Shown one piece after another: positions 1 to 64,000 of a stretch of DNA of 64,000 nucleotides. Made by a program: the position numbers and the translations under genes. The DNA comes from an uncultured Candidatus Saccharibacteria bacterium (GTDB taxonomy: Bacteria > Patescibacteriota > Minisyncoccia > SW-4-49-11): positions 35,543-99,542 of the forward strand of contig CAZWIJ010000004.1 in the NCBI GenBank assembly GCA_964633865.1, given 5' to 3'. Position 1 is the stretch's first letter. Each line of letters begins with the position of its first letter. The notes under the pieces are model-generated. The model worked only from the letters and a program-made list of their open reading frames with translations. It was not told the origin of the DNA and ran no database searches.

Positions 1-1
1 A

Positions 2-340
2 TGGTTCTTTCCAGGAGGAGCACTCGAAATAGGAGAAAAGTCTATTGAGTCATTAAAAAGAGAACTCTATGAGGAAACAGGGAGTAAAGTTAGTAATATA
101 GAATTACTTCTTAATAAAGAAACCTTTTTTTACTATAAACCTCTAAATAAAGCTTATCACACTATAAACCTCGTGTATTTAGCTAAGCTAGAAAGTCAAG
201 ATATAGACTTTGTTAATCCAGATTCCGAAGATGAAGCGGATGGATTTTCATGGATAGATATTTACAATCTTAAGCCAGAGGATATGCAAAGTTTTGCTTG
301 GGAAGTAATCTCTTTGACAAAAGAAAAAATGAGCTCCTAA
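2..340 (+). CDS. NUDIX hydrolase, C-terminal part (5' end outside window)
   Basis: Frame-2 translation from the window edge reads ...FPGGALEIGEKSIESLKRELYEETG..., a clean Nudix box (GX5EX7REUXEEXGU); stop TAA at 338-340. Not in ORF track because the start lies outside the window. Confidence 0.5.
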   Translation, partial: WFFPGGALEIGEKSIESLKRELYEETGSKVSNIELLLNKETFFYYKPLNKAYHTINLVYLAKLESQDIDFVNPDSEDEADGFSWIDIYNLKPEDMQSFAWEVISLTKEKMSS

Positions 341-484
341 AAGCTCATTTTAATATGGAATTTTAATTGTCTGATTACCATTCAGGATAGGGAAACTAAT
401 AATTCTTTTATTATTGATTTTGACTATATAGTTAATTGACTTTAGATTGTAAGAGAAACAGATTTATTGCCAAACATCAATCTC

Positions 485-1921
485 TTATAAATAATACTTT
501 TTGTCAATATATTCGACTAACAAATCAAAAAATAATCCTTTTGAATTTAATTGTATTCCATCTTTATCTTCAATTGTCATAATTTCTCCATTTGTATTTG
601 ATATTTTAATTGCATAATCCGACCATTTAATATCTGTTTCACCACTTTTATTGAAAGGTTTTATTTTTAACAAAAGATATGTTGAAAAAATTTTATATCC
701 ATGTACATATTCATTATCTTTAATGATAGAGCTTTTGTTTATTTTTTCAAGTGCAGTTAATAAATCTGATTCTAATCCCCCAAAAATAGAAATCAATGCT
801 TTTATACCTAAATTCATAAATTGAGGAACAGCTTGATCTATTCCATTAATATTTTCTTTGTAAAATTGACCATTCTTAAATGATTTAAGAGTGAATTTTG
901 TTGGCTTTAATAGTTGTCTCAAATTTAATTTTTCTTTACCAGGTAATTCTAGTAAGTTTATGAGAATATTTGTTAAAAAAATTCTCATATACCCTTTTTC
1001 TCTGAATGATCCCTCTAAATTTACATCTTCTACTTGAAAGCGAGATATTATTTGATCAATAAAATTTGTAACTATTTCTTTATTTTCAAATGGAAAAACT
1101 TCAACACTAAAGAACTTATCAAAATATCCATTAGAATCAGTATCTACTCCATATTTATGATGAAAAATACTTTTAAGATTTTGGAAATCCGCAACTAAAA
1201 TAATTTTATCAAAACCAAACTTATTTTTCAATTCTTCATAATGTAGATCAAAATGTGCTGAGAAAATATTCAGAATCCTAAAAAGATGTTCTGGATCAAT
1301 TCTATCTAGATCATCCAAAATTAATACACTTGTTTTCTCTTTTTTATCTTTTGATTCTTTATGAGGTATCTTGTTCTTGATAATCTCACTTAGAACATCT
1401 GACTCTGTATTATTCTCTTCTAAAAATGTGGTTATCTTATTTCTATCTCCTTCTTTGAACTCTTGAAATTTTTTATCCACTTCTAATAACATTTTGAGGG
1501 GTTTACCTAATTTGTCAAAACCAAAAGGTAAATATCCTGTGATACCTTCAATTATCCCTTGTAGAGAAGAGTTTGTATTAGATTTAAATTGATGTTTCAG
1601 AAAACTTATAAAACTTCTATCTAAATCGTTTTTTTTATTAAAGACCTCTCCCCTTTCTAATAATTCAATTAGAATATCGCGCTTTAGAAATTGAATAATA
1701 TCTTCATTATAGGATATTTGGTAATTTACTGGAAATAGATGAAAAACCTCATATTCATTTTTTTTAAATTCAAAGAATTTGTTTAAATAATATGTTTTTC
1801 CAACACCAAATTTACCAGAAAATATAATTCTAGAGTTATTTGAAATACTTAAATGATCTTCAAAGTTTGAAAATAATTTAGTTATATCAATTTCGAATAA
1901 TTGTTCTTGATCTGTACCCAT
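485..1921 (-). CDS. KAP-family P-loop NTPase
   Basis: 478 aa. Walker A GKFGVGKT near N-terminus, Walker B hhhLDDLDR (VLILDDLDRIDPEHL), size and layout typical of KAP NTPases. Confidence 0.5.
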   Translation of the reverse strand: MGTDQEQLFEIDITKLFSNFEDHLSISNNSRIIFSGKFGVGKTYYLNKFFEFKKNEYEVFHLFPVNYQISYNEDIIQFLKRDILIELLERGEVFNKKNDLDRSFISFLKHQFKSNTNSSLQGIIEGITGYLPFGFDKLGKPLKMLLEVDKKFQEFKEGDRNKITTFLEENNTESDVLSEIIKNKIPHKESKDKKEKTSVLILDDLDRIDPEHLFRILNIFSAHFDLHYEELKNKFGFDKIILVADFQNLKSIFHHKYGVDTDSNGYFDKFFSVEVFPFENKEIVTNFIDQIISRFQVEDVNLEGSFREKGYMRIFLTNILINLLELPGKEKLNLRQLLKPTKFTLKSFKNGQFYKENINGIDQAVPQFMNLGIKALISIFGGLESDLLTALEKINKSSIIKDNEYVHGYKIFSTYLLLKIKPFNKSGETDIKWSDYAIKISNTNGEIMTIEDKDGIQLNSKGLFFDLLVEYIDKKYYL

Positions 1922-2101
1922 AATCCATTTTCAGAATTAACTTATAAAAAATCTTTCTATATATTATACAATATCCTGCTTAAAAAACCACACCAAAAAG
2001 GATGATTAACTTTTATATCTAACCACTTCCTAAACAATTATTTTTGACATATAAATTTTATAATGGTAAAATAAGTATATTATCAGATAAATATTAAATT
2101 T

Positions 2102-2368
2102 ATGTCAGAATTAAAAACTAGAGGTAATCTAACCTCATCAGAAGTCAAAAACATTGCTCAATTAATACCAAATAGTCATTTAAGAGAACAATTTAATGAT
2201 ATGATGTCTCTACAACTAGACAATCATGATAGAGAATCACCAAAAGGAACTGTATCTGTAAGACAAGCTAATCAGGTTTTAGAGAATCTAAAAGATAATG
2301 TAGGTAGTAATGGAATAACTGAAACACATATTAATAAAATTGAGAATTTTATTAACGGTAAATTATAA
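2102..2368 (+). CDS. hypothetical small protein (tandem paralog 1)
   Basis: 88-aa ORF. Shares a motif pattern (KN.A.LIP...HINKI.N) with the overlapping next ORF. Confidence 0.3.
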   Translation: MSELKTRGNLTSSEVKNIAQLIPNSHLREQFNDMMSLQLDNHDRESPKGTVSVRQANQVLENLKDNVGSNGITETHINKIENFINGKL

Positions 2369-2597
2369 ATCTATGATAGCAAAAGATTTAATTTCTGAAT
2401 TAGAAAAAGCAGGTTTATTTCATGGATCTTATAAAGAAGCTGATATTTTAAAAAATGCAATATTGTCAATTATACCAGAATATAATAAAGTTGAATCATA
2501 TCATATTAATAAAATAATCAACCAATTATACAAAACACAAGTTGATTATGGTAGTAACATTATTGCTATCACTCAATTTATTCAAAGCAAAATTTAA
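2340..2597 (+). CDS. hypothetical small protein (tandem paralog 2)
   Basis: 85-aa ORF in a different frame, overlapping the previous ORF by 29 nt. Internal similarity to paralog 1. Confidence 0.3.
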   Translation: MRILLTVNYKSMIAKDLISELEKAGLFHGSYKEADILKNAILSIIPEYNKVESYHINKIINQLYKTQVDYGSNIIAITQFIQSKI

Positions 2598-2611
2598 ATG
2601 ATATAAGAATA

Positions 2612-3709
2612 ATGACAATTGATGATTTGATATCTAAATCAAATGAGTTATCTAATATTTGGAATAGTCTAAATTTATACAAAAATTTAGACTCAATTCA
2701 ATCTGAGATTAAAAGATTAAAAAACAAATCAAACCAGCCTAATTTTTGGGATAATAATAAATTAGCTCAAGAAACTCTAATTGAATTATCTCATTTAGAA
2801 AATAAACATAAAGATATACTATATATTGAAGAAAATTTAAAATTCTATTCTGAAATTTTAAATTCAAATTATTCTGAAATTGAAGTCAAAGATTTAAGTT
2901 TAGAAATACTTTCTCTTGAAAAAAAAATTATTTCCCTTTGGCAAACTGAACTATTTAAAGAAGATAATGATAAAAATAATGCCATAATATTTATACAGGC
3001 TGGAGCTGGTGGAGTTGATGCTCAAGATTTTGTAGAAATGTTATTTAATATGTATAAAAAATTTGTAGATTCTCGTAATTTTTCTATAGATGTGATAGAA
3101 TATATTAAGGGACAAGAAGCTGGATTAAAGAAAATAACTTTTTTTGTCAAAGGATTATATGCTTATGGAATTATGAAACAAGAAAGAGGAGTTCATAGAT
3201 TAGTCAGAAACTCACCTTTCAATGCTAGTAATAAAAGACAAACTTCCTTTGTAATGGTACAAGTTTTACCAGAAATCCCTGAAATTGATGATAAAGATAT
3301 AGAAATAAATTCTAAAGACTTAAAAATAGATGTATTTAGATCTAGTGGAGCTGGTGGACAGAGTGTTAATACTACTGATTCAGCAGTAAGAATAACTCAT
3401 TTACCCACAAATATTGTAATTTCTATTCAAACTGAAAGATCACAATTACAAAACAAATCCCTTGCAATGACTATTTTGAAATCTAAATTATGGGAAAAAA
3501 GTCAAGAAAAATTATTACAAGAAAAAGCTAATTTTAAAGAAACTGTATCTATTTCTTGGGGTAACCATATTAGATCATATGTATTAAATCCATATAAACT
3601 AGTCAAGGACTCAAGAAGTAATTATGAAACAACTGATGTAGATAAGATTCTAAATGGAGATTTAGAAGATGTAATTAATTCAGTTCTTATTACTCAAAAT
3701 AAATATTAA
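2612..3709 (+). CDS. prfB: peptide chain release factor 2
   Basis: 365 aa. SPF tripeptide (RNSPFNA) specific to RF2 and GGQ motif (SSGAGGQSVNTTDSAVRITH). ORF is uninterrupted, with no programmed +1 frameshift site. Confidence 0.9.
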   Translation: MTIDDLISKSNELSNIWNSLNLYKNLDSIQSEIKRLKNKSNQPNFWDNNKLAQETLIELSHLENKHKDILYIEENLKFYSEILNSNYSEIEVKDLSLEILSLEKKIISLWQTELFKEDNDKNNAIIFIQAGAGGVDAQDFVEMLFNMYKKFVDSRNFSIDVIEYIKGQEAGLKKITFFVKGLYAYGIMKQERGVHRLVRNSPFNASNKRQTSFVMVQVLPEIPEIDDKDIEINSKDLKIDVFRSSGAGGQSVNTTDSAVRITHLPTNIVISIQTERSQLQNKSLAMTILKSKLWEKSQEKLLQEKANFKETVSISWGNHIRSYVLNPYKLVKDSRSNYETTDVDKILNGDLEDVINSVLITQNKY

Positions 3710-3722
3710 TTAAACTTAGAAC

Positions 3723-4406
3723 ATGATTCTATTCAAAAACATATCTAAATTATACGGGGATGATTACCTAGCACTTAATAACATAAATTTAAAAATTGAA
3801 GATGGTGAATTCATTGTTCTTGTAGGGCAAAGTGGTGCTGGGAAATCTACTTTAATGAAATTAATAACAGGAGAAGAAAAACCTAATCAAGGAGAAGTTT
3901 ACTTTGGAAATAATAGAATTGATACTTTAAAATACAAACATCTACCACAACATAGAAGACAATTAGGAATTATATTCCAAGATTTCAAATTATTAGCTCA
4001 AAAAACTGCTTTTGAAAATATTGCATTTGCAATGGAGATTATTGGTAAAGATTATCTAGAGATTCAAAGAAAAGTACCTAGATTTTTAAATATTGTAGGA
4101 ATGGGATCTAAAGCAAATAAGTTTCCTTCTCAAATGTCTGGAGGTGAAAGACAAAGAGTGGCTATTGCTAGAGCTCTAATTAATGAACCTAGAGTATTAT
4201 TAGCTGATGAGCCTACAGGAAATCTAGATGTCTTTAATAGTTGGGATATTGTCAATTTACTATTAAAAATAAATGAACAATTAAAAACTACTATTATTTT
4301 TGCTACTCATAATAAAGAAGTTGTAAACAGTATTAATAAAAGAGTAATTAGTCTAGATAGAGGTAATATTATCCGAGATAGTATAGAAGGTAAATATATA
4401 ATTTAA
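3723..4406 (+). CDS. ftsE: cell-division ABC transporter ATP-binding protein FtsE
   Basis: 227 aa. Walker A GQSGAGKST, ABC signature LSGGERQRVAIARAL, Walker B LLADEPTGNLD. Immediately followed by ftsX. Confidence 0.85.
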   Translation: MILFKNISKLYGDDYLALNNINLKIEDGEFIVLVGQSGAGKSTLMKLITGEEKPNQGEVYFGNNRIDTLKYKHLPQHRRQLGIIFQDFKLLAQKTAFENIAFAMEIIGKDYLEIQRKVPRFLNIVGMGSKANKFPSQMSGGERQRVAIARALINEPRVLLADEPTGNLDVFNSWDIVNLLLKINEQLKTTIIFATHNKEVVNSINKRVISLDRGNIIRDSIEGKYII

Positions 4407-4419
4407 GTCAACATACAAT

Positions 4420-5355
4420 ATGAAAAATATAACTTTAGAACTTTATAGAAGCATAAAATATGGATTCCAAAATTTCGGTAGAAATATATTTTTATCTATT
4501 GCTACTACTAGTGTGATGGTTCTAACATTATTTGGTCTTGGGTTCTTTATGATAATAAATCAAATAAGCAATCAAGCATTAACTAGTCTACAATCCAAAG
4601 TTGATATAAATATATATATAAAAGAATCTTTAGATCAAACCGAGTTACAAAACTTTAATGAATATGTCAAAAAAATACCCCAAGTTTTAAGCTCAGAAAT
4701 AATTGATAAAGAGAAAGCTCTCGAAATTTACAAAGAAAGGTTCAAAGAAAATCCTGTATTGATAGATTCTATACAATTTCTAGATACTAATCCTCTACCA
4801 GTTACTTTAATTATTCAAGCTAAAACTTCTGAAGATTATAGTACAATTTGGGAATCAATAAAACAATATCCTCAATTTGATACTACAGTAGAAAGCTCAG
4901 ATTATTCTGACGATAAAAATGTTGCTAAAGAAACTATTGAGCAACTAAATAAAATTATTAATACAACAAGGAGTGTAGGCTTAGTTGTTATTATAGTACT
5001 ATCTGTTATTGCAGTTCTTATAACTTATAACACTATTAGACTTACAATGTATTCTTATCGTAACGAAATAGAAATTATGAGATTAGTTGGAGCGAGTGAT
5101 TCTCAAATTAAAGGTCCATTTTTTGTTGAAGGAATATTGTTCGGAGTATTTGGAACATTTATAAGCTTTTTAATCTTATTTTTAGTTGTATTTTTTATAT
5201 CTGAACCAGTAAACAACTTTATTCCTGGATCTGATCCACTTTCTGAATATTTGTACAATAATATCTTACTTATTGTAGGAATTAAATTAATAGTTGGAGT
5301 AATATTAGGTATTGGAAGTAGTATATTTGCTATCAATAGATATTTGAAAGTATAA
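4420..5355 (+). CDS. ftsX: cell-division permease FtsX
   Basis: 311 aa. N-terminal TM, extracytoplasmic loop and 3 C-terminal TM helices. Position directly downstream of ftsE. Confidence 0.8.
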   Translation: MKNITLELYRSIKYGFQNFGRNIFLSIATTSVMVLTLFGLGFFMIINQISNQALTSLQSKVDINIYIKESLDQTELQNFNEYVKKIPQVLSSEIIDKEKALEIYKERFKENPVLIDSIQFLDTNPLPVTLIIQAKTSEDYSTIWESIKQYPQFDTTVESSDYSDDKNVAKETIEQLNKIINTTRSVGLVVIIVLSVIAVLITYNTIRLTMYSYRNEIEIMRLVGASDSQIKGPFFVEGILFGVFGTFISFLILFLVVFFISEPVNNFIPGSDPLSEYLYNNILLIVGIKLIVGVILGIGSSIFAINRYLKV

Positions 5356-5382
5356 ATTTAAAAATAATTTCATACTAAAAAA

Positions 5383-5418
5383 AGACCTATTTAATTGTTG
5401 AGGTCTTTTTTCTTTTTT
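5383..5418 (+). terminator. rho-independent terminator (bidirectional) after ftsX
   Basis: AGACCT-12nt loop-AGGTCT followed by TTTTTTCTTTTTT and preceded by an A-run. Sits between convergent ftsX and the Mur ligase gene. Confidence 0.6.
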
Positions 5419-5434
5419 AGAGACGGTTTATAAT

Positions 5435-6739
5435 TTAACTTAATAATTTCTGCATTTCCTTTGTATCATTCCAATGCTCTTTCTTTCCATTAGCTCTTAC
5501 AATACTATTTTCACTTCCCTTACCTGTAATTATAATAATATCTTGTCTTTTTGCTAAGGCTAGAGCTTTCTTAAAAGCATCTTTTCTTGATAAAATTTTG
5601 AAGGCTGTTTTATCTTCTATTTTATCAGATTTTAAAACTCCTTTAAAGACTTGTTCAATTATACTCATTGGATCCTCATCAAATGGATCCTCGTCCGTTA
5701 TTATTGTATAATCAGTCATTTTACCAGCTATCTCTCCCATTTCTGATCTTTTCCATACATCTCTACCCCCACCACAAGATCCAAGTACAGAAATAACTTT
5801 TGAACCTTTAGATTTTACTTGATTTAATGTCTGATATACTTTTTCCAAAGAAACTGGTATATGAGCATAATCAACTATAATAGTTGGTTCGCTATGAACT
5901 ATATTCATTCTTCCAGGGATTTCTTTTAATTTAGGTATATTTTCTACTAAATTCTCTATATCTAGTTCAAGATTAATTCCAATCGCAAGACACATTGATA
6001 AATTTATTATATTAAATTCTCCTATAAATTTAGACTTAACTATATATATTTTTTCTTTATATCCAAACTCAAATTGCAATCCATTTTGATCTGATTTTAA
6101 TATTTTAGTCCTAAAATCATCACTTTTTTCTCCTATTCTAAATTTTTTATAATCACCTATTTTATAATAAAATTTGAAATAATTATCATCTTGATTAAAG
6201 AATGCTAACTTTTCAACGGAAACCCCTTTTATTACTTTATTTTTTGATTTATGAAGAGATTTAAAAAGTATTCCCTTAGCTTTCTTATAATTATTAAATC
6301 CTCCATGGGAGTCTAAATGCTCTGGATAAAGATTTAGGATACCTGCCATATCAAAATGTATTCCTAAGTGCCTATTTTGGACTAATCCCTCACTAGTTAC
6401 TTCTACAATAAATACTTGACATTTATTTTTTACAGCTTCAGAAATTAATTTATGCAAAACAAATTTTCCAGGCATAGAATTTCTGGAGTCATTCTTTACC
6501 AATTCTTTACCATCACTAAAGTATATAGAGGAAGATAGACCTACTTTTAATCCTTGTGATTTTAATAATTGATATAACATATATACTGTACTTGATTTAC
6601 CTTTTGTACCTGTTATGCCTATTACTCTAATTTTTTCACTTGGATTACCATAATAATAATTAGCATAAAGCGAAACTGCTCCATGATAATAAGGTCTAAT
6701 TTGTTTTAATAATTTTTGTGGGATTATGTTTTTCAACAT
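5435..6739 (-). CDS. Mur ligase family protein, MurE-like (short N-terminus)
   Basis: 434 aa. P-loop GITGTKGKSST only ~40 aa from the N-terminus, central motif NLYPEHLDSHG, C-terminal GSCGGGRD..KR and TDEDPFDEDP resembling MurE GCGGDRD/DNPRxE. The canonical N-terminal UDP-binding domain appears absent. Confidence 0.5.
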   Translation of the reverse strand: MLKNIIPQKLLKQIRPYYHGAVSLYANYYYGNPSEKIRVIGITGTKGKSSTVYMLYQLLKSQGLKVGLSSSIYFSDGKELVKNDSRNSMPGKFVLHKLISEAVKNKCQVFIVEVTSEGLVQNRHLGIHFDMAGILNLYPEHLDSHGGFNNYKKAKGILFKSLHKSKNKVIKGVSVEKLAFFNQDDNYFKFYYKIGDYKKFRIGEKSDDFRTKILKSDQNGLQFEFGYKEKIYIVKSKFIGEFNIINLSMCLAIGINLELDIENLVENIPKLKEIPGRMNIVHSEPTIIVDYAHIPVSLEKVYQTLNQVKSKGSKVISVLGSCGGGRDVWKRSEMGEIAGKMTDYTIITDEDPFDEDPMSIIEQVFKGVLKSDKIEDKTAFKILSRKDAFKKALALAKRQDIIIITGKGSENSIVRANGKKEHWNDTKEMQKLLS

Positions 6740-6750
6740 ATAAAATTCAA

Positions 6751-7410
6751 TTAAGAAATTAATTTAACTAAATTTTTGTATTCTAATTCTGGATTCTCAG
6801 AGTTAAAAATAGCACTTCCAACGGCAATTGATTCCGCTCCGGACTCTAAGATTTGTGGAATAGTCTCCTTATTAACTCCTCCATCCCATGAAATTTCTAA
6901 TTCACTTAATGTATATCTTTCTTTAAAATCAATAACCTTATCTAAAACTTCAGATTTAAATTTACTCCCATAAAACCCAGGATTGACTCCCATGAATAAA
7001 ACTGTACTAATTTTTTTTACAACTTTCCCAACTTCTCTAATATCTGTATCTGGATTTATAGCTACACCTACTTCTTTTCCAATATCTTTGATTTGATTTA
7101 ATAATTGCCTTAATTCTTCTAAACTTTCTGTTGCTTCTTTGTGAATGATAATCCTGACACAACTAGGAAAAGATTTTAGACTAGCTATTATTTCTTCGCT
7201 TGATTTTTTATCTGCCATAATATGAGCTTCAAATTTTAAATCACCAAAATCTGTATAAAAAAAATCTTTTGGTAATACACTTTTAGAACTTGTTAAGGTA
7301 TTATTCATTATATCTATTTGGACATAATCAGTAAATTTTTTACAAATTTCTATTTTTTGGTTAAAATCTTTTTTATTATCCGTAAGGATAGCTGGTACAA
7401 TTCTTTTCAT
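6751..7410 (-). CDS. rpe: ribulose-phosphate 3-epimerase
   Basis: 219 aa TIM-barrel with VDIMNN... and FMGVNPGFYGSKF motifs typical of Rpe. Confidence 0.8.
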   Translation of the reverse strand: MKRIVPAILTDNKKDFNQKIEICKKFTDYVQIDIMNNTLTSSKSVLPKDFFYTDFGDLKFEAHIMADKKSSEEIIASLKSFPSCVRIIIHKEATESLEELRQLLNQIKDIGKEVGVAINPDTDIREVGKVVKKISTVLFMGVNPGFYGSKFKSEVLDKVIDFKERYTLSELEISWDGGVNKETIPQILESGAESIAVGSAIFNSENPELEYKNLVKLIS

Positions 7411-7462
7411 AAAAATAAGTTTTAGGTTCTAATATATGTATTATAGCACATTTTTCTTAAAT

Positions 7463-7496
7463 AAAAACAACCCTTTGTAATTTAGAGTTGTTTTTA
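7463..7496 (-). terminator. possible terminator downstream of 7519..8559 gene
   Basis: On the minus strand: AAAAACAAC...GTTGTTTTT imperfect hairpin followed by a T-rich run. Confidence 0.3.
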
Positions 7497-7518
7497 TAGA
7501 TTTAAATTAAATTATTTA

Positions 7519-8559
7519 TTAAAAGCTTTCTTCTATGGTGTTTGATAAAACTTGTGTACAATTATAGGGTAGTGGACTTTTTTTCTCTTCAGCTGTACAT
7601 TCTCTTTTTCCTATAACAGGTTGATATTTAAATATATTATCACTAATAAAAATAGCTTCATTCCATTGCTTATCACTTATACTCCTATATTCTCCTGTAT
7701 TTAAATTCATAATAATACCTGATGGTTTTTCTACTGCATCATTTGCCCCCAACTCTTTAGATAAAATTATAAAATTCTCATTTAAAGAAATATCATCTAT
7801 GTATTTAAAATTTGAAAGACCTTCGTATTTAACTAAAATATTGTTATAATATTTATATAAAGTCACTATATTACCCTCATATTTTTCAGAATATTCTAAA
7901 ACCGTAAAATATATATTATTCTTGATTTTATTTGCTGAAAAAACTTTTTCTCTTATTATTGGCATTTTATCTTTGTCTAATGAAGAGTTATCTAAATTTA
8001 TTAAAGGAGTTAGTTTATATTTATTTTCTTTATTTTCAGACAATTTTGTTATATTATCTGAAAAATTACCACCAAAAGGAGCCCCTTTTAAAAGTTTTAT
8101 ATTATATTCTGAGAAAACATTATCTTCAAGAGTAGTCATACCCAGATCATTATTTTTTGCATACAAAAATACCCCCTCTTCTACATTTTCCACTGCATAA
8201 ACTATATATTCATTAATCTCACTTGGTGGAGTTGGGACTACTGTTTTTTCTACTTTGGTATATTCTGATTTATCTTTGCTATATTTTACTTCTTCTACAA
8301 CTGAGACTTCTTTCTCTGGAATTTCAGTTACTACTGGAGGTTTTACTTCTTCAGTGATTATTGGGTCTTGTTTTACTGGTTCTGTTTTATTGGTATTATT
8401 TTCTACCATCTGTGATCTTGGTGTCTCAATCACAACTTCATTATCTGTATTGCTCATATTGGCTTGATACACAAATATTCCTATAACTGGGAATGATAAT
8501 AATAATGTGACTGCCCATAATGGAGCTTTTATAGTCTTGTCAAATGGATTGTTGTTCAT
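7519..8559 (-). CDS. hypothetical membrane-anchored/secreted protein
   Basis: 346 aa. N-terminal TM helix, then a Pro/Glu/Val-rich linker (PPVVTEIPEKEVSVVEEV). No recognisable catalytic motif. Confidence 0.4.
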   Translation of the reverse strand: MNNNPFDKTIKAPLWAVTLLLSFPVIGIFVYQANMSNTDNEVVIETPRSQMVENNTNKTEPVKQDPIITEEVKPPVVTEIPEKEVSVVEEVKYSKDKSEYTKVEKTVVPTPPSEINEYIVYAVENVEEGVFLYAKNNDLGMTTLEDNVFSEYNIKLLKGAPFGGNFSDNITKLSENKENKYKLTPLINLDNSSLDKDKMPIIREKVFSANKIKNNIYFTVLEYSEKYEGNIVTLYKYYNNILVKYEGLSNFKYIDDISLNENFIILSKELGANDAVEKPSGIIMNLNTGEYRSISDKQWNEAIFISDNIFKYQPVIGKRECTAEEKKSPLPYNCTQVLSNTIEESF

Positions 8560-8786
8560 ATGATATAATTGTTAATTATTTAACTTATTTATGTTATTAT
8601 ATATTGACACTTTTGTCAATATATTTATGATTTTTAATTAAAATTTCTTTTATTAATTCATATTTTAGAATTATTATTTGTTATTATTTTATAACTATAT
8701 TTTTTATTAGTCTTATTTTTAGCTTTATTATATAATTATATTTTCTTTAATTATTATAACATATTTTAATATTAATAATATATATT

Positions 8787-10169
8787 CTATATTTTTAATA
8801 ATTCTTTAGGATCACAAGCTTTATAATAAACTAGGTTTTCTTGTAATTTTTGTTTATTTTTAATTAGTGGCATAACAAATTCCCATGCTTGCTCTATTTC
8901 ATCTTTTCTTACGAACAATTTTTGATCTCCTTCTATTGCATCTTTAATAAGCCTAGTATATGGATCTATAGTTTTTTGTAATAAATCTGTATATGTAAAA
9001 TTAAGTTTAATTGGTTGAATACACATTCCTTTACCAGGCATTTTTGCATTAATAGAGAGATAAATTTCTTCTTCTGGTTGGATTGAAATCACTAATTCAT
9101 TAGCTTTTGGATTACATTCCTCATCATAATTCATAAAATATCTAAAACTTTCCTTAAAGACGACTCTTATTTCTGCCTTTTTTTCTGACATTCTCTTACC
9201 TGTTCGAATATAAATCGGCACACCTTCCCATCTTAAATTATCAACAAAAATAGGTACTTCAAAATAAGTCTCTGTCTTAGAATTAGTAGGAGTTCCCTCT
9301 TCTTCAAGATAAGATTTGATATTTTGATTATTATTAGCAAGATATTGACCTATCTTTATTTTATCTATATCTATTGGTTTTAGTGACCTTAACACCTTAT
9401 ATTTCTCATCTCTAATAAATTCTGCCTCCATTCTGACAGGAGATTCCATCATAAACATAGCCATAATCTGTAATATATGACTTTGAAACATATCTTTGAT
9501 GATTCCATTCTGGTCAAAATACTCTGCCCTATCTTCTACACCAATAGATTCAAAAACATCTATATGAATGTCCTCAACATAATGATTGTTAAGCATTGGC
9601 TCAAAGATTGAGTTGCCAAACCTAAGTGCGATTATATTTTGAATGGTTTCTTTCCCTAAATAATGATCAACTCTATAGATTTCTTCTTCCTCAAAATATT
9701 CTTTTAGTATTTTATTTAAATATTGAGCGGACTCCAAATCTTCTCCAAATGGTTTTTCTATTAAAAGTTTTATCTTAAAATCCTTTGCTTGATTTTTTAA
9801 ATAATACACCAAATCAATGGTGCTCTGGAAAGCTGATGGAGGAATTGCCATATAGAACAAGAATTCTAATCCTTTTTCTAAAGAAAATTTAGTATTAATT
9901 TGATTATACAAAGACTCTTTATTAGAATAATCTATTTCTATGAAAGAGAATTTATCCAGAAAATCATCTATCTTATCTGAACTAAAATTAGTTAGACTTT
10001 TTTTAACCAAATCTCTATACTCCAAATCTTCAACTTTATTTCTCCCTAAACCTAATATATTTATATTTTCAAGTTCTTTATTTAAATACAAATCATACAA
10101 AGATTTATATATCTTTTTCCTTGCTAAATCTCCTGTTGCACCAAATATAGTTATATATGAATCTTCCAT
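8787..10169 (-). CDS. zwf: glucose-6-phosphate 1-dehydrogenase
   Basis: 460 aa. N-terminal GATGDLA NADP-binding motif and RVDHYLGKE active-site signature of G6PD. Confidence 0.85.
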   Translation of the reverse strand: MEDSYITIFGATGDLARKKIYKSLYDLYLNKELENINILGLGRNKVEDLEYRDLVKKSLTNFSSDKIDDFLDKFSFIEIDYSNKESLYNQINTKFSLEKGLEFLFYMAIPPSAFQSTIDLVYYLKNQAKDFKIKLLIEKPFGEDLESAQYLNKILKEYFEEEEIYRVDHYLGKETIQNIIALRFGNSIFEPMLNNHYVEDIHIDVFESIGVEDRAEYFDQNGIIKDMFQSHILQIMAMFMMESPVRMEAEFIRDEKYKVLRSLKPIDIDKIKIGQYLANNNQNIKSYLEEEGTPTNSKTETYFEVPIFVDNLRWEGVPIYIRTGKRMSEKKAEIRVVFKESFRYFMNYDEECNPKANELVISIQPEEEIYLSINAKMPGKGMCIQPIKLNFTYTDLLQKTIDPYTRLIKDAIEGDQKLFVRKDEIEQAWEFVMPLIKNKQKLQENLVYYKACDPKELLKI

Positions 10170-10173
10170 AAAC

Positions 10174-10548
10174 TTATAAACCTAAGTTCTTATCTGATAA
10201 GTCTTGTGTGTCTCCCATTTCTATATCTATATTTTCAATATCCTCCAGAATAGTGTCTACCTCTTGATCAAAATTACTATCATCAACTTTATCAGTTATT
10301 GCTGGCTGATTATTTTCAGGTTCAATAATTTGATTATTTTGACTAGTCTCAGATATAGTTTCTGGATTAATTTCTAAATCTTGGTTAATTTCTAAATTTT
10401 CTTGATTATTATCAGTTATCTTTATATCTCCATTATCTCTATAAATTGTATTTAGTAAAAAAAACAAACCTGCTGTTACAGCTGTAACAAAAATTAATAT
10501 TATAAATGTTTTTTGTCTTAGACCTATATTCTCATTTGGATTATTCAT
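10174..10548 (-). CDS. hypothetical small membrane protein with acidic C-terminus
   Basis: 124 aa with one TM helix and a low-complexity acidic tail. Confidence 0.35.
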   Translation of the reverse strand: MNNPNENIGLRQKTFIILIFVTAVTAGLFFLLNTIYRDNGDIKITDNNQENLEINQDLEINPETISETSQNNQIIEPENNQPAITDKVDDSNFDQEVDTILEDIENIDIEMGDTQDLSDKNLGL

Positions 10549-10551
10549 ATG

Positions 10552-11217
10552 TTAACTGTTAATTGTTTTTATATATGGTACAATTGTATTTCTTAGATAC
10601 TCTTTAATGTCTACAATTTCTTGCCTAAGCTTTAATCTCTTATTCCTCATAGCCAAAACATCACTTCTAAATGTAGTTGATAATTCCTCACAATTGGTAT
10701 TAATCAAATTATCTAATAATAAAGTGTATTCATTGTAAGTTATTAGATTTTGATCTATTTTACTACTGAATTGATCTATGTATGAATCTAAGGTTGTTTT
10801 ATCAATATTTTCTGAAGTTAAATATTCTGAAATATTATCTAATTTTGTTAAAATTCTTTTATTTATTTCTTGATTTTTAGAAAAAGCAAGAGTGGACTCT
10901 TCTTTTACTTTATTTAAACTAGATATTCTTAATTCACAAGCTTTTGTTAAATTGTTGGATTTTTGCTCTTTAATATTATTTTGTATTTCATCTCTTTTTT
11001 CGGTAACTTTTTCTTCTGTAACAGATCTTTGATTTAGTACTTGAGTATCTTCTGGGTTAATATTTTGATCTAAAGAATAAAGATTTGTTGTTCTTTCTCT
11101 CAGTCTTTCAGTTCTTGTGTCAAGACTATTAGCACTTATTACAGAAATATTATTTGAATATAATTGAGTAAAACATAAGAACGATATTACAATTCCTAGT
11201 TTAAATAAATTTTTCAT
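10552..11217 (-). CDS. hypothetical secreted protein
   Basis: 221 aa with an N-terminal signal-peptide-like segment. Charged, coiled-coil-like. Confidence 0.35.
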   Translation of the reverse strand: MKNLFKLGIVISFLCFTQLYSNNISVISANSLDTRTERLRERTTNLYSLDQNINPEDTQVLNQRSVTEEKVTEKRDEIQNNIKEQKSNNLTKACELRISSLNKVKEESTLAFSKNQEINKRILTKLDNISEYLTSENIDKTTLDSYIDQFSSKIDQNLITYNEYTLLLDNLINTNCEELSTTFRSDVLAMRNKRLKLRQEIVDIKEYLRNTIVPYIKTINS

Positions 11218-11289
11218 ATTATTGACTTTATTTATAATTTAATTACAGATACATTATATCATATAAAATATTGACTATCAATCCAAGAT

Positions 11290-12603
11290 TTATTTGATAA
11301 ACTTATATTTTCTTGACTTTTCTAATATAAATACCCTTTCACTAAAGAACATATAACCAAGCATAATAATAAATAATGTCATCATATTGATAAAAACAAT
11401 ATTAGTAAACACCTCTAAATTAATATTTTCGAAACCAAATTGTAATATTAAATATAATACTATATTAGATATTACAGGTAAAAGTAAAACTTTGATTTTT
11501 TGTTGATTTAAAAAGTAATTAATCAAAAGAACTATTAGGGAATATAATGTCATTATTATTGCAAATTTTGATAACAAAGGAGAGACTGACATATATTGAC
11601 TACCCAATAATAAATTTATTACTAAATCTGGGTTAAACTCATATATTAAATAAGCAAAAAATCCTGCTAGAGAAACTAAAGCCATTGATCCAAAAAATAT
11701 TCTATGTGGAGATTCTTTTTTAGCGGTTTTACTTGCAATTAATGGATACATTACAGTAGGAATAACTCCTGTAACATAAAATATCACTTTACCTGCTGTA
11801 GATAAAGCTACATAACTTGAAGCTTGATTTATATCTACTAATTTATTTTTAGCCAATATAACATCAATATTAGATAAAAATGTAATTCCCATAAATGCAA
11901 CAAAAGATGGTATTGCATATTGTATTAAAGGAGCCCATTGAATCTTAGTATATTTATTTTTTTTGGATTTATAAATTAGAGAAAGATCGCGAAGAAAGAA
12001 ATTAGATACTATATAAGTTAAAAAGGTTGCAAATACCATACCAAATACTGCTCCTGCAACTTTATATTCTTCTGGTAAAAAAATTACTAATATAACTGAT
12101 ATTAGTAATTTAGATATACCCGAGTTAAACTGTAAGAAAGAAAATGCTTTAAATCTATGTAATCCTTGTAAAGTACTTTGAGGTATATTAACTATAAAAG
12201 CAACTAATAATGATGCTGATAATATCCATAAAGAAATTGTATCCTGTAGTTTTAGGTAATCTTTAAAGAATGGAATGAAAATTATAAAGATCGCAAATGC
12301 TAATATTCCTAATGTAAAAATATTTCTAGTAAGTTTTCTTGAGAAATAATATACTTGATTTTCACTTGCATCAACTTTGATTGAGGCTGAGAATTTGGTT
12401 ACTATCAAATTTATTGTTCCTGAGAATATAGTGAGCATTGTAAGTAAAGAAGTTATACTAACTACATCAGCATAACTTTCTTTTGGTAAAATTCTGACTA
12501 TAACTAAAGTATATATATAGTTAATAATATTTAAAGAAAAAGATCCTATAAAAACAATTAATCCTCCTTTAACTAAACTATTATTAACTATTTTTTTTAT
12601 CAT
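11290..12603 (-). CDS. MOP-superfamily flippase (Wzx/MurJ-like polysaccharide or lipid-II transporter)
   Basis: 437 aa with ~12 predicted TM helices and the general layout of polysaccharide biosynthesis (Wzx) family proteins. Confidence 0.45.
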   Translation of the reverse strand: MIKKIVNNSLVKGGLIVFIGSFSLNIINYIYTLVIVRILPKESYADVVSITSLLTMLTIFSGTINLIVTKFSASIKVDASENQVYYFSRKLTRNIFTLGILAFAIFIIFIPFFKDYLKLQDTISLWILSASLLVAFIVNIPQSTLQGLHRFKAFSFLQFNSGISKLLISVILVIFLPEEYKVAGAVFGMVFATFLTYIVSNFFLRDLSLIYKSKKNKYTKIQWAPLIQYAIPSFVAFMGITFLSNIDVILAKNKLVDINQASSYVALSTAGKVIFYVTGVIPTVMYPLIASKTAKKESPHRIFFGSMALVSLAGFFAYLIYEFNPDLVINLLLGSQYMSVSPLLSKFAIIMTLYSLIVLLINYFLNQQKIKVLLLPVISNIVLYLILQFGFENINLEVFTNIVFINMMTLFIIMLGYMFFSERVFILEKSRKYKFIK

Positions 12604-12605
12604 TT

Positions 12606-13934
12606 TCAGATTTTATCTAGGATATCTTCTTCTTTATCTAAAATTGTTAATAAATTCATATCACCTGGATTGATAGTTTTATATTTATCTATAAATATAT
12701 CTTGGAAATAATTTATCATGGGAGTCCAAAATTCTTTATCATATAAAATTATATTCTGTGGATTAACTTTATCTGTTTGTATCAAAGTTAGTACTTCAAA
12801 CATCTGGTGCAATGTCCCTAAACCTCCTGGAAAAATCACATAATGATTAGATGGACCTGTCAATAAAACTTGCCTAGTAAATGGAAACTTAAAAGAAATA
12901 AAATCATCTACATATTCATTTATATTCAATTTATTTGACCTTCTAAGAACCATAGCATAACTTTTTTTACCTGATTCTCTTGAAGCTTTATTTATGGCTT
13001 CTGCAGTACCTTTTCCACCTCCAGTTAATAGTGAATAGCCTTCTTCTGCTACTATTTTAGCTAAATTATATGCTTTTTTATAATAAGTATTATCTGATTT
13101 GATTTTATTTGTGCCAAGTACAGTTATGTTTTTACTTAAGTTAGACTGGAATTCTAAACCTTCTACAAATTCAGCCATTATCTTAAATATTTTCCAATTT
13201 AGATTTAAATCACTAGAGTTAGAATTAGGAGCTAAATGAGTCATATTTGGTTGATCTTCAGTTGTACTTATAACTTCAAAAGCTTCTTCTGCAGTGTCAA
13301 CAATACTAATATTATTAATAAATTTCATCTCAATTGAATTAAGCATATCTACACATTTATCTTTCAAAAATTCAACTAGTGGTGTCCAAAATTCTACCCC
13401 AACTAGAATTATAGGAACTATTTGAGTAAATCCTAATGATTGTTCATTTATTACCTGAAAAAATTCATCCATTGTTCCAAATCCGCCTGGGAAATATACA
13501 TAAGCTTGCGATGGAGCTGTTAGCATTACTTTTCTTGTAAAAAAATATGAGAAATTAACTGATTTATTCACATAAGGATTAATTCTCTGTTCCATAGGCA
13601 ATTCTATACCAAGCCCAATAGAGATTCCCCCAGCTTCGAACGCTCCTTTATTCGCAGCCTCCATAATCCCAGGACCACCTCCAGTAATAGTAGAGAATTT
13701 ATTTATAGCAAGTAGCCTACCTAACTTTAAAGCTTCTTGATAATATTTATCATCTTGTCTAGTTCTTGCAGATCCAAAAATTGAGACTTCATTTTTAGTA
13801 TTAGATAATAGGTCATATCCTTCTACAAACTCAGCCATTATTTTGAATATTTTCCAAGAATTCTCTGTACTTATATCACAAATATTTTTTATATCTTGAA
13901 TTTGTCTTTGTTTAATCGGATCTGAGAAAGGCAT
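12606..13934 (-). CDS. tandem LOG-family (TIGR00730) fusion protein
   Basis: 442 aa with two complete LOG domains, each carrying GGGxG...EA and PGG(F/L)GT(M/L)xE motifs. Each domain is preceded by an identical WKIFKIMAEFVEG segment, indicating an internal tandem duplication. Confidence 0.6.
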   Translation of the reverse strand: MPFSDPIKQRQIQDIKNICDISTENSWKIFKIMAEFVEGYDLLSNTKNEVSIFGSARTRQDDKYYQEALKLGRLLAINKFSTITGGGPGIMEAANKGAFEAGGISIGLGIELPMEQRINPYVNKSVNFSYFFTRKVMLTAPSQAYVYFPGGFGTMDEFFQVINEQSLGFTQIVPIILVGVEFWTPLVEFLKDKCVDMLNSIEMKFINNISIVDTAEEAFEVISTTEDQPNMTHLAPNSNSSDLNLNWKIFKIMAEFVEGLEFQSNLSKNITVLGTNKIKSDNTYYKKAYNLAKIVAEEGYSLLTGGGKGTAEAINKASRESGKKSYAMVLRRSNKLNINEYVDDFISFKFPFTRQVLLTGPSNHYVIFPGGLGTLHQMFEVLTLIQTDKVNPQNIILYDKEFWTPMINYFQDIFIDKYKTINPGDMNLLTILDKEEDILDKI

Positions 13935-13970
13935 ATTAATTGTAATTTTAATTTATATATTTGCACTATG

Positions 13971-14044
13971 TGTTTCCGATTGGGATTGAACCAATAACCT
14001 ACAGCTTAGAAGGCTGTCGCTCTATCCAATTGAGCTACGGAAAC
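13971..14044 (-). tRNA. tRNA-Arg (anticodon TCT)
   Basis: Manual fold gives acceptor GTTTCCG/CGGAAAC, D-stem GCTC/GAGC, anticodon stem ACAGC/GCTGT with loop CTTCTAA, T-stem ATTGG/CCAAT with TTCAATC loop, discriminator A. CCA not encoded. Confidence 0.85.
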
Positions 14045-14070
14045 ATTCTTTATATATAATACAATAAATT

Positions 14071-14096
14071 AATATAAAAATCAACTGTTTTTGATT
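14071..14096 (-). terminator. possible terminator after DUF805 gene
   Basis: Minus strand: AATCAA-AAACAG-TTGATT hairpin followed by TTTTATATT. Confidence 0.35.
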
Positions 14097-14159
14097 AAAA
14101 GATTAGTTTCTTTTGTATAAAAAAATAGAGCTTAGGATAGTCTATTTTAAAGAATAAAT

Positions 14160-14570
14160 TTATTTTACAATAACTTCTTCATTCAAAGGGTTTTTACCAT
14201 ATTTATTCTCACCTTCATCCCCTCTAAAGAATGACCATATGAAAGGAGGAATTATTGTTAATAACCACCAACCAGATTTATTAATATCATGAAGTCTCCT
14301 TATAGAAAGAGCCACTGATGGTATAAAAAATATTAAACTAAATATACCTCCTCCAATATCATTAACTAGGATTTTGTCTGTTTTTGATTCATTTATTATT
14401 GTTTCCCAAATTTCATTTCCATAGATTGAATAATCTATAATACTAAGGATTATTCCGACTAAAATTGATATTAAAGTATACCATAAAACACCATACCAAT
14501 AAGCTTTCCTACTTGTCCTTCCTTTAAATTCTAATCCTCTTTTGATATATTCATTAATAAAGTAATTCAT
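14160..14570 (-). CDS. DUF805 family inner-membrane protein
   Basis: 136 aa. TM helices plus the RRLHDxxxSGWW signature of DUF805 (YhaH-like). Confidence 0.6.
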   Translation of the reverse strand: MNYFINEYIKRGLEFKGRTSRKAYWYGVLWYTLISILVGIILSIIDYSIYGNEIWETIINESKTDKILVNDIGGGIFSLIFFIPSVALSIRRLHDINKSGWWLLTIIPPFIWSFFRGDEGENKYGKNPLNEEVIVK

Positions 14571-14632
14571 AGGATTATATGTTTAAATTAATATTTTCAA
14601 TAAATTTATTTAGTATAATATATTATATTGTA

Positions 14633-15772
14633 TTATACAAGTAATTTATCAAATATTTTTTCAGTTTTTGTGACAGTTTTTTCCCAATCAAAACTTTCTA
14701 GTCTTTTTTTGCCATTCTTAATTAACTTATTTTTCAAATTTTTATCTGATAAAATTTTTATCATCCCTCTACTAATTGATTGTACATTGTTGGGATTAAT
14801 TAGTAAAGCTCCGTCTTGGGCTATCTCTTTCATAGCACCAATATCAGAAGTTATTACTGGAAGATTATTAATCCAACCTTCTAAAATAGGTAAACCAAAC
14901 CCTTCATACAAAGATGGATATGCTAACATTTCTGCATTTTGTAATAAATAATTTACTTCATTATCACTAATATATCCTAATAATTTAACTTGATTTTCTA
15001 ACTTTAAATCTTCGATTAAACCTGGCAAATCAGGGATCAATGGATTTTTAAAATAATTACCAGGAATATATAATTTTAATTCTGGATATTTTTTAGATAC
15101 TATCTTAAATGATTTAATTAAATTAACTACATTTTTTCTTAAATCAAGACCTCCTAAGTACAATATAAACTTATCTTTACTCTTTATTAGTTCAGATTTT
15201 AATTTAGTTTTCTTAGATAGTAATTTTTTAGTGGCAGCTAAATAAGTTATATCTATTTTTTCTTTCTTAATATTTAAAACTGATGATATTTCTTGTTTGC
15301 AAAATTTAGAAATTGTGATTATATGTTTCGCTTTTTTAATTGAGATATTTAAAAACTTAAAATAAAAGCTATATTTCCAATTAGGTATATATTCTTTAAT
15401 TCTGTTAGGAATTACATCATGGACAGTCATAACATGAGGAATATTCCTAATAATACTAACTGATTGATATGGACTCCAAGCCAAACTAAATGTATGATTC
15501 TGAAAAAAATAAGGAAAATAAAAATACTCCCAGATAAATTGTTTTAATAAGTCATCTCTTTTATAAAATAAATCTATAACTAAACTATTATCTTGAATAA
15601 TTTGTGGGAGATCTTCTAATGATAATGTATTTAACTTTGGTATATAAATAATATAATTATAACTATCATTTTTAAGTAACCCACATATTATATTTAAATT
15701 ATATTGTCCTATACCAGTTTTCAACTTTGCTAAAAAAAAACCATTCACACAAATTTTTTTTTTATTTGCCAT
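14633..15772 (-). CDS. glycosyltransferase family 4 (GT-B)
   Basis: 379 aa. C-terminal EGFGLPILEG motif and overall GT4 layout. Confidence 0.7.
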   Translation of the reverse strand: MANKKKICVNGFFLAKLKTGIGQYNLNIICGLLKNDSYNYIIYIPKLNTLSLEDLPQIIQDNSLVIDLFYKRDDLLKQFIWEYFYFPYFFQNHTFSLAWSPYQSVSIIRNIPHVMTVHDVIPNRIKEYIPNWKYSFYFKFLNISIKKAKHIITISKFCKQEISSVLNIKKEKIDITYLAATKKLLSKKTKLKSELIKSKDKFILYLGGLDLRKNVVNLIKSFKIVSKKYPELKLYIPGNYFKNPLIPDLPGLIEDLKLENQVKLLGYISDNEVNYLLQNAEMLAYPSLYEGFGLPILEGWINNLPVITSDIGAMKEIAQDGALLINPNNVQSISRGMIKILSDKNLKNKLIKNGKKRLESFDWEKTVTKTEKIFDKLLV

Positions 15773-15775
15773 AAT

Positions 15776-17077
15776 CTATTTTTTAGATTTAGATTTTGTA
15801 TTATCTTCAAAAACTAATTTTCTTTCTATAGTAGAGAGAAGTTTATCTATAGGAACAACTTCTTGATTATCACTAAACTGATCTTTGATAATTGCTGTAT
15901 TAGTAATTGCTTCTTTTCTTCCTATTATAACAGTAACGGTTGCTCCTAATTTTTTAGATTTAGATAATTGCTTCTGTAATGATTTAATACCCAAATGCTC
16001 TTTTACAACAAGACCACTTTTTTGCATTAAAGATAATATTTTTAATGCTGATTTCTGTCCATCATAACCTATAGAAGCTATAAACACTTGAGGTTTATCT
16101 TTTTCGAGCATATCTTTCTTTTCTTCAAAAATTATTTCCATCAAATTGTCTACATACATCTCAAATCCAACCGCTCCTAATTTTTTATCAATTCCAACTA
16201 ACTTCAAAATATTATCATGATTTCCACCCCTGACCAAAATTTTTTCTGGATTATCCTGAGAATATATTTCAAAATAAGTATTATCTTTAAAACCAATAGA
16301 ACCTGACATTTCTGGATTAAGAACATAAGGAATATCCAAAGAATCTAAGAAGTCAAGCACCTCTTTGAAATAAACAGAATTATCTTTATCTAGATAATCA
16401 ACAATACCTGTTAAAGGGATGTTCATCTCAGTATTTTGTTTTAAAGCTTCTTTATATAAGTTTATTGGATTTTCAATATTATTTTTGCATAATCTTTCGA
16501 ATCTTTTATTAAGCTTGGAATACAATTCATCATAATAATTTTTTCTGACTGAATCATCACCCAAACAATTAACATTAACCATTATATTCTTAACTCCTAT
16601 ATCTTCTAATATTCTATATGCCATAAGAATAGATTCAGCATCCCTAAGAGAAGATTTTTCTCCAACAATCTCTGATTTAAAGATATGCATTTGTTTTGGA
16701 TCTGTTTGTACATCATTATCATGATCTACAAAAGCCAAACCATAACTGTATACTTTTACAATATCATTTTCTAAAAGATTATTACTTTTTATAAGATTAA
16801 ATATACTAATTGGCCCAGGAGGCATCATAACAAATTCTGATTTTTGTAATATATGTAGGGAATTTTTATCTTTTATGTTCAAAGCATCTAGAGTCTTATT
16901 ATCAAAAACTAAACTTGATTCTCCCAAAGGTAATGTTAATTTTAAATAATCAGCACTTTTGAATAAATCTTTAATTTCATCTACTACATAATTCCAAACA
17001 TCTATTTTATTTGATAAAATATTATAATTACCTTTTACATTATCAGATTCTATATTACGATCAAATAGATTTTTCAT
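15776..17077 (-). CDS. class II aminoacyl-tRNA synthetase-like protein, divergent histidyl-tRNA synthetase (HisRS/HisZ family)
   Basis: 433 aa. C-terminal anticodon-binding domain resembles HisRS (...QKQLSKSKKLGATVTVIIGRKE...). AVGFEMYVDNLMEII resembles HisRS motif 3 (PAVGFAxGxERL). Motifs 1/2 are degenerate. Confidence 0.45.
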   Translation of the reverse strand: MKNLFDRNIESDNVKGNYNILSNKIDVWNYVVDEIKDLFKSADYLKLTLPLGESSLVFDNKTLDALNIKDKNSLHILQKSEFVMMPPGPISIFNLIKSNNLLENDIVKVYSYGLAFVDHDNDVQTDPKQMHIFKSEIVGEKSSLRDAESILMAYRILEDIGVKNIMVNVNCLGDDSVRKNYYDELYSKLNKRFERLCKNNIENPINLYKEALKQNTEMNIPLTGIVDYLDKDNSVYFKEVLDFLDSLDIPYVLNPEMSGSIGFKDNTYFEIYSQDNPEKILVRGGNHDNILKLVGIDKKLGAVGFEMYVDNLMEIIFEEKKDMLEKDKPQVFIASIGYDGQKSALKILSLMQKSGLVVKEHLGIKSLQKQLSKSKKLGATVTVIIGRKEAITNTAIIKDQFSDNQEVVPIDKLLSTIERKLVFEDNTKSKSKK

Positions 17078-17080
17078 AGT

Positions 17081-17716
17081 TTATTTATCTTTTATAAACA
17101 CTTCTTTTGTATACAGTGTAAGATCTTGAAATGGATATAATCTTACAAAAGGTTTCCCTAATATATTGTCTTCTGGAAGATACCCCCAATATCTAGAATC
17201 GGAACTATTATCTCTATTATCCCCCATTACAAAATATTGATTATCTTCTAATTTAATATCTATTGGTTCTGGAGATTTTGTTACTGTAAATTCATCTAAA
17301 TATTTTTCTTCCAGCACTAAACCATTTTCATTTTCACTGTTAAATATAGTAACCTTATTATCTTTAACGGTTACTCTGTCTCCTGGAAGACCTATAATTC
17401 TTTTTATATAATAGCCCTGCTTATGAGGATATTCTTCTATAAATTCAGTATCAAATATTACTACCTCGAATCTCTGGGGTTCTCTCAGCTTATAAGAGAG
17501 AACATCTACTACGACATAATCTCCATCATGAAAATTATTCTCCATAGATTGTCCTTTAACTAAAAAAGGTTGTGCTAAGTAATTTTTAATTAAAAAATAG
17601 ATCAATAACAATATTATTAGAAATTTAAAAAAATCTATAATTTCTTCTCTTAATGTATTTTTTTTAGAGATTTCTTTTTGGTCTGATGATTCGCTTTTAT
17701 CAAATATATCATTCAT
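17081..17716 (-). CDS. lepB: signal peptidase I
   Basis: 211 aa. N-terminal TM, SM-box (KGQSMENNF) and GDNRDNSSDSRYWG box E. Confidence 0.8.
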   Translation of the reverse strand: MNDIFDKSESSDQKEISKKNTLREEIIDFFKFLIILLLIYFLIKNYLAQPFLVKGQSMENNFHDGDYVVVDVLSYKLREPQRFEVVIFDTEFIEEYPHKQGYYIKRIIGLPGDRVTVKDNKVTIFNSENENGLVLEEKYLDEFTVTKSPEPIDIKLEDNQYFVMGDNRDNSSDSRYWGYLPEDNILGKPFVRLYPFQDLTLYTKEVFIKDK

Positions 17717-17792
17717 AAATTTCTTTTAATTATAATATATTATACTGTATTTTTTTCAATTAGTAAACCTTTTTATAAAATGTTAACCCAGA

Positions 17793-18466
17793 TTATATAA
17801 TACTTTTGTAAGTTTTTTTTGTAATAATAATATGATCTAATAAAGGTACTGACATTATATTACCTAAATTGATAATTTTTTTTGTCAAATCTAAGTCTGA
17901 TTTACTTGGTGTAGTATCTCCTGATGGATGATTATGAACTAAAATAACTGCTGATGCTGAATGAATAAGTGCTGGAGCATATATATCTCTTGGATGTGCA
18001 ATACTCTGATCCACTGTTCCTATAGATATAATTTCATCATGAATAATAATATGTTTTGTATTTAAATAAAGTCCTCTCAAATATTCTTTTTTTAAAGAAT
18101 ACATATCTGAAACATATTTCCATACATCTTCTGGTGAATGTATTTTTACTAAATCGCTCTCTTTCTTATTATAAAGTCTTCTACCTATCTCAAAACAAGA
18201 TATTATCTGACAAGCCTTAACTTTAGGAATATTAAAATCTCTCATTATATCCTGAACACTTTTATAACTCATTATTGCTTTAGAACCATAATCTGATAGT
18301 ATTCTTTGAGATAAATCTAAAACATTCTCACCTTTATATCCAGTACCTAGAAAATAGCTAAGAGCTCATTTAACTCCATAGCATCCAAACCAAATTCTAA
18401 TAATTTTTCCCTAGGTTGTTTATTTGTAGGAAGATCTTTAACTTTAGTTTTTATTTCATATTCCAT
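17793..18466 (-). pseudogene. radC: radC-like JAB/MPN-domain gene interrupted by a frameshift
   Basis: N-terminal 39 codons (MEYEIKTKVKDLPTNKQPREKLLEFGLDAMELNELLAIF*) stop at 18347-18349. The remainder (...GTGYKGENVLDLSQRILSDYG...HNHPSGDTTPSKSDLDLT) continues in a different reading frame (+2/-1 relative to the N-terminal part). The junction lies in a T4 run (minus strand, ~18351-18354); adding one T restores an intact ~224-aa RadC. ORF track shows only the C-terminal 159 aa (17793..18272). Confidence 0.6.
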
Positions 18467-18467
18467 T

Positions 18468-19187
18468 TTATTTATAGAATCCTTGGATTAATCTTATTTT
18501 TATAATAAGAGTATCTAATAAAACTTGAATATAATCATTCCATTTCACATTAGATCGTTCATCATTTTTCCATATAACAGCTACCTCTTTTATTTTATAC
18601 CCATAATATTTAGTTAGAGTTAGAATTTCTATGTCAAATGACCATTTCTTCATAGATAAAATTTTAAATACTTTGATAGCCACTTCTCTTTTGAAAAATT
18701 TAAATCCACATTGAGTATCTTTTATACCACCTATTAATAATAGTTGGATCCACAAATTTCCAAGATCTCCCAAGATTCTTTTTAGTATGTTTTGGGAAAC
18801 TATTACTTTACTTTCTGGTAAATCTCTAGATCCAATTATAACATCATATTTATCTTGATATGTAATAAATTTATCTAATTCTTTAATATTCGTAGAATTG
18901 TCTGCATCCATAAATAAAATCCAATCTCCCAAAGATTCCAAGACTCCTTGTCTAACAACAGCTCCTTTACCTTGATTAACCTCATTATCTATCAATCGAA
19001 TTTGTGGAATATCTTGTTTAATTTTATTAATTAAAGTAACACTATTATCTTTAGAACCATCATTAACCAAAACTATTTCTGATTCATTTTCTAAATTATT
19101 TATTTTCAAATAATCCAAAATATCATATAAAGTATTTTTTATTCTATATTCTTCATTATAAACTGGGATTACAATTGATAATTTCAT
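18468..19187 (-). CDS. glycosyltransferase family 2 (polyprenol-phosphate sugar transferase-like)
   Basis: 239 aa. LSIVIPVYNEE start and DxD-containing GT-A fold motifs (VNDGSKD, FMDAD). Confidence 0.7.
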   Translation of the reverse strand: MKLSIVIPVYNEEYRIKNTLYDILDYLKINNLENESEIVLVNDGSKDNSVTLINKIKQDIPQIRLIDNEVNQGKGAVVRQGVLESLGDWILFMDADNSTNIKELDKFITYQDKYDVIIGSRDLPESKVIVSQNILKRILGDLGNLWIQLLLIGGIKDTQCGFKFFKREVAIKVFKILSMKKWSFDIEILTLTKYYGYKIKEVAVIWKNDERSNVKWNDYIQVLLDTLIIKIRLIQGFYK

Positions 19188-19191
19188 ATTA

Positions 19192-19566
19192 TTATTTAGA
19201 TAACCAATCTTCTAAAATTATTCTAGCAGATTCAACATCAATACTAGATTTTTTTGCTAAATATTTTTTTGCTAATGCACTTGTCATCCTTTCATCTAAT
19301 AACTCCACTTTGCCTTTAAATTTATTCTTTAAATTATCAACAAAATTTCTGACTTTTTTAGTTTGGATTGTATCAATTGATTCTAAATTTAAAGGTAATC
19401 CAACTAATATCAAATCTATTTCTAACTCTTGTATTATAGACACTAAATTATTAAAAAGGTTCTTATCATTATAAATCATCTTCAAAGGTAGTGCAATATT
19501 TAATCCTGAATAACTATGAGCTAAGCCTATCCTAGTATCACCATAATCAATAGCTAGTATATTCAT
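19192..19566 (-). CDS. ruvX: Holliday-junction resolvase-like putative pre-16S rRNA nuclease YqgF/RuvX
   Basis: 124 aa beginning MNILAIDYGDTRIGLA, the characteristic RuvX N-terminus. Confidence 0.8.
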   Translation of the reverse strand: MNILAIDYGDTRIGLAHSYSGLNIALPLKMIYNDKNLFNNLVSIIQELEIDLILVGLPLNLESIDTIQTKKVRNFVDNLKNKFKGKVELLDERMTSALAKKYLAKKSSIDVESARIILEDWLSK

Positions 19567-19568
19567 TT

Positions 19569-20423
19569 TTACTGAAGACTATCTGTAAACTTCTTTATCT
19601 CTTCTTCAGAAAAAAAGTTAAGTGTCATAATATATCTTTTACCTTTTTTTCTAATCTCAACTTTGTTATTTAATTTTTGAGAGAAATTATTTACCAAAGA
19701 TTTAATATCACTACTAATTATATTCAAAGATGAATTTGGTTCTTTCTTTACCACTTTTTCAGTCTGCCTGACATTGAGAGCATTCTTAACTATATTTTCT
19801 AAAACTGCTTCTTGATCTAAAGGATTATCTATACCGGCAATAATTTTAGCATGACCTTCAGTAATTTGACCATTAGTAAGTGCTAATTGAACTGAAGGAG
19901 GCAGAGAAAGATACCTTAGTATATTTGCTACACTAGATCTGCTTAAATTCAACTGTTTTGCTATTTCTTCTTGAGTAAAGTTAAATTTTTCTTGCAAATC
20001 CTTAAATCCCTTAGCTTTTTCTATTGGATTTAGATCTTGTCTTTGAATATTCTCTATTAAAGCTAACTCGGCTTTTTCTTGATTAGAGATTTTATTCTTT
20101 ATAATTACAGGAACTTCTAATAGCCCCGCTAATTTTGCTGCTCTTAGTCTTCTCTCCCCTGCAATTAACTGATATTCACCTTTTTGCTCATCAACTGAAA
20201 CCATCAATGGCTGTAGAATACCTTTTTCTTTAATTGAATTGGATAAATTTAATAGATCATCTTCATCAAATATACTTCTTGGCTGAAAAGGATTCGCACT
20301 TATTAAATCAATTGACAATGTAGTCTGATTTGTATCTTTAACTGAATCAATATTTTGTAATATTGTTTTGTTTGGAATAAGAGATGATAAACCTCTCCCT
20401 AGAGAACTTTTGTTGTTGTTCAT
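19569..20423 (-). CDS. parB: chromosome partitioning protein ParB/Spo0J
   Basis: 284 aa. ParB box II (LIAGERRLRAAKLAG) and an HTH region. No parA adjacent in the window. Confidence 0.8.
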   Translation of the reverse strand: MNNNKSSLGRGLSSLIPNKTILQNIDSVKDTNQTTLSIDLISANPFQPRSIFDEDDLLNLSNSIKEKGILQPLMVSVDEQKGEYQLIAGERRLRAAKLAGLLEVPVIIKNKISNQEKAELALIENIQRQDLNPIEKAKGFKDLQEKFNFTQEEIAKQLNLSRSSVANILRYLSLPPSVQLALTNGQITEGHAKIIAGIDNPLDQEAVLENIVKNALNVRQTEKVVKKEPNSSLNIISSDIKSLVNNFSQKLNNKVEIRKKGKRYIMTLNFFSEEEIKKFTDSLQ

Positions 20424-20481
20424 ATAAAAACTTTTATAATTTATACTATTATAATATCAAAATAATGTCTAATTAACAATA

Positions 20482-21207
20482 TTAAATCTCAAAATTTATA
20501 TTATTATCAGAATTAGTAAATTTCCAAATACTATAACTCTGAATTTCTAACATAATTTGTTGTTTTGTAATTTTCTTGTAATATTCTATTGTATTTATAA
20601 GAAATTCTCTTTTACTAAGTTCTATATCATTAATTTCATTTTTAATTAAAGGTATATATTTTCTATTTCTATAATCAAAATCATTCTTAGCAATTAATAA
20701 TATCTTTCCCTCTTTCTCGAGTTTATCTATCCAATCTTCAAACCCTAATATAATAAAACTATTTTCATTTTCCTTTATATAATCCAACTTAAATAATCTC
20801 TTTTTATTAAAAATAAAATATTTATAATCTAATTGAAAAATTAATAATCCTATAAAGTCTATTCCTATTTCAAATTTAGAGATCAATTCTCCTAACAAAA
20901 TTATAAGAATTTCTTCCAAAAACTTGTCTTCTATATTTACTGATCTAGATTTATAATTTTTGTTACTATAAATAGATTTTTTTTCTTCTATCAAATTTTC
21001 ATTATATTCTTTATATAAAAAATTTTGATCAGCTAGATTTTTTATATTTATTTTGTATATATCAGATAAAGTTAATGCCTGATCCAATGTTAAATACCTT
21101 TCTCCTTTTTCTATCAAAATATAAGTTGGCCTTGAAACTCCTAAAGTCTTAGCAATCTGTACTTGCGTCATATTTTTCTCTTTTCTTAACTTCTTTAAAT
21201 ATTTCAT
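20482..21207 (-). CDS. XRE-family HTH transcriptional regulator with C-terminal domain of unknown function
   Basis: 241 aa. N-terminal HTH (MTQVQIAKTLGVSRPTYILIEKGER). Confidence 0.6.
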   Translation of the reverse strand: MKYLKKLRKEKNMTQVQIAKTLGVSRPTYILIEKGERYLTLDQALTLSDIYKINIKNLADQNFLYKEYNENLIEEKKSIYSNKNYKSRSVNIEDKFLEEILIILLGELISKFEIGIDFIGLLIFQLDYKYFIFNKKRLFKLDYIKENENSFIILGFEDWIDKLEKEGKILLIAKNDFDYRNRKYIPLIKNEINDIELSKREFLINTIEYYKKITKQQIMLEIQSYSIWKFTNSDNNINFEI

Positions 21208-21379
21208 TCTTTCTATATCTATAGACTAATACAACTTAAATACTATTTTTGCATATATATTTTACAAAAATTATGTAAAATATATTGGCACTTATTTTTT
21301 ATTATGTATAATATTATTATACTTTAATTATAAAGCTATACATCAAAATTAAAGTAAAATAAATCTTAAATATAAATTT

Positions 21380-21553
21380 ATGTTCTACCAATTATACAAA
21401 GATAATAAATCTCTTTTTAGATGGAAACTTTTGGCTTCAAATAATCATGTTATTGCTATATCTAATCAAGGATATATATCAAAAGATACCGCTATTAAAT
21501 CTATTATTCTAACTCAAAGTTCAAAGGGAGTAAGAATTGATGATCTTACTTAG
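21380..21553 (+). CDS. YegP/DUF1508-like small protein (not in ORF track)
   Basis: 57-aa ORF MFYQLYKDNKSLFRWKLLASNNHVIAISNQGYISKDTAIKSIILTQSSKGVRIDDLT. Fits the DUF1508 pattern (F.lYKD..g.fRwrL.a.Ng..Ia.Segy.sK..a...I.sv.), in a 546-bp intergenic region. Confidence 0.45.
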   Translation: MFYQLYKDNKSLFRWKLLASNNHVIAISNQGYISKDTAIKSIILTQSSKGVRIDDLT

Positions 21554-21753
21554 TTTAATGTCACATATTCATATTATCATATTTTTAGTCTAAAGTATAT
21601 GTTTAGTCACTCTGATTAAAAATTATTATTTCTCTTCACTTAGGTGAGGGGATTTTTTTATATACTTTATATTGTACAAAATTATAATTTAAGATATCAT
21701 TTAGATAAGAGTTAAAAATCAAACTCTAAAATTTTTATAATTAACTAATAAAT

Positions 21754-22878
21754 ATGAACTCTATTTTAAATTTTATAAAATATATAGGTAAAAATATATG
21801 GTCTTTGATCAAGTTCACTATATCAAAAATGTATACTGTATCTATAGTTACCTTAGCTATAATTCTACCAATTCTAATATTATCTATACCAACCACTCCC
21901 ACAAGTGATGGAGAAATGATAGCTAGCGATACTTCTACATTAGAATTTTCTTATTATTCTGGGGAAAAAGAATCTGAAGATAAAATTGCTCGTATTGACA
22001 TATCTGGAATAATTTTAAAAGAAAGTCTCAATAATGATCCATTTTCTTTTCTCAATGAACAAGCTGTAGATGCTAATAGAATAAAGAAAACTTTGAAGAA
22101 ATTAGCTGATGAGAATGAGGTAAAAGCTGTTTTATTAAATTTAGACACTCCTGGAGGAGATCCTGAAGGTGCAAAATTAATCACTGAGGGGATTTTATAC
22201 TTTAAAGAAAAAACCCAAAAACCTGTTTATGGATATATTAATAGCATCTCAACTTCAGCTGGAGCTTGGATATCTGCTCCATTAGATATGATTATTGCAA
22301 AAGACTATGCATTGGTTGCAAATGTAGGAATTTCTGCTGGAAAAATTGTAAAAGCTCCTTCTATAACAAAATATGTTGGTGGAGAATTTATTGGAGAAAG
22401 TAAAGAAGAAGTGAAAATAATTGAAATGTATAGAGGTAAATATAAAAGATTTGAGAATCCACTAAATCCAACTGATGATGAGATTAAAAATGTTTATGGT
22501 GATTTACTTGATGGAATGTATGATGAGTTCATAAATCATATGGCAACTTATCGAAAAATAGATCAAACTGTTCTAAGAGATGAAATTGGGGCAAAAGTAT
22601 TGTTTGCAAAAGATGCTTTGGAGTATAAATTTGTTGATGAATTAGGAAATGAAGAATTTGCATTAGACACATTTTCAAAAAAAATAAATTCTAGTAGTGA
22701 TGTAATTATCCTAGATACCAACCTATCTAGTGAGTTTGGATTATTAGAATCATTATTTGGTATGACAAAATCATATGTAAACACAAAGTTAGGGAATAAT
22801 ACTATTCAATCTTCCTACATTTGTAATCCTGAACAAATTTTATCATTTTATGGAAATATAGATAATTACTGTAAATAG
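21754..22878 (+). CDS. signal peptide peptidase SppA-like S49 serine peptidase
   Basis: 374 aa. N-terminal TM. S49/ClpP-fold motifs (INSISTSAGAWISAPLDMIIA...ANVGISAG). Confidence 0.6.
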   Translation: MNSILNFIKYIGKNIWSLIKFTISKMYTVSIVTLAIILPILILSIPTTPTSDGEMIASDTSTLEFSYYSGEKESEDKIARIDISGIILKESLNNDPFSFLNEQAVDANRIKKTLKKLADENEVKAVLLNLDTPGGDPEGAKLITEGILYFKEKTQKPVYGYINSISTSAGAWISAPLDMIIAKDYALVANVGISAGKIVKAPSITKYVGGEFIGESKEEVKIIEMYRGKYKRFENPLNPTDDEIKNVYGDLLDGMYDEFINHMATYRKIDQTVLRDEIGAKVLFAKDALEYKFVDELGNEEFALDTFSKKINSSSDVIILDTNLSSEFGLLESLFGMTKSYVNTKLGNNTIQSSYICNPEQILSFYGNIDNYCK

Positions 22879-22948
22879 ATCTTGATATTTAATTTTATTT
22901 TGATAAACTTAAATTAGTACTTTTATAAAATTGAATGAGGTATCTGTG

Positions 22949-23101
22949 ATGTTAAAACAAAAACAAGATACAGAAACATTAAAGGCTTTTGTAATTCATA
23001 AGAATTGTGGATTGTCATTACACATCTCTCCAAACGGAGAGATGTACCAAAACACAGTACATGGGATGATCAAAATACCGAATCCTCCTGTAAAAATTTA
23101 A
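22949..23101 (+). CDS. candidate 50-aa small ORF with SD sequence (alternatively a structured RNA element)
   Basis: GAGG 7 nt upstream of ATG. Encodes MLKQKQDTETLKAFVIHKNCGLSLHISPNGEMYQNTVHGMIKIPNPPVKI and contains a perfect 10-bp inverted repeat ACATCTCTCC-AAAC-GGAGAGATGT at 23018-23041. Confidence 0.25.
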   Translation: MLKQKQDTETLKAFVIHKNCGLSLHISPNGEMYQNTVHGMIKIPNPPVKI

Positions 23102-23170
23102 ATTAATAATTGAGAAAGGATACATTTAATTATGTGTCCTTTTTATTTTATAACAATCCTAAAAATTTAC

Positions 23171-23199
23171 TTGACAGTCCCCATTATATACATTATAAT
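23171..23199 (+). promoter_or_regulatory. sigma70-type promoter of the dcw (mraZ) operon
   Basis: Exact TTGACA (23171-23176), 17-nt spacer, exact TATAAT (23194-23199). 65 nt upstream of the mraZ start. Confidence 0.55.
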
Positions 23200-23207
23200 G
23201 TATATAA

Positions 23208-23234
23208 GTGGTGATTAGTGGTGAATAATGTGGA
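23208..23234 (+). promoter_or_regulatory. putative MraZ operator (direct repeats)
   Basis: GTGGTGA (23208), GTGGTGA (23218) and GTGGA (23230) direct repeats at 10-12-bp periodicity between -10 and the mraZ start. MraZ is known to bind spaced GTG(G/T)-type direct repeats in its own promoter region. Confidence 0.4.
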
Positions 23235-23263
23235 TTAAAAGATTATAATTTTATAGTTAATAT

Positions 23264-23695
23264 ATGTTTATAGGTGAATTTAATCATTCATTAGATATAA
23301 AAGGAAGAATTGCTTTACCAAAAAAGTTTAGATCTGACTTAGAAAAGGGTTTAGTGATTACAAAGGGGCTTGATAATTGTCTCTGGATTTATACTATGGA
23401 AGAATGGAATAATTTAGCTAAAAAACTAGTTAATCTTCCAATTAGTCAATCTGATACTAGAGCTTTTAGTAGAATAATGTTGGCTGGAGCTATGGATGTG
23501 ACTTTGGATTCACAAGGTAGAATAGTTATCCCTGAATATCTTAGGACATATGCTAATATTAATAAAAAAGTAATTATAGCTGGATTATATGATAGATTAG
23601 AACTTTGGGATCAAGAAAAATGGGATGAATATAAATCAAAAACTGAAAGTAAAGTTGATGAATTGGCTGAAAGATTAGGTGAGCTAGGCATATAA
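23264..23695 (+). CDS. mraZ: transcriptional regulator MraZ
   Basis: 143 aa with a duplicated MraZ/SpoVT-AbrB fold (LDIKGRIALPKKFR ... LDSQGRIVIPEYLR). Confidence 0.9.
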   Translation: MFIGEFNHSLDIKGRIALPKKFRSDLEKGLVITKGLDNCLWIYTMEEWNNLAKKLVNLPISQSDTRAFSRIMLAGAMDVTLDSQGRIVIPEYLRTYANINKKVIIAGLYDRLELWDQEKWDEYKSKTESKVDELAERLGELGI

Positions 23696-23708
23696 ATTAA
23701 TTATTATT

Positions 23709-24605
23709 ATGAATACCAAGTGGGAACACATATCTGTAATGAAACAAGAGTCAATTGATTTTTTGAATATTGATCCTGAAAAAAATTATGTAGATGCCAC
23801 TTTAGGACTAGGAGGACATTCAAAAAAAATAGTAGATAAACTATCTACTGGCAAATTAATTTGTATTGATACAGATGAGGAAGCACTTACTTTAGCACAA
23901 AAGAATCTGAAAGAATTTGATGAGAAAATTATATTTTGCAATGATAATTTTGCTAACATCAAAAATATTATTAAAGAATTTAATTTTGAATCTATCTCAG
24001 GTGGTATTCTTGCAGATCTAGGTGTATCATCAATGGAATTAGATAATTCTGAAAGAGGATTTAGTTTTCTAAAGAATGCTGATTTAGACATGAGAATGAA
24101 TAGAAATCAAAGTTTAACAGCAAAATATATAGTTAATAATTATTCAATTACAGATCTCATAAATATATTCAAGATTTATGGTGATGAAAAATTTCCTGGT
24201 AGAATTGCAAGAGCAATATGTGATAGGAGAAGAAAAAAATCAATCAAAGAGACTCTAGATTTGGCTTCAATAATTAAAAACTCTGTACCTATAAAATTCC
24301 AGAATACAAAAATTCATCCAGCAACCAAAGTATTTCAAGCTCTTAGAATAGAAGTGAATGATGAATTAAATGTGCTCAAAAAATTTTTGTTAGATTCAAT
24401 AGATTTATTAGAAAGTAAAGCGAGACTAGTAATAATATCATTTCATTCTGGTGAAGATAGAATAGTGAAAAATGTGTTTAGAGATAAATACCTTGAGGGA
24501 AGTGTTAAATTATTAACAAGAAAGCCTTTAACTCCATCCGAATATGAAATTAATGAAAATATTAGATCAAGAAGTGCAAAAATGAGAATATTAGAAAAAA
24601 TTTAA
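23709..24605 (+). CDS. rsmH: 16S rRNA (cytosine1402-N4)-methyltransferase RsmH
   Basis: 298 aa. SAM-binding DATLGLGGHS and FHSGEDRIVK motifs. Directly follows mraZ. Confidence 0.9.
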   Translation: MNTKWEHISVMKQESIDFLNIDPEKNYVDATLGLGGHSKKIVDKLSTGKLICIDTDEEALTLAQKNLKEFDEKIIFCNDNFANIKNIIKEFNFESISGGILADLGVSSMELDNSERGFSFLKNADLDMRMNRNQSLTAKYIVNNYSITDLINIFKIYGDEKFPGRIARAICDRRRKKSIKETLDLASIIKNSVPIKFQNTKIHPATKVFQALRIEVNDELNVLKKFLLDSIDLLESKARLVIISFHSGEDRIVKNVFRDKYLEGSVKLLTRKPLTPSEYEINENIRSRSAKMRILEKI

Positions 24606-24616
24606 GCTAAAAATTT

Positions 24617-24913
24617 ATGAATAATCCATCCATTAATACTAATTTGAATAAATTTATTTACAGTGTATTATCAATACTAATTTTACTTTGTTTAGTTTAT
24701 ATCAATGAGACTAGCTCTCTCTCTACTCAAGGATATGTTATTAGTGATTACCAAAAAAATCTTTGGGAAGCTGAACAATCTCAAGTTAACCTAAATACTA
24801 GCATTGCACAACAAAGCTCAATTTTAGCATTAAATGAGAATGCCAATCAAAATTCAATGGAAAAATCTAATCCTATATATATAAATAATGTAGATACTGT
24901 TGTAATCAAGTAG
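24617..24913 (+). CDS. FtsL-like cell division membrane protein
   Basis: 98-aa single-TM protein located between rsmH and ftsI, as in dcw clusters. Confidence 0.5.
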   Translation: MNNPSINTNLNKFIYSVLSILILLCLVYINETSSLSTQGYVISDYQKNLWEAEQSQVNLNTSIAQQSSILALNENANQNSMEKSNPIYINNVDTVVIK

Positions 24914-24930
24914 GGATTTTATAATTTGTT

Positions 24931-26727
24931 ATGATGAAAAAGCTAAATTACAAAAATAATATTTATCATGATAAAAATGAAAATAATGATAATAATAAAT
25001 TAAGTAAATGGAGATTAATAATTTTCGTACTTATAGTGATTTCAATATTTCTAATAATGATTATTAAATCATTTCAAATACAAATCTTAAATTATGATCT
25101 TTATTCTAATTTAGCCGCTTCACAACATTTTAAAGAATATATTATAAATGGGAAAAGAGGATCTATATTTCTACAAGATATAAAAAATCAATCTTATTTT
25201 CCAATAGCAATAAATAAAAAAAAATATGACCTTATTATTGATCCTAGTCTTCTTTCTAAAGAATCTTCTGAGTATGTTAATTCAGTAAAACAAATTTTAT
25301 TTAAAAAAATACCAGGAATCGATCCTTTAAAGTTTGATGATCAGCTTTCCAAATCAGAGTTAAAATGGCAATTAGTTCAAAAAGATATAGAAGAAGAAGT
25401 TGTAAATGAAATCAATCAAAAAAAACTTAACGGTATTTATTTTGAAGAAAAAATAAGTAGATTTTATCCAGAAAAAAACTTAGCTTCCCAAGTAATTGGA
25501 TTTGTTCAGAAAGATAATATAGGAGAAGGTAAATATGGGGTAGAAGGTCACTTTAATAATATTTTGAAAGGTGAAAATGGATTTAAAAAACAAGAAACTG
25601 ATATAACTGGTAATTGGCTTGCTTTTGGAGAATCTAACAATATAGATGCTGTTGATGGTGCTGATATTGTACTTACTATTGATCATAATATTCAATACAA
25701 ATTAGAATCTACATTACAAAAATTACAAGATGAATTTAAACCAAAATATTCAATGGGATTAATTATGGATCCAAAAACTGGAGATATTCTAGCTATGGCT
25801 ACACTCCCCTCCTTTGATCCTAATAATTATAACTTAGTTTCAGATATAAATATTTTTTCTAACCCAACTATATCTAATTTGTATGAACCTGGATCAATAT
25901 TTAAACCTTTCACAGCTGCTATAGGGCTTGACACTGGAGCATTTTCTTCAGAAACAAAATTTACTGACACAGGTGAACTTACATTAAATGGATTTACAAT
26001 AAAAAATGCTTTAGAAAAAAAATATGGAGAACAAACAATGACCAATGTTCTGGAAAAGTCTATAAACACTGGGACTGTATTTATGCAACAAAAAGCAGGA
26101 AAAGAAGCTTTTGTTGATTATTTATCAGATAAATTTAATTTCCCTAATAAAACTAATATTGATTTACCTTCTGAGGCTACTTCTAATATCTCTAATATTA
26201 CAAAATCTATAAGAGACTCTAGGGATATAAATTATGCTACAGCATCTTTTGGACAAGGAATCTCAATGACTCCTATAAGATTATTATCCTCATTTAATTC
26301 TTTTGTAAATGATGGTATAATTATGAAGCCTCAGATTGTGAAAGAAATTAAATTAAGTAATGGAGAAGTGAAAAAAAATGAACCAATAATTGAATCACAG
26401 GCTTTATCTAAAGAAAGTTCAGAAGAATTATCTAAAATGCTTGTTAGTGTTGTAAATAATGGACATGGATCAAAAGCCGGAGTAGAAGGATATAATATAG
26501 GTGGAAAAACAGGAACAGCACAAATTGCTATTAAAGGAGGCTACGGAGAAGACACATTTCAATCATTTATAGAATTTGTCACACTAGATGATCCTAAATA
26601 CACATTATTAATCTCATTAGATTCTCCGAAAGATGTAAGGTTTTCCGATACTTCAGTTGTTCCAGCTACAAAAGAACTAAATGAATTTTTGATCAATTAT
26701 TTTGAAATTATACCAGAATCTAATTAA
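24931..26727 (+). CDS. ftsI: class B penicillin-binding protein (FtsI-type transpeptidase)
   Basis: 598 aa. N-terminal TM, SxxK (SIFKPF), SxN (SSFNS) and KTG (GKTGTAQ) motifs. dcw context. Confidence 0.8.
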   Translation: MMKKLNYKNNIYHDKNENNDNNKLSKWRLIIFVLIVISIFLIMIIKSFQIQILNYDLYSNLAASQHFKEYIINGKRGSIFLQDIKNQSYFPIAINKKKYDLIIDPSLLSKESSEYVNSVKQILFKKIPGIDPLKFDDQLSKSELKWQLVQKDIEEEVVNEINQKKLNGIYFEEKISRFYPEKNLASQVIGFVQKDNIGEGKYGVEGHFNNILKGENGFKKQETDITGNWLAFGESNNIDAVDGADIVLTIDHNIQYKLESTLQKLQDEFKPKYSMGLIMDPKTGDILAMATLPSFDPNNYNLVSDINIFSNPTISNLYEPGSIFKPFTAAIGLDTGAFSSETKFTDTGELTLNGFTIKNALEKKYGEQTMTNVLEKSINTGTVFMQQKAGKEAFVDYLSDKFNFPNKTNIDLPSEATSNISNITKSIRDSRDINYATASFGQGISMTPIRLLSSFNSFVNDGIIMKPQIVKEIKLSNGEVKKNEPIIESQALSKESSEELSKMLVSVVNNGHGSKAGVEGYNIGGKTGTAQIAIKGGYGEDTFQSFIEFVTLDDPKYTLLISLDSPKDVRFSDTSVVPATKELNEFLINYFEIIPESN

Positions 26728-26733
26728 CCTAAT

Positions 26734-28056
26734 ATGAAACATTTTATTATTAACATTTTAAAGAGATTAACAAAAAAAATACTTACTAAAAATAATGTTC
26801 AAATTATTGTAATTACTGGTAATGTTGGAAAAACTAGTGCTAGAAATAATTTAGTTGAGTTTTTATCTCAATACGATACAGTTGGAACTAATCTTGATAA
26901 CTATAATAGTGATATAGGGGTAATATTATCAATACTAAAAGAAAAATCTCCTAAGAAAAACCCTTTCTCTTGGCTTAGAATAATTCTCAAAGCATGGATT
27001 ATGTCAATCTCCAAACAGAAGAATTTTCCTTCTATTTGGGTATTAGAATTAGGGATAGATTTCCCAAAAGATATGGATTTTTTTGTAGATAACTTTCTAA
27101 AATTTGATGTAATTATATTTGGATATGTTGGTAAAAATCCTGTACATTTAGGTAATTTTAAAAATAGAGATGAACTTATCTTAGAGAAATCTAAAATACT
27201 TAGAGGGCTAAAACCTGATGGACTCTTGATTATAGATGGAGATGATTCTTATTTAAAAAAATATTACAATAATAGATCTAATGTTATTTCTTATGGATTT
27301 TCTGATTCAGTTGACCTTAAAGCTTCAGATTTTAAAATTAAACTCACAATTGATAATAATAAAGAAACTATAGAAAAATTTTATTCCAAAATTGTACCAA
27401 AAGGAAGTTTCAAAATAAGCTATAAAGGTAGTAATATTCCTTTTCATGTTGATTATTTATTAGCAGAACACCAGATTTATGCTTTATTATCAACTATTGC
27501 TTTTGCTATTCATACAAATATAAATCTAGTTGATATTTCTAAGCAAATTACCTCCATAAAACCTTTAAAAGGTAGGTTAAGAATAATTGAAGGAATAAAA
27601 GATAGTTTATTAATGGAAGATACTTATAATTCAGCTCCAAAAGCTATGGAATCAGCAATCAAAACTTTATATGATATAAAAATTCCTAATATCAGAAGAG
27701 TGGCCATTTTAGGATCTATGAAAGAGTTAGGAAAAGATTCTGATAAAATTCATAAAAACATAGGTAAACTACTATCTCAAAATGTAGATTTATTTATTGC
27801 TGTTGGAGAAGAAATTAAACCCGCATTTCAAGAATTTAATAAATTGACCAAATCCAAAGAAAAATCTATTTGGGTTCCAAATTCTAATTCTATTTTAGAA
27901 AGAATTACTGACCTTATTACTTCTAATGATTTGATTCTAATAAAAGGATCTGAGTCTTCTAGGATGGAAAAAATATCTGCTAAATTATTATTAAATCAAA
28001 AATTTAGTAAAGAGCTTTTACCAAGACAATCCAAAGACTGGTTAGCTAAAAACTAA
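26734..28056 (+). CDS. murF: UDP-N-acetylmuramoyl-tripeptide--D-alanyl-D-alanine ligase-like Mur ligase (short N-terminus)
   Basis: 440 aa. P-loop ITGNVGKTS at residue ~28, MurF-like C-terminal LGSMKELGKDSDKIHKNIG. N-terminal domain is reduced. Confidence 0.6.
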   Translation: MKHFIINILKRLTKKILTKNNVQIIVITGNVGKTSARNNLVEFLSQYDTVGTNLDNYNSDIGVILSILKEKSPKKNPFSWLRIILKAWIMSISKQKNFPSIWVLELGIDFPKDMDFFVDNFLKFDVIIFGYVGKNPVHLGNFKNRDELILEKSKILRGLKPDGLLIIDGDDSYLKKYYNNRSNVISYGFSDSVDLKASDFKIKLTIDNNKETIEKFYSKIVPKGSFKISYKGSNIPFHVDYLLAEHQIYALLSTIAFAIHTNINLVDISKQITSIKPLKGRLRIIEGIKDSLLMEDTYNSAPKAMESAIKTLYDIKIPNIRRVAILGSMKELGKDSDKIHKNIGKLLSQNVDLFIAVGEEIKPAFQEFNKLTKSKEKSIWVPNSNSILERITDLITSNDLILIKGSESSRMEKISAKLLLNQKFSKELLPRQSKDWLAKN

Positions 28057-29267
28057 ATACAAAAAATTTTATAAACTTTATCTAAACTATTAAAAAATAT
28101 TTCCAAATCTTGTTTAGTTGTGTATATACCAAAACTAATTCTAACACTTCCATTTATATTTAATAATTTTGCTAAAGGTTCAGCACAATGAAAACCTACC
28201 CTAACACAAATACCATCATCTGCCAGAATTTGTGCTATATCATGCTGATGAATACCTTTTATATTAAAAGAAATTAAAGTTTTTCTGTATAAATAATCTT
28301 GACTTCCATAAATAGTAATATATTTTCTTCTCCCCAATTCCTGAATAGCATAAGCCATCAAAGATTTTTCATCTTCCATAATAGTATCAAATCCTATTTT
28401 TTGTACAAAACTAATTGCTCTTGCAAGCCCTATAACTTCTGCTATAGAAGGTGTTCCTGCTTCAAATCTTTCTGGAATAGTAGTTAATTGATAAGAATTA
28501 TAATTAACCCTAGAAACCATTCCCCCACCAAGCTGATTTGGGATTAAGTTTTGTAATAGCTTATATTTCCCATATAAAACTCCTACCCCAGTTGGCCCAT
28601 ATAATTTATGTCCTGAAAAAACCATAAAATCTATGTCTTGCTGTGTAACATCAATTGGAATATGAGCAATAGACTGACAAGAATCTAATACTACTAAGGC
28701 TTGATTTAGATGAGCTTTTTTTATGATTTTATCTAAATTTAGAAGTGTTCCTAATACATTAGAAATATGAGTGAGAGCAACTATTTTAGTTTTAGAGGTT
28801 ATCAAAGTAAGATAATCCTCTTCTTTGATAATTCCTTGATTAATATCTACATACTTTATTATTACTCCTTTCCGCTCGGCTACTCTTTGCCAAATAAGAA
28901 GATTACTATGATGTTCTCCGTAAGATAAGATTATTTCATCACCTTTTTCTAGATTATCAGAAAGCATCAAAGCTAATTGATTGATACCATCTGTACTATT
29001 CTTTGTTATAATTATTTCTTCCCATCTCTTGGCTCCAATAAAATCGGCTATTATTTGTTTACTTTCTAGATATTTTTGATTTGTCTTAACTGCATTAGGA
29101 TATATATTACTATGCAAATTTGCTCTATAATCATAATAATATTCGTTCATTGCCTTCACTACACAGTCAGGGGAAAGGGTGCTGGCTGCAGAATCTAAAT
29201 AACAAAAATTTTCTTTTTGTAAGATTCTGAATTTAGATTTTAAGTTCATAGGGAAAGAATTATTCAT
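28053..29267 (-). CDS. cysteine desulfurase / class V aminotransferase (SufS/NifS family)
   Basis: 404 aa. PLP-lysine region FSGHKLYGPTGVGVLYG and C-terminal RVGFHCAEP (catalytic Cys loop). Confidence 0.75.
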   Translation of the reverse strand: MNNSFPMNLKSKFRILQKENFCYLDSAASTLSPDCVVKAMNEYYYDYRANLHSNIYPNAVKTNQKYLESKQIIADFIGAKRWEEIIITKNSTDGINQLALMLSDNLEKGDEIILSYGEHHSNLLIWQRVAERKGVIIKYVDINQGIIKEEDYLTLITSKTKIVALTHISNVLGTLLNLDKIIKKAHLNQALVVLDSCQSIAHIPIDVTQQDIDFMVFSGHKLYGPTGVGVLYGKYKLLQNLIPNQLGGGMVSRVNYNSYQLTTIPERFEAGTPSIAEVIGLARAISFVQKIGFDTIMEDEKSLMAYAIQELGRRKYITIYGSQDYLYRKTLISFNIKGIHQHDIAQILADDGICVRVGFHCAEPLAKLLNINGSVRISFGIYTTKQDLEIFFNSLDKVYKIFCI

Positions 29268-29306
29268 TAATATCCTGATTATACTATATTTCTTACAAAA
29301 TAAAAA

Positions 29307-29334
29307 GAACAGATTTCTCTGCTCTTTTCTTTTA
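29307..29334 (-). terminator. possible terminator downstream of giant pilin-like gene
   Basis: Minus strand GAGCAGA-GAAA-TCTGTTC hairpin followed by TTTTTATTTT. Confidence 0.3.
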
Positions 29335-29500
29335 CTAGAATATCAGCTCATCATCTTCCAATGTTTGTTCACTACTTAATTCTTTTGGAATTTGGTCTAT
29401 CTCTTATTTATATACTATTGTTTAAATTCATATTCTAATGCTCTTGGTATTTTTCTATTATTATATATTTTCTCACATTTTTGATACTTTATTTATTAAA

Positions 29501-31876
29501 TTATGGTGCTGGACATGTTCCCCATAATGGCTGAATAGAATTAAATGCACCAAAAGACCATGGATTTGTTATATTATTTACACACCATCCACTTAAATCT
29601 TGAGTAAAATTATCTGCACCATTAAACATCCCATCCATATTAATTACATTTGATACATTCCAATTTCCTATTGGCTGATTAAAAGAGGTTAAATCTGTAG
29701 GGTAACCGTTTACATACAAATTTTCCCAAAGATAATCAAACATCCAGCTCATATCTGTTACACTAGATGTATTCCAACCACCTATCGGCTGGTTAAATGC
29801 TAAGGCATTACTAAACATTGAGCTCATATCTGTTACATTACTTACATCCCAACTACCTATAGACTGATTAAATACCAAGGCATAAGTGAACATTCCATCC
29901 ATATTAGTAACACTTGCTGTGTTCCAATTCCCTATTGGCTGATTAAATGATATTGCGCTATCAAACATAGATCTCATATTCGTAACACTTGATGTATTCC
30001 AATTCCCTATTGGCTGATTAAAGGCTTTTGCATTACTAAACATACCACCATAAGAGAAACTACCATCACCCCCCATATTTGTTACACTTGCTGTGTTCCA
30101 ATTTCCTATTGGCTGATTAAATACTAAGGCATTACCAAACATACCACTCATATCTGTTACACTACTTACATCAAAACTTCCTATTGGTTGATTAAAGGCT
30201 GTTGCAGAATTAAACATATTTTCCATATTTGTAACACTTGATGTATTCCAATTTTCTATTGGCTGATTAAAGGCTTCAGCAGAAGCAAAGACCCTTGACA
30301 TATTAGTTACACTTGATGTATTCCAATTATTTATATTTGAATTAAATAATATTGCACTAATAAACATACCCTCCATATCTGTTACTTGACTCATTCTTGG
30401 AATATCTGTACTACTTATATATTCCATGGCACTAGCTCCTGCAAATGCATAACGAAAGCTCTTAAATTCTATTGTTCCCCATTGTTCTACTCCTTTTAAA
30501 GCTCCTTTTGATCTACTCCATGCATAGCTCGAATAATCCCAATAATCACTTGTATATGTCAATCCTGGAAAATTTCCTACTATTGAGATAAAGGTATTTG
30601 GTGGGGGAGATATATATTCTCTAGTTAAAGTCATACTATCTCCTGCATTCTTGGTTATTCTTTGTGTATTACCTGGATCTAGACTATCATCTCCCCATCT
30701 TATTATAAAATCATATTCATATTCATCGTACAATCTGATATCCAAAAATCCTCCATTATAGCCTGCTATCTCCAATCCATCCCATTTTGTAATGAAAGCT
30801 CTATGGGTTTTTGTTGTTATATTACTTGGATTACTTGTTTCTACTATCTCTATATTTATATCTGGTAATGGATCATATATATTTGTTGTGACTGTATCAT
30901 AATTTGGATTAAATCCTATATTACAAGCTTGGCTACTTGTATTTCCTAGTATCTCATAATTACATGTATAGTTCTCTGGGTTTGTTATATTAGGGCGAAT
31001 TGTTCCATCAGGATTTATTATTATCTCTTGTTGTACTACTACACCTCCTCCACCAGAACCAACTACCACTCCACTTCCAACAGGTACACCTGCTATTACA
31101 CTGACATCTCCTAATATTATCTTTGCTATTATCTCTTGCCCCACATCTCCTGCTTGTATTGGATAGGTTGTTCCTCTTCCTACTTCTATCTCTACTCCAT
31201 TGGTATCTACTCTATACCATACTATTTCCCATTCTGTCAATACAAATCCAGCTGGGGTTAAGTTTGCTGTTAATGTATCTCCTTCATTTGTTCCTCCTGA
31301 TGAATCTATAGTAACTCCTAGTGTCATTGGGTTTAATGCTACTACATTACCCAACCCTGAATTCTTTGCTACTATACTTACTTTATTATTTGTTGTATTT
31401 ATTCCTACTAAATACCCTGTTCTGTCTTGGGGTGCCGCATTTGCTGTTTTATAGAATATGTTTTCTCCTATTCCAAACTGTAACCCTGAGTCTTTTGGTA
31501 TTTCTGCTACATAGGTTGGCACTAATACTCTTAAATCTATTAGACCATCTGTTGCACAATCTACTCCTTCATTTGCTAATATTGCATTACTATCTAACTT
31601 TCCTGTATTACATACTTCTCTATATGTTCCTTCTGTGAATCCTACTTGTGTTAATGCATCTGGATATTTACCTTCTGCTATATAATATTGCTCTATTGCT
31701 TTATTTAATTGATTTATTTCACTTGCTCTTTCTGCTTGTCTTACTTTTCCTATCTGTCTTAATGGATTTATAGCGACGATTACTATTCCCGCTAATATTC
31801 CTATTGCGGCGATAACTAATAATATCTCTAATAATGTGAAGCCTTTCTTTATATCTTTTTCAATTATTTTATTCAT
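29501..31876 (-). CDS. giant type IV pilin-like protein with C-terminal DUF285-type repeats
   Basis: 791 aa. N-terminus KGFTLLEILLVIAAIGILAGIVIVAIN is a class-III (prepilin) signal with G|FTLLE. C-terminal ~350 aa consists of ~14 tandem ~25-aa units (FNQPIGNWNTSSVTNMxxMFxxAxA), the DUF285 (PF03382) signature. Confidence 0.6.
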   Translation of the reverse strand: MNKIIEKDIKKGFTLLEILLVIAAIGILAGIVIVAINPLRQIGKVRQAERASEINQLNKAIEQYYIAEGKYPDALTQVGFTEGTYREVCNTGKLDSNAILANEGVDCATDGLIDLRVLVPTYVAEIPKDSGLQFGIGENIFYKTANAAPQDRTGYLVGINTTNNKVSIVAKNSGLGNVVALNPMTLGVTIDSSGGTNEGDTLTANLTPAGFVLTEWEIVWYRVDTNGVEIEVGRGTTYPIQAGDVGQEIIAKIILGDVSVIAGVPVGSGVVVGSGGGGVVVQQEIIINPDGTIRPNITNPENYTCNYEILGNTSSQACNIGFNPNYDTVTTNIYDPLPDINIEIVETSNPSNITTKTHRAFITKWDGLEIAGYNGGFLDIRLYDEYEYDFIIRWGDDSLDPGNTQRITKNAGDSMTLTREYISPPPNTFISIVGNFPGLTYTSDYWDYSSYAWSRSKGALKGVEQWGTIEFKSFRYAFAGASAMEYISSTDIPRMSQVTDMEGMFISAILFNSNINNWNTSSVTNMSRVFASAEAFNQPIENWNTSSVTNMENMFNSATAFNQPIGSFDVSSVTDMSGMFGNALVFNQPIGNWNTASVTNMGGDGSFSYGGMFSNAKAFNQPIGNWNTSSVTNMRSMFDSAISFNQPIGNWNTASVTNMDGMFTYALVFNQSIGSWDVSNVTDMSSMFSNALAFNQPIGGWNTSSVTDMSWMFDYLWENLYVNGYPTDLTSFNQPIGNWNVSNVINMDGMFNGADNFTQDLSGWCVNNITNPWSFGAFNSIQPLWGTCPAP

Positions 31877-31970
31877 ATATTTTTACTTATTCTTATATTT
31901 CTTTCTTGTTATTATATATTAGATTTTTATATAATATCCTTGTACTTTATTATATCATATTTTTTTCACT

Positions 31971-34832
31971 TTAAAAAACTATTCCTATCAAATAACCTGC
32001 TGCCTGTCCTTTATAATTTGTAAATGATCCTCCAAGCATAATCTTATTGTTATTTTGAATAGATGAAGTTAAAACTTGATTATTAAAGCCTGTTCCTATA
32101 TTAAAGCTATTATCTCGACTCCCATCACTGTTTAATCTTATTATTCTATTTGCAGCAGCTCCCTGATAGGTTGTGAAACTTCCTCCTATTATTAGTTTAC
32201 CGTCATTCTGAGTTGATATACTATAAACAATATTATTAAATCCTGTACCTATATTAAAACTATTATCTCGACTCCCATCACTATTTAATCTTATTATTCT
32301 ATTGACACCAACCCCTTGATAATTTGTGAAATCTCCTCCTACTATTACTTTTCCATCATTTTGAATTATTATACTTCTTACATTAGAACTAATACCTGTT
32401 CCTATATTAAAACTATTATCTCTACTTCCATCACTATTTAATCTGATGATTCTATTGGCAGTTATTCCTTGATAAGTTGTAAAACTTCCTCCTATTATCA
32501 CTTTTCCATCCCCCTGAATTCCTATAGAAAGAACTCCACCATTAAACCCTGTGCCTATATTAAAACTATTATCCCGACTTCCATTAATATTTAATCTTAT
32601 TATTCTATTGGCAGCTCCTCCCTGATAAGCTGTGAATCCTCCTCCTACTATCAACTTACCATCATTTTGTATAGATATAGAATTAACACTACCATTAAAT
32701 CCTGATAACAGATTAAAACTATTATCTCGACTCCCATCACTATTTAATCTTATTATTCTATTGACACCAACCCCTTGATAATTTGTGAAATCTCCCCCCA
32801 CTATTATCTTTCCATCGTTCTGAATATTTGTTATCAAAACATTATTATTAAATCCTGTTCCCACATTAAAACTATTGTCTCTACTTCCATTAGTATTCAA
32901 TCTCATTATTCTATTTATAGATTCTCCTTGATAGGTTATAAATTCCCCTCCTATTATTGTCTTCCCATCACTCTGACCTGTTATAGTTCTAACATTACCA
33001 TTAAGTCCTGGACCTAAATTAAGACTTGAATCTGTACTTCCATTTATATCAACTCTAATCATTCTGTTAGCAGTCAATCCTTGATAGGTTATGAAAGCTC
33101 CACCTATTATGAGTTTACTATCAGTCTGAATTAGTATAGTATTAACACTACTACTAAAACCTGTTCCTATATTAAAGCTATTATCTCGACTTCCATCACT
33201 GTTTAATCTGATGATTCTGTTTGCAGAAACTCCCTGATAGGTTGTGAAAGCTCCTCCTATAATTACTTTCCCATTGGTTGCTATATTTATACTTAATATA
33301 TTATTATTAAATCCTGTCCCTATATTGAAGCTATTATCCCGACTCCCATCACTATTTAATCTTACTATTCTGTTTAGAGTTACTCCCTGATAGGTTGTGA
33401 AACTTCCTCCTACTATAACCTTCCCATCACTTTGACTTGCTATACTATAAACAATATTATTAAATCCTATCCCTATATTGAAGCTATTATCCCGACTTCC
33501 ATCACTGTTTAATCTGATGATTCTGTTTGCAGAAACTCCCTGATAGGTTGTGAAATCTCCCCCTATTATTATTCTTCCATCACTCTGAATTGTTATACTC
33601 CTAATATTAGAACTAAAACCTGTACCTACATTAAAACTATTATCCCGACTTCCATCACTGTTTAATCTGATGATTCTGTTTGCAGAAACTCCCTGATAAG
33701 TTGTAAAACTTCCTCCTATTACCACCTTACCATCACTCTGAACACTTGAAGTAAGAATAATATTATTAAATCCTGTTCCTATATTAAAACTATTATCTCG
33801 ACTCCCATCACTATTTAGTCTTATTATTCTGTTAGCTACTACTCCCTGATAGCTTGTAAAACTTCCGCTTACTATAATCTTACCATCACTCTGAATTGAA
33901 TTGCTATAAACAATATTATTAAATCCTGTTCCCACATTAAAACTATCATCCCTACTCCCATCACTATTTAATCTTATTATTCTATTTGCACTAGCTCCTC
34001 GATAAGTTGTAAAATCGCCTACTACTATCATTTTTCCGTCACTCTGAGTTGAAATTACACGAACAATATTATCAAATCCAATAGGATCACTTATATCTAC
34101 ATTAAGATCTTTGTCACCTGAAGTTAATAGTATCGCATTCCCTCCACTATCCAGTGCTAAGGTTTTTTTTCCTAAAACTATTTTTGCTATTATCTCTTTA
34201 CCCTCATCTTCTGGCTTTACAGTATAACTCAATCCTTTACCTACCTCTGTTTCTACACCACCTGATACCGTATACCATATTATATCATCTTGATTTATAT
34301 CTAATCCAAAAGTTCCTAGTATTGCATTCAAAATATTCCCCACAACATTAACTCCACTTATCTCTAATGTTATATCCATTGGATTGATTGATATTAAATC
34401 TCCTAATTGAGCCTTATCTGCCCATAAACTTATTTTATTAGTAGCAGAATTAACCCCTATTTTATATCCTCCTTCTTTTGGATCTCTTGGTATTGATCCT
34501 ACATAATCTGGAACTAATAATCTTAAATCTACTTTACCAGTACAATCTATGATTCCATTTTCTGTTGTCTCATTTTTTGTATCACAAATTTCTAAATAAT
34601 TTCCGACTGGTATTCCAGATGGATACACCCCATTACTAATATAATATTGATCTAATGCTTTATGAATTGTGTTTATCCCAGACCATCTACTAGCATTATC
34701 TGCTTTCCCTAACTGTATAAAAGAATTAATAGCTACTACTGCGATTGAAACTATTAATCCTATTATTGCTACTGACAACATTATTTCAAACAAAGTGAAA
34801 CCTTTTTTATTTATTTTTATTAATTTCTTCAT
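31971..34832 (-). CDS. giant type IV pilin-like protein with ~14 delta-60/beta-propeller-like repeats
   Basis: 953 aa. Prepilin N-terminus KGFTLFEIMLSVAIIGLIV. Shares a conserved ~200-aa N-terminal module with the 791-aa neighbour. Then ~14 tandem ~50-aa units (GTGFNNxVxSIxIQSDGKIIVGGSFTTYQGVSANRIIRLNSDGSRDNSFNI) resembling delta-60 repeat / DUF5122. Confidence 0.6.
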   Translation of the reverse strand: MKKLIKINKKGFTLFEIMLSVAIIGLIVSIAVVAINSFIQLGKADNASRWSGINTIHKALDQYYISNGVYPSGIPVGNYLEICDTKNETTENGIIDCTGKVDLRLLVPDYVGSIPRDPKEGGYKIGVNSATNKISLWADKAQLGDLISINPMDITLEISGVNVVGNILNAILGTFGLDINQDDIIWYTVSGGVETEVGKGLSYTVKPEDEGKEIIAKIVLGKKTLALDSGGNAILLTSGDKDLNVDISDPIGFDNIVRVISTQSDGKMIVVGDFTTYRGASANRIIRLNSDGSRDDSFNVGTGFNNIVYSNSIQSDGKIIVSGSFTSYQGVVANRIIRLNSDGSRDNSFNIGTGFNNIILTSSVQSDGKVVIGGSFTTYQGVSANRIIRLNSDGSRDNSFNVGTGFSSNIRSITIQSDGRIIIGGDFTTYQGVSANRIIRLNSDGSRDNSFNIGIGFNNIVYSIASQSDGKVIVGGSFTTYQGVTLNRIVRLNSDGSRDNSFNIGTGFNNNILSINIATNGKVIIGGAFTTYQGVSANRIIRLNSDGSRDNSFNIGTGFSSSVNTILIQTDSKLIIGGAFITYQGLTANRMIRVDINGSTDSSLNLGPGLNGNVRTITGQSDGKTIIGGEFITYQGESINRIMRLNTNGSRDNSFNVGTGFNNNVLITNIQNDGKIIVGGDFTNYQGVGVNRIIRLNSDGSRDNSFNLLSGFNGSVNSISIQNDGKLIVGGGFTAYQGGAANRIIRLNINGSRDNSFNIGTGFNGGVLSIGIQGDGKVIIGGSFTTYQGITANRIIRLNSDGSRDNSFNIGTGISSNVRSIIIQNDGKVIVGGDFTNYQGVGVNRIIRLNSDGSRDNSFNIGTGFNNIVYSISTQNDGKLIIGGSFTTYQGAAANRIIRLNSDGSRDNSFNIGTGFNNQVLTSSIQNNNKIMLGGSFTNYKGQAAGYLIGIVF
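32050..34130 (-). repeat. in-frame tandem ~150-nt coding repeats with near-identical copies
   Basis: Example: an 85-nt stretch (aaaactattatctcgactcccatcactatttaatcttattattctattgacaccaaccccttgataatttgtgaaatctcc) occurs near 32253 and again near 32703. ttaaatctgatgattctgtttgcagaaactccctgata recurs near 33201, 33501 and 33651. Confidence 0.7.
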
Positions 34833-34868
34833 AATTATTGATTTCTTCTTATTGATATCTACTTCTAA

Positions 34869-35693
34869 TTATATCATATTTTTACTATCTTTCACTTGTG
34901 GATTATTTTTATATTGAAGGATAAGTTTTGTATATTCAAATGTTGCTGTATAAATTCTTTTTATTCTTCTAGGTTCTATAATTAATCTCCACAGCCATTC
35001 TAATCCTATTTTTTGAATTAAGATAGGTGCTCTTAATTTTTCGCCTATAAAAAAATCTAAAGTTCCACCAAAACAAAATATAATTGTTTTAGCTTTTTTA
35101 CCAACAAGATATTTTTTTAGATTATTAGCAAAAATTTCTTGCTTGGGTGGTGATAATGCTAATATTACAATTTCAGCTTTTGATTGATATATTTTTTCAA
35201 ATAATATTTTATCATTTTCTTTTATAATATCATAATACTGTCCTACCAAATTTATATTTTTATATTCATTCTCTATTTTTATTTTACTTTTATCAGAAAC
35301 TTCTTTAGTACCACCAACAAGGTATATACTTCTACTACTAGAATCTACTATCTTTAATATATCATAAAATAAATCTGATCCACTTATTTTTTCTGGAAAA
35401 ACTTGATATAACTCAGAATTTCTAGTAAGTATATAAAATAATGATTTTACAAAAGATATATTATTATTTAGATATAATCCTGCCCAAAGTATTCCCACCC
35501 CATCAGCAATAGAAATATCAGCTTCATCTAATGCTCTTTGAAATTTTCGGTTATTCTCTGCCATTACAATAAATTCAGAATAAGGTGTCACAACATAATA
35601 TACATAATCTTCATCTAACATTGATTTTAGATTATTAATTAAAACTTCTTTAGTAAAAGTTTGTATTCCAACTTTACCTACATATCTCTTCAT
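34869..35693 (-). CDS. WecB/TagA/CpsF-family glycosyltransferase
   Basis: 274 aa with the PF03808-type layout (…DGVGILWAG…, …CFGGTLD…). 36 bp upstream of the giant pilin-like gene on the same strand. Confidence 0.6.
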   Translation of the reverse strand: MKRYVGKVGIQTFTKEVLINNLKSMLDEDYVYYVVTPYSEFIVMAENNRKFQRALDEADISIADGVGILWAGLYLNNNISFVKSLFYILTRNSELYQVFPEKISGSDLFYDILKIVDSSSRSIYLVGGTKEVSDKSKIKIENEYKNINLVGQYYDIIKENDKILFEKIYQSKAEIVILALSPPKQEIFANNLKKYLVGKKAKTIIFCFGGTLDFFIGEKLRAPILIQKIGLEWLWRLIIEPRRIKRIYTATFEYTKLILQYKNNPQVKDSKNMI

Positions 35694-35695
35694 AT

Positions 35696-36589
35696 TTATT
35701 TAAAATCACTTTTTATAGATAAAAATTCTGTTACATCTATATTGCTTAGATCTTTTTCAACCAAGGATATTTTATCTTTAAAAAATTTTTCATCAAAACT
35801 TGAAGTATTCTGATTTTGATATAAAATTCCTAATGGAAACTTCTCTCCTTCATCTATTTCTATAGATTTTATCAAGGCTTGTGTTTTATCTTGAGGATTA
35901 TAACCTATATCTTCCAAATTATAACTTTTAGTTGAATAAAAACTATAAGTATTTATGTAATTATAAGTAACACATGGCTGATAAGCATTTACAAAAGAAA
36001 AACCTTTATGTAAAATTCCTTGTTTGATCATTTGTGTCAGATGTTTAACATTACCTGCGAATCCAGAAGCTACAAATGTAGCATTAGCACTAATTGCTAA
36101 CATAGAAGGGTTAAGAGGATTCTCTACTATTTCATCTATACTCATACCTGATTTATAATCTGTATCTGAAGTAGAAGAATTTTGTCCTTTCGTAAGTCCA
36201 TATACTTGATTATTATGCAATAAAACTGTTATATCTATATTTCTTTTACAGGCATGTATAAAGTGTTGTAGACCTTCTGATAGCAATCCCCCGTCTCCAC
36301 CTATAACAATTACATTTAATTTATGATTAGCTAATTTAACTCCTTCTGCTATTGGAATAGATCTCCCATGTAGTCCATTGAAATGATTATATTCCAACCA
36401 ATAAGGCATTTTGCCAGAACAACCTACATCTCCTACTAAAACTATATCGTATTTAGGAATGTTTAATTCAGTAATTGCATTTTTAAGTGCAACCCAAATA
36501 CCAAAGTTTCCGCAACCAGGACACCAATTTGGTTTATCCTGTGTTGTATATTTAGCAATATTTTCTTCTTCTAATTTAGTATTATTCAT
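35696..36589 (-). CDS. korB: 2-oxoacid:ferredoxin oxidoreductase, beta (TPP-binding) subunit
   Basis: 297 aa. N-terminal WCPGCGNFG and GDVGCSG, GGDGG TPP-binding motifs. Confidence 0.75.
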   Translation of the reverse strand: MNNTKLEEENIAKYTTQDKPNWCPGCGNFGIWVALKNAITELNIPKYDIVLVGDVGCSGKMPYWLEYNHFNGLHGRSIPIAEGVKLANHKLNVIVIGGDGGLLSEGLQHFIHACKRNIDITVLLHNNQVYGLTKGQNSSTSDTDYKSGMSIDEIVENPLNPSMLAISANATFVASGFAGNVKHLTQMIKQGILHKGFSFVNAYQPCVTYNYINTYSFYSTKSYNLEDIGYNPQDKTQALIKSIEIDEGEKFPLGILYQNQNTSSFDEKFFKDKISLVEKDLSNIDVTEFLSIKSDFK

Positions 36590-36597
36590 ATCTTTAT

Positions 36598-38352
36598 TTA
36601 AAGTAATTTTTTGTGTATAAATCTAACAATTTCTTCTGGGTAAAATGGTTCTCCATTATATTTCAATAAATGTTCATCAGCCAAGAATCCAATTTTCTCT
36701 TTCAGTAGTCCAGCAAACTGTCCTGTAAAATTATTCTCTACGATAACAACTTTATTTAAATTTTCTAAAATAGGTAATAATTTTTTTTCATCTAATGGAT
36801 ACACATATATAAAATGTATTACATTAATTGAAATCTCTTGTTCTTCTAGAATTCTACCTGCTTCAATACATACATTTTTATTTGATCCCCAACAAATGAT
36901 AGTTATATCTGTTTTATCTTTTCCATAAATAATAGGCTTTGGTATTTCTGGTAAGACAGATTTTTCTTTTGACATCCTCTTATTCATTTGTTCTATTCTA
37001 TTTTCAGGATCTTCACAAAGTTGACTTAATTGATTATGTTCATCTGAAGTTGACGCTGTGATTAATCCTACTATTCCTGGAAAAACTCTTGGAGAGACTC
37101 CATCCTTAGCTAATTCATACCTTCTATATTCATCTGCTCCTAATTCTTTAGCAGATTTTATAATAGAACCTCTTTCTAAAAAAACTTTATCGAATTCGAA
37201 ATCTTCAAATATCATTTTTGAATTAGATAAATATTCATCTGATAAAATAATAACTGGTAACTGATATTTATCTGCCAAATTAAAAGCTTTTTGTGTATGA
37301 TAAAAAGCTTCTTCCGAATCTCCTGGTGCTATTATTATCCGTGGGAATTCACCTTGAGATGAATGTAATACAAATCTTAAATCTGATTGCTCTGTTTTAG
37401 TTGGAAGACCTGTACTAGGCCCTCCTCTCATAGCATTTAGTACAACTAAAGGGGTTTCAGACATACCAGAAAATCCTATTGTTTCAGTCATTAAAGAGAA
37501 TCCTCCTCCTGAAGTCATTGTCATTGATCTTACCCCAGAATAAGAAGCTCCAATTGTCATATTAACAGCTGAGATTTCATCTTCAGCTTGGAGACATAAA
37601 ATATTATATTGTTTAGATAATTTATTTAATGATTCAAAAGTTGGAGTTGCAGGAGTCATAGGATAAGCTGAAACAAAACTCACACCTGATCTTATAGCCC
37701 CTAATGTAATTGCATCTGATCCAGTTAATAGAACATGTTGCATCTCTTTATTTATATTAGGATTGAATATCTTAGGAGTTTTAATATAATTATTTTTAAT
37801 ATAATTATATCCATTTTCCAAAGCTTGGAGATTATTTACGAAAATTTTTTCTGATTTCTTTTTATATTTTTTTGTTAATATATTATTCATAACAGATATA
37901 TCCATTTTTAAAACTGAGATTAAAGCACCTATACCAATAGTATTTATATAAAAATTAGTTTTTTCTATTTCTTTTGATAACAGAGATAAGGGTATTCCAA
38001 TTGGGTAAAATTTTTGTTTAAAATTAGGCTTTGGTAAAAAACTTTCTTTTATTATTCCACTATCATAAATAAGAATGCTATTAATAACTAAATCTTTTTT
38101 ATGAATTTCAATAGAATCCTTATCTAAAGCTATAAGTATATTAATTTTTTTATCTGCATTTTTAATTCTTTCTTCAGACACTCTAATCATGGAAGAATTA
38201 GGACCTCCTTTTATTAAGCTAGCATAGTCTTTCCAATTAAAAGTATATAAACCTAAATTATAAAAATATTCTTCAATAATGGATCCCATACTCAAAACTC
38301 CTTGTCCAGCTTTTCCAGCTACGGTAATCTGGATTTGATTTTTTATTTGCAT
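36598..38352 (-). CDS. korA: 2-oxoacid:ferredoxin oxidoreductase, alpha subunit (fused gamma/alpha domains)
   Basis: 584 aa. POR/KOR alpha-type domains. 8 bp upstream of korB. Confidence 0.75.
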   Translation of the reverse strand: MQIKNQIQITVAGKAGQGVLSMGSIIEEYFYNLGLYTFNWKDYASLIKGGPNSSMIRVSEERIKNADKKINILIALDKDSIEIHKKDLVINSILIYDSGIIKESFLPKPNFKQKFYPIGIPLSLLSKEIEKTNFYINTIGIGALISVLKMDISVMNNILTKKYKKKSEKIFVNNLQALENGYNYIKNNYIKTPKIFNPNINKEMQHVLLTGSDAITLGAIRSGVSFVSAYPMTPATPTFESLNKLSKQYNILCLQAEDEISAVNMTIGASYSGVRSMTMTSGGGFSLMTETIGFSGMSETPLVVLNAMRGGPSTGLPTKTEQSDLRFVLHSSQGEFPRIIIAPGDSEEAFYHTQKAFNLADKYQLPVIILSDEYLSNSKMIFEDFEFDKVFLERGSIIKSAKELGADEYRRYELAKDGVSPRVFPGIVGLITASTSDEHNQLSQLCEDPENRIEQMNKRMSKEKSVLPEIPKPIIYGKDKTDITIICWGSNKNVCIEAGRILEEQEISINVIHFIYVYPLDEKKLLPILENLNKVVIVENNFTGQFAGLLKEKIGFLADEHLLKYNGEPFYPEEIVRFIHKKLL

Positions 38353-38461
38353 AAATTTTTATTGTTAATAGTTTAATATCTATATTATACTATATTTATA
38401 TTATTTTTTCTACATAAAAAAAGACAAGTTTTTACTCTTATCTTTTTTTATTAATTAATTT

Positions 38462-40435
38462 TTATTGAGGTCCTAATGGAGTATTCTGATCTATCACAAA
38501 TCCATATTCCAAAACATCGTCAGTGACAGCACCTATTGCATCCATTGCCTCAGGAGATAATCCTGAAACTCTATCGGTAAAGATTGCAGGACCTGATTCT
38601 ATAATAGAAGCAACTACTCTTCTTCCATTTTTTGGATTTGTAACCAAAACTTTTTTATTAGTGTGCCAAGCTTTTGATGAAGATGTGTTTGATATAGTAG
38701 AGGTAAATGGTCTTGGTCTCCAAGCTATATTTTGATATTTGTATACGAATACAACTTCTTCTCCATTATTAGCATTAACTGGTCCTGTAATGGTTATATT
38801 TGAACTAACATTAGAATTTTTAAAATTTGAACTAACATCATATCCTCTTGATTCAACTTTTAAGGTTGTATCATTAATTTTTGAATAAGCAATAATTTCT
38901 GAGCCTACTTTAACATAACCTGTTGAAGGAAATTGTGTAGCATTATTTACTAAAATTTGATTATCTCCAGATCCTAAGTTAGCTCTCAATGAAGTTCTAG
39001 CCTCATACCAATTAACATAATTCCATCTCATTGTAATATAATATTTTTCAGCTTCCACACCTCCTGGAGCTATTGAGCTATTTCTACTACCTGCTGGACA
39101 ACTAGAACTAAATGCTCCACCACTGCTTAGTAATCCATTTTGCAAATCATATCTTGTCCCTGCATTTGCATAATGTTGTTCTGGTGTTTCATTACAATTT
39201 ACTGGTAAATGTTGTTCTCTAGCTGTTTTTCCTGATGTAGCTGGTATTTGATAACCTTGAAGATTAGCTGTAGTAACATCACCAACTAATTCTCCAAGTG
39301 GATGAAGAGCTATCTGATCATCAGAAGCAGATCTTACATTTTCCCATCTATAACCTAGTGCTAAAAAGATTTTATCACTACCAATTGGCCTTCTTTTTCC
39401 ATCTTCTATTAAATATACTGAAGTTCTATCTGCTATAAGAGAACCATTATTGAATCCTATTGGAACACCTTTAGAATAATTATCTATAACTCTAGATTGT
39501 AGTTGTAATATATCTTGCCAATTATATCCATATGAATTAAATATATCAGGACTTAGTATTTGTCTTAACTCATTATTTTTTACTATATATAAGGTTGGTG
39601 AGCCATAAGCTTTTAGGATACTATTTTCAGAATACTTTTTAAGCCTACTAAATATAGGTCCTTCTGCAATAATTGATAATTCATAATCAGTAGCTCTTCT
39701 CACTTGATTCCAATTAAGTCCATAGCTTTCAAATATTTCTGCAGATCCTATTGGTAATCTTTGATTATTTTGCATCAAAAAAACACTAGTATCACTAGAT
39801 ATTAAAAGACCATCTGGATAATATTGATTTTCTCCAGTTGGGAAAGAATCTATTACAGCTTGACTAACTTGAATAGAAGAACTCCATCTATATCTTGCTT
39901 CAAATATTAAAGGAGATGGAATATATCTTTTTTGACCTTTCTCCAAAACATACATATGTCCAGTTGGTCCATAAATAAGACTACCATCTGGATAATTACT
40001 ATTACTAGTTAATACATCTCCAATTGGATGGGGTTCTATTTCTCTATCCGAAACTGAAATAACATTTTCCCACTTATAACCTTTACCTAAAAAAGTTTCT
40101 CCAGAATCTATAGGTCTTCTATATGTATTAGAAACAACATATACAGTACCTCCATAAGCTAAAAGAGAGCCTTCTCTAAACTGCATTTTAGATCCTGTAG
40201 GAATAGAATCTAGATCAGTTTGAGTTGTAACAACTAAATCTTCCCATCTGAATTGAGATATTAACATTTGAGGAGATTCAATATGTCTTTTCAACCCATT
40301 TTCTATATAATATACTTTAGGATCATTTATAGATTTAACCAATAATCCATTGGGAATTTCTACTGCATCTGCATAAATTGGAAAGAAAAGCATTCCTATT
40401 ACCAATATCTTATATAACAAATTATTTTTTAGCAT
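38462..40435 (-). CDS. secreted repeat protein with C-terminal RlpA-like/DPBB-like domain
   Basis: 657 aa. Signal peptide. ~8 tandem ~50-aa repeats (DGSLI..gt.VYlIe.GkrRpI.S..iF...GY.W.nV..vsd..l...P.G). C-terminus (…KKVLVTNPKNGRRVVASIIESGPAIFTDRVSGLSPEAMDAIGAVTDDVLEYGFV) resembles RlpA/3D double-psi beta-barrel domains. Confidence 0.4.
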   Translation of the reverse strand: MLKNNLLYKILVIGMLFFPIYADAVEIPNGLLVKSINDPKVYYIENGLKRHIESPQMLISQFRWEDLVVTTQTDLDSIPTGSKMQFREGSLLAYGGTVYVVSNTYRRPIDSGETFLGKGYKWENVISVSDREIEPHPIGDVLTSNSNYPDGSLIYGPTGHMYVLEKGQKRYIPSPLIFEARYRWSSSIQVSQAVIDSFPTGENQYYPDGLLISSDTSVFLMQNNQRLPIGSAEIFESYGLNWNQVRRATDYELSIIAEGPIFSRLKKYSENSILKAYGSPTLYIVKNNELRQILSPDIFNSYGYNWQDILQLQSRVIDNYSKGVPIGFNNGSLIADRTSVYLIEDGKRRPIGSDKIFLALGYRWENVRSASDDQIALHPLGELVGDVTTANLQGYQIPATSGKTAREQHLPVNCNETPEQHYANAGTRYDLQNGLLSSGGAFSSSCPAGSRNSSIAPGGVEAEKYYITMRWNYVNWYEARTSLRANLGSGDNQILVNNATQFPSTGYVKVGSEIIAYSKINDTTLKVESRGYDVSSNFKNSNVSSNITITGPVNANNGEEVVFVYKYQNIAWRPRPFTSTISNTSSSKAWHTNKKVLVTNPKNGRRVVASIIESGPAIFTDRVSGLSPEAMDAIGAVTDDVLEYGFVIDQNTPLGPQ

Positions 40436-40444
40436 ATGTTTTAA

Positions 40445-40678
40445 TTATTTTAAATTTATATTATTTTTAATTATAGATAATAAGTATAAAACAATACCTA
40501 CAACTATAAATAAAAAACCAAAAACAACTAGGATTGGAACAATTATCATCTGAATAAACTTAATTATTAGTGATAATAAAACAAATATAGTTCCTAATAT
40601 AATTAAAAATTTTGGATTTAAATTAGAATATATATTTTTATAACTATTTGAATCTTTGTCTACTATTTTTACTTTCAT
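40445..40678 (-). CDS. hypothetical small membrane protein
   Basis: 77-aa ORF with two hydrophobic helices. Confidence 0.3.
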   Translation of the reverse strand: MKVKIVDKDSNSYKNIYSNLNPKFLIILGTIFVLLSLIIKFIQMIIVPILVVFGFLFIVVGIVLYLLSIIKNNINLK

Positions 40679-40684
40679 AAATAA

Positions 40685-41338
40685 CTATTCTTTAATAATC
40701 TCTATTGTATTAATTTTCACATTTTCAATAGGTAAATCATTATAATCTACTTCAACATTTTCAATAGCTTCTACTACTTCCATTCCTTCTACAACTTTAC
40801 CAAAATTAGTATGAGCTCCATCTAACCAAGGAGTTGATTCTGCTGTTACTATAAAAAATTGTGATCCATTTGTATTTTTACCAGAATTAGCCATAGCTAT
40901 ACTACCTTTTACTAATTTTTCATCATTAAATTCATCATCAAACTTAAAGTCTGGTCCACCAGTACCAAAGATACTTTTCTTACTTGGATCTTTAGTTAAT
41001 GGGTCTCCACCCTGAATCATAAAATCTTTAATAACTCTATGAAATAGAATATCATCATAATAGTCATCTCTAACAAAATCCATTATATATCCTACTGTTT
41101 TTGGAGATTTATCCTTAAAAAGTTCTACTGTAATGTCACCTTTGCTTGTATTAATTTTTATTAGCGGGTTTATAACATCATTCATATTATTATCATTAAT
41201 AGTATCATCTTCTTTTATATCACTTAGATTTGCTTCTAGATTTGGGTCTTTTGTATAACTCGAATTATTACTTATAACCTTAGACAATCCAAATCCAAAG
41301 AGTACAAATCCAATAAAAAAGTATATATATTGTTTCAT
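40685..41338 (-). CDS. ppiB: cyclophilin-type peptidyl-prolyl cis-trans isomerase (exported)
   Basis: 217 aa. N-terminal hydrophobic anchor. HRVIKDFMIQGGDP and GTGGP cyclophilin motifs. Confidence 0.8.
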   Translation of the reverse strand: MKQYIYFFIGFVLFGFGLSKVISNNSSYTKDPNLEANLSDIKEDDTINDNNMNDVINPLIKINTSKGDITVELFKDKSPKTVGYIMDFVRDDYYDDILFHRVIKDFMIQGGDPLTKDPSKKSIFGTGGPDFKFDDEFNDEKLVKGSIAMANSGKNTNGSQFFIVTAESTPWLDGAHTNFGKVVEGMEVVEAIENVEVDYNDLPIENVKINTIEIIKE

Positions 41339-41393
41339 AAATTTATATTAATTATTACACACTATATTATATATTATAGCAAATTTTTTTAAA

Positions 41394-42659
41394 TTAATAA
41401 ATCATTTTTTCAAAAGTTTTATTTCCTTCTCTTTTAATATAACATTTTTCTGGGAATAACACATAAAAAGTGGTTCCTTGATTTTGATGAGATGAAAACC
41501 ATATATCTCCATGAATCTCTTTCAAAATTGATTTTACTAAGTATAATCCTAAACCTGTTCCATCAGTATCTACATCATACACATTATCTGCTCTAAATAG
41601 TTTAGTAAATATTTTATCTTTTTGTTTTTCTGGTATACCAATACCAGAGTCTTTAACTGATAGTAAAATATTATTTGATCTAATTGATTTATCTTGAAAA
41701 GAAACTTCTTTTTTTATTGATAAGGATACTTCTATACTTCCTTTGTTTTTAGTATATTTAATTGCATTAGAAAATATATTTTGAAAAATTACCCTTATTA
41801 GAACTTCATCTCCAATATACATTTCTGGTATTTTTTTATCAATTTTAACAATAAATTTTATTTTCTTCTCTTTTATAATACCTTTAAATTCTGATTCTAA
41901 ATCTTTAATCATATGTCTTATGTTGAAATTAGATGGAGTTATTGCAAATGAACCTAATTCTAATCTAGATACATTTAATAAAGAGTTTACTAAATTAATC
42001 ATTCTACCAGTTGATTTTTGAATTTCTTGAATAAACTCTCTACTATCATCTGATAAACTATCACTTAATAATTCAGCATACCATCTAATTGAAGTAAGTG
42101 GGGTTTTTAATTGATGAGAAGCTAGAGATACAAACTCAGTCTTAACTTTATCAATTTCAATTTCCTGAGTTATATCGGTAATAATACCAAACATAAAGGG
42201 ATTCGTCTCTACAATATGATACATTCCTTTAATTCTTATATATCTCTGTTTATCATTATTTATAAAAGTTATTTCTTCAGAAAATGTAATTTCTTTTTCT
42301 ATAGAATCTCTAATTGCATTTGATAACTTTTTTAATTCATTTTTAGGTATAATTTTTTCTAAATCTTTCCAAGAAACTTTATTATAGTATCTTCTAGTAT
42401 TTATTCCTAATATATTCAATACTAATTTATCACATATAAAATATTTATCTTTTAAAGTATAATTCCATGTTCCAATTCCTCCTGCTTCTGAAGATAGCCT
42501 AAATCTTTCTGCTATAAAATCTTTCTCTTCTCTTTCTAATTGATAATCTTCTAAAATATTAATTATAGCTAACTTAGTATCTTCAATATGAGATAATTGA
42601 TTTTTTAATCTAATATTATCTTCAATTAAAGAATCTATCTTCTCAAGATTTTTATTCAT
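41394..42659 (-). CDS. PAS-domain sensor histidine kinase
   Basis: 421 aa. HisKA H-box SLASHQLKTPLTSI, HATPase_c G-boxes (DSGIGIP, GTGLGLYLV). PAS-like region upstream. Confidence 0.75.
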   Translation of the reverse strand: MNKNLEKIDSLIEDNIRLKNQLSHIEDTKLAIINILEDYQLEREEKDFIAERFRLSSEAGGIGTWNYTLKDKYFICDKLVLNILGINTRRYYNKVSWKDLEKIIPKNELKKLSNAIRDSIEKEITFSEEITFINNDKQRYIRIKGMYHIVETNPFMFGIITDITQEIEIDKVKTEFVSLASHQLKTPLTSIRWYAELLSDSLSDDSREFIQEIQKSTGRMINLVNSLLNVSRLELGSFAITPSNFNIRHMIKDLESEFKGIIKEKKIKFIVKIDKKIPEMYIGDEVLIRVIFQNIFSNAIKYTKNKGSIEVSLSIKKEVSFQDKSIRSNNILLSVKDSGIGIPEKQKDKIFTKLFRADNVYDVDTDGTGLGLYLVKSILKEIHGDIWFSSHQNQGTTFYVLFPEKCYIKREGNKTFEKMIY

Positions 42660-43140
42660 TATTATTTAATTTATCCTTTAATATATTTATTTCTTTTTTC
42701 AACTCAATCATCTTTAATTCTCTACCTATCATCAACTTATTTAATCTCTCTACCTCTTTCAAGTTTAATTCTAATGATTCTATCATTTTATTTCTTTCAG
42801 TAATATTTTTAACTACTCCATATATCATATTATTTTTAAGATTTTTATTAATAAACCACTCAAAATATAGAATCTCATTTTTTTTAGAAAGAAACCTAAT
42901 TTGAGAATTACTAATCTCTATATTATCTGAAAACAAAAAGTCTTTTGCTAAATCTCTATCATCTTTATAAATAAATTTTAATATATTCTTATTTAAAATA
43001 TCTTCTTCCATATAACCAGTTATGATAGTTAATAATTTATTAACATTAAAGATTTTATTTTCACTATAATTGATTATAATCATCATTACAGCTCCTGTCT
43101 CAAAAAAATGACATTTTTGTTCTTTATTATCCATATTCAT
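42652..43140 (-). CDS. PAS-like sensor domain protein
   Basis: 162 aa. PAS-like core plus C-terminal coiled coil. Its stop overlaps the kinase start by 8 nt (ATGAATAA). Confidence 0.4.
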   Translation of the reverse strand: MNMDNKEQKCHFFETGAVMMIIINYSENKIFNVNKLLTIITGYMEEDILNKNILKFIYKDDRDLAKDFLFSDNIEISNSQIRFLSKKNEILYFEWFINKNLKNNMIYGVVKNITERNKMIESLELNLKEVERLNKLMIGRELKMIELKKEINILKDKLNNNE

Positions 43141-43144
43141 ATAT

Positions 43145-43597
43145 TTATAATGTTATTTTTATTTCAACTTTTAATTCTGCTAATGGTGCTACAGTTATAA
43201 TTCTATTATTTTGAACCGCTACTTTGTATCCTGTGCTATATGGTTTACTAACAAAAGGATCTTTAGGTAATTCTACAAAATATGCATCATAATTTACTAT
43301 ATCTCCAAGATATAGAAGATTATGATCTCCACATACTGTTTTGTCTACAACAGCACAAATTTCTTGGAAATTACTACTTAAACCTTCTGGTAATTTATCA
43401 TTTTCTATATTATAAGCATAGAGAACTTGTGCTATATTAAGAATTTCAGATTTTCTCTCTCCATTTCTAATAACTGGTAAATATTCTGCCACTTGTTTCT
43501 GTATAAATATTACATATATAATCATAACCATAACAGCTATTGATAAAACTATTTCTAAATATGTAAATCCTTTTTTTCTATTTGATAACTTTTTCAT
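43145..43597 (-). CDS. type IV pilin-like protein (candidate major pilin)
   Basis: 150 aa. RKKGFTYLEIVLSIAVMVMIIYVIF: G|FTxLE prepilin cleavage motif plus hydrophobic helix. Conserved module shared with the 147-aa, 791-aa and 953-aa pilin-like proteins. Confidence 0.6.
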   Translation of the reverse strand: MKKLSNRKKGFTYLEIVLSIAVMVMIIYVIFIQKQVAEYLPVIRNGERKSEILNIAQVLYAYNIENDKLPEGLSSNFQEICAVVDKTVCGDHNLLYLGDIVNYDAYFVELPKDPFVSKPYSTGYKVAVQNNRIITVAPLAELKVEIKITL

Positions 43598-43644
43598 AAA
43601 AATATTTAAGTTTAATTATATTGTTATTTTTATTCTGTAAAAAA

Positions 43645-44751
43645 TTATAACCCATATCTTCCACGGAGAGCATCAAAGTTCTGTTGAATTTCTGGTCCAG
43701 TGAGAGCTTTATCATACACTTTAATAGAATAAATATCTCCTATAATTCTTCTAAAAGAACTTGATCTTTCATCACCAAAGGAAGTTATATTAGAAAAATT
43801 TGAAGGTGTAGATACTAAAGGTTGAGAAACTCTTTGGACTCCATCAACATAAGCCGTTTGATTTACCCCATCCCAAGTAAGAACAATTTGCCTAACAGTA
43901 TTTGAATCTCCTATTATACCAGTTCCCATATTTAACCAAGAACCATTAAATGAAGCATAAATTTCTCCATTCTGCAAAGGTTGACTAGCTACAGTATTTC
44001 CAGCATATCCAATTCCAAGGTAAGCAGTTCCAATCCAATTATTCAAACTATTATTATGTAATATATATCCAATCCCAACATCAGAACTTGGAGAAGAAAT
44101 AGCTTTAACCCAAACTTCATAAGTCTGAGGTGAATTAGATGTTATAGGAGATGTAAAAGTTCCTCTATCATCAATTCCATCAAATGTCAAAGAACCTTGA
44201 TTAGCAGAATTAAAACCTACTCCATTCAAAAGAGTAGCATCATTTCCAATACTTGCTAAATTTGTCCAATTAGTTCCTGCTCCAGGATATGATGATGGAT
44301 CACCAGCATCCAAATTTAAAACTAATCCATCAGTAACTATACTATTATTTACTTCTACAAAATTTATAACCTTATTCCAAGAAGTTACTTCTACAGCTAA
44401 TCCTATACTTACAATACCTACAAATCTCTGAACAAAATCATCTTTATCTATCCTTATTTCTAATCTTTTCTCTGTAGGTGAATTATCACTTACACTATAA
44501 GTACAGGTTCCACTAACAACATCAGTAGCTGTATAACTAGTATCATTGAAAATTTCAAGCAAAATATTTTCTCTACAATTAATTGCATCTGATTCTATTA
44601 TAACTTGTGTATTATTGGAATAATTTCTATAGATAGATTCGAAACTCATATTAAATAAAGTTAAACTTATACCCAAGGTAACTGTCATTATTATTAGAAC
44701 TGTCATTAATGTAATATATCCTTTTTTCATAGATTTAGAGTGTTTTATCAA
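43645..44751 (-). CDS. pilin-like protein fused to ConA/LamG-like lectin domain
   Basis: 368 aa. Pilin-like N-terminal TM (KKGYITLMTVLIIMTV). C-terminal LVLNLDAGDPSSYPGAGTNWTNL...GSLTFDGIDDRG...YEVWVKA matches the LamG/ConA-like (PF13385-type) pattern. Confidence 0.5.
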   Translation of the reverse strand: MIKHSKSMKKGYITLMTVLIIMTVTLGISLTLFNMSFESIYRNYSNNTQVIIESDAINCRENILLEIFNDTSYTATDVVSGTCTYSVSDNSPTEKRLEIRIDKDDFVQRFVGIVSIGLAVEVTSWNKVINFVEVNNSIVTDGLVLNLDAGDPSSYPGAGTNWTNLASIGNDATLLNGVGFNSANQGSLTFDGIDDRGTFTSPITSNSPQTYEVWVKAISSPSSDVGIGYILHNNSLNNWIGTAYLGIGYAGNTVASQPLQNGEIYASFNGSWLNMGTGIIGDSNTVRQIVLTWDGVNQTAYVDGVQRVSQPLVSTPSNFSNITSFGDERSSSFRRIIGDIYSIKVYDKALTGPEIQQNFDALRGRYGL

Positions 44752-45208
44752 AATTTAGTTGATATTTTAGTGTTTGTCTACTATTAGTAAGGTATGTGGC
44801 ATCCATATTGACTGTAATAGAATCATTATCTATCGTTCCTTTATTCTCAAATAATAAATTTGTAATAGAAATTTCATCTATATGTAAAGGAATTATCCCG
44901 TTAACACTACTTTCTACAAAAATCCCTGATTGAACTTCATATGTATAAGTAATACCTCCACTAACTAAAACTAAACTAGTTTGACTTGTATTAGGAGTTG
45001 GAGAAGTAATACTAGTTGCTGTATCTATTCTATGAGATATATGTTGTAGAGCTGCATCTGTCCCCATTTGAACTTGATTCATAGCAAGGGTTTTTTCTCT
45101 AACTGTAATTGTTGTAACATATACTTGTGATAGAGCTAGTGTTACAACTCCAATTAAAGATACCCCTAACATCAACTCTAATAATGATAAACCTTTTTTC
45201 TTTTTCAT
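44735..45208 (-). CDS. pseudopilin / minor pilin
   Basis: 157 aa. KKKGLSLLELMLGVSLIGVV prepilin N-terminus. Overlaps neighbours (operon). Confidence 0.55.
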   Translation of the reverse strand: MKKKKGLSLLELMLGVSLIGVVTLALSQVYVTTITVREKTLAMNQVQMGTDAALQHISHRIDTATSITSPTPNTSQTSLVLVSGGITYTYEVQSGIFVESSVNGIIPLHIDEISITNLLFENKGTIDNDSITVNMDATYLTNSRQTLKYQLNFDKTL

Positions 45209-47304
45209 TATGGTATTATTAAACTAGCTGGTTTTGTTGTCCCATCACTGAATACAAGAATAAAACTAAGAGTACTTCCAGCAGATAATGCTCCATTAAA
45301 TCTAAATTCCAAAGGATAATCTGCATAAAGATCAAAATCTGTGATATTAGCATTATAAGGTGAAGTATTATTATAACTACCAGCAGTAGCATTATTAACA
45401 CGAATACTACTTAATCTTCGATTTCCAGTACTATTCCAAGTTATATTGTTTATATTTGTAACTCTAACTCTACAACCAGAATTATTTCTAATTCTTATAT
45501 TGCTTAAATTCCTTCTGTTTCCCGATATTGTAATTTGAGACACATCTACAGTTGTAGTATTCGCCTGATTCGTACATAAATTTATGTCTGTACTAAAATT
45601 AAATGAAGGTACTACATAAGATGACCCATCAGCAAAGACTAATCTAAACGAATTATTACTATTAAAAATTGTTCCAGAAAACTGAAAAAGTAATTCTTGA
45701 GTATTCTCTATATTTGTATTATTGATAGGAATATTTCTACCCAAAACTGTATCTCTAGTTAGATTCCCAGTCCATACATTAAGAGAATTGTCAGTTCTAT
45801 TAATAAATTTAGGTCCAATTTTAATAGAAGCTAAATTAACATTTGTGGTCCAAATAAATTCATTAATATCGGTTAAAACAACTGGACAAGCTGTTCCTGT
45901 AGTATTAACTAACTCTATCCCCCTTATTATCCTATTATCGGAAGTTAGGCTATTTGAAGTAGTATCAGGGAAAGCGGTATTTATGATATTAGCCTGGAAA
46001 TTTTGAGCTTGAGTATTAGAAATACAAGGATCTATTGGTAAAGAAATTATACCACTATCAAGTGTTGATCCATCAGTAAAGACTACTGTGAATGAGATAT
46101 TTTGTGCAGTCATTGGAGCATTGTATTGTAAAACTAACTCCTTAGTGTTTGTTATAACTGTATTTGTAACATCAATATTATGACCTGGACTAGACAAAGG
46201 AGCTAAATTACCTGTCCATACATTAACAGTATTATTTAAATCTCCTATTTTGATTGCTGATAGGTTATTACTTTGCCATAATAAAGAGTTTATGCCGTCT
46301 ACCTCAATATTACAAGTTGTACCTGTATTATTAATAAGTCTTATTCCTCTTATCATTCTATTTTGACTTACACCTATAGAATCAAATGACCAATTACTGG
46401 TATCCAAAGTTGTATTCTGTGCTTGAGTGAATACACAAGGATCTAAATCAGAATAAATCACTCCACTATTCAAAACTGATCCATCACTAAATATTACCGC
46501 GAAAGTTAAACTCTGCCCCGTCATCTGACTATCAAACAAAAATGCTAGTTCATGAGTTCCCGTTATATCTTGATCATTTATATCTATATTTTTATTTGAA
46601 GGAGACTCTGTACCAGACCAAATATTAAAGTTGGAGTCTAATTTGTCAAAACCTTCTGCTCCAAATTTTACATTGGTTAAGTTATTATTTTGCCATTCAA
46701 CAGAGTTTATATTTGTTGCTTGAATATTACAATCACTAGAATTATTATTAATTAATCTTATTCCTCGAATTAAGCGAGATCTATTAGATGGAGAATTATC
46801 ATTGGTAGCAGATTCTATAGAAAAACTACTTATGTCTAATGTAGTATTCTCAGCCTGAGTACCTAAACATGTTATCAAAGGTTCTTGCCAACTTTTATAT
46901 GTTACTTGAGAAGATAGACTATCACCTCTTCCATTTTTACCAATCCAAGTGATATTGATAACAGCTTGTACCGTATCAGAATCTGGTTGAGTTAGAGTTA
47001 CTGATCTTTGGTAGTCTCCTAAAGTTTCTACTCCAGAAATTAATGCCCAATTACTTCCAAGTGTAAATCCAAGCGGTGTCGCAGTAGAATAACCAACTAA
47101 TCTATCATATTTCAAAGTATCTAATGCTCTTGTAGCTTCTTGCAAATATTCATAACCTTGTGTCCTTTCTCCTTTAACAAGAATACTTCTTTGATATTCT
47201 GTAATTGTTCCAACTATACCAACAATTACAAAACCTGTTAAGCCTATTGATAAAACTATTTCTAATAATGAAAAACCTTTATTTTTTTTAAATAACAAGC
47301 CCAT
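45208..47304 (-). CDS. large minor-pilin-like protein with 4 internal ~125-aa repeats
   Basis: 698 aa. KNKGFSLLEIVLSIGLTGFVIVG prepilin N-terminus. Four tandem repeats each containing R(M/L)IRGIRLINN..(S/T)xC...NIN...W...L..(V/I)K.G. Confidence 0.5.
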   Translation of the reverse strand: MGLLFKKNKGFSLLEIVLSIGLTGFVIVGIVGTITEYQRSILVKGERTQGYEYLQEATRALDTLKYDRLVGYSTATPLGFTLGSNWALISGVETLGDYQRSVTLTQPDSDTVQAVINITWIGKNGRGDSLSSQVTYKSWQEPLITCLGTQAENTTLDISSFSIESATNDNSPSNRSRLIRGIRLINNNSSDCNIQATNINSVEWQNNNLTNVKFGAEGFDKLDSNFNIWSGTESPSNKNIDINDQDITGTHELAFLFDSQMTGQSLTFAVIFSDGSVLNSGVIYSDLDPCVFTQAQNTTLDTSNWSFDSIGVSQNRMIRGIRLINNTGTTCNIEVDGINSLLWQSNNLSAIKIGDLNNTVNVWTGNLAPLSSPGHNIDVTNTVITNTKELVLQYNAPMTAQNISFTVVFTDGSTLDSGIISLPIDPCISNTQAQNFQANIINTAFPDTTSNSLTSDNRIIRGIELVNTTGTACPVVLTDINEFIWTTNVNLASIKIGPKFINRTDNSLNVWTGNLTRDTVLGRNIPINNTNIENTQELLFQFSGTIFNSNNSFRLVFADGSSYVVPSFNFSTDINLCTNQANTTTVDVSQITISGNRRNLSNIRIRNNSGCRVRVTNINNITWNSTGNRRLSSIRVNNATAGSYNNTSPYNANITDFDLYADYPLEFRFNGALSAGSTLSFILVFSDGTTKPASLIIP

Positions 47305-47698
47305 ATTGATTTATATTAATTATTTTGTCTATTGTAAGATTTATTGTAGTATCAGTTGAAAGTCCTGTCACTCTATCAAATGTAACTATAATTGGAGATC
47401 CCATACTTATATTTTTCAAATCATAAATCTGATCAAAATTTGTATCTCTATTATTATAATCATCTCCCAAAAAAACTATTGCTGATGAAGAATCTATTCT
47501 TACAGACCAATCAGAATCCTCCAATCCAAATACAGCTTTTTCTCTTGCCACTCTTAGAGCTAAAATTACATTAATTTCTGAATTTCTCTGTTCATTTTTT
47601 TCTATCACTTCTATAGATATTGGAAGGGAAAAGGATACTAATATTCCAATAACAGCAATTGTCAACATTATTTCTAATAAAGAAAATGCTTCTTTCAT
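47288..47698 (-). CDS. pseudopilin / minor pilin
   Basis: 136 aa. MKEAFSLLEIMLTIAVIGILVS (FSLLE with hydrophobic helix; Ala rather than Gly at -1). Confidence 0.5.
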   Translation of the reverse strand: MKEAFSLLEIMLTIAVIGILVSFSLPISIEVIEKNEQRNSEINVILALRVAREKAVFGLEDSDWSVRIDSSSAIVFLGDDYNNRDTNFDQIYDLKNISMGSPIIVTFDRVTGLSTDTTINLTIDKIININQYGLVI

Positions 47699-47699
47699 A

Positions 47700-48743
47700 T
47701 TACAATCCTTTTAATAATGAATACATAGGTCCTATAATAGAATAAGCCAATCCCAAAACTGCAAACCAAACTATAATCAGAATAGCTGGTTCTAATATGC
47801 TTGGAATAGATTTTGCTAATCTATACAATTCTTTCTCATATCTTATACCTATTTTTTGAAACACAGTTAAAAAACTTCCTGATTTTTCTGCAAATACAAT
47901 CATAGCAGGAACTTGATCAGGAAACAGCATTTCTGTTTCTGGAATAGATTTGATAACTTCATCCATTGTTTTTCCTTCATCTATTAAATCTATAACTTTT
48001 TGATAATACTCCTTATAATAATGATTATCAGAAACTCCTTTTAATAAAGTTAAAGCTTCTGTAAAAGGATATCCAGCATTTAGTAAGCTTCCTAACATAT
48101 ATCCCATTCTTGATGATTCTGCTGATATAACAATTTTTTTTATTAGCGGTGTAGATAATTGTATTCTCTCACCAATAAATTTAGTTTTCTTATTGAAAAA
48201 TAAAAAATAAAAAGCAATTAACATAAATAAAACTACAGCTGGAACAAAAATCATTCCCCACTTAGCAAAAAAATTTCCAATAGAAATTAAAATTTGTGTT
48301 TGAATTGGTATTTCAACTCTCAAAACTAAAAATGATTCTGTTAATTTTGGTAAAACAAACCACATAATTCCAAGCCCAACAAAGAAAGTTGTTAATAAAA
48401 CAAATACAGGATAGGTTAACACTGTAATAATTTTATTATTTAAAGAGAACCTTTTTTCTTCATTAATCAGAGCCAGTTTGAAATTTTCTTGTAGACTACC
48501 ACTTTCCTCGCCTATCTTAATAAGAGAAACCACATAATGTGGAAATATTTTATTTTTATCAAAAGACTCCCATAATAAATTTCCTTCTTCAACTAAACTA
48601 ACCACATTTTCAAAAGCTTTTTTTAAATCTTTATCTTTTATTTTTTTCGATACTTCTGAAATAGATTCTACTATAGATATCCCAGATTCAGACAAATTAT
48701 AAATATTTTCTAATGCATAAAATGCTTGTTTTTGATTTATCAT
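47700..48743 (-). CDS. pilC: type IV pilus / T2SS inner-membrane platform protein (PilC/GspF family)
   Basis: 347 aa. Two T2SSF-like domains with 3 TM segments. Directly downstream of pilB. Confidence 0.8.
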   Translation of the reverse strand: MINQKQAFYALENIYNLSESGISIVESISEVSKKIKDKDLKKAFENVVSLVEEGNLLWESFDKNKIFPHYVVSLIKIGEESGSLQENFKLALINEEKRFSLNNKIITVLTYPVFVLLTTFFVGLGIMWFVLPKLTESFLVLRVEIPIQTQILISIGNFFAKWGMIFVPAVVLFMLIAFYFLFFNKKTKFIGERIQLSTPLIKKIVISAESSRMGYMLGSLLNAGYPFTEALTLLKGVSDNHYYKEYYQKVIDLIDEGKTMDEVIKSIPETEMLFPDQVPAMIVFAEKSGSFLTVFQKIGIRYEKELYRLAKSIPSILEPAILIIVWFAVLGLAYSIIGPMYSLLKGL

Positions 48744-48747
48744 ATAT

Positions 48748-50445
48748 TTACTCTTTTAAAAATTTTTCTGGAATTTTTACAACTCTAACCAATTCTTCAA
48801 AGTTAGTAATTCCTTTTTTTACTTTATCCAATCCATCCTCAAACATAGATATATATTCTTCCTCATTTATAATTGACTGTACTGATTTTATATTCTCAGC
48901 TAAAGCATCTTTCATATCATGAGTAATAGCTAAAACTTCAAATACTGCTGTTCTTCCTTTATATCCAGTAAATCCACATTCTCTACACCCTTTGCCATTA
49001 AAGACATTTATTTTAGTTTTTGGAAAAACTTTAAATATACCCGGAACAATCTTTTTTAACTCCGCAATAGACATTTCTTTACTATATTTACAATGAGGAC
49101 AAATAGTTCTAATTAGTCTTTGAGAAATAATTAAATCTATAGTAGATGAAAGTAAAAATGGCTCTATGCCCATGTCATAAAGTCTAGGTAAAGTAGATAT
49201 AGCATCATTTGCATGAAATGTAGATAAAACTAAATGACCAGTTAAAGCAGAGTTGACCGCAATTTCAGCTGTTTCATTATCTCTTATTTCACCAACTAAA
49301 ATAACATCTGGATCTTGTCTAACAATCGATCTTAAAGCTTTAGCAAAAGTTATATTTTTTTGCTCATTTACTTGAATTTGATTTACTCTGTCTATTCTAT
49401 ATTCTACGGGATCTTCAATAGTAGTAATATTGACTTTAGTATCAATCAAATCTCTAATAGCAGCATATAGAGTTGTTGTTTTTCCTGACCCTGTAGGACC
49501 ACTTACTAAAATTAGCCCGAAAGGATTTTTTAGATTATCATTAATTAATTTAAAAGCTTTATCAGATAAACCTATAGAATCTAAACCTAAATCACTTACA
49601 TACCTAAATAGGATTCTAACAACAACTTTTTCACCATCCATAACTGGAGCAACCGAGATTCTCATATCAACCGTTGTGTTTTTTTTAGTCAAATACCTGA
49701 TTGAACCATCCTGAGTTTCAAAATGCTCATCAAGTCTTAATTTAGAAAGTACTTTTAATCTGTTAACAATATTCTCATAAAAATTTTTAGGCAGAATACC
49801 AATATCATGCAAAACTCCATCTATACGAAATCTAATAACAACATCTTCCGAAAATGGTTCAAAATGTATATCAGAAGCTTTTTGAGCAAGAGCATCTTCA
49901 AATATTTCTTTCACTATGTCAGGAACAACTTGCTCTCCTTTTGATACAATTTCAGATATTCTGTCAGAAAAATTATTTTTATATAATAAAAAGGAATCTT
50001 CTATTGAATTTGGCAAAGAATAACCTAATTTAACTTCTTTATCAGGGAAAATTTCTTTTATTATAGAAATTAACTTTTCATCAGGATTACTAGTGGCCAC
50101 AAATATTTCCATCTTACTCTCTGCAAAAGGGACTATTTTATATTTATTAGCTATGTCATAATTTATTTTTTTTACTAAATCTGTACTTGGAGGAAATGAT
50201 TTTAGATCAAATAAATTTAGAGAATAAAACTCAGACATAGCCTGACCAACAAGGTCTGATGTTACTATATTAGAAGATATTAATATAGTATAAGCTTCAT
50301 CAAAACTTTTATCAGAGAAATCTACCTGTAAATCATCAATATCATCTTGCTCAATATAATTTTGTTTAACAATGATATTAACAAGGTCTAGACCTGTTAT
50401 CTCTTTAATTTCTATTTCTTTATTTTTAAAAATTGGATTTTGCAT
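48748..50445 (-). CDS. pilB: type IV pilus assembly ATPase (PilB/GspE family)
   Basis: 565 aa. Walker A SGPTGSGKTTTL, Asp box, Walker B ILVGEIRD, His box LVLSTFHAN, tetracysteine CPHC...CREC motif. Confidence 0.85.
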   Translation of the reverse strand: MQNPIFKNKEIEIKEITGLDLVNIIVKQNYIEQDDIDDLQVDFSDKSFDEAYTILISSNIVTSDLVGQAMSEFYSLNLFDLKSFPPSTDLVKKINYDIANKYKIVPFAESKMEIFVATSNPDEKLISIIKEIFPDKEVKLGYSLPNSIEDSFLLYKNNFSDRISEIVSKGEQVVPDIVKEIFEDALAQKASDIHFEPFSEDVVIRFRIDGVLHDIGILPKNFYENIVNRLKVLSKLRLDEHFETQDGSIRYLTKKNTTVDMRISVAPVMDGEKVVVRILFRYVSDLGLDSIGLSDKAFKLINDNLKNPFGLILVSGPTGSGKTTTLYAAIRDLIDTKVNITTIEDPVEYRIDRVNQIQVNEQKNITFAKALRSIVRQDPDVILVGEIRDNETAEIAVNSALTGHLVLSTFHANDAISTLPRLYDMGIEPFLLSSTIDLIISQRLIRTICPHCKYSKEMSIAELKKIVPGIFKVFPKTKINVFNGKGCRECGFTGYKGRTAVFEVLAITHDMKDALAENIKSVQSIINEEEYISMFEDGLDKVKKGITNFEELVRVVKIPEKFLKE

Positions 50446-50494
50446 ATATTTTAGTTATTTTTAATGGTTTTATTTATTATATCAAATTTTTTAT

Positions 50495-50887
50495 TTATTT
50501 ACTATCATATAAATAAAAGTTTACTATTTCTAATATTTTATTTAAAGGCATCTCCGATTTTATATAATAAGCTGTTGCCCCAAGATCTTTAACTCTTAAC
50601 TTGTCTTCTGGTTGACCTAGATTAGATAGAATAATAATAGGAATCTCTTTATTTTTTTGTCTAATAGCTTTTAGCACTCCAAATCCATCTATTTCTGGCA
50701 CAATTAAATCTAAAAGGACTATATGTATATTAGAATCAAACAAATTAATAGCCTCTCTTCCATTATAAGTTGTGAGAATATCATAACCTGCTGATCTTAA
50801 CTTTAATTCCAAAGCCTTAGCTAAAGGCTTTTCATCTTCACAAATCAAAATTTTTCTCTTATTATCTAATTTTTCTATTTTATCCAT
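50495..50887 (-). CDS. single-domain response regulator (CheY/PilH-like receiver)
   Basis: 130 aa. Receiver fold with phospho-acceptor Asp in VLLDLIVPEIDG. No output domain. First gene of the pilus operon. Confidence 0.75.
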   Translation of the reverse strand: MDKIEKLDNKRKILICEDEKPLAKALELKLRSAGYDILTTYNGREAINLFDSNIHIVLLDLIVPEIDGFGVLKAIRQKNKEIPIIILSNLGQPEDKLRVKDLGATAYYIKSEMPLNKILEIVNFYLYDSK

Positions 50888-51037
50888 TTTTATCCATATT
50901 TAAATTTATAATATATAATTTTTTAAAATACTTACTCATAATTATACATTAGAATAAACCAAAATACAATAAAAAATTATTTTATTTTATTATATTTTAT
51001 AGTATAATATATATATTAAAGATAATTTAAATATTTT

Positions 51038-51979
51038 ATGATATACGATACTATTATTATTGGTGGTGGTCCCACTGGAACTGCATCCGCTGTATATGCC
51101 GCAAGAAAACAAATGAAAACTTTATTAATAACAGAAAGCTTTGGAGGGCAATCTATCGTATCAAATGACATTGATAATTGGATTGGAGATATCAAATTAA
51201 CTGGATTTGAGCTTGCACAAAAATTTGAAAAACATGTTAAAGCTCAATCTAATATTGATATAATTGAAGGTGATTTAGCTAATAAAATCACAAAAATTGA
51301 TTCTGTTAAAAATTACCCTATCTATCAAGTAGACACAGAAAATGGAAAATCTTTTCAAGCAAAGACTTTGATTTTAGGTTTAGGAGCAAAGAGAAGAAAA
51401 TTAGGTTTAGAAAGAGAAGAAGAACTAACAGGAAAAGGAGTTGCTTATTGTGCTACTTGCGATGCTCCATTTTTCTCTAATGTTCCGGTTGGGGTTGTTG
51501 GTAGTGGGAACTCTGGATTAGAAAGTGCTTTAGATCTACTTAGCTATGCTTCAGAAGTATATCTTTTTAATAGAACTGAAAATATAAAAGGTGATCCTGA
51601 TAAAGTGGATAAACTTAATACCTATCCGAATTTCAAAGGATTTATCCATAATAGTCAAGTCTCTAAATTTATTGGGGAGACAAAATTAGAAAGTATAGAG
51701 TATACAAATTTAATCAATAATGAAGTAAAATCTTTACCATTACAAGGACTATTTATAGAAATTGGTTCAATTCCTAACTCAGAGATGGTAAAAGATTTAG
51801 TAAATATTAATTCTTATGGTGAAATTATAATAGATCACAAATATTCATCTACTTCAGCTCCTGGAATATTTGCTGCTGGAGATGTTACTGATGAAGCTTA
51901 TAAACAAAATAATATATCTGCTGGAGATGCTGTTAAAGCTACCTTATCAGCATATCATTATATCCATAATTTAAAGTAA
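51038..51979 (+). CDS. trxB: thioredoxin-disulfide reductase
   Basis: 313 aa. FAD motif IIIGGGPTGTASAVYAA, redox-active CATC (AYCATCDAPF), NADPH GxGxxG. Confidence 0.85.
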   Translation: MIYDTIIIGGGPTGTASAVYAARKQMKTLLITESFGGQSIVSNDIDNWIGDIKLTGFELAQKFEKHVKAQSNIDIIEGDLANKITKIDSVKNYPIYQVDTENGKSFQAKTLILGLGAKRRKLGLEREEELTGKGVAYCATCDAPFFSNVPVGVVGSGNSGLESALDLLSYASEVYLFNRTENIKGDPDKVDKLNTYPNFKGFIHNSQVSKFIGETKLESIEYTNLINNEVKSLPLQGLFIEIGSIPNSEMVKDLVNINSYGEIIIDHKYSSTSAPGIFAAGDVTDEAYKQNNISAGDAVKATLSAYHYIHNLK

Positions 51980-51984
51980 TCATC

Positions 51985-52512
51985 ATGTCAGGACATAATA
52001 AATGGTCTAAAATTAAGCATAAAAAGGCTATTACAGATAAGGCTAAAGGTCAAAATTTTACTAAAATTGCTAAAATGATCAAAATCGCAGCTAGGAAAGG
52101 TGTTGATCCTCAAAAAAATTCTGAACTAAGATTGTCTTTAGAAAAAGCAAAAGAAGTAAATATGCCGAAAGATAATATACAAAGAATACTTGATAAAGCA
52201 GATAAAAATGATGGGCAAGAAATATTATATGAAGCATTTGCTAATGATGGTGTAGGTTTATTAATAAAAGCTTATACTGATAATGTAAATAGAACTGTGG
52301 CAGAGTTAAGACATACTCTAACAAAAAATGGAGGTTCTCTTGGAAATCCAGGTACTGTTATGTGGATGTTTGAAGAAATTCTTTATCTCAATGACTATAA
52401 AGTTAAAATTCCTGTAAAGTTAACAGAAGAATCTAGACAAAAATTAGATTCTATAATTGATTCTCTGGAAGAATTAGATGATATAGAAAATATTTGGGAT
52501 AATGCAGAATAA
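51985..52512 (+). CDS. yebC: YebC/PmpR (TACO1) family protein, minimal 175-aa form
   Basis: N-terminus MSGHNKWSKIKHKKAITDKAKGQNFTKI and NRTVAELRH are near-identical to YebC signatures. Lacks the ~70-aa middle domain. Followed by ruvC as in many bacteria. Confidence 0.7.
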   Translation: MSGHNKWSKIKHKKAITDKAKGQNFTKIAKMIKIAARKGVDPQKNSELRLSLEKAKEVNMPKDNIQRILDKADKNDGQEILYEAFANDGVGLLIKAYTDNVNRTVAELRHTLTKNGGSLGNPGTVMWMFEEILYLNDYKVKIPVKLTEESRQKLDSIIDSLEELDDIENIWDNAE

Positions 52513-53017
52513 AGATAAATCACCTTATAGAATTTTAGGTATAGACCCTGGTACAGCCACAACTGGATTTGGGATTATTGATTGTGGAACAAGTAAAATT
52601 AATGACACTGTAGACTATGGTGTCATAAAAACTGAATCACATTTCTCAGATTCTCAAAGACTAAAAATAATCAATCAAAGCTTAGATGAAATTTTTGAGA
52701 AATACAAACCTAACATTGTAGCTGTAGAAAAATTATTTTTCTTTAGAAATACAACTACGATAATAACCGTTGCACAAGCAAGAGGAGTTATATTACTTAA
52801 TATGGAATTAAAAAATATTCCTTTATTTGAATTTACCCCCCTACAAGTCAAACAAGCTTTAACAGGTTATGGAAAAGCAACAAAAAAACAAATGCAAGAG
52901 ATGGTTATGAAAAATTTAAACTTAAAATCAATACCTAAGCCTGATGATGCAGCAGATGGACTTGCTTTAGCAATTTGCTGTCAATCTTCACTTTCTTATC
53001 TTTTAAAAACAAAATGA
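52502..53017 (+). CDS. ruvC: crossover junction endodeoxyribonuclease RuvC
   Basis: 171 aa. ILGIDPGTATTGFGII N-terminus (catalytic Asp). RNase H-like fold. Confidence 0.85.
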   Translation: MQNKDKSPYRILGIDPGTATTGFGIIDCGTSKINDTVDYGVIKTESHFSDSQRLKIINQSLDEIFEKYKPNIVAVEKLFFFRNTTTIITVAQARGVILLNMELKNIPLFEFTPLQVKQALTGYGKATKKQMQEMVMKNLNLKSIPKPDDAADGLALAICCQSSLSYLLKTK

Positions 53018-53020
53018 TAA

Positions 53021-53464
53021 TCAACCACTAACTTCTATCGATATATCTAATTCTGGATTAATTACATCCACCCAAATTTTATTATCCAAAATTCTTAATC
53101 TATATCCAGTTCCATCAATTTCATCTTCATCTAAAGGATCTTCTGGAATAGATTCAAAGTATTCACTCTTTAATAAAGATAAATCCAGATAACCTGAACA
53201 ATCTATCGCCTTATCATCACAAATTTCCTGATATTGATCAGTTATTCCAGCAGGGTATGATCCTTCTAATGATCTATATTTCAAAATTACGGAGATTATT
53301 TCTTGAACATCTAATCGTCTTTGATTATTTCTTTGTTTCTGTAATCTATTTGTACTATTAACCACAATTAATATTCCACCTAATAAAATACCAATAATTG
53401 AAATAGTTAATATCATTTCTAAAACTGTGAAAGCTGTTTTATTATTATTTATTTTTGTTCTCAT
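53021..53464 (-). CDS. type IV pilin-like protein (orphan paralog)
   Basis: 147 aa. KTAFTVLEMILTISIIGILLGGILIVV. Same conserved module (…YP.G…QEICD…IDC.G…DLSLL…IPEDP) as the 150-aa pilin and the giant proteins. Confidence 0.55.
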   Translation of the reverse strand: MRTKINNNKTAFTVLEMILTISIIGILLGGILIVVNSTNRLQKQRNNQRRLDVQEIISVILKYRSLEGSYPAGITDQYQEICDDKAIDCSGYLDLSLLKSEYFESIPEDPLDEDEIDGTGYRLRILDNKIWVDVINPELDISIEVSG

Positions 53465-53486
53465 AAGATATTAAATTTTATACTTA

Positions 53487-54773
53487 TTAATTTGACCTAA
53501 GTGCATTAATTGGATTTAGAAATGCTGCTTTTAATGCTGGATATAAACCTGATATAATACCAACAAGAATACTTCCTAATACTATATAAAGTGTTATTTT
53601 TATATCAAAATTAAAGAATTGTTCCAGCTCAAATCCAGAATTTTGAAGAGCAGATACAACATAAGGATCTCCTATTCTCATAGATACATATACTATCAAA
53701 AGACCTAAAGATCCTCCTAATAAACCAATAAATCCTGATTGAACTAAAAATATAAATAATATTTGCCAATTAGAAGCTCCCATAGATTTTATAATTCCAA
53801 TTTCTTTAGTTTGTTCATAAATACTCATTACCATTGTATTCATAATTCCAACTGAAGCAACTAATCCAGATACTAAACCAAATACTACCAAAACTAATGT
53901 AAATGCACTTAATATTTGATTAAAAAATCCTAATATATCATCAGCTGTAAATATAGAAGCAAAATTATAATCTGTCTCTAAAAATTCTTTAAACTCCACC
54001 ACCTTATCATTATTAACAGATATTCTCATCATATCATATCCAATATCTTGAATAAATTCTTCCTTAGAATCAAATCCACCTATATTAGCTAATATTTCTG
54101 CTGATTTATCTAATGAAATTATAAAGTCATTTTGATCTCTACCTGGATCATATACACCTTTGATAGTTAGTTCAAAACTTTTATTTAAAGTTTCTTTTGT
54201 TTTTATTGAACCAAAAGTACTAGTCTCAGCAGTATTTAAAGTTAATTTTTTACCAATCAAGTCTTCTGGATTTTCTATATTATATAATTTTGTAAAACTT
54301 ATTGAAACAAAAGCTTCGTCACCTTTAGGCATTTCTGTATTCCCATAAAATTCAGTAAAATAGCTATCTTTTCCATCTATATCCCAGCCAGAACCAAAAG
54401 ATGGTCTTAGAGGTTTATCATATCCTTCAATCTTTCCTTCAAGAGAAGTAATAACTGTCATAGGAGATATTTTTTCAACTTCTGATTTTTCTTTTAAAGT
54501 ATTAATTAAATCATCATTTATTTTAGTTAATGGTTTCTCTTCTTTTTCTTCTTCTCCAGCAGAACCAGTTACCAATGCTGCTCCAGCTGAATTACTAACA
54601 AAAACTTCATTTGGCTTAAATTGAGATTGGAATGAATTAGTAATAAGAGTTTGTAAATCTCTCATCCCAAAAATAATAAGTGATAATAATATAACTGCTA
54701 TTGTTATACCCAAACTAGTCAAGATTGTTCTTAGTTTTCTTCTTAGAACTAAAGATATTGCATATTGAAACAT
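53487..54773 (-). CDS. FtsX-like ABC transporter permease (MacB/LolCE family), no adjacent ATPase
   Basis: 428 aa. N-terminal TM, large extracytoplasmic domain, 3 C-terminal TM helices. Confidence 0.5.
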   Translation of the reverse strand: MFQYAISLVLRRKLRTILTSLGITIAVILLSLIIFGMRDLQTLITNSFQSQFKPNEVFVSNSAGAALVTGSAGEEEKEEKPLTKINDDLINTLKEKSEVEKISPMTVITSLEGKIEGYDKPLRPSFGSGWDIDGKDSYFTEFYGNTEMPKGDEAFVSISFTKLYNIENPEDLIGKKLTLNTAETSTFGSIKTKETLNKSFELTIKGVYDPGRDQNDFIISLDKSAEILANIGGFDSKEEFIQDIGYDMMRISVNNDKVVEFKEFLETDYNFASIFTADDILGFFNQILSAFTLVLVVFGLVSGLVASVGIMNTMVMSIYEQTKEIGIIKSMGASNWQILFIFLVQSGFIGLLGGSLGLLIVYVSMRIGDPYVVSALQNSGFELEQFFNFDIKITLYIVLGSILVGIISGLYPALKAAFLNPINALRSN

Positions 54774-54883
54774 ATTTTTAGATTATTATTTTTATAAATG
54801 CTTTTGTACATTTATATTATAGCATATTTTTATTTTTTATGTAAAATATATTAAATATCCTATTTACAAAATTATAGATCTTA

Positions 54884-54917
54884 AATAAAAAAGCATACTT
54901 ATTTTATTAAGTATGCT
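54884..54917 (-). terminator. rho-independent terminator of groESL
   Basis: Perfect 10-bp stem AGCATACTTA / TAAGTATGCT with 6-nt loop. Followed on the minus strand by TTTTTTATTT. Confidence 0.7.
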
Positions 54918-54944
54918 CCTCTTTTGTTATAAGATTAAAGAATC

Positions 54945-56600
<1,656 letters not shown>

Positions 56601-56607
56601 TTATAAT

Positions 56608-56895
56608 TTAGATTATTGCCAATAATTCTTCTTCTTTGGTAATAAGATATTCTTCTCCTTCCAAAGTAATTTCTGTAGGTCCATATTTTGAAAAAAGAAC
56701 TGTATCTCCAACTTTAACTTTAAGAGGCTTAATTTCACCATTAGATAAAATTTTTCCTTCTCCAACTGCAATAATTTCACCAATCTGTGGTCTTTCTTTA
56801 TCTACTGTTTCTGGTATATAAATTCCGCTCTCAGTTTTTTCTTTCTTGGCTTGTGGCTTTATTACCACTCTATCATATAGAGGCTTTATATTCAT
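56608..56895 (-). CDS. groES: co-chaperonin GroES
   Basis: 95 aa. MNIKPLYDRVVIK...SGIYIP. Confidence 0.9.
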   Translation of the reverse strand: MNIKPLYDRVVIKPQAKKEKTESGIYIPETVDKERPQIGEIIAVGEGKILSNGEIKPLKVKVGDTVLFSKYGPTEITLEGEEYLITKEEELLAII

Positions 56896-56925
56896 ATATT
56901 TAATCTTAATTATAATTATTAATTT

Positions 56926-56952
56926 TTAGCAGTCTATATATTATTCTGCTAA
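56926..56952. promoter_or_regulatory. CIRCE-like inverted repeat (putative HrcA operator)
   Basis: TTAGCAGTC-N9-TTCTGCTAA. CIRCE consensus is TTAGCACTC-N9-GAGTGCTAA. Lies between the groES promoter and the groES start. Confidence 0.55.
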
Positions 56953-56959
56953 TAACTAT

Positions 56960-56988
56960 ATTATAATCTATCAAAAAAATCTTGTCAA
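56960..56988 (-). promoter_or_regulatory. sigma70-type promoter of groESL
   Basis: Minus strand: exact TTGACA (plus 56983-56988), 17-nt spacer, exact TATAAT (plus 56960-56965). CIRCE begins 8 nt downstream of -10. Confidence 0.55.
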
Positions 56989-57165
56989 GTATTTTTATGT
57001 TGTGATTTCATATAAAAAGGAAGAGTATATTTCTATAATCTTTTCTAAAATTATCTAACTCTTAGTCCATATTCACAATTTATGTTTATTATAAATCTTA
57101 TACTTAAAAACTATTAAAAAATAACATGCTCTATACTTTTAATTAATTGTTACATTTATCATACT

Positions 57166-58281
57166 CTATTCTATAGATTTTCTTTTATAGGTATAAAACC
57201 AAGTTGATAAACCTAAAGCTAATATACCTGATAACCTTAATACTATAATTTCAAATTGAATATCCATTAAACCATTATTTCTAGTTAAAATAGATTCCAT
57301 AGCTTTAGTACTCCATTTGGTTGGAATAAAATCATTAAAAGCTAAGGTTTTACCAAATAATTTAAACTCCAAAGCAGAGTCAATTCCAACAATAAAAGAA
57401 CCTGATAAAAATCCTAAAATAATAGATAGAATATTTGCAGTATTATTAGATGACTCCATTTTATTGTAAAATGTACCAATAAGTATACCTATTCCGATAA
57501 CAAAAAACAATGTTAAGGAAGCTGGAATAAAGGCTAATAACAAATTTCCTGTAGGATTATATCCAAATACTTGAGCAGTAATATATAAAATAACCACCTG
57601 AATTAAACCAATTATTAAATAAAATAAAAAATTACCTAATACTAATTCAAAACTGGAAACTCTAGAATTATTATATCGGAAAATTTGGTTTTTCTCAGAA
57701 ATCTCAGTCCATTTTTGTGCTATTCCTGGCATTAAAATCAAAATCCCATAAACAATTAATCCAGGAGCTAATATATCAAAAGGATTTTTTACTTGCTGAG
57801 AAGTTTTGATTACTGTGCTAGTAATTGGAGAACTATTCTGAAAATAGATATTTGTTAATATTTCTTTAATGGTATTAGCTTTAATAGAATTTTCCAAATT
57901 ATTATCATTAAACATAACTTCAAATTGTGGTTGATTCATTTTTTCTGTTAATTTAATTCCTACTGTTATTTCTCCATCTTTGATTTTATCTTCTAATTCC
58001 TGTAAACTACCAAAATTCTTAACTTGGAATTCTAAATCTTCTGATTCTTTAGAAATTTCTTCAATATTTGTAACCAAATTTAGATTTTCTATCATATCTT
58101 TAGGGATATCGGGGTTAGTATAAACTCCTAAAGAAAAATCTAATTTATTTACCTGACTACCTAATAATAATCCAAATATACCCATAAAAACTATTGGTAA
58201 TATAAACATTATTCCTGTAGAATTAAAATTACGAAATATAGATTTAAAATTATAGATAAATATACTAAATATTGTTGACAT
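57166..58281 (-). CDS. ABC-2 type transporter permease
   Basis: 371 aa. N-terminal TM, large extracytoplasmic loop, ~5 C-terminal TM helices. Directly downstream of the ABC ATPase. Confidence 0.55.
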   Translation of the reverse strand: MSTIFSIFIYNFKSIFRNFNSTGIMFILPIVFMGIFGLLLGSQVNKLDFSLGVYTNPDIPKDMIENLNLVTNIEEISKESEDLEFQVKNFGSLQELEDKIKDGEITVGIKLTEKMNQPQFEVMFNDNNLENSIKANTIKEILTNIYFQNSSPITSTVIKTSQQVKNPFDILAPGLIVYGILILMPGIAQKWTEISEKNQIFRYNNSRVSSFELVLGNFLFYLIIGLIQVVILYITAQVFGYNPTGNLLLAFIPASLTLFFVIGIGILIGTFYNKMESSNNTANILSIILGFLSGSFIVGIDSALEFKLFGKTLAFNDFIPTKWSTKAMESILTRNNGLMDIQFEIIVLRLSGILALGLSTWFYTYKRKSIE

Positions 58282-58306
58282 AAATTTGTTAATTATTATT
58301 GTAATG

Positions 58307-59248
58307 CTATTCTCTAACCTCTTTACCTGTTAATAATAAGAAAATATCTTCTAAAGTTGGCTCTTTAACATTTATATTAAAAATCTTTAAGTTTTCTTTT
58401 TTAACTAAATCGATAGCTTGATTTAAACTTTTACTGATATCTTGAATTAAAATCGAAACTGTTTGTTTATTTAAGGTTGCATTACTAAATAAATTTTTAA
58501 AAATTTTTCTAGATTTTTCCAAATAAATCTTATCTGTAGAATTAAGATGAATTTGAAGAATATTTCCTTGACTATGCTTTGCTTTTAACTCTGAGACAGT
58601 TCCTTCTGTAACTAATTTCCCAGAATCTATAATTACAACATAATCTGCTAATTTTTCAGCCTGATCTAAATAATGATCTGTCAATAGTATTGCTTGCTCT
58701 TTTTTATTAGCTAATTTTTGAATGTATTCAGTGAGCAAAATCCTACTTTGAGCATCTATGCCTGGAGTTGGCTCATCCAAAAATATTACTTTAGGATTAT
58801 GAAGAACTGAAATAGCAAGATTTAATCTTCTTTTATATCCACCAGATAAGTTTTTTGCTAAATTATTAATTTCAGGAGTCAATCTAAGATCATTTATTAT
58901 ATCTTTAATTCTAAGTTCTGCTGTTATTCTAGGGATTTTATATAAACTAGCAGTATATTTTAAATTTTCTAAAATAGTTAGATCATCCCATATTATAATT
59001 TCTTGGGGCATTATACCTATCTTAGATCTGAGTTCTGTAGGAAAACTAGAGTATTCTTTACTATTAATAAAAATACTTCCTGATGTAGGTTTAATTCTAC
59101 CGGTTAGCATTTTAATAATAGTTGATTTACCTGATCCATTAGGACCTAATAAAGCTAAAATTTGTCCTGGGATAAGATCTAAATTTATATCTGTAACAAC
59201 TTTTTTTGTTCCATATTTTTTGTTCAAATTCTTAGTAATTATATGCAT
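58307..59248 (-). CDS. ABC transporter ATP-binding protein
   Basis: 313 aa. Walker A GPNGSGKST, signature LSGGYKRRLNLA, Walker B FLDEPT. Confidence 0.8.
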   Translation of the reverse strand: MHIITKNLNKKYGTKKVVTDINLDLIPGQILALLGPNGSGKSTIIKMLTGRIKPTSGSIFINSKEYSSFPTELRSKIGIMPQEIIIWDDLTILENLKYTASLYKIPRITAELRIKDIINDLRLTPEINNLAKNLSGGYKRRLNLAISVLHNPKVIFLDEPTPGIDAQSRILLTEYIQKLANKKEQAILLTDHYLDQAEKLADYVVIIDSGKLVTEGTVSELKAKHSQGNILQIHLNSTDKIYLEKSRKIFKNLFSNATLNKQTVSILIQDISKSLNQAIDLVKKENLKIFNINVKEPTLEDIFLLLTGKEVRE

Positions 59249-59256
59249 AAATTTAT

Positions 59257-61662
59257 TTATAAATTCCTACTTTTTATATTATGAGTAACAATATCAACTG
59301 GAGTTCCATACTTAAGTCTCGATAATTGTTTAATTGCTTCTTGTAGTTTTGGATTACTTCTACTAGCAAAGATAACATTAAAATTAAATGCCTTACTATT
59401 TTTACCATCTATCATAAGTTTCATAACCCCTTTCAGATTATCCATATTCACAAGATCATAAGCTGAATAGTCTGGTTTCATTTTTTGTTCCAAAACTTCA
59501 GCATCATCAGTTCCTATTCTAAATGCAACCGTTGTTCCAACATTACCAAATATAGCTGTTCTGATATTTTCTGGTAATTGACCTATAAATTGATGAGCTA
59601 AAATCATATCTAATCTATACTTTCTTGCCTCGGACAAAATTGTAGATACACTATCTGTAGTAAAATTTTGGAACTCATCCAGATATAAATAAAAATCTCT
59701 TCTTTGATCTTCTGGAATATTACTTCTTTTGAAGGCAGCCATCTGTAATTTAGATACAAGAAGCATACCTAATAAATTACTATTCATATCCCCAATCGCT
59801 CCTTTTGACAAATTAGCTATCAAAATTTTACCTGAATTCATTATATCTTGAAAATCAAATGATGATTTAGGTTGTCCTATAATATTTCTAACCATTTCAT
59901 TTTCTATAAATCTTCCTAATTTTGATAAAAGATATCCCAATGTATCTCCAGCACTTTGTCCTTTCTGTGCAGCTGGGAATTCTTTTTCCCAAAAATCTTT
60001 TACAATAGGATCATGAACATTTTCTAAAACTTTTGCCCGGAAAGCATCATCTGTAAATAACTTTGGTATTTCTACTATAGTTCTAGGGTTTTCTACATCA
60101 TCCATCAAAGCTGACATAGCCATTCTCATATTATGTTCAAAAATAGGTCCAATCATACTGGGATCAGATACAAGCCTATAGAATATAGAAATCATCTCTT
60201 GACTAAGAAAATCTTTCTCTTCTGGAGTTCTTGCCTCTAAGATATTCAAACCCAATGGATAATCTATATCCTGAGGATTAAAATAAATCACATCCTCATA
60301 CCTATCCTTAGGAATCATACCTAAAACATCTTCTGCAAAATCACCATTAGGATCAAGCAATGCTAATCCTCTACCAGCTTTCAAATCTAGTTCTATCATT
60401 CTTTTCATAAAAGAAGTCTTTCCTGTTCCAGTCTGACCAATAACATACATATGTCTTCTCCTATCTTCATCTTGAATTCTAACTAACTGTTCTTCTCCTC
60501 GATAAACATTTATACCTAAGACTAAACCTTCTTTAGGTAAATTGGCTGGTGGAAAAGATGCTTTAGATGTTACCCATTGAATTTTAGGAGTTTGTAAATG
60601 AGATGTAGGTATATGAAATAAGCTTGTCAATTCTTCTGTATTTAGTATCATTGATTCTCCTTTTTCAAAAATTCTAAATATAAATTTATAGATAAACTTC
60701 CAAATGTTTTTATTACTATAATCTATAAATTTAAATGAATTAAGATTCTGATCCACAAACTGTGAAAAAGATCCTTTTATCTGTTCCATTAAAATATCTG
60801 ATCTACTTCCTTCAGATGATATTGTCATTAATCTTATATTAACTTCAAAACCTGTTTTGTCAGTTTTTTTCTGCATTCTTTGTATTAAATCCTCTTCAGA
60901 AGCTGTTAACTGTCTAATGTCTTTATTCTCTTCTTTTTTAGTTGATTTAAAAGCATTTACGATAAATCCGATTATATCTAAAGTATCTTTTTTATAAGCA
61001 TTTTGAAAAGTAAGCCCATCTTTTCTCATAGCTTGGGTTACTTTTTTTGTTTTTTCTACCCAACTATTAGAAGATTTTTTAATTAATATTTGAATTACTG
61101 CACTTTCCTCTTCATATATTTTTGATAAAGCTGAAGTTAAACTAGATAAAGGGTCTACTTCTAAATCTTGATAAGTTTTTATTGGAATAATTGATGGTTT
61201 ATTAAACTTAAGATATGAAGCTCTTATTTCTCCTTTTGTAGTAAGAACATTGTAATCATCAATTTTTGTTAAATCAGCATTTGGATATACTCCATGAAGT
61301 TGTTTCTCAAAGATAGTTTCATATTCTTTTGGAACTCCCATATAAAAATGAATTTCATCTTTTTCAGTTGGACTAACAATTTCGAGAGATATACTAGGAT
61401 CAACTTTGATTAAGCCAGAAGATTTATCTTTCAAAAATGTAAAACTATTATAAACTTGCTCCATAACTGTTATCAAAGCTTTTGGATCTTTATTTTCATC
61501 CTCTAGATTTCTTGGAACTTTAACTTGATATTGAGTTAGAATTAATCCTCTTTGAATCTTTTTTTCTTCAATAATTGGTTTTATAAAAACATAATAGACT
61601 GTTGTTAAAATCATTGCTAACCAAACAGAAATAATTATTATTAGGATAAAGACTAGATTCAT
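59257..61662 (-). CDS. TraG/TraD/VirD4-like type IV coupling protein ATPase (membrane-anchored)
   Basis: 801 aa. N-terminal TM helix, Walker A VIGQTGTGKTS, TrwB-like LLDPNGDF...VIYFNPQDIDYPLGLNIL, Walker B/TraG-D_C-like FYLYLDEFQNF...ARKYRLDMILAHQ. Confidence 0.5.
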   Translation of the reverse strand: MNLVFILIIIISVWLAMILTTVYYVFIKPIIEEKKIQRGLILTQYQVKVPRNLEDENKDPKALITVMEQVYNSFTFLKDKSSGLIKVDPSISLEIVSPTEKDEIHFYMGVPKEYETIFEKQLHGVYPNADLTKIDDYNVLTTKGEIRASYLKFNKPSIIPIKTYQDLEVDPLSSLTSALSKIYEEESAVIQILIKKSSNSWVEKTKKVTQAMRKDGLTFQNAYKKDTLDIIGFIVNAFKSTKKEENKDIRQLTASEEDLIQRMQKKTDKTGFEVNIRLMTISSEGSRSDILMEQIKGSFSQFVDQNLNSFKFIDYSNKNIWKFIYKFIFRIFEKGESMILNTEELTSLFHIPTSHLQTPKIQWVTSKASFPPANLPKEGLVLGINVYRGEEQLVRIQDEDRRRHMYVIGQTGTGKTSFMKRMIELDLKAGRGLALLDPNGDFAEDVLGMIPKDRYEDVIYFNPQDIDYPLGLNILEARTPEEKDFLSQEMISIFYRLVSDPSMIGPIFEHNMRMAMSALMDDVENPRTIVEIPKLFTDDAFRAKVLENVHDPIVKDFWEKEFPAAQKGQSAGDTLGYLLSKLGRFIENEMVRNIIGQPKSSFDFQDIMNSGKILIANLSKGAIGDMNSNLLGMLLVSKLQMAAFKRSNIPEDQRRDFYLYLDEFQNFTTDSVSTILSEARKYRLDMILAHQFIGQLPENIRTAIFGNVGTTVAFRIGTDDAEVLEQKMKPDYSAYDLVNMDNLKGVMKLMIDGKNSKAFNFNVIFASRSNPKLQEAIKQLSRLKYGTPVDIVTHNIKSRNL

Positions 61663-61727
61663 AATTTTATTTTTATAATTAATTTAACTATGAAATAATT
61701 ATATCATATTTTAAGAAATATAGTACT

Positions 61728-61767
61728 ATAAAAATAAAAACACCCGTAGAGGAGATCTACAAGGTGT
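61728..61767 (-). terminator. rho-independent terminator
   Basis: Minus strand ACACC-TTGTAGATCTCCTCTACG-GGTGT nested hairpin followed by TTTTTATTTTTAT. Downstream of the 61824..62399 gene. Confidence 0.55.
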
Positions 61768-61823
61768 TATCTAGATATAGATTAACATATATTATACCAC
61801 TTGTCAATACAAACTAATAAAAA

Positions 61824-62399
61824 TTAATTCTCTGATAATGTTTTATTCAAATTATCATGATTTTTTTGTAATATATTAAGATCATTATGAAGACTTCTTC
61901 TAAATAGATTTTTTTTATCCTTGATAGTTTTAATCTTCTCTTCATCAAAAGTTAAATTTTTATCTAAGTTTTTAGTATTTAAAACAGACAAGAGCTTATA
62001 AAAACATTTTGTACTTTCCAGAGAAAGATATAAAGTTCCACCATGTTTAGTTTGCCATTCTTTTAAATTTAGATAAGCTTCTTCATGAAATGATCTTAAT
62101 TCAAATTTGTCTTTAAAATCACCTATCTCATATCCTATTTCTTGTGTTATTTTTATTAACTCCGGGTATAACTCCATTCTTTTTAGTAAAAGTTTTTCAG
62201 AATATTGACTTCTAATTTGAGTTAATTGATTATTTAATATATTTCTTAACTCTATCTCTTTTAATAATATTTCTTTTTTCCACTGATTTCTATTAATTAT
62301 ATAACCTAAAATACTACCTCCCAATGATAAAAAAGCTATTATAATTGATACTGTGGATGTTAATATTGCAATTTGTAATTCTATTGAGTTCCAATTCAT
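61824..62399 (-). CDS. hypothetical membrane-anchored coiled-coil protein
   Basis: 191 aa. N-terminal TM helix, then charged helical region. Confidence 0.35.
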   Translation of the reverse strand: MNWNSIELQIAILTSTVSIIIAFLSLGGSILGYIINRNQWKKEILLKEIELRNILNNQLTQIRSQYSEKLLLKRMELYPELIKITQEIGYEIGDFKDKFELRSFHEEAYLNLKEWQTKHGGTLYLSLESTKCFYKLLSVLNTKNLDKNLTFDEEKIKTIKDKKNLFRRSLHNDLNILQKNHDNLNKTLSEN

Positions 62400-62410
62400 C
62401 TTAATAATAT

Positions 62411-63214
62411 TTATTTTTTATTTCGATTAAATTTAATTTTGGCATTTTCTAATTCATTCAGATTATTTATACCAAACCATTCTTTCTCCATAATATCACA
62501 ATATAATATATTATCCCCTTTTTCTATTCCTAATAAAAATCCGCTTGGAATACCATATTCCCCATTTTTAGGATTTGGTTCTATTAGAGGAAATATACTT
62601 TGTATCCATTCTGTTTTTCCCGCATAAAGTCCACACACTACCTTTTCTCCTGGAATAGATGAATTTTCTTGATTCAATCCTAATAATTTATGTGTATTAA
62701 CATTAAATACAGCTGACTTATATTCTAATTTTTTAACAATATCAGCTAATCCTACAGTGAAATCTCCTTGATATTTTTCATGAATATCTATCATTCTTAA
62801 TAAAGTTTCTTTATTATAAAAAAAACTATCATCAGCTTGAGCAATTAATACATTTCTTGTTTTAACTTTATTTATACAAGCCATAACTCCATCTGCAGTT
62901 CCTTTTGGTATTGTATTTATATATTGATAATTTGGATAAAAATCTTTAATTTTATTTGTATATTCACTAATTATAACATATTTTTCTTTGATATTTAAAA
63001 TATTTGATAAGTTTAGAATATTACTTATTAAAGGTTCTCCTTCTATTTTTACTAAAGGTTTTGGTTCTTGTGATTTTAATCTTGTTCCTTTACCAGCTGC
63101 TAAAATTATAATACTCCAATCTTTCATAAAATTTGTTAATTTAATATACCCTATTATATCATAATTTTTATTATTTATTAAAACCTCTATTTTGGTTATA
63201 CCATTCCAAAACAT
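62411..63214 (-). CDS. sugar-phosphate nucleotidyltransferase (NTP_transferase family)
   Basis: 267 aa. IILAAGKGTRLKS N-terminal nucleotide-binding motif as in GlmU/RmlA/GalU-type enzymes. Confidence 0.6.
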   Translation of the reverse strand: MFWNGITKIEVLINNKNYDIIGYIKLTNFMKDWSIIILAAGKGTRLKSQEPKPLVKIEGEPLISNILNLSNILNIKEKYVIISEYTNKIKDFYPNYQYINTIPKGTADGVMACINKVKTRNVLIAQADDSFFYNKETLLRMIDIHEKYQGDFTVGLADIVKKLEYKSAVFNVNTHKLLGLNQENSSIPGEKVVCGLYAGKTEWIQSIFPLIEPNPKNGEYGIPSGFLLGIEKGDNILYCDIMEKEWFGINNLNELENAKIKFNRNKK

Positions 63215-64000
63215 TTCTTGCTACCGGGATAGAAGTTAAATATCCTTCTTGACCTTCTTCAATTAAAACTATAATTGCAAGTTCTGGATTTTCGAAAGGA
63301 GCATAAGCAGTAAAAAATGAATTGTTTCTTTCCGCTCCAGTTTGTGCTGTTCCAGTTTTTGCAGCACTACTAAATGGAAGATCTTTGAGTTGATAGGCTG
63401 TACCATCAAGAACCGTTTGTCTCATACCATCTTGAACTATTTTCAGATTTTCTGGTGAAATTATATTTTCTCTTTTAATCTTATCTATTTTATTCTTATT
63501 TTCTAAATTACCTTCAGCTAATAACAGTTGGGGTTGATTTAATTTTCCACCATTAGCAATGTAGGATATCCCATTAATTATCTGAATGGGGGTTGCTAAC
63601 ATTCCACCTTGACCAATAGAGATATTATAAGTATCTCCCAATCTCCAATCTTCTCCAAAAGTTTCTTTTTTCCATTTTGGATTAGCAATTAACCCTTCTT
63701 TTTCTCCTGGTAAATCTATACCTGTGATAGAACCAAAACCATATTTAGAATAATAATCCACTAATTTTTCTATGCCTATACCTTTTTTATCTTGTGTTCC
63801 TCCACTGAATGTATAAAAAAACACATTAACAGAACTTGCTATTGCTTTATAGATATTACTTTTACCATGAATCTTCCAATCAGGAAAAATAGTAGGGTTG
63901 TCTGGAGAATATTGATTTGGAACAATTAGTTTTCCTAAAGGATCATTTATTTCAGTTTTTGTATCAACTACACCTTCCTGCAAAAAAGCACCCGCTAATA
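63171..64000 (-). CDS. class B penicillin-binding protein, transpeptidase domain (C-terminal part; 5' end beyond window)
   Basis: KTG motif (SSAAKTGTAQTG) and transpeptidase C-terminus. The reading frame runs open to the window edge. Overlaps the downstream gene by 44 nt. Confidence 0.65.
   Translation of the reverse strand, partial: LAGAFLQEGVVDTKTEINDPLGKLIVPNQYSPDNPTIFPDWKIHGKSNIYKAIASSVNVFFYTFSGGTQDKKGIGIEKLVDYYSKYGFGSITGIDLPGEKEGLIANPKWKKETFGEDWRLGDTYNISIGQGGMLATPIQIINGISYIANGGKLNQPQLLLAEGNLENKNKIDKIKRENIISPENLKIVQDGMRQTVLDGTAYQLKDLPFSSAAKTGTAQTGAERNNSFFTAYAPFENPELAIIVLIEEGQEGYLTSIPVARNVLEWYNQNRGFNK

Follow-up and report, generated by a model that had tools for sequence, protein, structure and literature searches.

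Several type IV pilins are known in which an ordinary pilin carries an additional module. Two modular pilins of Streptococcus sanguinis are adhesins, PilB by way of a vWA module and PilC with one of the ConA-like lectin type, and the survey of modular pilins by Raynaud et al. (2021) already notes multi-repeat examples from CPR bacteria (PMC8179133). CofB of ETEC and TcpB of Vibrio cholerae are located at the pilus tip and have a role in adhesion or initiation (PMC8179133). Among the Saccharibacteria, Nanosynbacter lyticus TM7x requires PilX2, a minor pilin whose C-terminus bears an accessory domain, for efficient host binding, and PilX1 and PilX2 are proposed tip adhesins (PMC11623550). Such accessory-domain minor pilins provide the only genetic evidence so far on host recognition in CPR/Patescibacteria (PMC11623550). 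In fibrillar adhesins, repeated stalk domains project an adhesive domain (PMC9210967).

We analysed a stretch of 64,000 nucleotides from an uncultured Candidatus Saccharibacteria bacterium (the window), in which a first-pass annotation made from the letters alone had singled out a 698-aa pilin-like protein with four tandem repeats. The ORF listing places its gene at 45208..47304, exactly where it had been reported, on the minus strand. We think it reasonably likely that the protein is a modular minor pilin displayed at the tip of a type IV pilus, with repeats that serve as an adhesive or reach arm. Like S. sanguinis PilB and PilC, it combines a pilin module at the N-terminus, which bears a class III signal, with C-terminal modules attached through a linker, and its gene is one of several minor pilin genes that accompany a PilB/PilC machinery. 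However, it carries a tandem array of four modules with no counterpart in Pfam, NCBIfam or PDB, and adhesion, demonstrated for the S. sanguinis proteins, is argued here by analogy. PilX1 and PilX2 are likewise minor pilins of CPR type IV pili that bear accessory domains at the C-terminus, but they lack a predicted PilD signal whereas the 698-aa protein has a canonical one, the PilX2 module is a beta-propeller rather than a beta-sandwich array, and the TM7x study describes no tandem array of four copies (PMC11623550). CofB and TcpB share the arrangement of a pilin module, a flexible linker and then beta-repeat and beta-sandwich domains invisible to sequence signatures; unlike the 698-aa protein, they belong to the T4b class and act as a single trimer-forming initiator pilin, and PDB searches found no sequence or Foldseek similarity between them and the module. 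With fibrillar adhesins the 698-aa protein shares tandem beta-sandwich repeats with lineage-specific changes in copy number, evolution faster than in the anchor part and a distinct terminal unit. However, fibrillar adhesins are anchored in the cell wall or outer membrane, as opposed to a pilin module on a dynamic filament, and in the 698-aa protein the terminal unit and the stalk units belong to one domain family. The concept is unchanged, as modular pilins and repeat-bearing CPR pilins were already known; what is new is the domain family. Raynaud et al. predicted that signature databases miss many modular pilins (PMC8179133), and the locus provides one more documented example.

The gene and the pilin part of its product are laid out in the window as follows.

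45208..47304, minus strand: whole gene of the modular minor pilin, 698 aa (ORF listing; stop codon 45208-45210)
47275..47304, minus strand: class III signal leader, aa 1-10, MGLLFKKNKG (direct sequence reading; Gly10 is the predicted prepilin-peptidase cleavage site)
47113..47274, minus strand: mature alpha-1 helix, aa 11-64, with F+1, E+5 and a hydrophobic spine (AlphaFold)
46882..47112, minus strand: globular pilin head and start of the linker, aa 65-141 (AlphaFold; I-type by inference)

Read directly, the leader is followed by FSLLEIVLSIGLTGFVIVGIV. The short basic leader, Gly-1, Phe+1, Glu+5 and a run of about 20 hydrophobic residues make this, by inspection, a canonical class III (prepilin) signal, in agreement with the prepilin N-terminus described earlier; the Pfam N_methyl model scores 18.2 bits, slightly below its cut-off of 21.2. 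AlphaFold modelled aa 1-285 with a pLDDT of 89.4 and a pTM of 0.59, the latter in keeping with domains on a flexible linkage. The model has the pilin lollipop fold, with a long helix (aa 9-64, in a block of pLDDT 90-97) and a beta-sheet head (strands 77-81, 87-90, 93-95, 98-108, 111-121 and 127-137), then a linker of lower model confidence (aa ~138-153) and, beyond the head, a separate beta-sandwich that is repeat 1 (aa 154-279). Together with the HMM results given below, it describes a pilin module followed, across a linker, by extra C-terminal modules in four copies. No pilins were among the Foldseek matches of this two-domain model, and a profile of the pilin head searched against PDB sequences matched only the N-terminal helices of unrelated pilins.

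The gene lies in an operon with the following neighbours.

50495-50887: response regulator (Pfam and NCBIfam)
48748-50445, minus strand: PilB/GspE ATPase (Pfam T2SSE 3.4e-118; NCBIfam PilB 5e-144)
47700-48743, minus strand: PilC/GspF platform (Pfam T2SSF 1.2e-37)
47288..47698, minus strand: upstream H-type-like minor pilin, 136 aa (NCBIfam GspH 2.7e-4, ComGD 1.7e-3 and IV_pilin_GFxxxE)
44735..45208, minus strand: downstream pilin in the J position, 157 aa (Pfam N_methyl 23.8 bits, above the cut-off)
43645..44751, minus strand: K-position pilin-like protein with a ConA-like lectin (Laminin_G_3) module (PF13385, E 1e-9)
43145..43597, minus strand: GspG-like pilin, 150 aa, candidate major subunit (weak NCBIfam GspG match)
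42652-43140, minus strand: PAS protein (Pfam and NCBIfam), at the operon end
41394-42659, minus strand: sensor histidine kinase (Pfam and NCBIfam), at the operon end

The order is thus response regulator, PilB, PilC, 136-aa pilin, the 698-aa gene, 157-aa pilin, 368-aa LamG pilin-like protein, 150-aa pilin, PAS protein and histidine kinase, with a single pilin gene between the 698-aa gene and those for the assembly ATPase and platform. At the junctions, read directly, the end of the 136-aa pilin gene overlaps the start of the 698-aa gene by 17 nt, and the start codon of the 157-aa pilin overlaps the 698-aa stop (TAATG). The K-position gene encodes 368 aa here, and its calls on other contigs are 353-361 aa long. 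The 150-aa pilin, which begins KKGFTYLEIVLS, is the putative major pilin. The PAS protein, histidine kinase and response regulator form a predicted two-component system that flanks the pilus genes on both sides, an arrangement also present on the orthologous contig L001. The operon layout is conserved on the orthologue contig and on at least 24 metagenome contigs with an identical 698-aa protein. Among the operon genes, Pfam and NCBIfam identified no retraction ATPase, PilM/N/O or secretin. The GC content of 25-30%, together with where the family occurs and the type of operon, points to a probable CPR/Patescibacteria-type bacterium. An Rfam scan of the window returned nothing relevant, only one tRNA.

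The signal, the modelled helix and head, and an operon with PilB and PilC all bear out the earlier description of the protein as pilin-like. They also bear on another explanation, in which a pilin-like signal-anchor merely holds a surface protein in the membrane while the repeats span the wall or an S-layer. Such an anchor would fit the sub-threshold N_methyl score, the bulk of a 698-aa subunit for filament incorporation, and the absence of a prepilin peptidase (peptidase A24) from the 10 further window ORFs scanned. However, the protein has the canonical G-1/F+1/E+5 motif, its gene comes directly after PilB and PilC and shows translational coupling with pilin genes on both sides, the module occurs on four classes of minor-pilin scaffold in the pilus operons of other genomes, and there is precedent for the presentation of larger modular pilins by pili (PMC8179133). 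We consider this explanation very unlikely.

The pilin module is most likely an I-type core minor pilin (GspI/PilV/PilI/ComGE class), a reading based on the gene order, with H-, I-, J- and K-like genes after PilB and PilC, and on recurrent sub-threshold matches. The H-I-J-K order is present, with J and K assigned by position only, and the K-position protein lacks Glu+5 (its N-terminus is KKGYITLMTVL, with Met at +5). NCBIfam ComGE matches aa 6-59, in the helix region only, at E 2e-7 and 27.9-31 bits (cut-off 49), and sub-threshold NCBIfam matches recur among 27 homologous pilin modules (ComGE in 18, XpsI in 10, PilV in 10 and GspI in 6). Since no I-type family model in NCBIfam scored above its curated cut-off for the 698-aa protein or those 27 modules, we file the protein only as I-type-like and not as a member. 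C-terminal extensions are absent from classical I-type pilins, which rank with the smallest subunits. The 698-aa protein resembles the I-type core minor pilins (GspI/XpsI/PilV/PilI/ComGE) in its gene position, behind an H-like gene and ahead of the J- and K-position genes, and in a small pilin head of ~130 aa with Glu+5; it differs in that its matches fall below the cut-offs and its structure searches gave no match to such pilins. A complex of the H, I, J and K pilins caps the filament (bioRxiv 10.64898/2026.09.18.752573).

With ComGE as the best NCBIfam match of the pilin module, we also considered whether the operon encodes a Com-like DNA-uptake pilus, in which a ComGE-like minor pilin helps to capture DNA, for example via a basic terminal module. 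Like monoderm Com systems, the operon has an ATPase and platform and lacks a retraction ATPase, PilM/N/O and a secretin, and the terminal repeat is indeed basic (pI 9.6, as opposed to 4.2-4.7 for the other three). However, the 698-aa protein as a whole is net acidic (44 K+R vs 58 D+E), the terminal unit of its syntenic orthologue P0002 is nearly neutral (pI 7.7), and the ComGE match is sub-threshold and confined to the helix. The neighbouring pilin carries a module of lectin type, which suggests binding of glycan and not DNA, and the non-essential TM7x pilin mutants tested had no competence defect (PMC11623550). A role in DNA uptake is very unlikely in our estimation.

The remainder of the protein consists of the four repeats.

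46450..46881, minus strand: repeat 1, aa 142-285, Cys146/Cys192, acidic with pI 4.2 (independent HMM 44.7 bits)
46039..46449, minus strand: repeat 2, aa 286-422, Cys290/Cys331 (independent HMM 58.9 bits; AlphaFold)
45589..46038, minus strand: repeat 3, aa 423-572, Cys427/Cys473, penultimate type (independent HMM 39.4 bits)
45211..45588, minus strand: repeat 4, aa 573-698, Cys577/Cys611, terminal type, basic with pI 9.6 (independent HMM 71.1 bits)

That these are four tandem divergent repeats, as the first-pass annotation held, is upheld by pairwise BLASTP (E 1e-36 to 2e-6) and by an HMM built from 90 distant family members with all units of the window and of the orthologue P0002 left out. This HMM detected four full-length copies (full-sequence E 5e-53 at 1.8-billion-protein scale), with the highest score for repeat 4, whereas the best of 200 composition-preserving shuffles reached 7.6 bits. 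The units measure 126-150 aa (mean ~139), longer than the ~125 aa first given. The conserved Cys is present in each, but each unit carries two. Across the family, 32 copies have both Cys, 54 have neither and 13 have one (Fisher p=2e-14, relatedness ignored), and the module is probably disulfide-stapled. The proposed R(M/L)IRGI..N..G..C motif is clean in repeats 1-3 but degenerate in repeat 4 (RNLSNIRIRNNSGC); likewise, the first of the Trp positions holds in 4/4 units, whereas N(V/I)W(T/S)G is confined to repeats 1-3. Repeat 4, which lacks the NVW(T/S)G loop, ends in ...LIIP, and such a hydrophobic-x-Pro tail at the C-terminus is common to the family. Invariant or near-invariant columns of the module are few (Asn40, Trp58, Phe109 and Asp126). 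AlphaFold predicts repeat 2 with high confidence (pLDDT 94.8) as an all-beta domain of ~10 strands, in line with the beta-sandwich suggested beforehand.

Searches of the 99 module copies and of 20 full-length homologues against Pfam found no significant match, as did NCBIfam and PDB sequence searches with the module. Foldseek with the repeat 2 model found no match in PDB or BFVD at E<=1e-3, and no solved PDB beta-sandwich was a significant match (E<=1e-3 or TM>0.5). The best Foldseek matches were to CBM6/CBM32, GH2 sugar-binding domains, DsbD-alpha and MSCRAMM domains; with TM <= 0.47 they are not significant, and they give no pointer to function. The domain family is undescribed: its fold is predicted with confidence, and it has no entry in Pfam, NCBIfam or PDB. 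The view that it fits no named family stands, and none of the library searches confidently matched it to a well-known family unrelated to pili. PKD (PF00801/PF18911) was rejected as a candidate, with 3/99 module copies matching at E<=1 (best 0.0044) and no full-length match at gathering score; about 20 PKD-repeat proteins in the HMM list align solely over the F-x-F-x-D-G-S segment (profile positions ~74-142), and the precomputed PF18911 match of P0002 is only faint. The most recurrent weak Pfam match was to Arch_flagellin (PF01917; 6/99 copies at E<=1, 3/99 at E<0.01, best 6.4e-5), and the module was therefore compared with archaellins, retrieved with an N-terminal bait sequence. The scan of 20 full-length homologues did not locate the Arch_flagellin matches, and hhalign gave a probability of 0.8% with one strand-loop-strand aligned, against targets that were only N-terminal fragments of <=122 aa; in this comparison a relationship to archaellins found no support.

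Comparison with the syntenic orthologue P0002, which has six repeats as opposed to four, suggests how the array evolves. The two pilin modules are 84% identical and the repeats only 50-69%, from which we infer that the repeats may form a surface-exposed, fast-evolving arm. Repeat 2 is the unit type triplicated in P0002, being 62-69% identical to P0002 repeats 2-4, which are 72-82% identical to each other; repeat 3 is 51% identical to P0002 repeat 5 and repeat 4 is 60% identical to P0002 repeat 6. The array thus appears to grow by duplication of the central unit, with the penultimate and terminal units as fixed, specialised types. No orthologue of the 698-aa protein was found in GTDB representative genomes, a metagenome scan for orthologues returned only unrelated pilin N-termini, and the divergence of the A2 profile precluded pattern scanning. 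Cluster members were identical or one residue apart, with one chimeric fragment, and gave no signal of population variation.

More distant relatives were recovered productively only by exhaustive HMM search; word-indexed searches returned the protein itself and one orthologue with the full 698 aa as query, and one additional protein with the 99-sequence module profile. The exhaustive search gave 95 representative matches, 79 of them with near-full modules in 1-6 copies. Pilin-type N-termini are present in 73/79 of these carriers (5 of the remaining 6 are N-terminally truncated), which substantiates the proposed association of the module with pili. The module forms the extreme C-terminus in 71/79, and a single module sits directly on the pilin in 44/79. 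The sampled subfamily lies in CPR genomes (loci from Paceibacterota, Wolfebacteria, Saccharibacteria and Gracilibacteria), within operons of PilB, PilC and pilins. These loci have the same operon layout as judged by ORF size, and this layout was confirmed with Pfam at the Wolfebacteria and Gracilibacteria loci. At one locus (L014), the module is found behind an FN3 domain on a pilin with a PilW/GspJ-like N-terminal module, and the I-type scaffold carries a different repeat domain instead. A module that is nearly always fused C-terminally to a pilin, with one to six copies per protein and more than one kind of minor-pilin scaffold, is a candidate tip-presented binding or stalk module.

The stalk alternative is that the modules are non-binding and passively provide spacing, shielding or variation in tip length or antigenicity, while the lectin module of the K-position protein, encoded two genes downstream, binds the ligand. 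Expansion of the central unit, with 4 vs 6 copies in close orthologues and 1-6 family-wide, would suit this explanation, such variation being typical of fibrillar-adhesin stalk domains (PMC9210967), and so few invariant columns are expected for a scaffold. However, one module is a poor spacer, and the many single-module carriers therefore suggest an independent function for the module; moreover, the terminal unit forms a distinct subtype that is conserved, and of the four copies it is the most canonical, as would fit a functional end domain. We consider a purely passive stalk or shield unlikely.

We therefore return to the tip-displayed, adhesive or reach arm. The carrier would comprise the class III signal, the alpha-1 helix and the small beta-sheet head, with four ~130-aa beta-sandwich modules grafted onto its C-terminus via the lower-confidence linker. 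Prepilin peptidase would cut the leader after Gly10, and the 698-aa protein would then join the H/J/K-like minor pilins in a priming complex, ending as the filament cap. As PilB polymerised the major pilin, the cap would be pushed outward and the four-domain arm would project from the pilus tip, over ~15-20 nm if extended (an estimate from ~4-5 nm per beta-sandwich domain). There it could reach for or adhere to surfaces or host cells, with glycans as the probable targets, and would act alongside the ConA-like lectin module of its K-position neighbour.

A more specific and rather improbable proposal is that the module is a Patescibacteria-centred host-recognition domain, the ligand-binding unit at the pilus tips of episymbiotic ultrasmall bacteria, in which sequence and copy number would tune the host glycans recognised and the hydrophobic-x-Pro tail would be a docking or stabilising strand. 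If this were true, the ~80-cluster family would offer a handle on predicting and testing the host range of uncultivated CPR bacteria.

The 698-aa pilin gene was confirmed as a minus-strand ORF with the exact coordinates 45208..47304, lying within a tightly packed pilus operon on that strand:

50495-50887, minus strand, response regulator
48748-50445, minus strand, PilB/GspE ATPase
47700-48743, minus strand, PilC/GspF platform
47288-47698, minus strand, 136-aa pilin with weak GspH/ComGD matches
45208-47304, minus strand, 698-aa modular pilin
44735-45208, minus strand, 157-aa pilin
43645-44751, minus strand, 368-aa pilin-like protein at the K position, without Glu+5, with a ConA-like lectin (Laminin_G_3) module
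43145-43597, minus strand, 150-aa GspG-like pilin
42652-43140, minus strand, PAS protein
41394-42659, minus strand, histidine kinase

The 698-aa gene shares its first 17 nt with the upstream pilin gene, and its stop overlaps the ATG of the downstream pilin gene (TAATG), which indicates translational coupling. The identical protein was found on at least 24 metagenome contigs, in the same arrangement every time, and the sole orthologue found, P0002 (985 aa, six repeats), lies in a fully syntenic operon. Since other contigs give the K-position gene a length of 353-361 aa, its TTG start in the present call probably lies too far upstream. The pilus genes are flanked by the response regulator upstream and by the PAS protein and histidine kinase downstream, an arrangement kept in the orthologous contig L001 and suggestive of two-component control of the operon. 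ORFs in the window are intact under code 11, which speaks against an assignment to Gracilibacteria, and G+C per 2-kb block is 23-33%, mostly 25-30%. Pfam at E<=1e-3 gave no match for a 657-aa ORF (38462-40435, minus strand) or a 346-aa ORF (7519-8559, minus strand); the position of the 657-aa gene is kept in L001.

The first-pass annotation had described a canonical prepilin N-terminus followed by four tandem divergent repeats of about 125 aa. The protein begins MGLLFKKNKG|FSLLEIVLSIGLTGFVIVGIV, a basic leader with Gly at -1, Phe at +1 and Glu at +5 that reads as a textbook class III (prepilin) signal; Pfam N_methyl scored 18.2 bits, slightly under its 21.2 cut-off. From residue 142 to the C-terminus there are four tandem units, R1 to R4 (142-285, 286-422, 423-572 and 573-698), with two Cys each (146/192, 290/331, 427/473 and 577/611) and pairwise BLASTP E-values of 1e-36 to 2e-6. 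In a non-circular test, an HMM built solely from 90 distant family members recovered four full-length copies (45, 59, 39 and 71 bits, R1 to R4), versus a top score of 7.6 bits over 200 shuffles of the repeat region. The earlier description therefore holds with three corrections: the units measure 126-150 aa, and of the motifs claimed for every unit, the first is degenerate and NVW(T/S)G absent in R4, both being present in R1 to R3.

Asn, Ser and Thr make up 33.5% of the protein, which has 27 N-x-S/T sequons; AT-rich codon bias or surface glycosylation may account for this. The leader codons at 47278-47289 (minus strand) hold an A8 run, AAAAAAAATAAA, encoding KKNK, where P0002 has NRKK. The run probably represents no more than the Lys codons of an AT-rich genome, but a homopolymer so near the start could permit slipped-strand on/off switching.

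An Ig-like or beta-sandwich module outside any obvious named family had been proposed for the unit, and a beta-sandwich without a named family was supported. The AlphaFold2 model of repeat 2 (99-sequence alignment) is all-beta with about ten strands (mean pLDDT 94.8, pTM 0.88). Foldseek against 350,542 PDB chains returned nothing at E<=1e-3; its top TM-scores, 0.36-0.47, were to generic beta-sandwiches (TTHA1873, BT_0084, DsbD-alpha, CBM6/CBM32 and GH2 sugar-binding domains), and a BFVD fold search with the module gave nothing significant. Pfam and NCBIfam found nothing in the repeat region, nor did searches of PDB chains by sequence and by profile; Pfam likewise assigned no family to any of 99 module copies and 20 full-length homologues. 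Across copies, both Cys occur in 32, neither in 54 and one in 13 (Fisher p=2e-14, phylogeny not corrected for), consistent with a disulfide in each unit; the sequence pattern fits a bond that would staple the N-terminal segment to the sandwich body. A second model, of residues 1-285 (46-sequence alignment; pLDDT 89.4, pTM 0.59), places an alpha-1 helix at 9-64 and a small sheet at 77-137 ahead of the first sandwich, to which they are joined by a linker of lower confidence (~138-153); the predicted architecture is a 'lollipop plus grafted module'.

We searched 1.84 billion representative proteins exhaustively with a 10-unit profile HMM and obtained 95 matches at E<=1e-3. About 20 were PKD-repeat proteins, discarded because only their C-terminal F-x-F-x-D-G-S segment aligned. 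Near-full modules remained in 79 representative proteins, in one copy (44 proteins), two (18), three (9), four (6), five (1) or six (1). The C-terminus lies within 12 residues of the last module in 71 of the 79; 60 carry a class III signal whose +5 residue is Glu/Asp, 13 a hydrophobic N-helix without it (PilX/GspK-like), and five of the other six are N-terminally truncated fragments. Therefore the module is essentially pilin-specific, and the suspected pilus association extends to 73 of 79 carriers. Large PKD-repeat proteins (P0020, P0024, P0027, P0028, P0034, P0035, P0038 and others) cross-match the profile via an F-x-F-G-D-G-S-like segment alone, a trap when building a family model.

Genomes bearing one subfamily of the module belong to Paceibacterota, Wolfebacteria, Saccharibacteria and Gracilibacteria, plus one Aminicenantia MAG. 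At three such loci (L013, L014 and L015) the sizes of the adjacent ORFs match those of a PilB-PilC-pilin operon, with PilB and PilC Pfam-confirmed at L013 and L015. Judged from sequence, the module appears mobile between pilin scaffolds, which we read by eye as PilV/GspI-like, GspH-like, PilW/GspJ-like and PilX-like, tool support covering only the PilV/GspI-like group and one PilX_N match. It is sometimes combined with FN3 (Pfam-confirmed) and, as we read it, with beta-propeller-like inserts. In L014 (Saccharibacteria) the I-type scaffold bears a different Cys-rich repeat domain, which shows that modules of more than one kind are swapped onto the same scaffold, and the module sits after an FN3 domain on a neighbouring pilin whose N-terminal module resembles GspJ-like members. 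In the L014 I-type-like pilin (5585-7105, from a MAG), a motif of ~45 aa with Cys (...YYN.S.KDLKYA.CD..C....NW..V.VD..GDVG.YTSL.LD..KPRISYY...) recurs about seven times and probably forms a beta-propeller.

For the carrier itself, the two-domain model gave no pointer to pilin class in a fold search, and a PDB profile search with the pilin module matched N-terminal helices and nothing else. NCBIfam matches of 27 homologous pilin modules were coherent and all sub-threshold (ComGE 18, XpsI 10, PilV 10, GspI 6). Gene order runs from an H-like gene through the 698-aa gene to a J-position gene and a K-position gene without Glu+5; H-I-J-K minor pilins have been shown to form the filament cap (bioRxiv 10.64898/2026.09.18.752573). 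On these grounds our reading of the carrier is an I-type-like core minor pilin; since its scores fall below the curated thresholds, it is not filed as an I-type family member.

Between the 698-aa protein and P0002, the pilin module is 84% identical and the repeats 50-69%. By position, the four units pair with those of P0002 as R1 with R1, R2 with R2-4, R3 with R5 and R4 with R6. Within P0002 the three central units share 72-82% identity with one another, a sign of recent tandem duplication. The last unit forms a subtype of its own at a conserved position (basic, pI 9.6 in the 698-aa protein, 7.7 in P0002; remaining units 4.2-4.7) and the copy closest to the family consensus, at 71 bits. These features suggest an ancestral pilin with one terminal module, internal units being later additions. 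A Com-like DNA-uptake pilus is a less likely rival reading, in line with the ComGE-like matches and the basic terminal unit, but the 698-aa protein is net acidic.

The last residue is Pro in 39 of 71 family proteins with a C-terminal module (background 2.8%). The last 12 codons here (45211-45246) give ...DGTTKPASLIIP, and the family consensus, members P0008-P0101 included, is DGSTK-x4-[I/F]-[S/T]-P-COOH; internal modules end differently (...V-x-[V/I]-D-[L/F]). Such a tail could give protection from proteases or dock as a strand. For PilC/PilY1, a 'plug' formed by a C-terminal beta-strand has reportedly been described lately.

Statements on function past domain architecture are inferred throughout. 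Prepilin peptidase would cut the leader, and the protein would join the H/J/K-like minor pilins in a priming complex, raised to the filament tip as PilB polymerises the major pilin, a role probably filled by the 150-aa GspG-like protein. Projecting from there, the four-domain arm would serve for adhesion or reach, beside the lectin module that the K-position pilin carries; two grafted modules of different kinds would thus be present in the predicted tip complex. We propose this because modular-pilin logic is experimentally established, e.g. for S. sanguinis PilB and PilC (PMC8179133), and because efficient host binding by Saccharibacteria TM7x needs PilX2, an accessory-domain minor pilin (PMC11623550). 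Two less likely alternatives to an adhesive arm are a passive stalk, with binding left to the neighbouring lectin, and a surface protein anchored in the membrane and never incorporated into the filament.

Modular pilins as a kind are already known: Raynaud et al. catalogued 264 architectures, repeat-rich CPR examples included, and predicted many further ones with signature-less modules (PMC8179133), of which the 698-aa protein is one. The novelty lies in the module as a pilin-restricted domain family of ~79 representative clusters, probably mostly CPR, matching no described family in the libraries searched, and in its tandem deployment on an I-type-like scaffold; a literature search found no paper describing the module.

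An orphan second pilin gene (147 aa, TAFTVLEMILT...; 53021-53464, minus strand) lies ~2.1 kb past the response-regulator end of the operon; its product is similar to the 150-aa GspG-like pilin, including the Cys pair in the head, and may be an alternative major pilin. An 801-aa protein (59257-61662, minus strand) has TrwB/TraG-type coupling-protein domains (T4SS) and may be part of the monoderm-type conjugation-like system that PMC12102498 reports in Patescibacteria.
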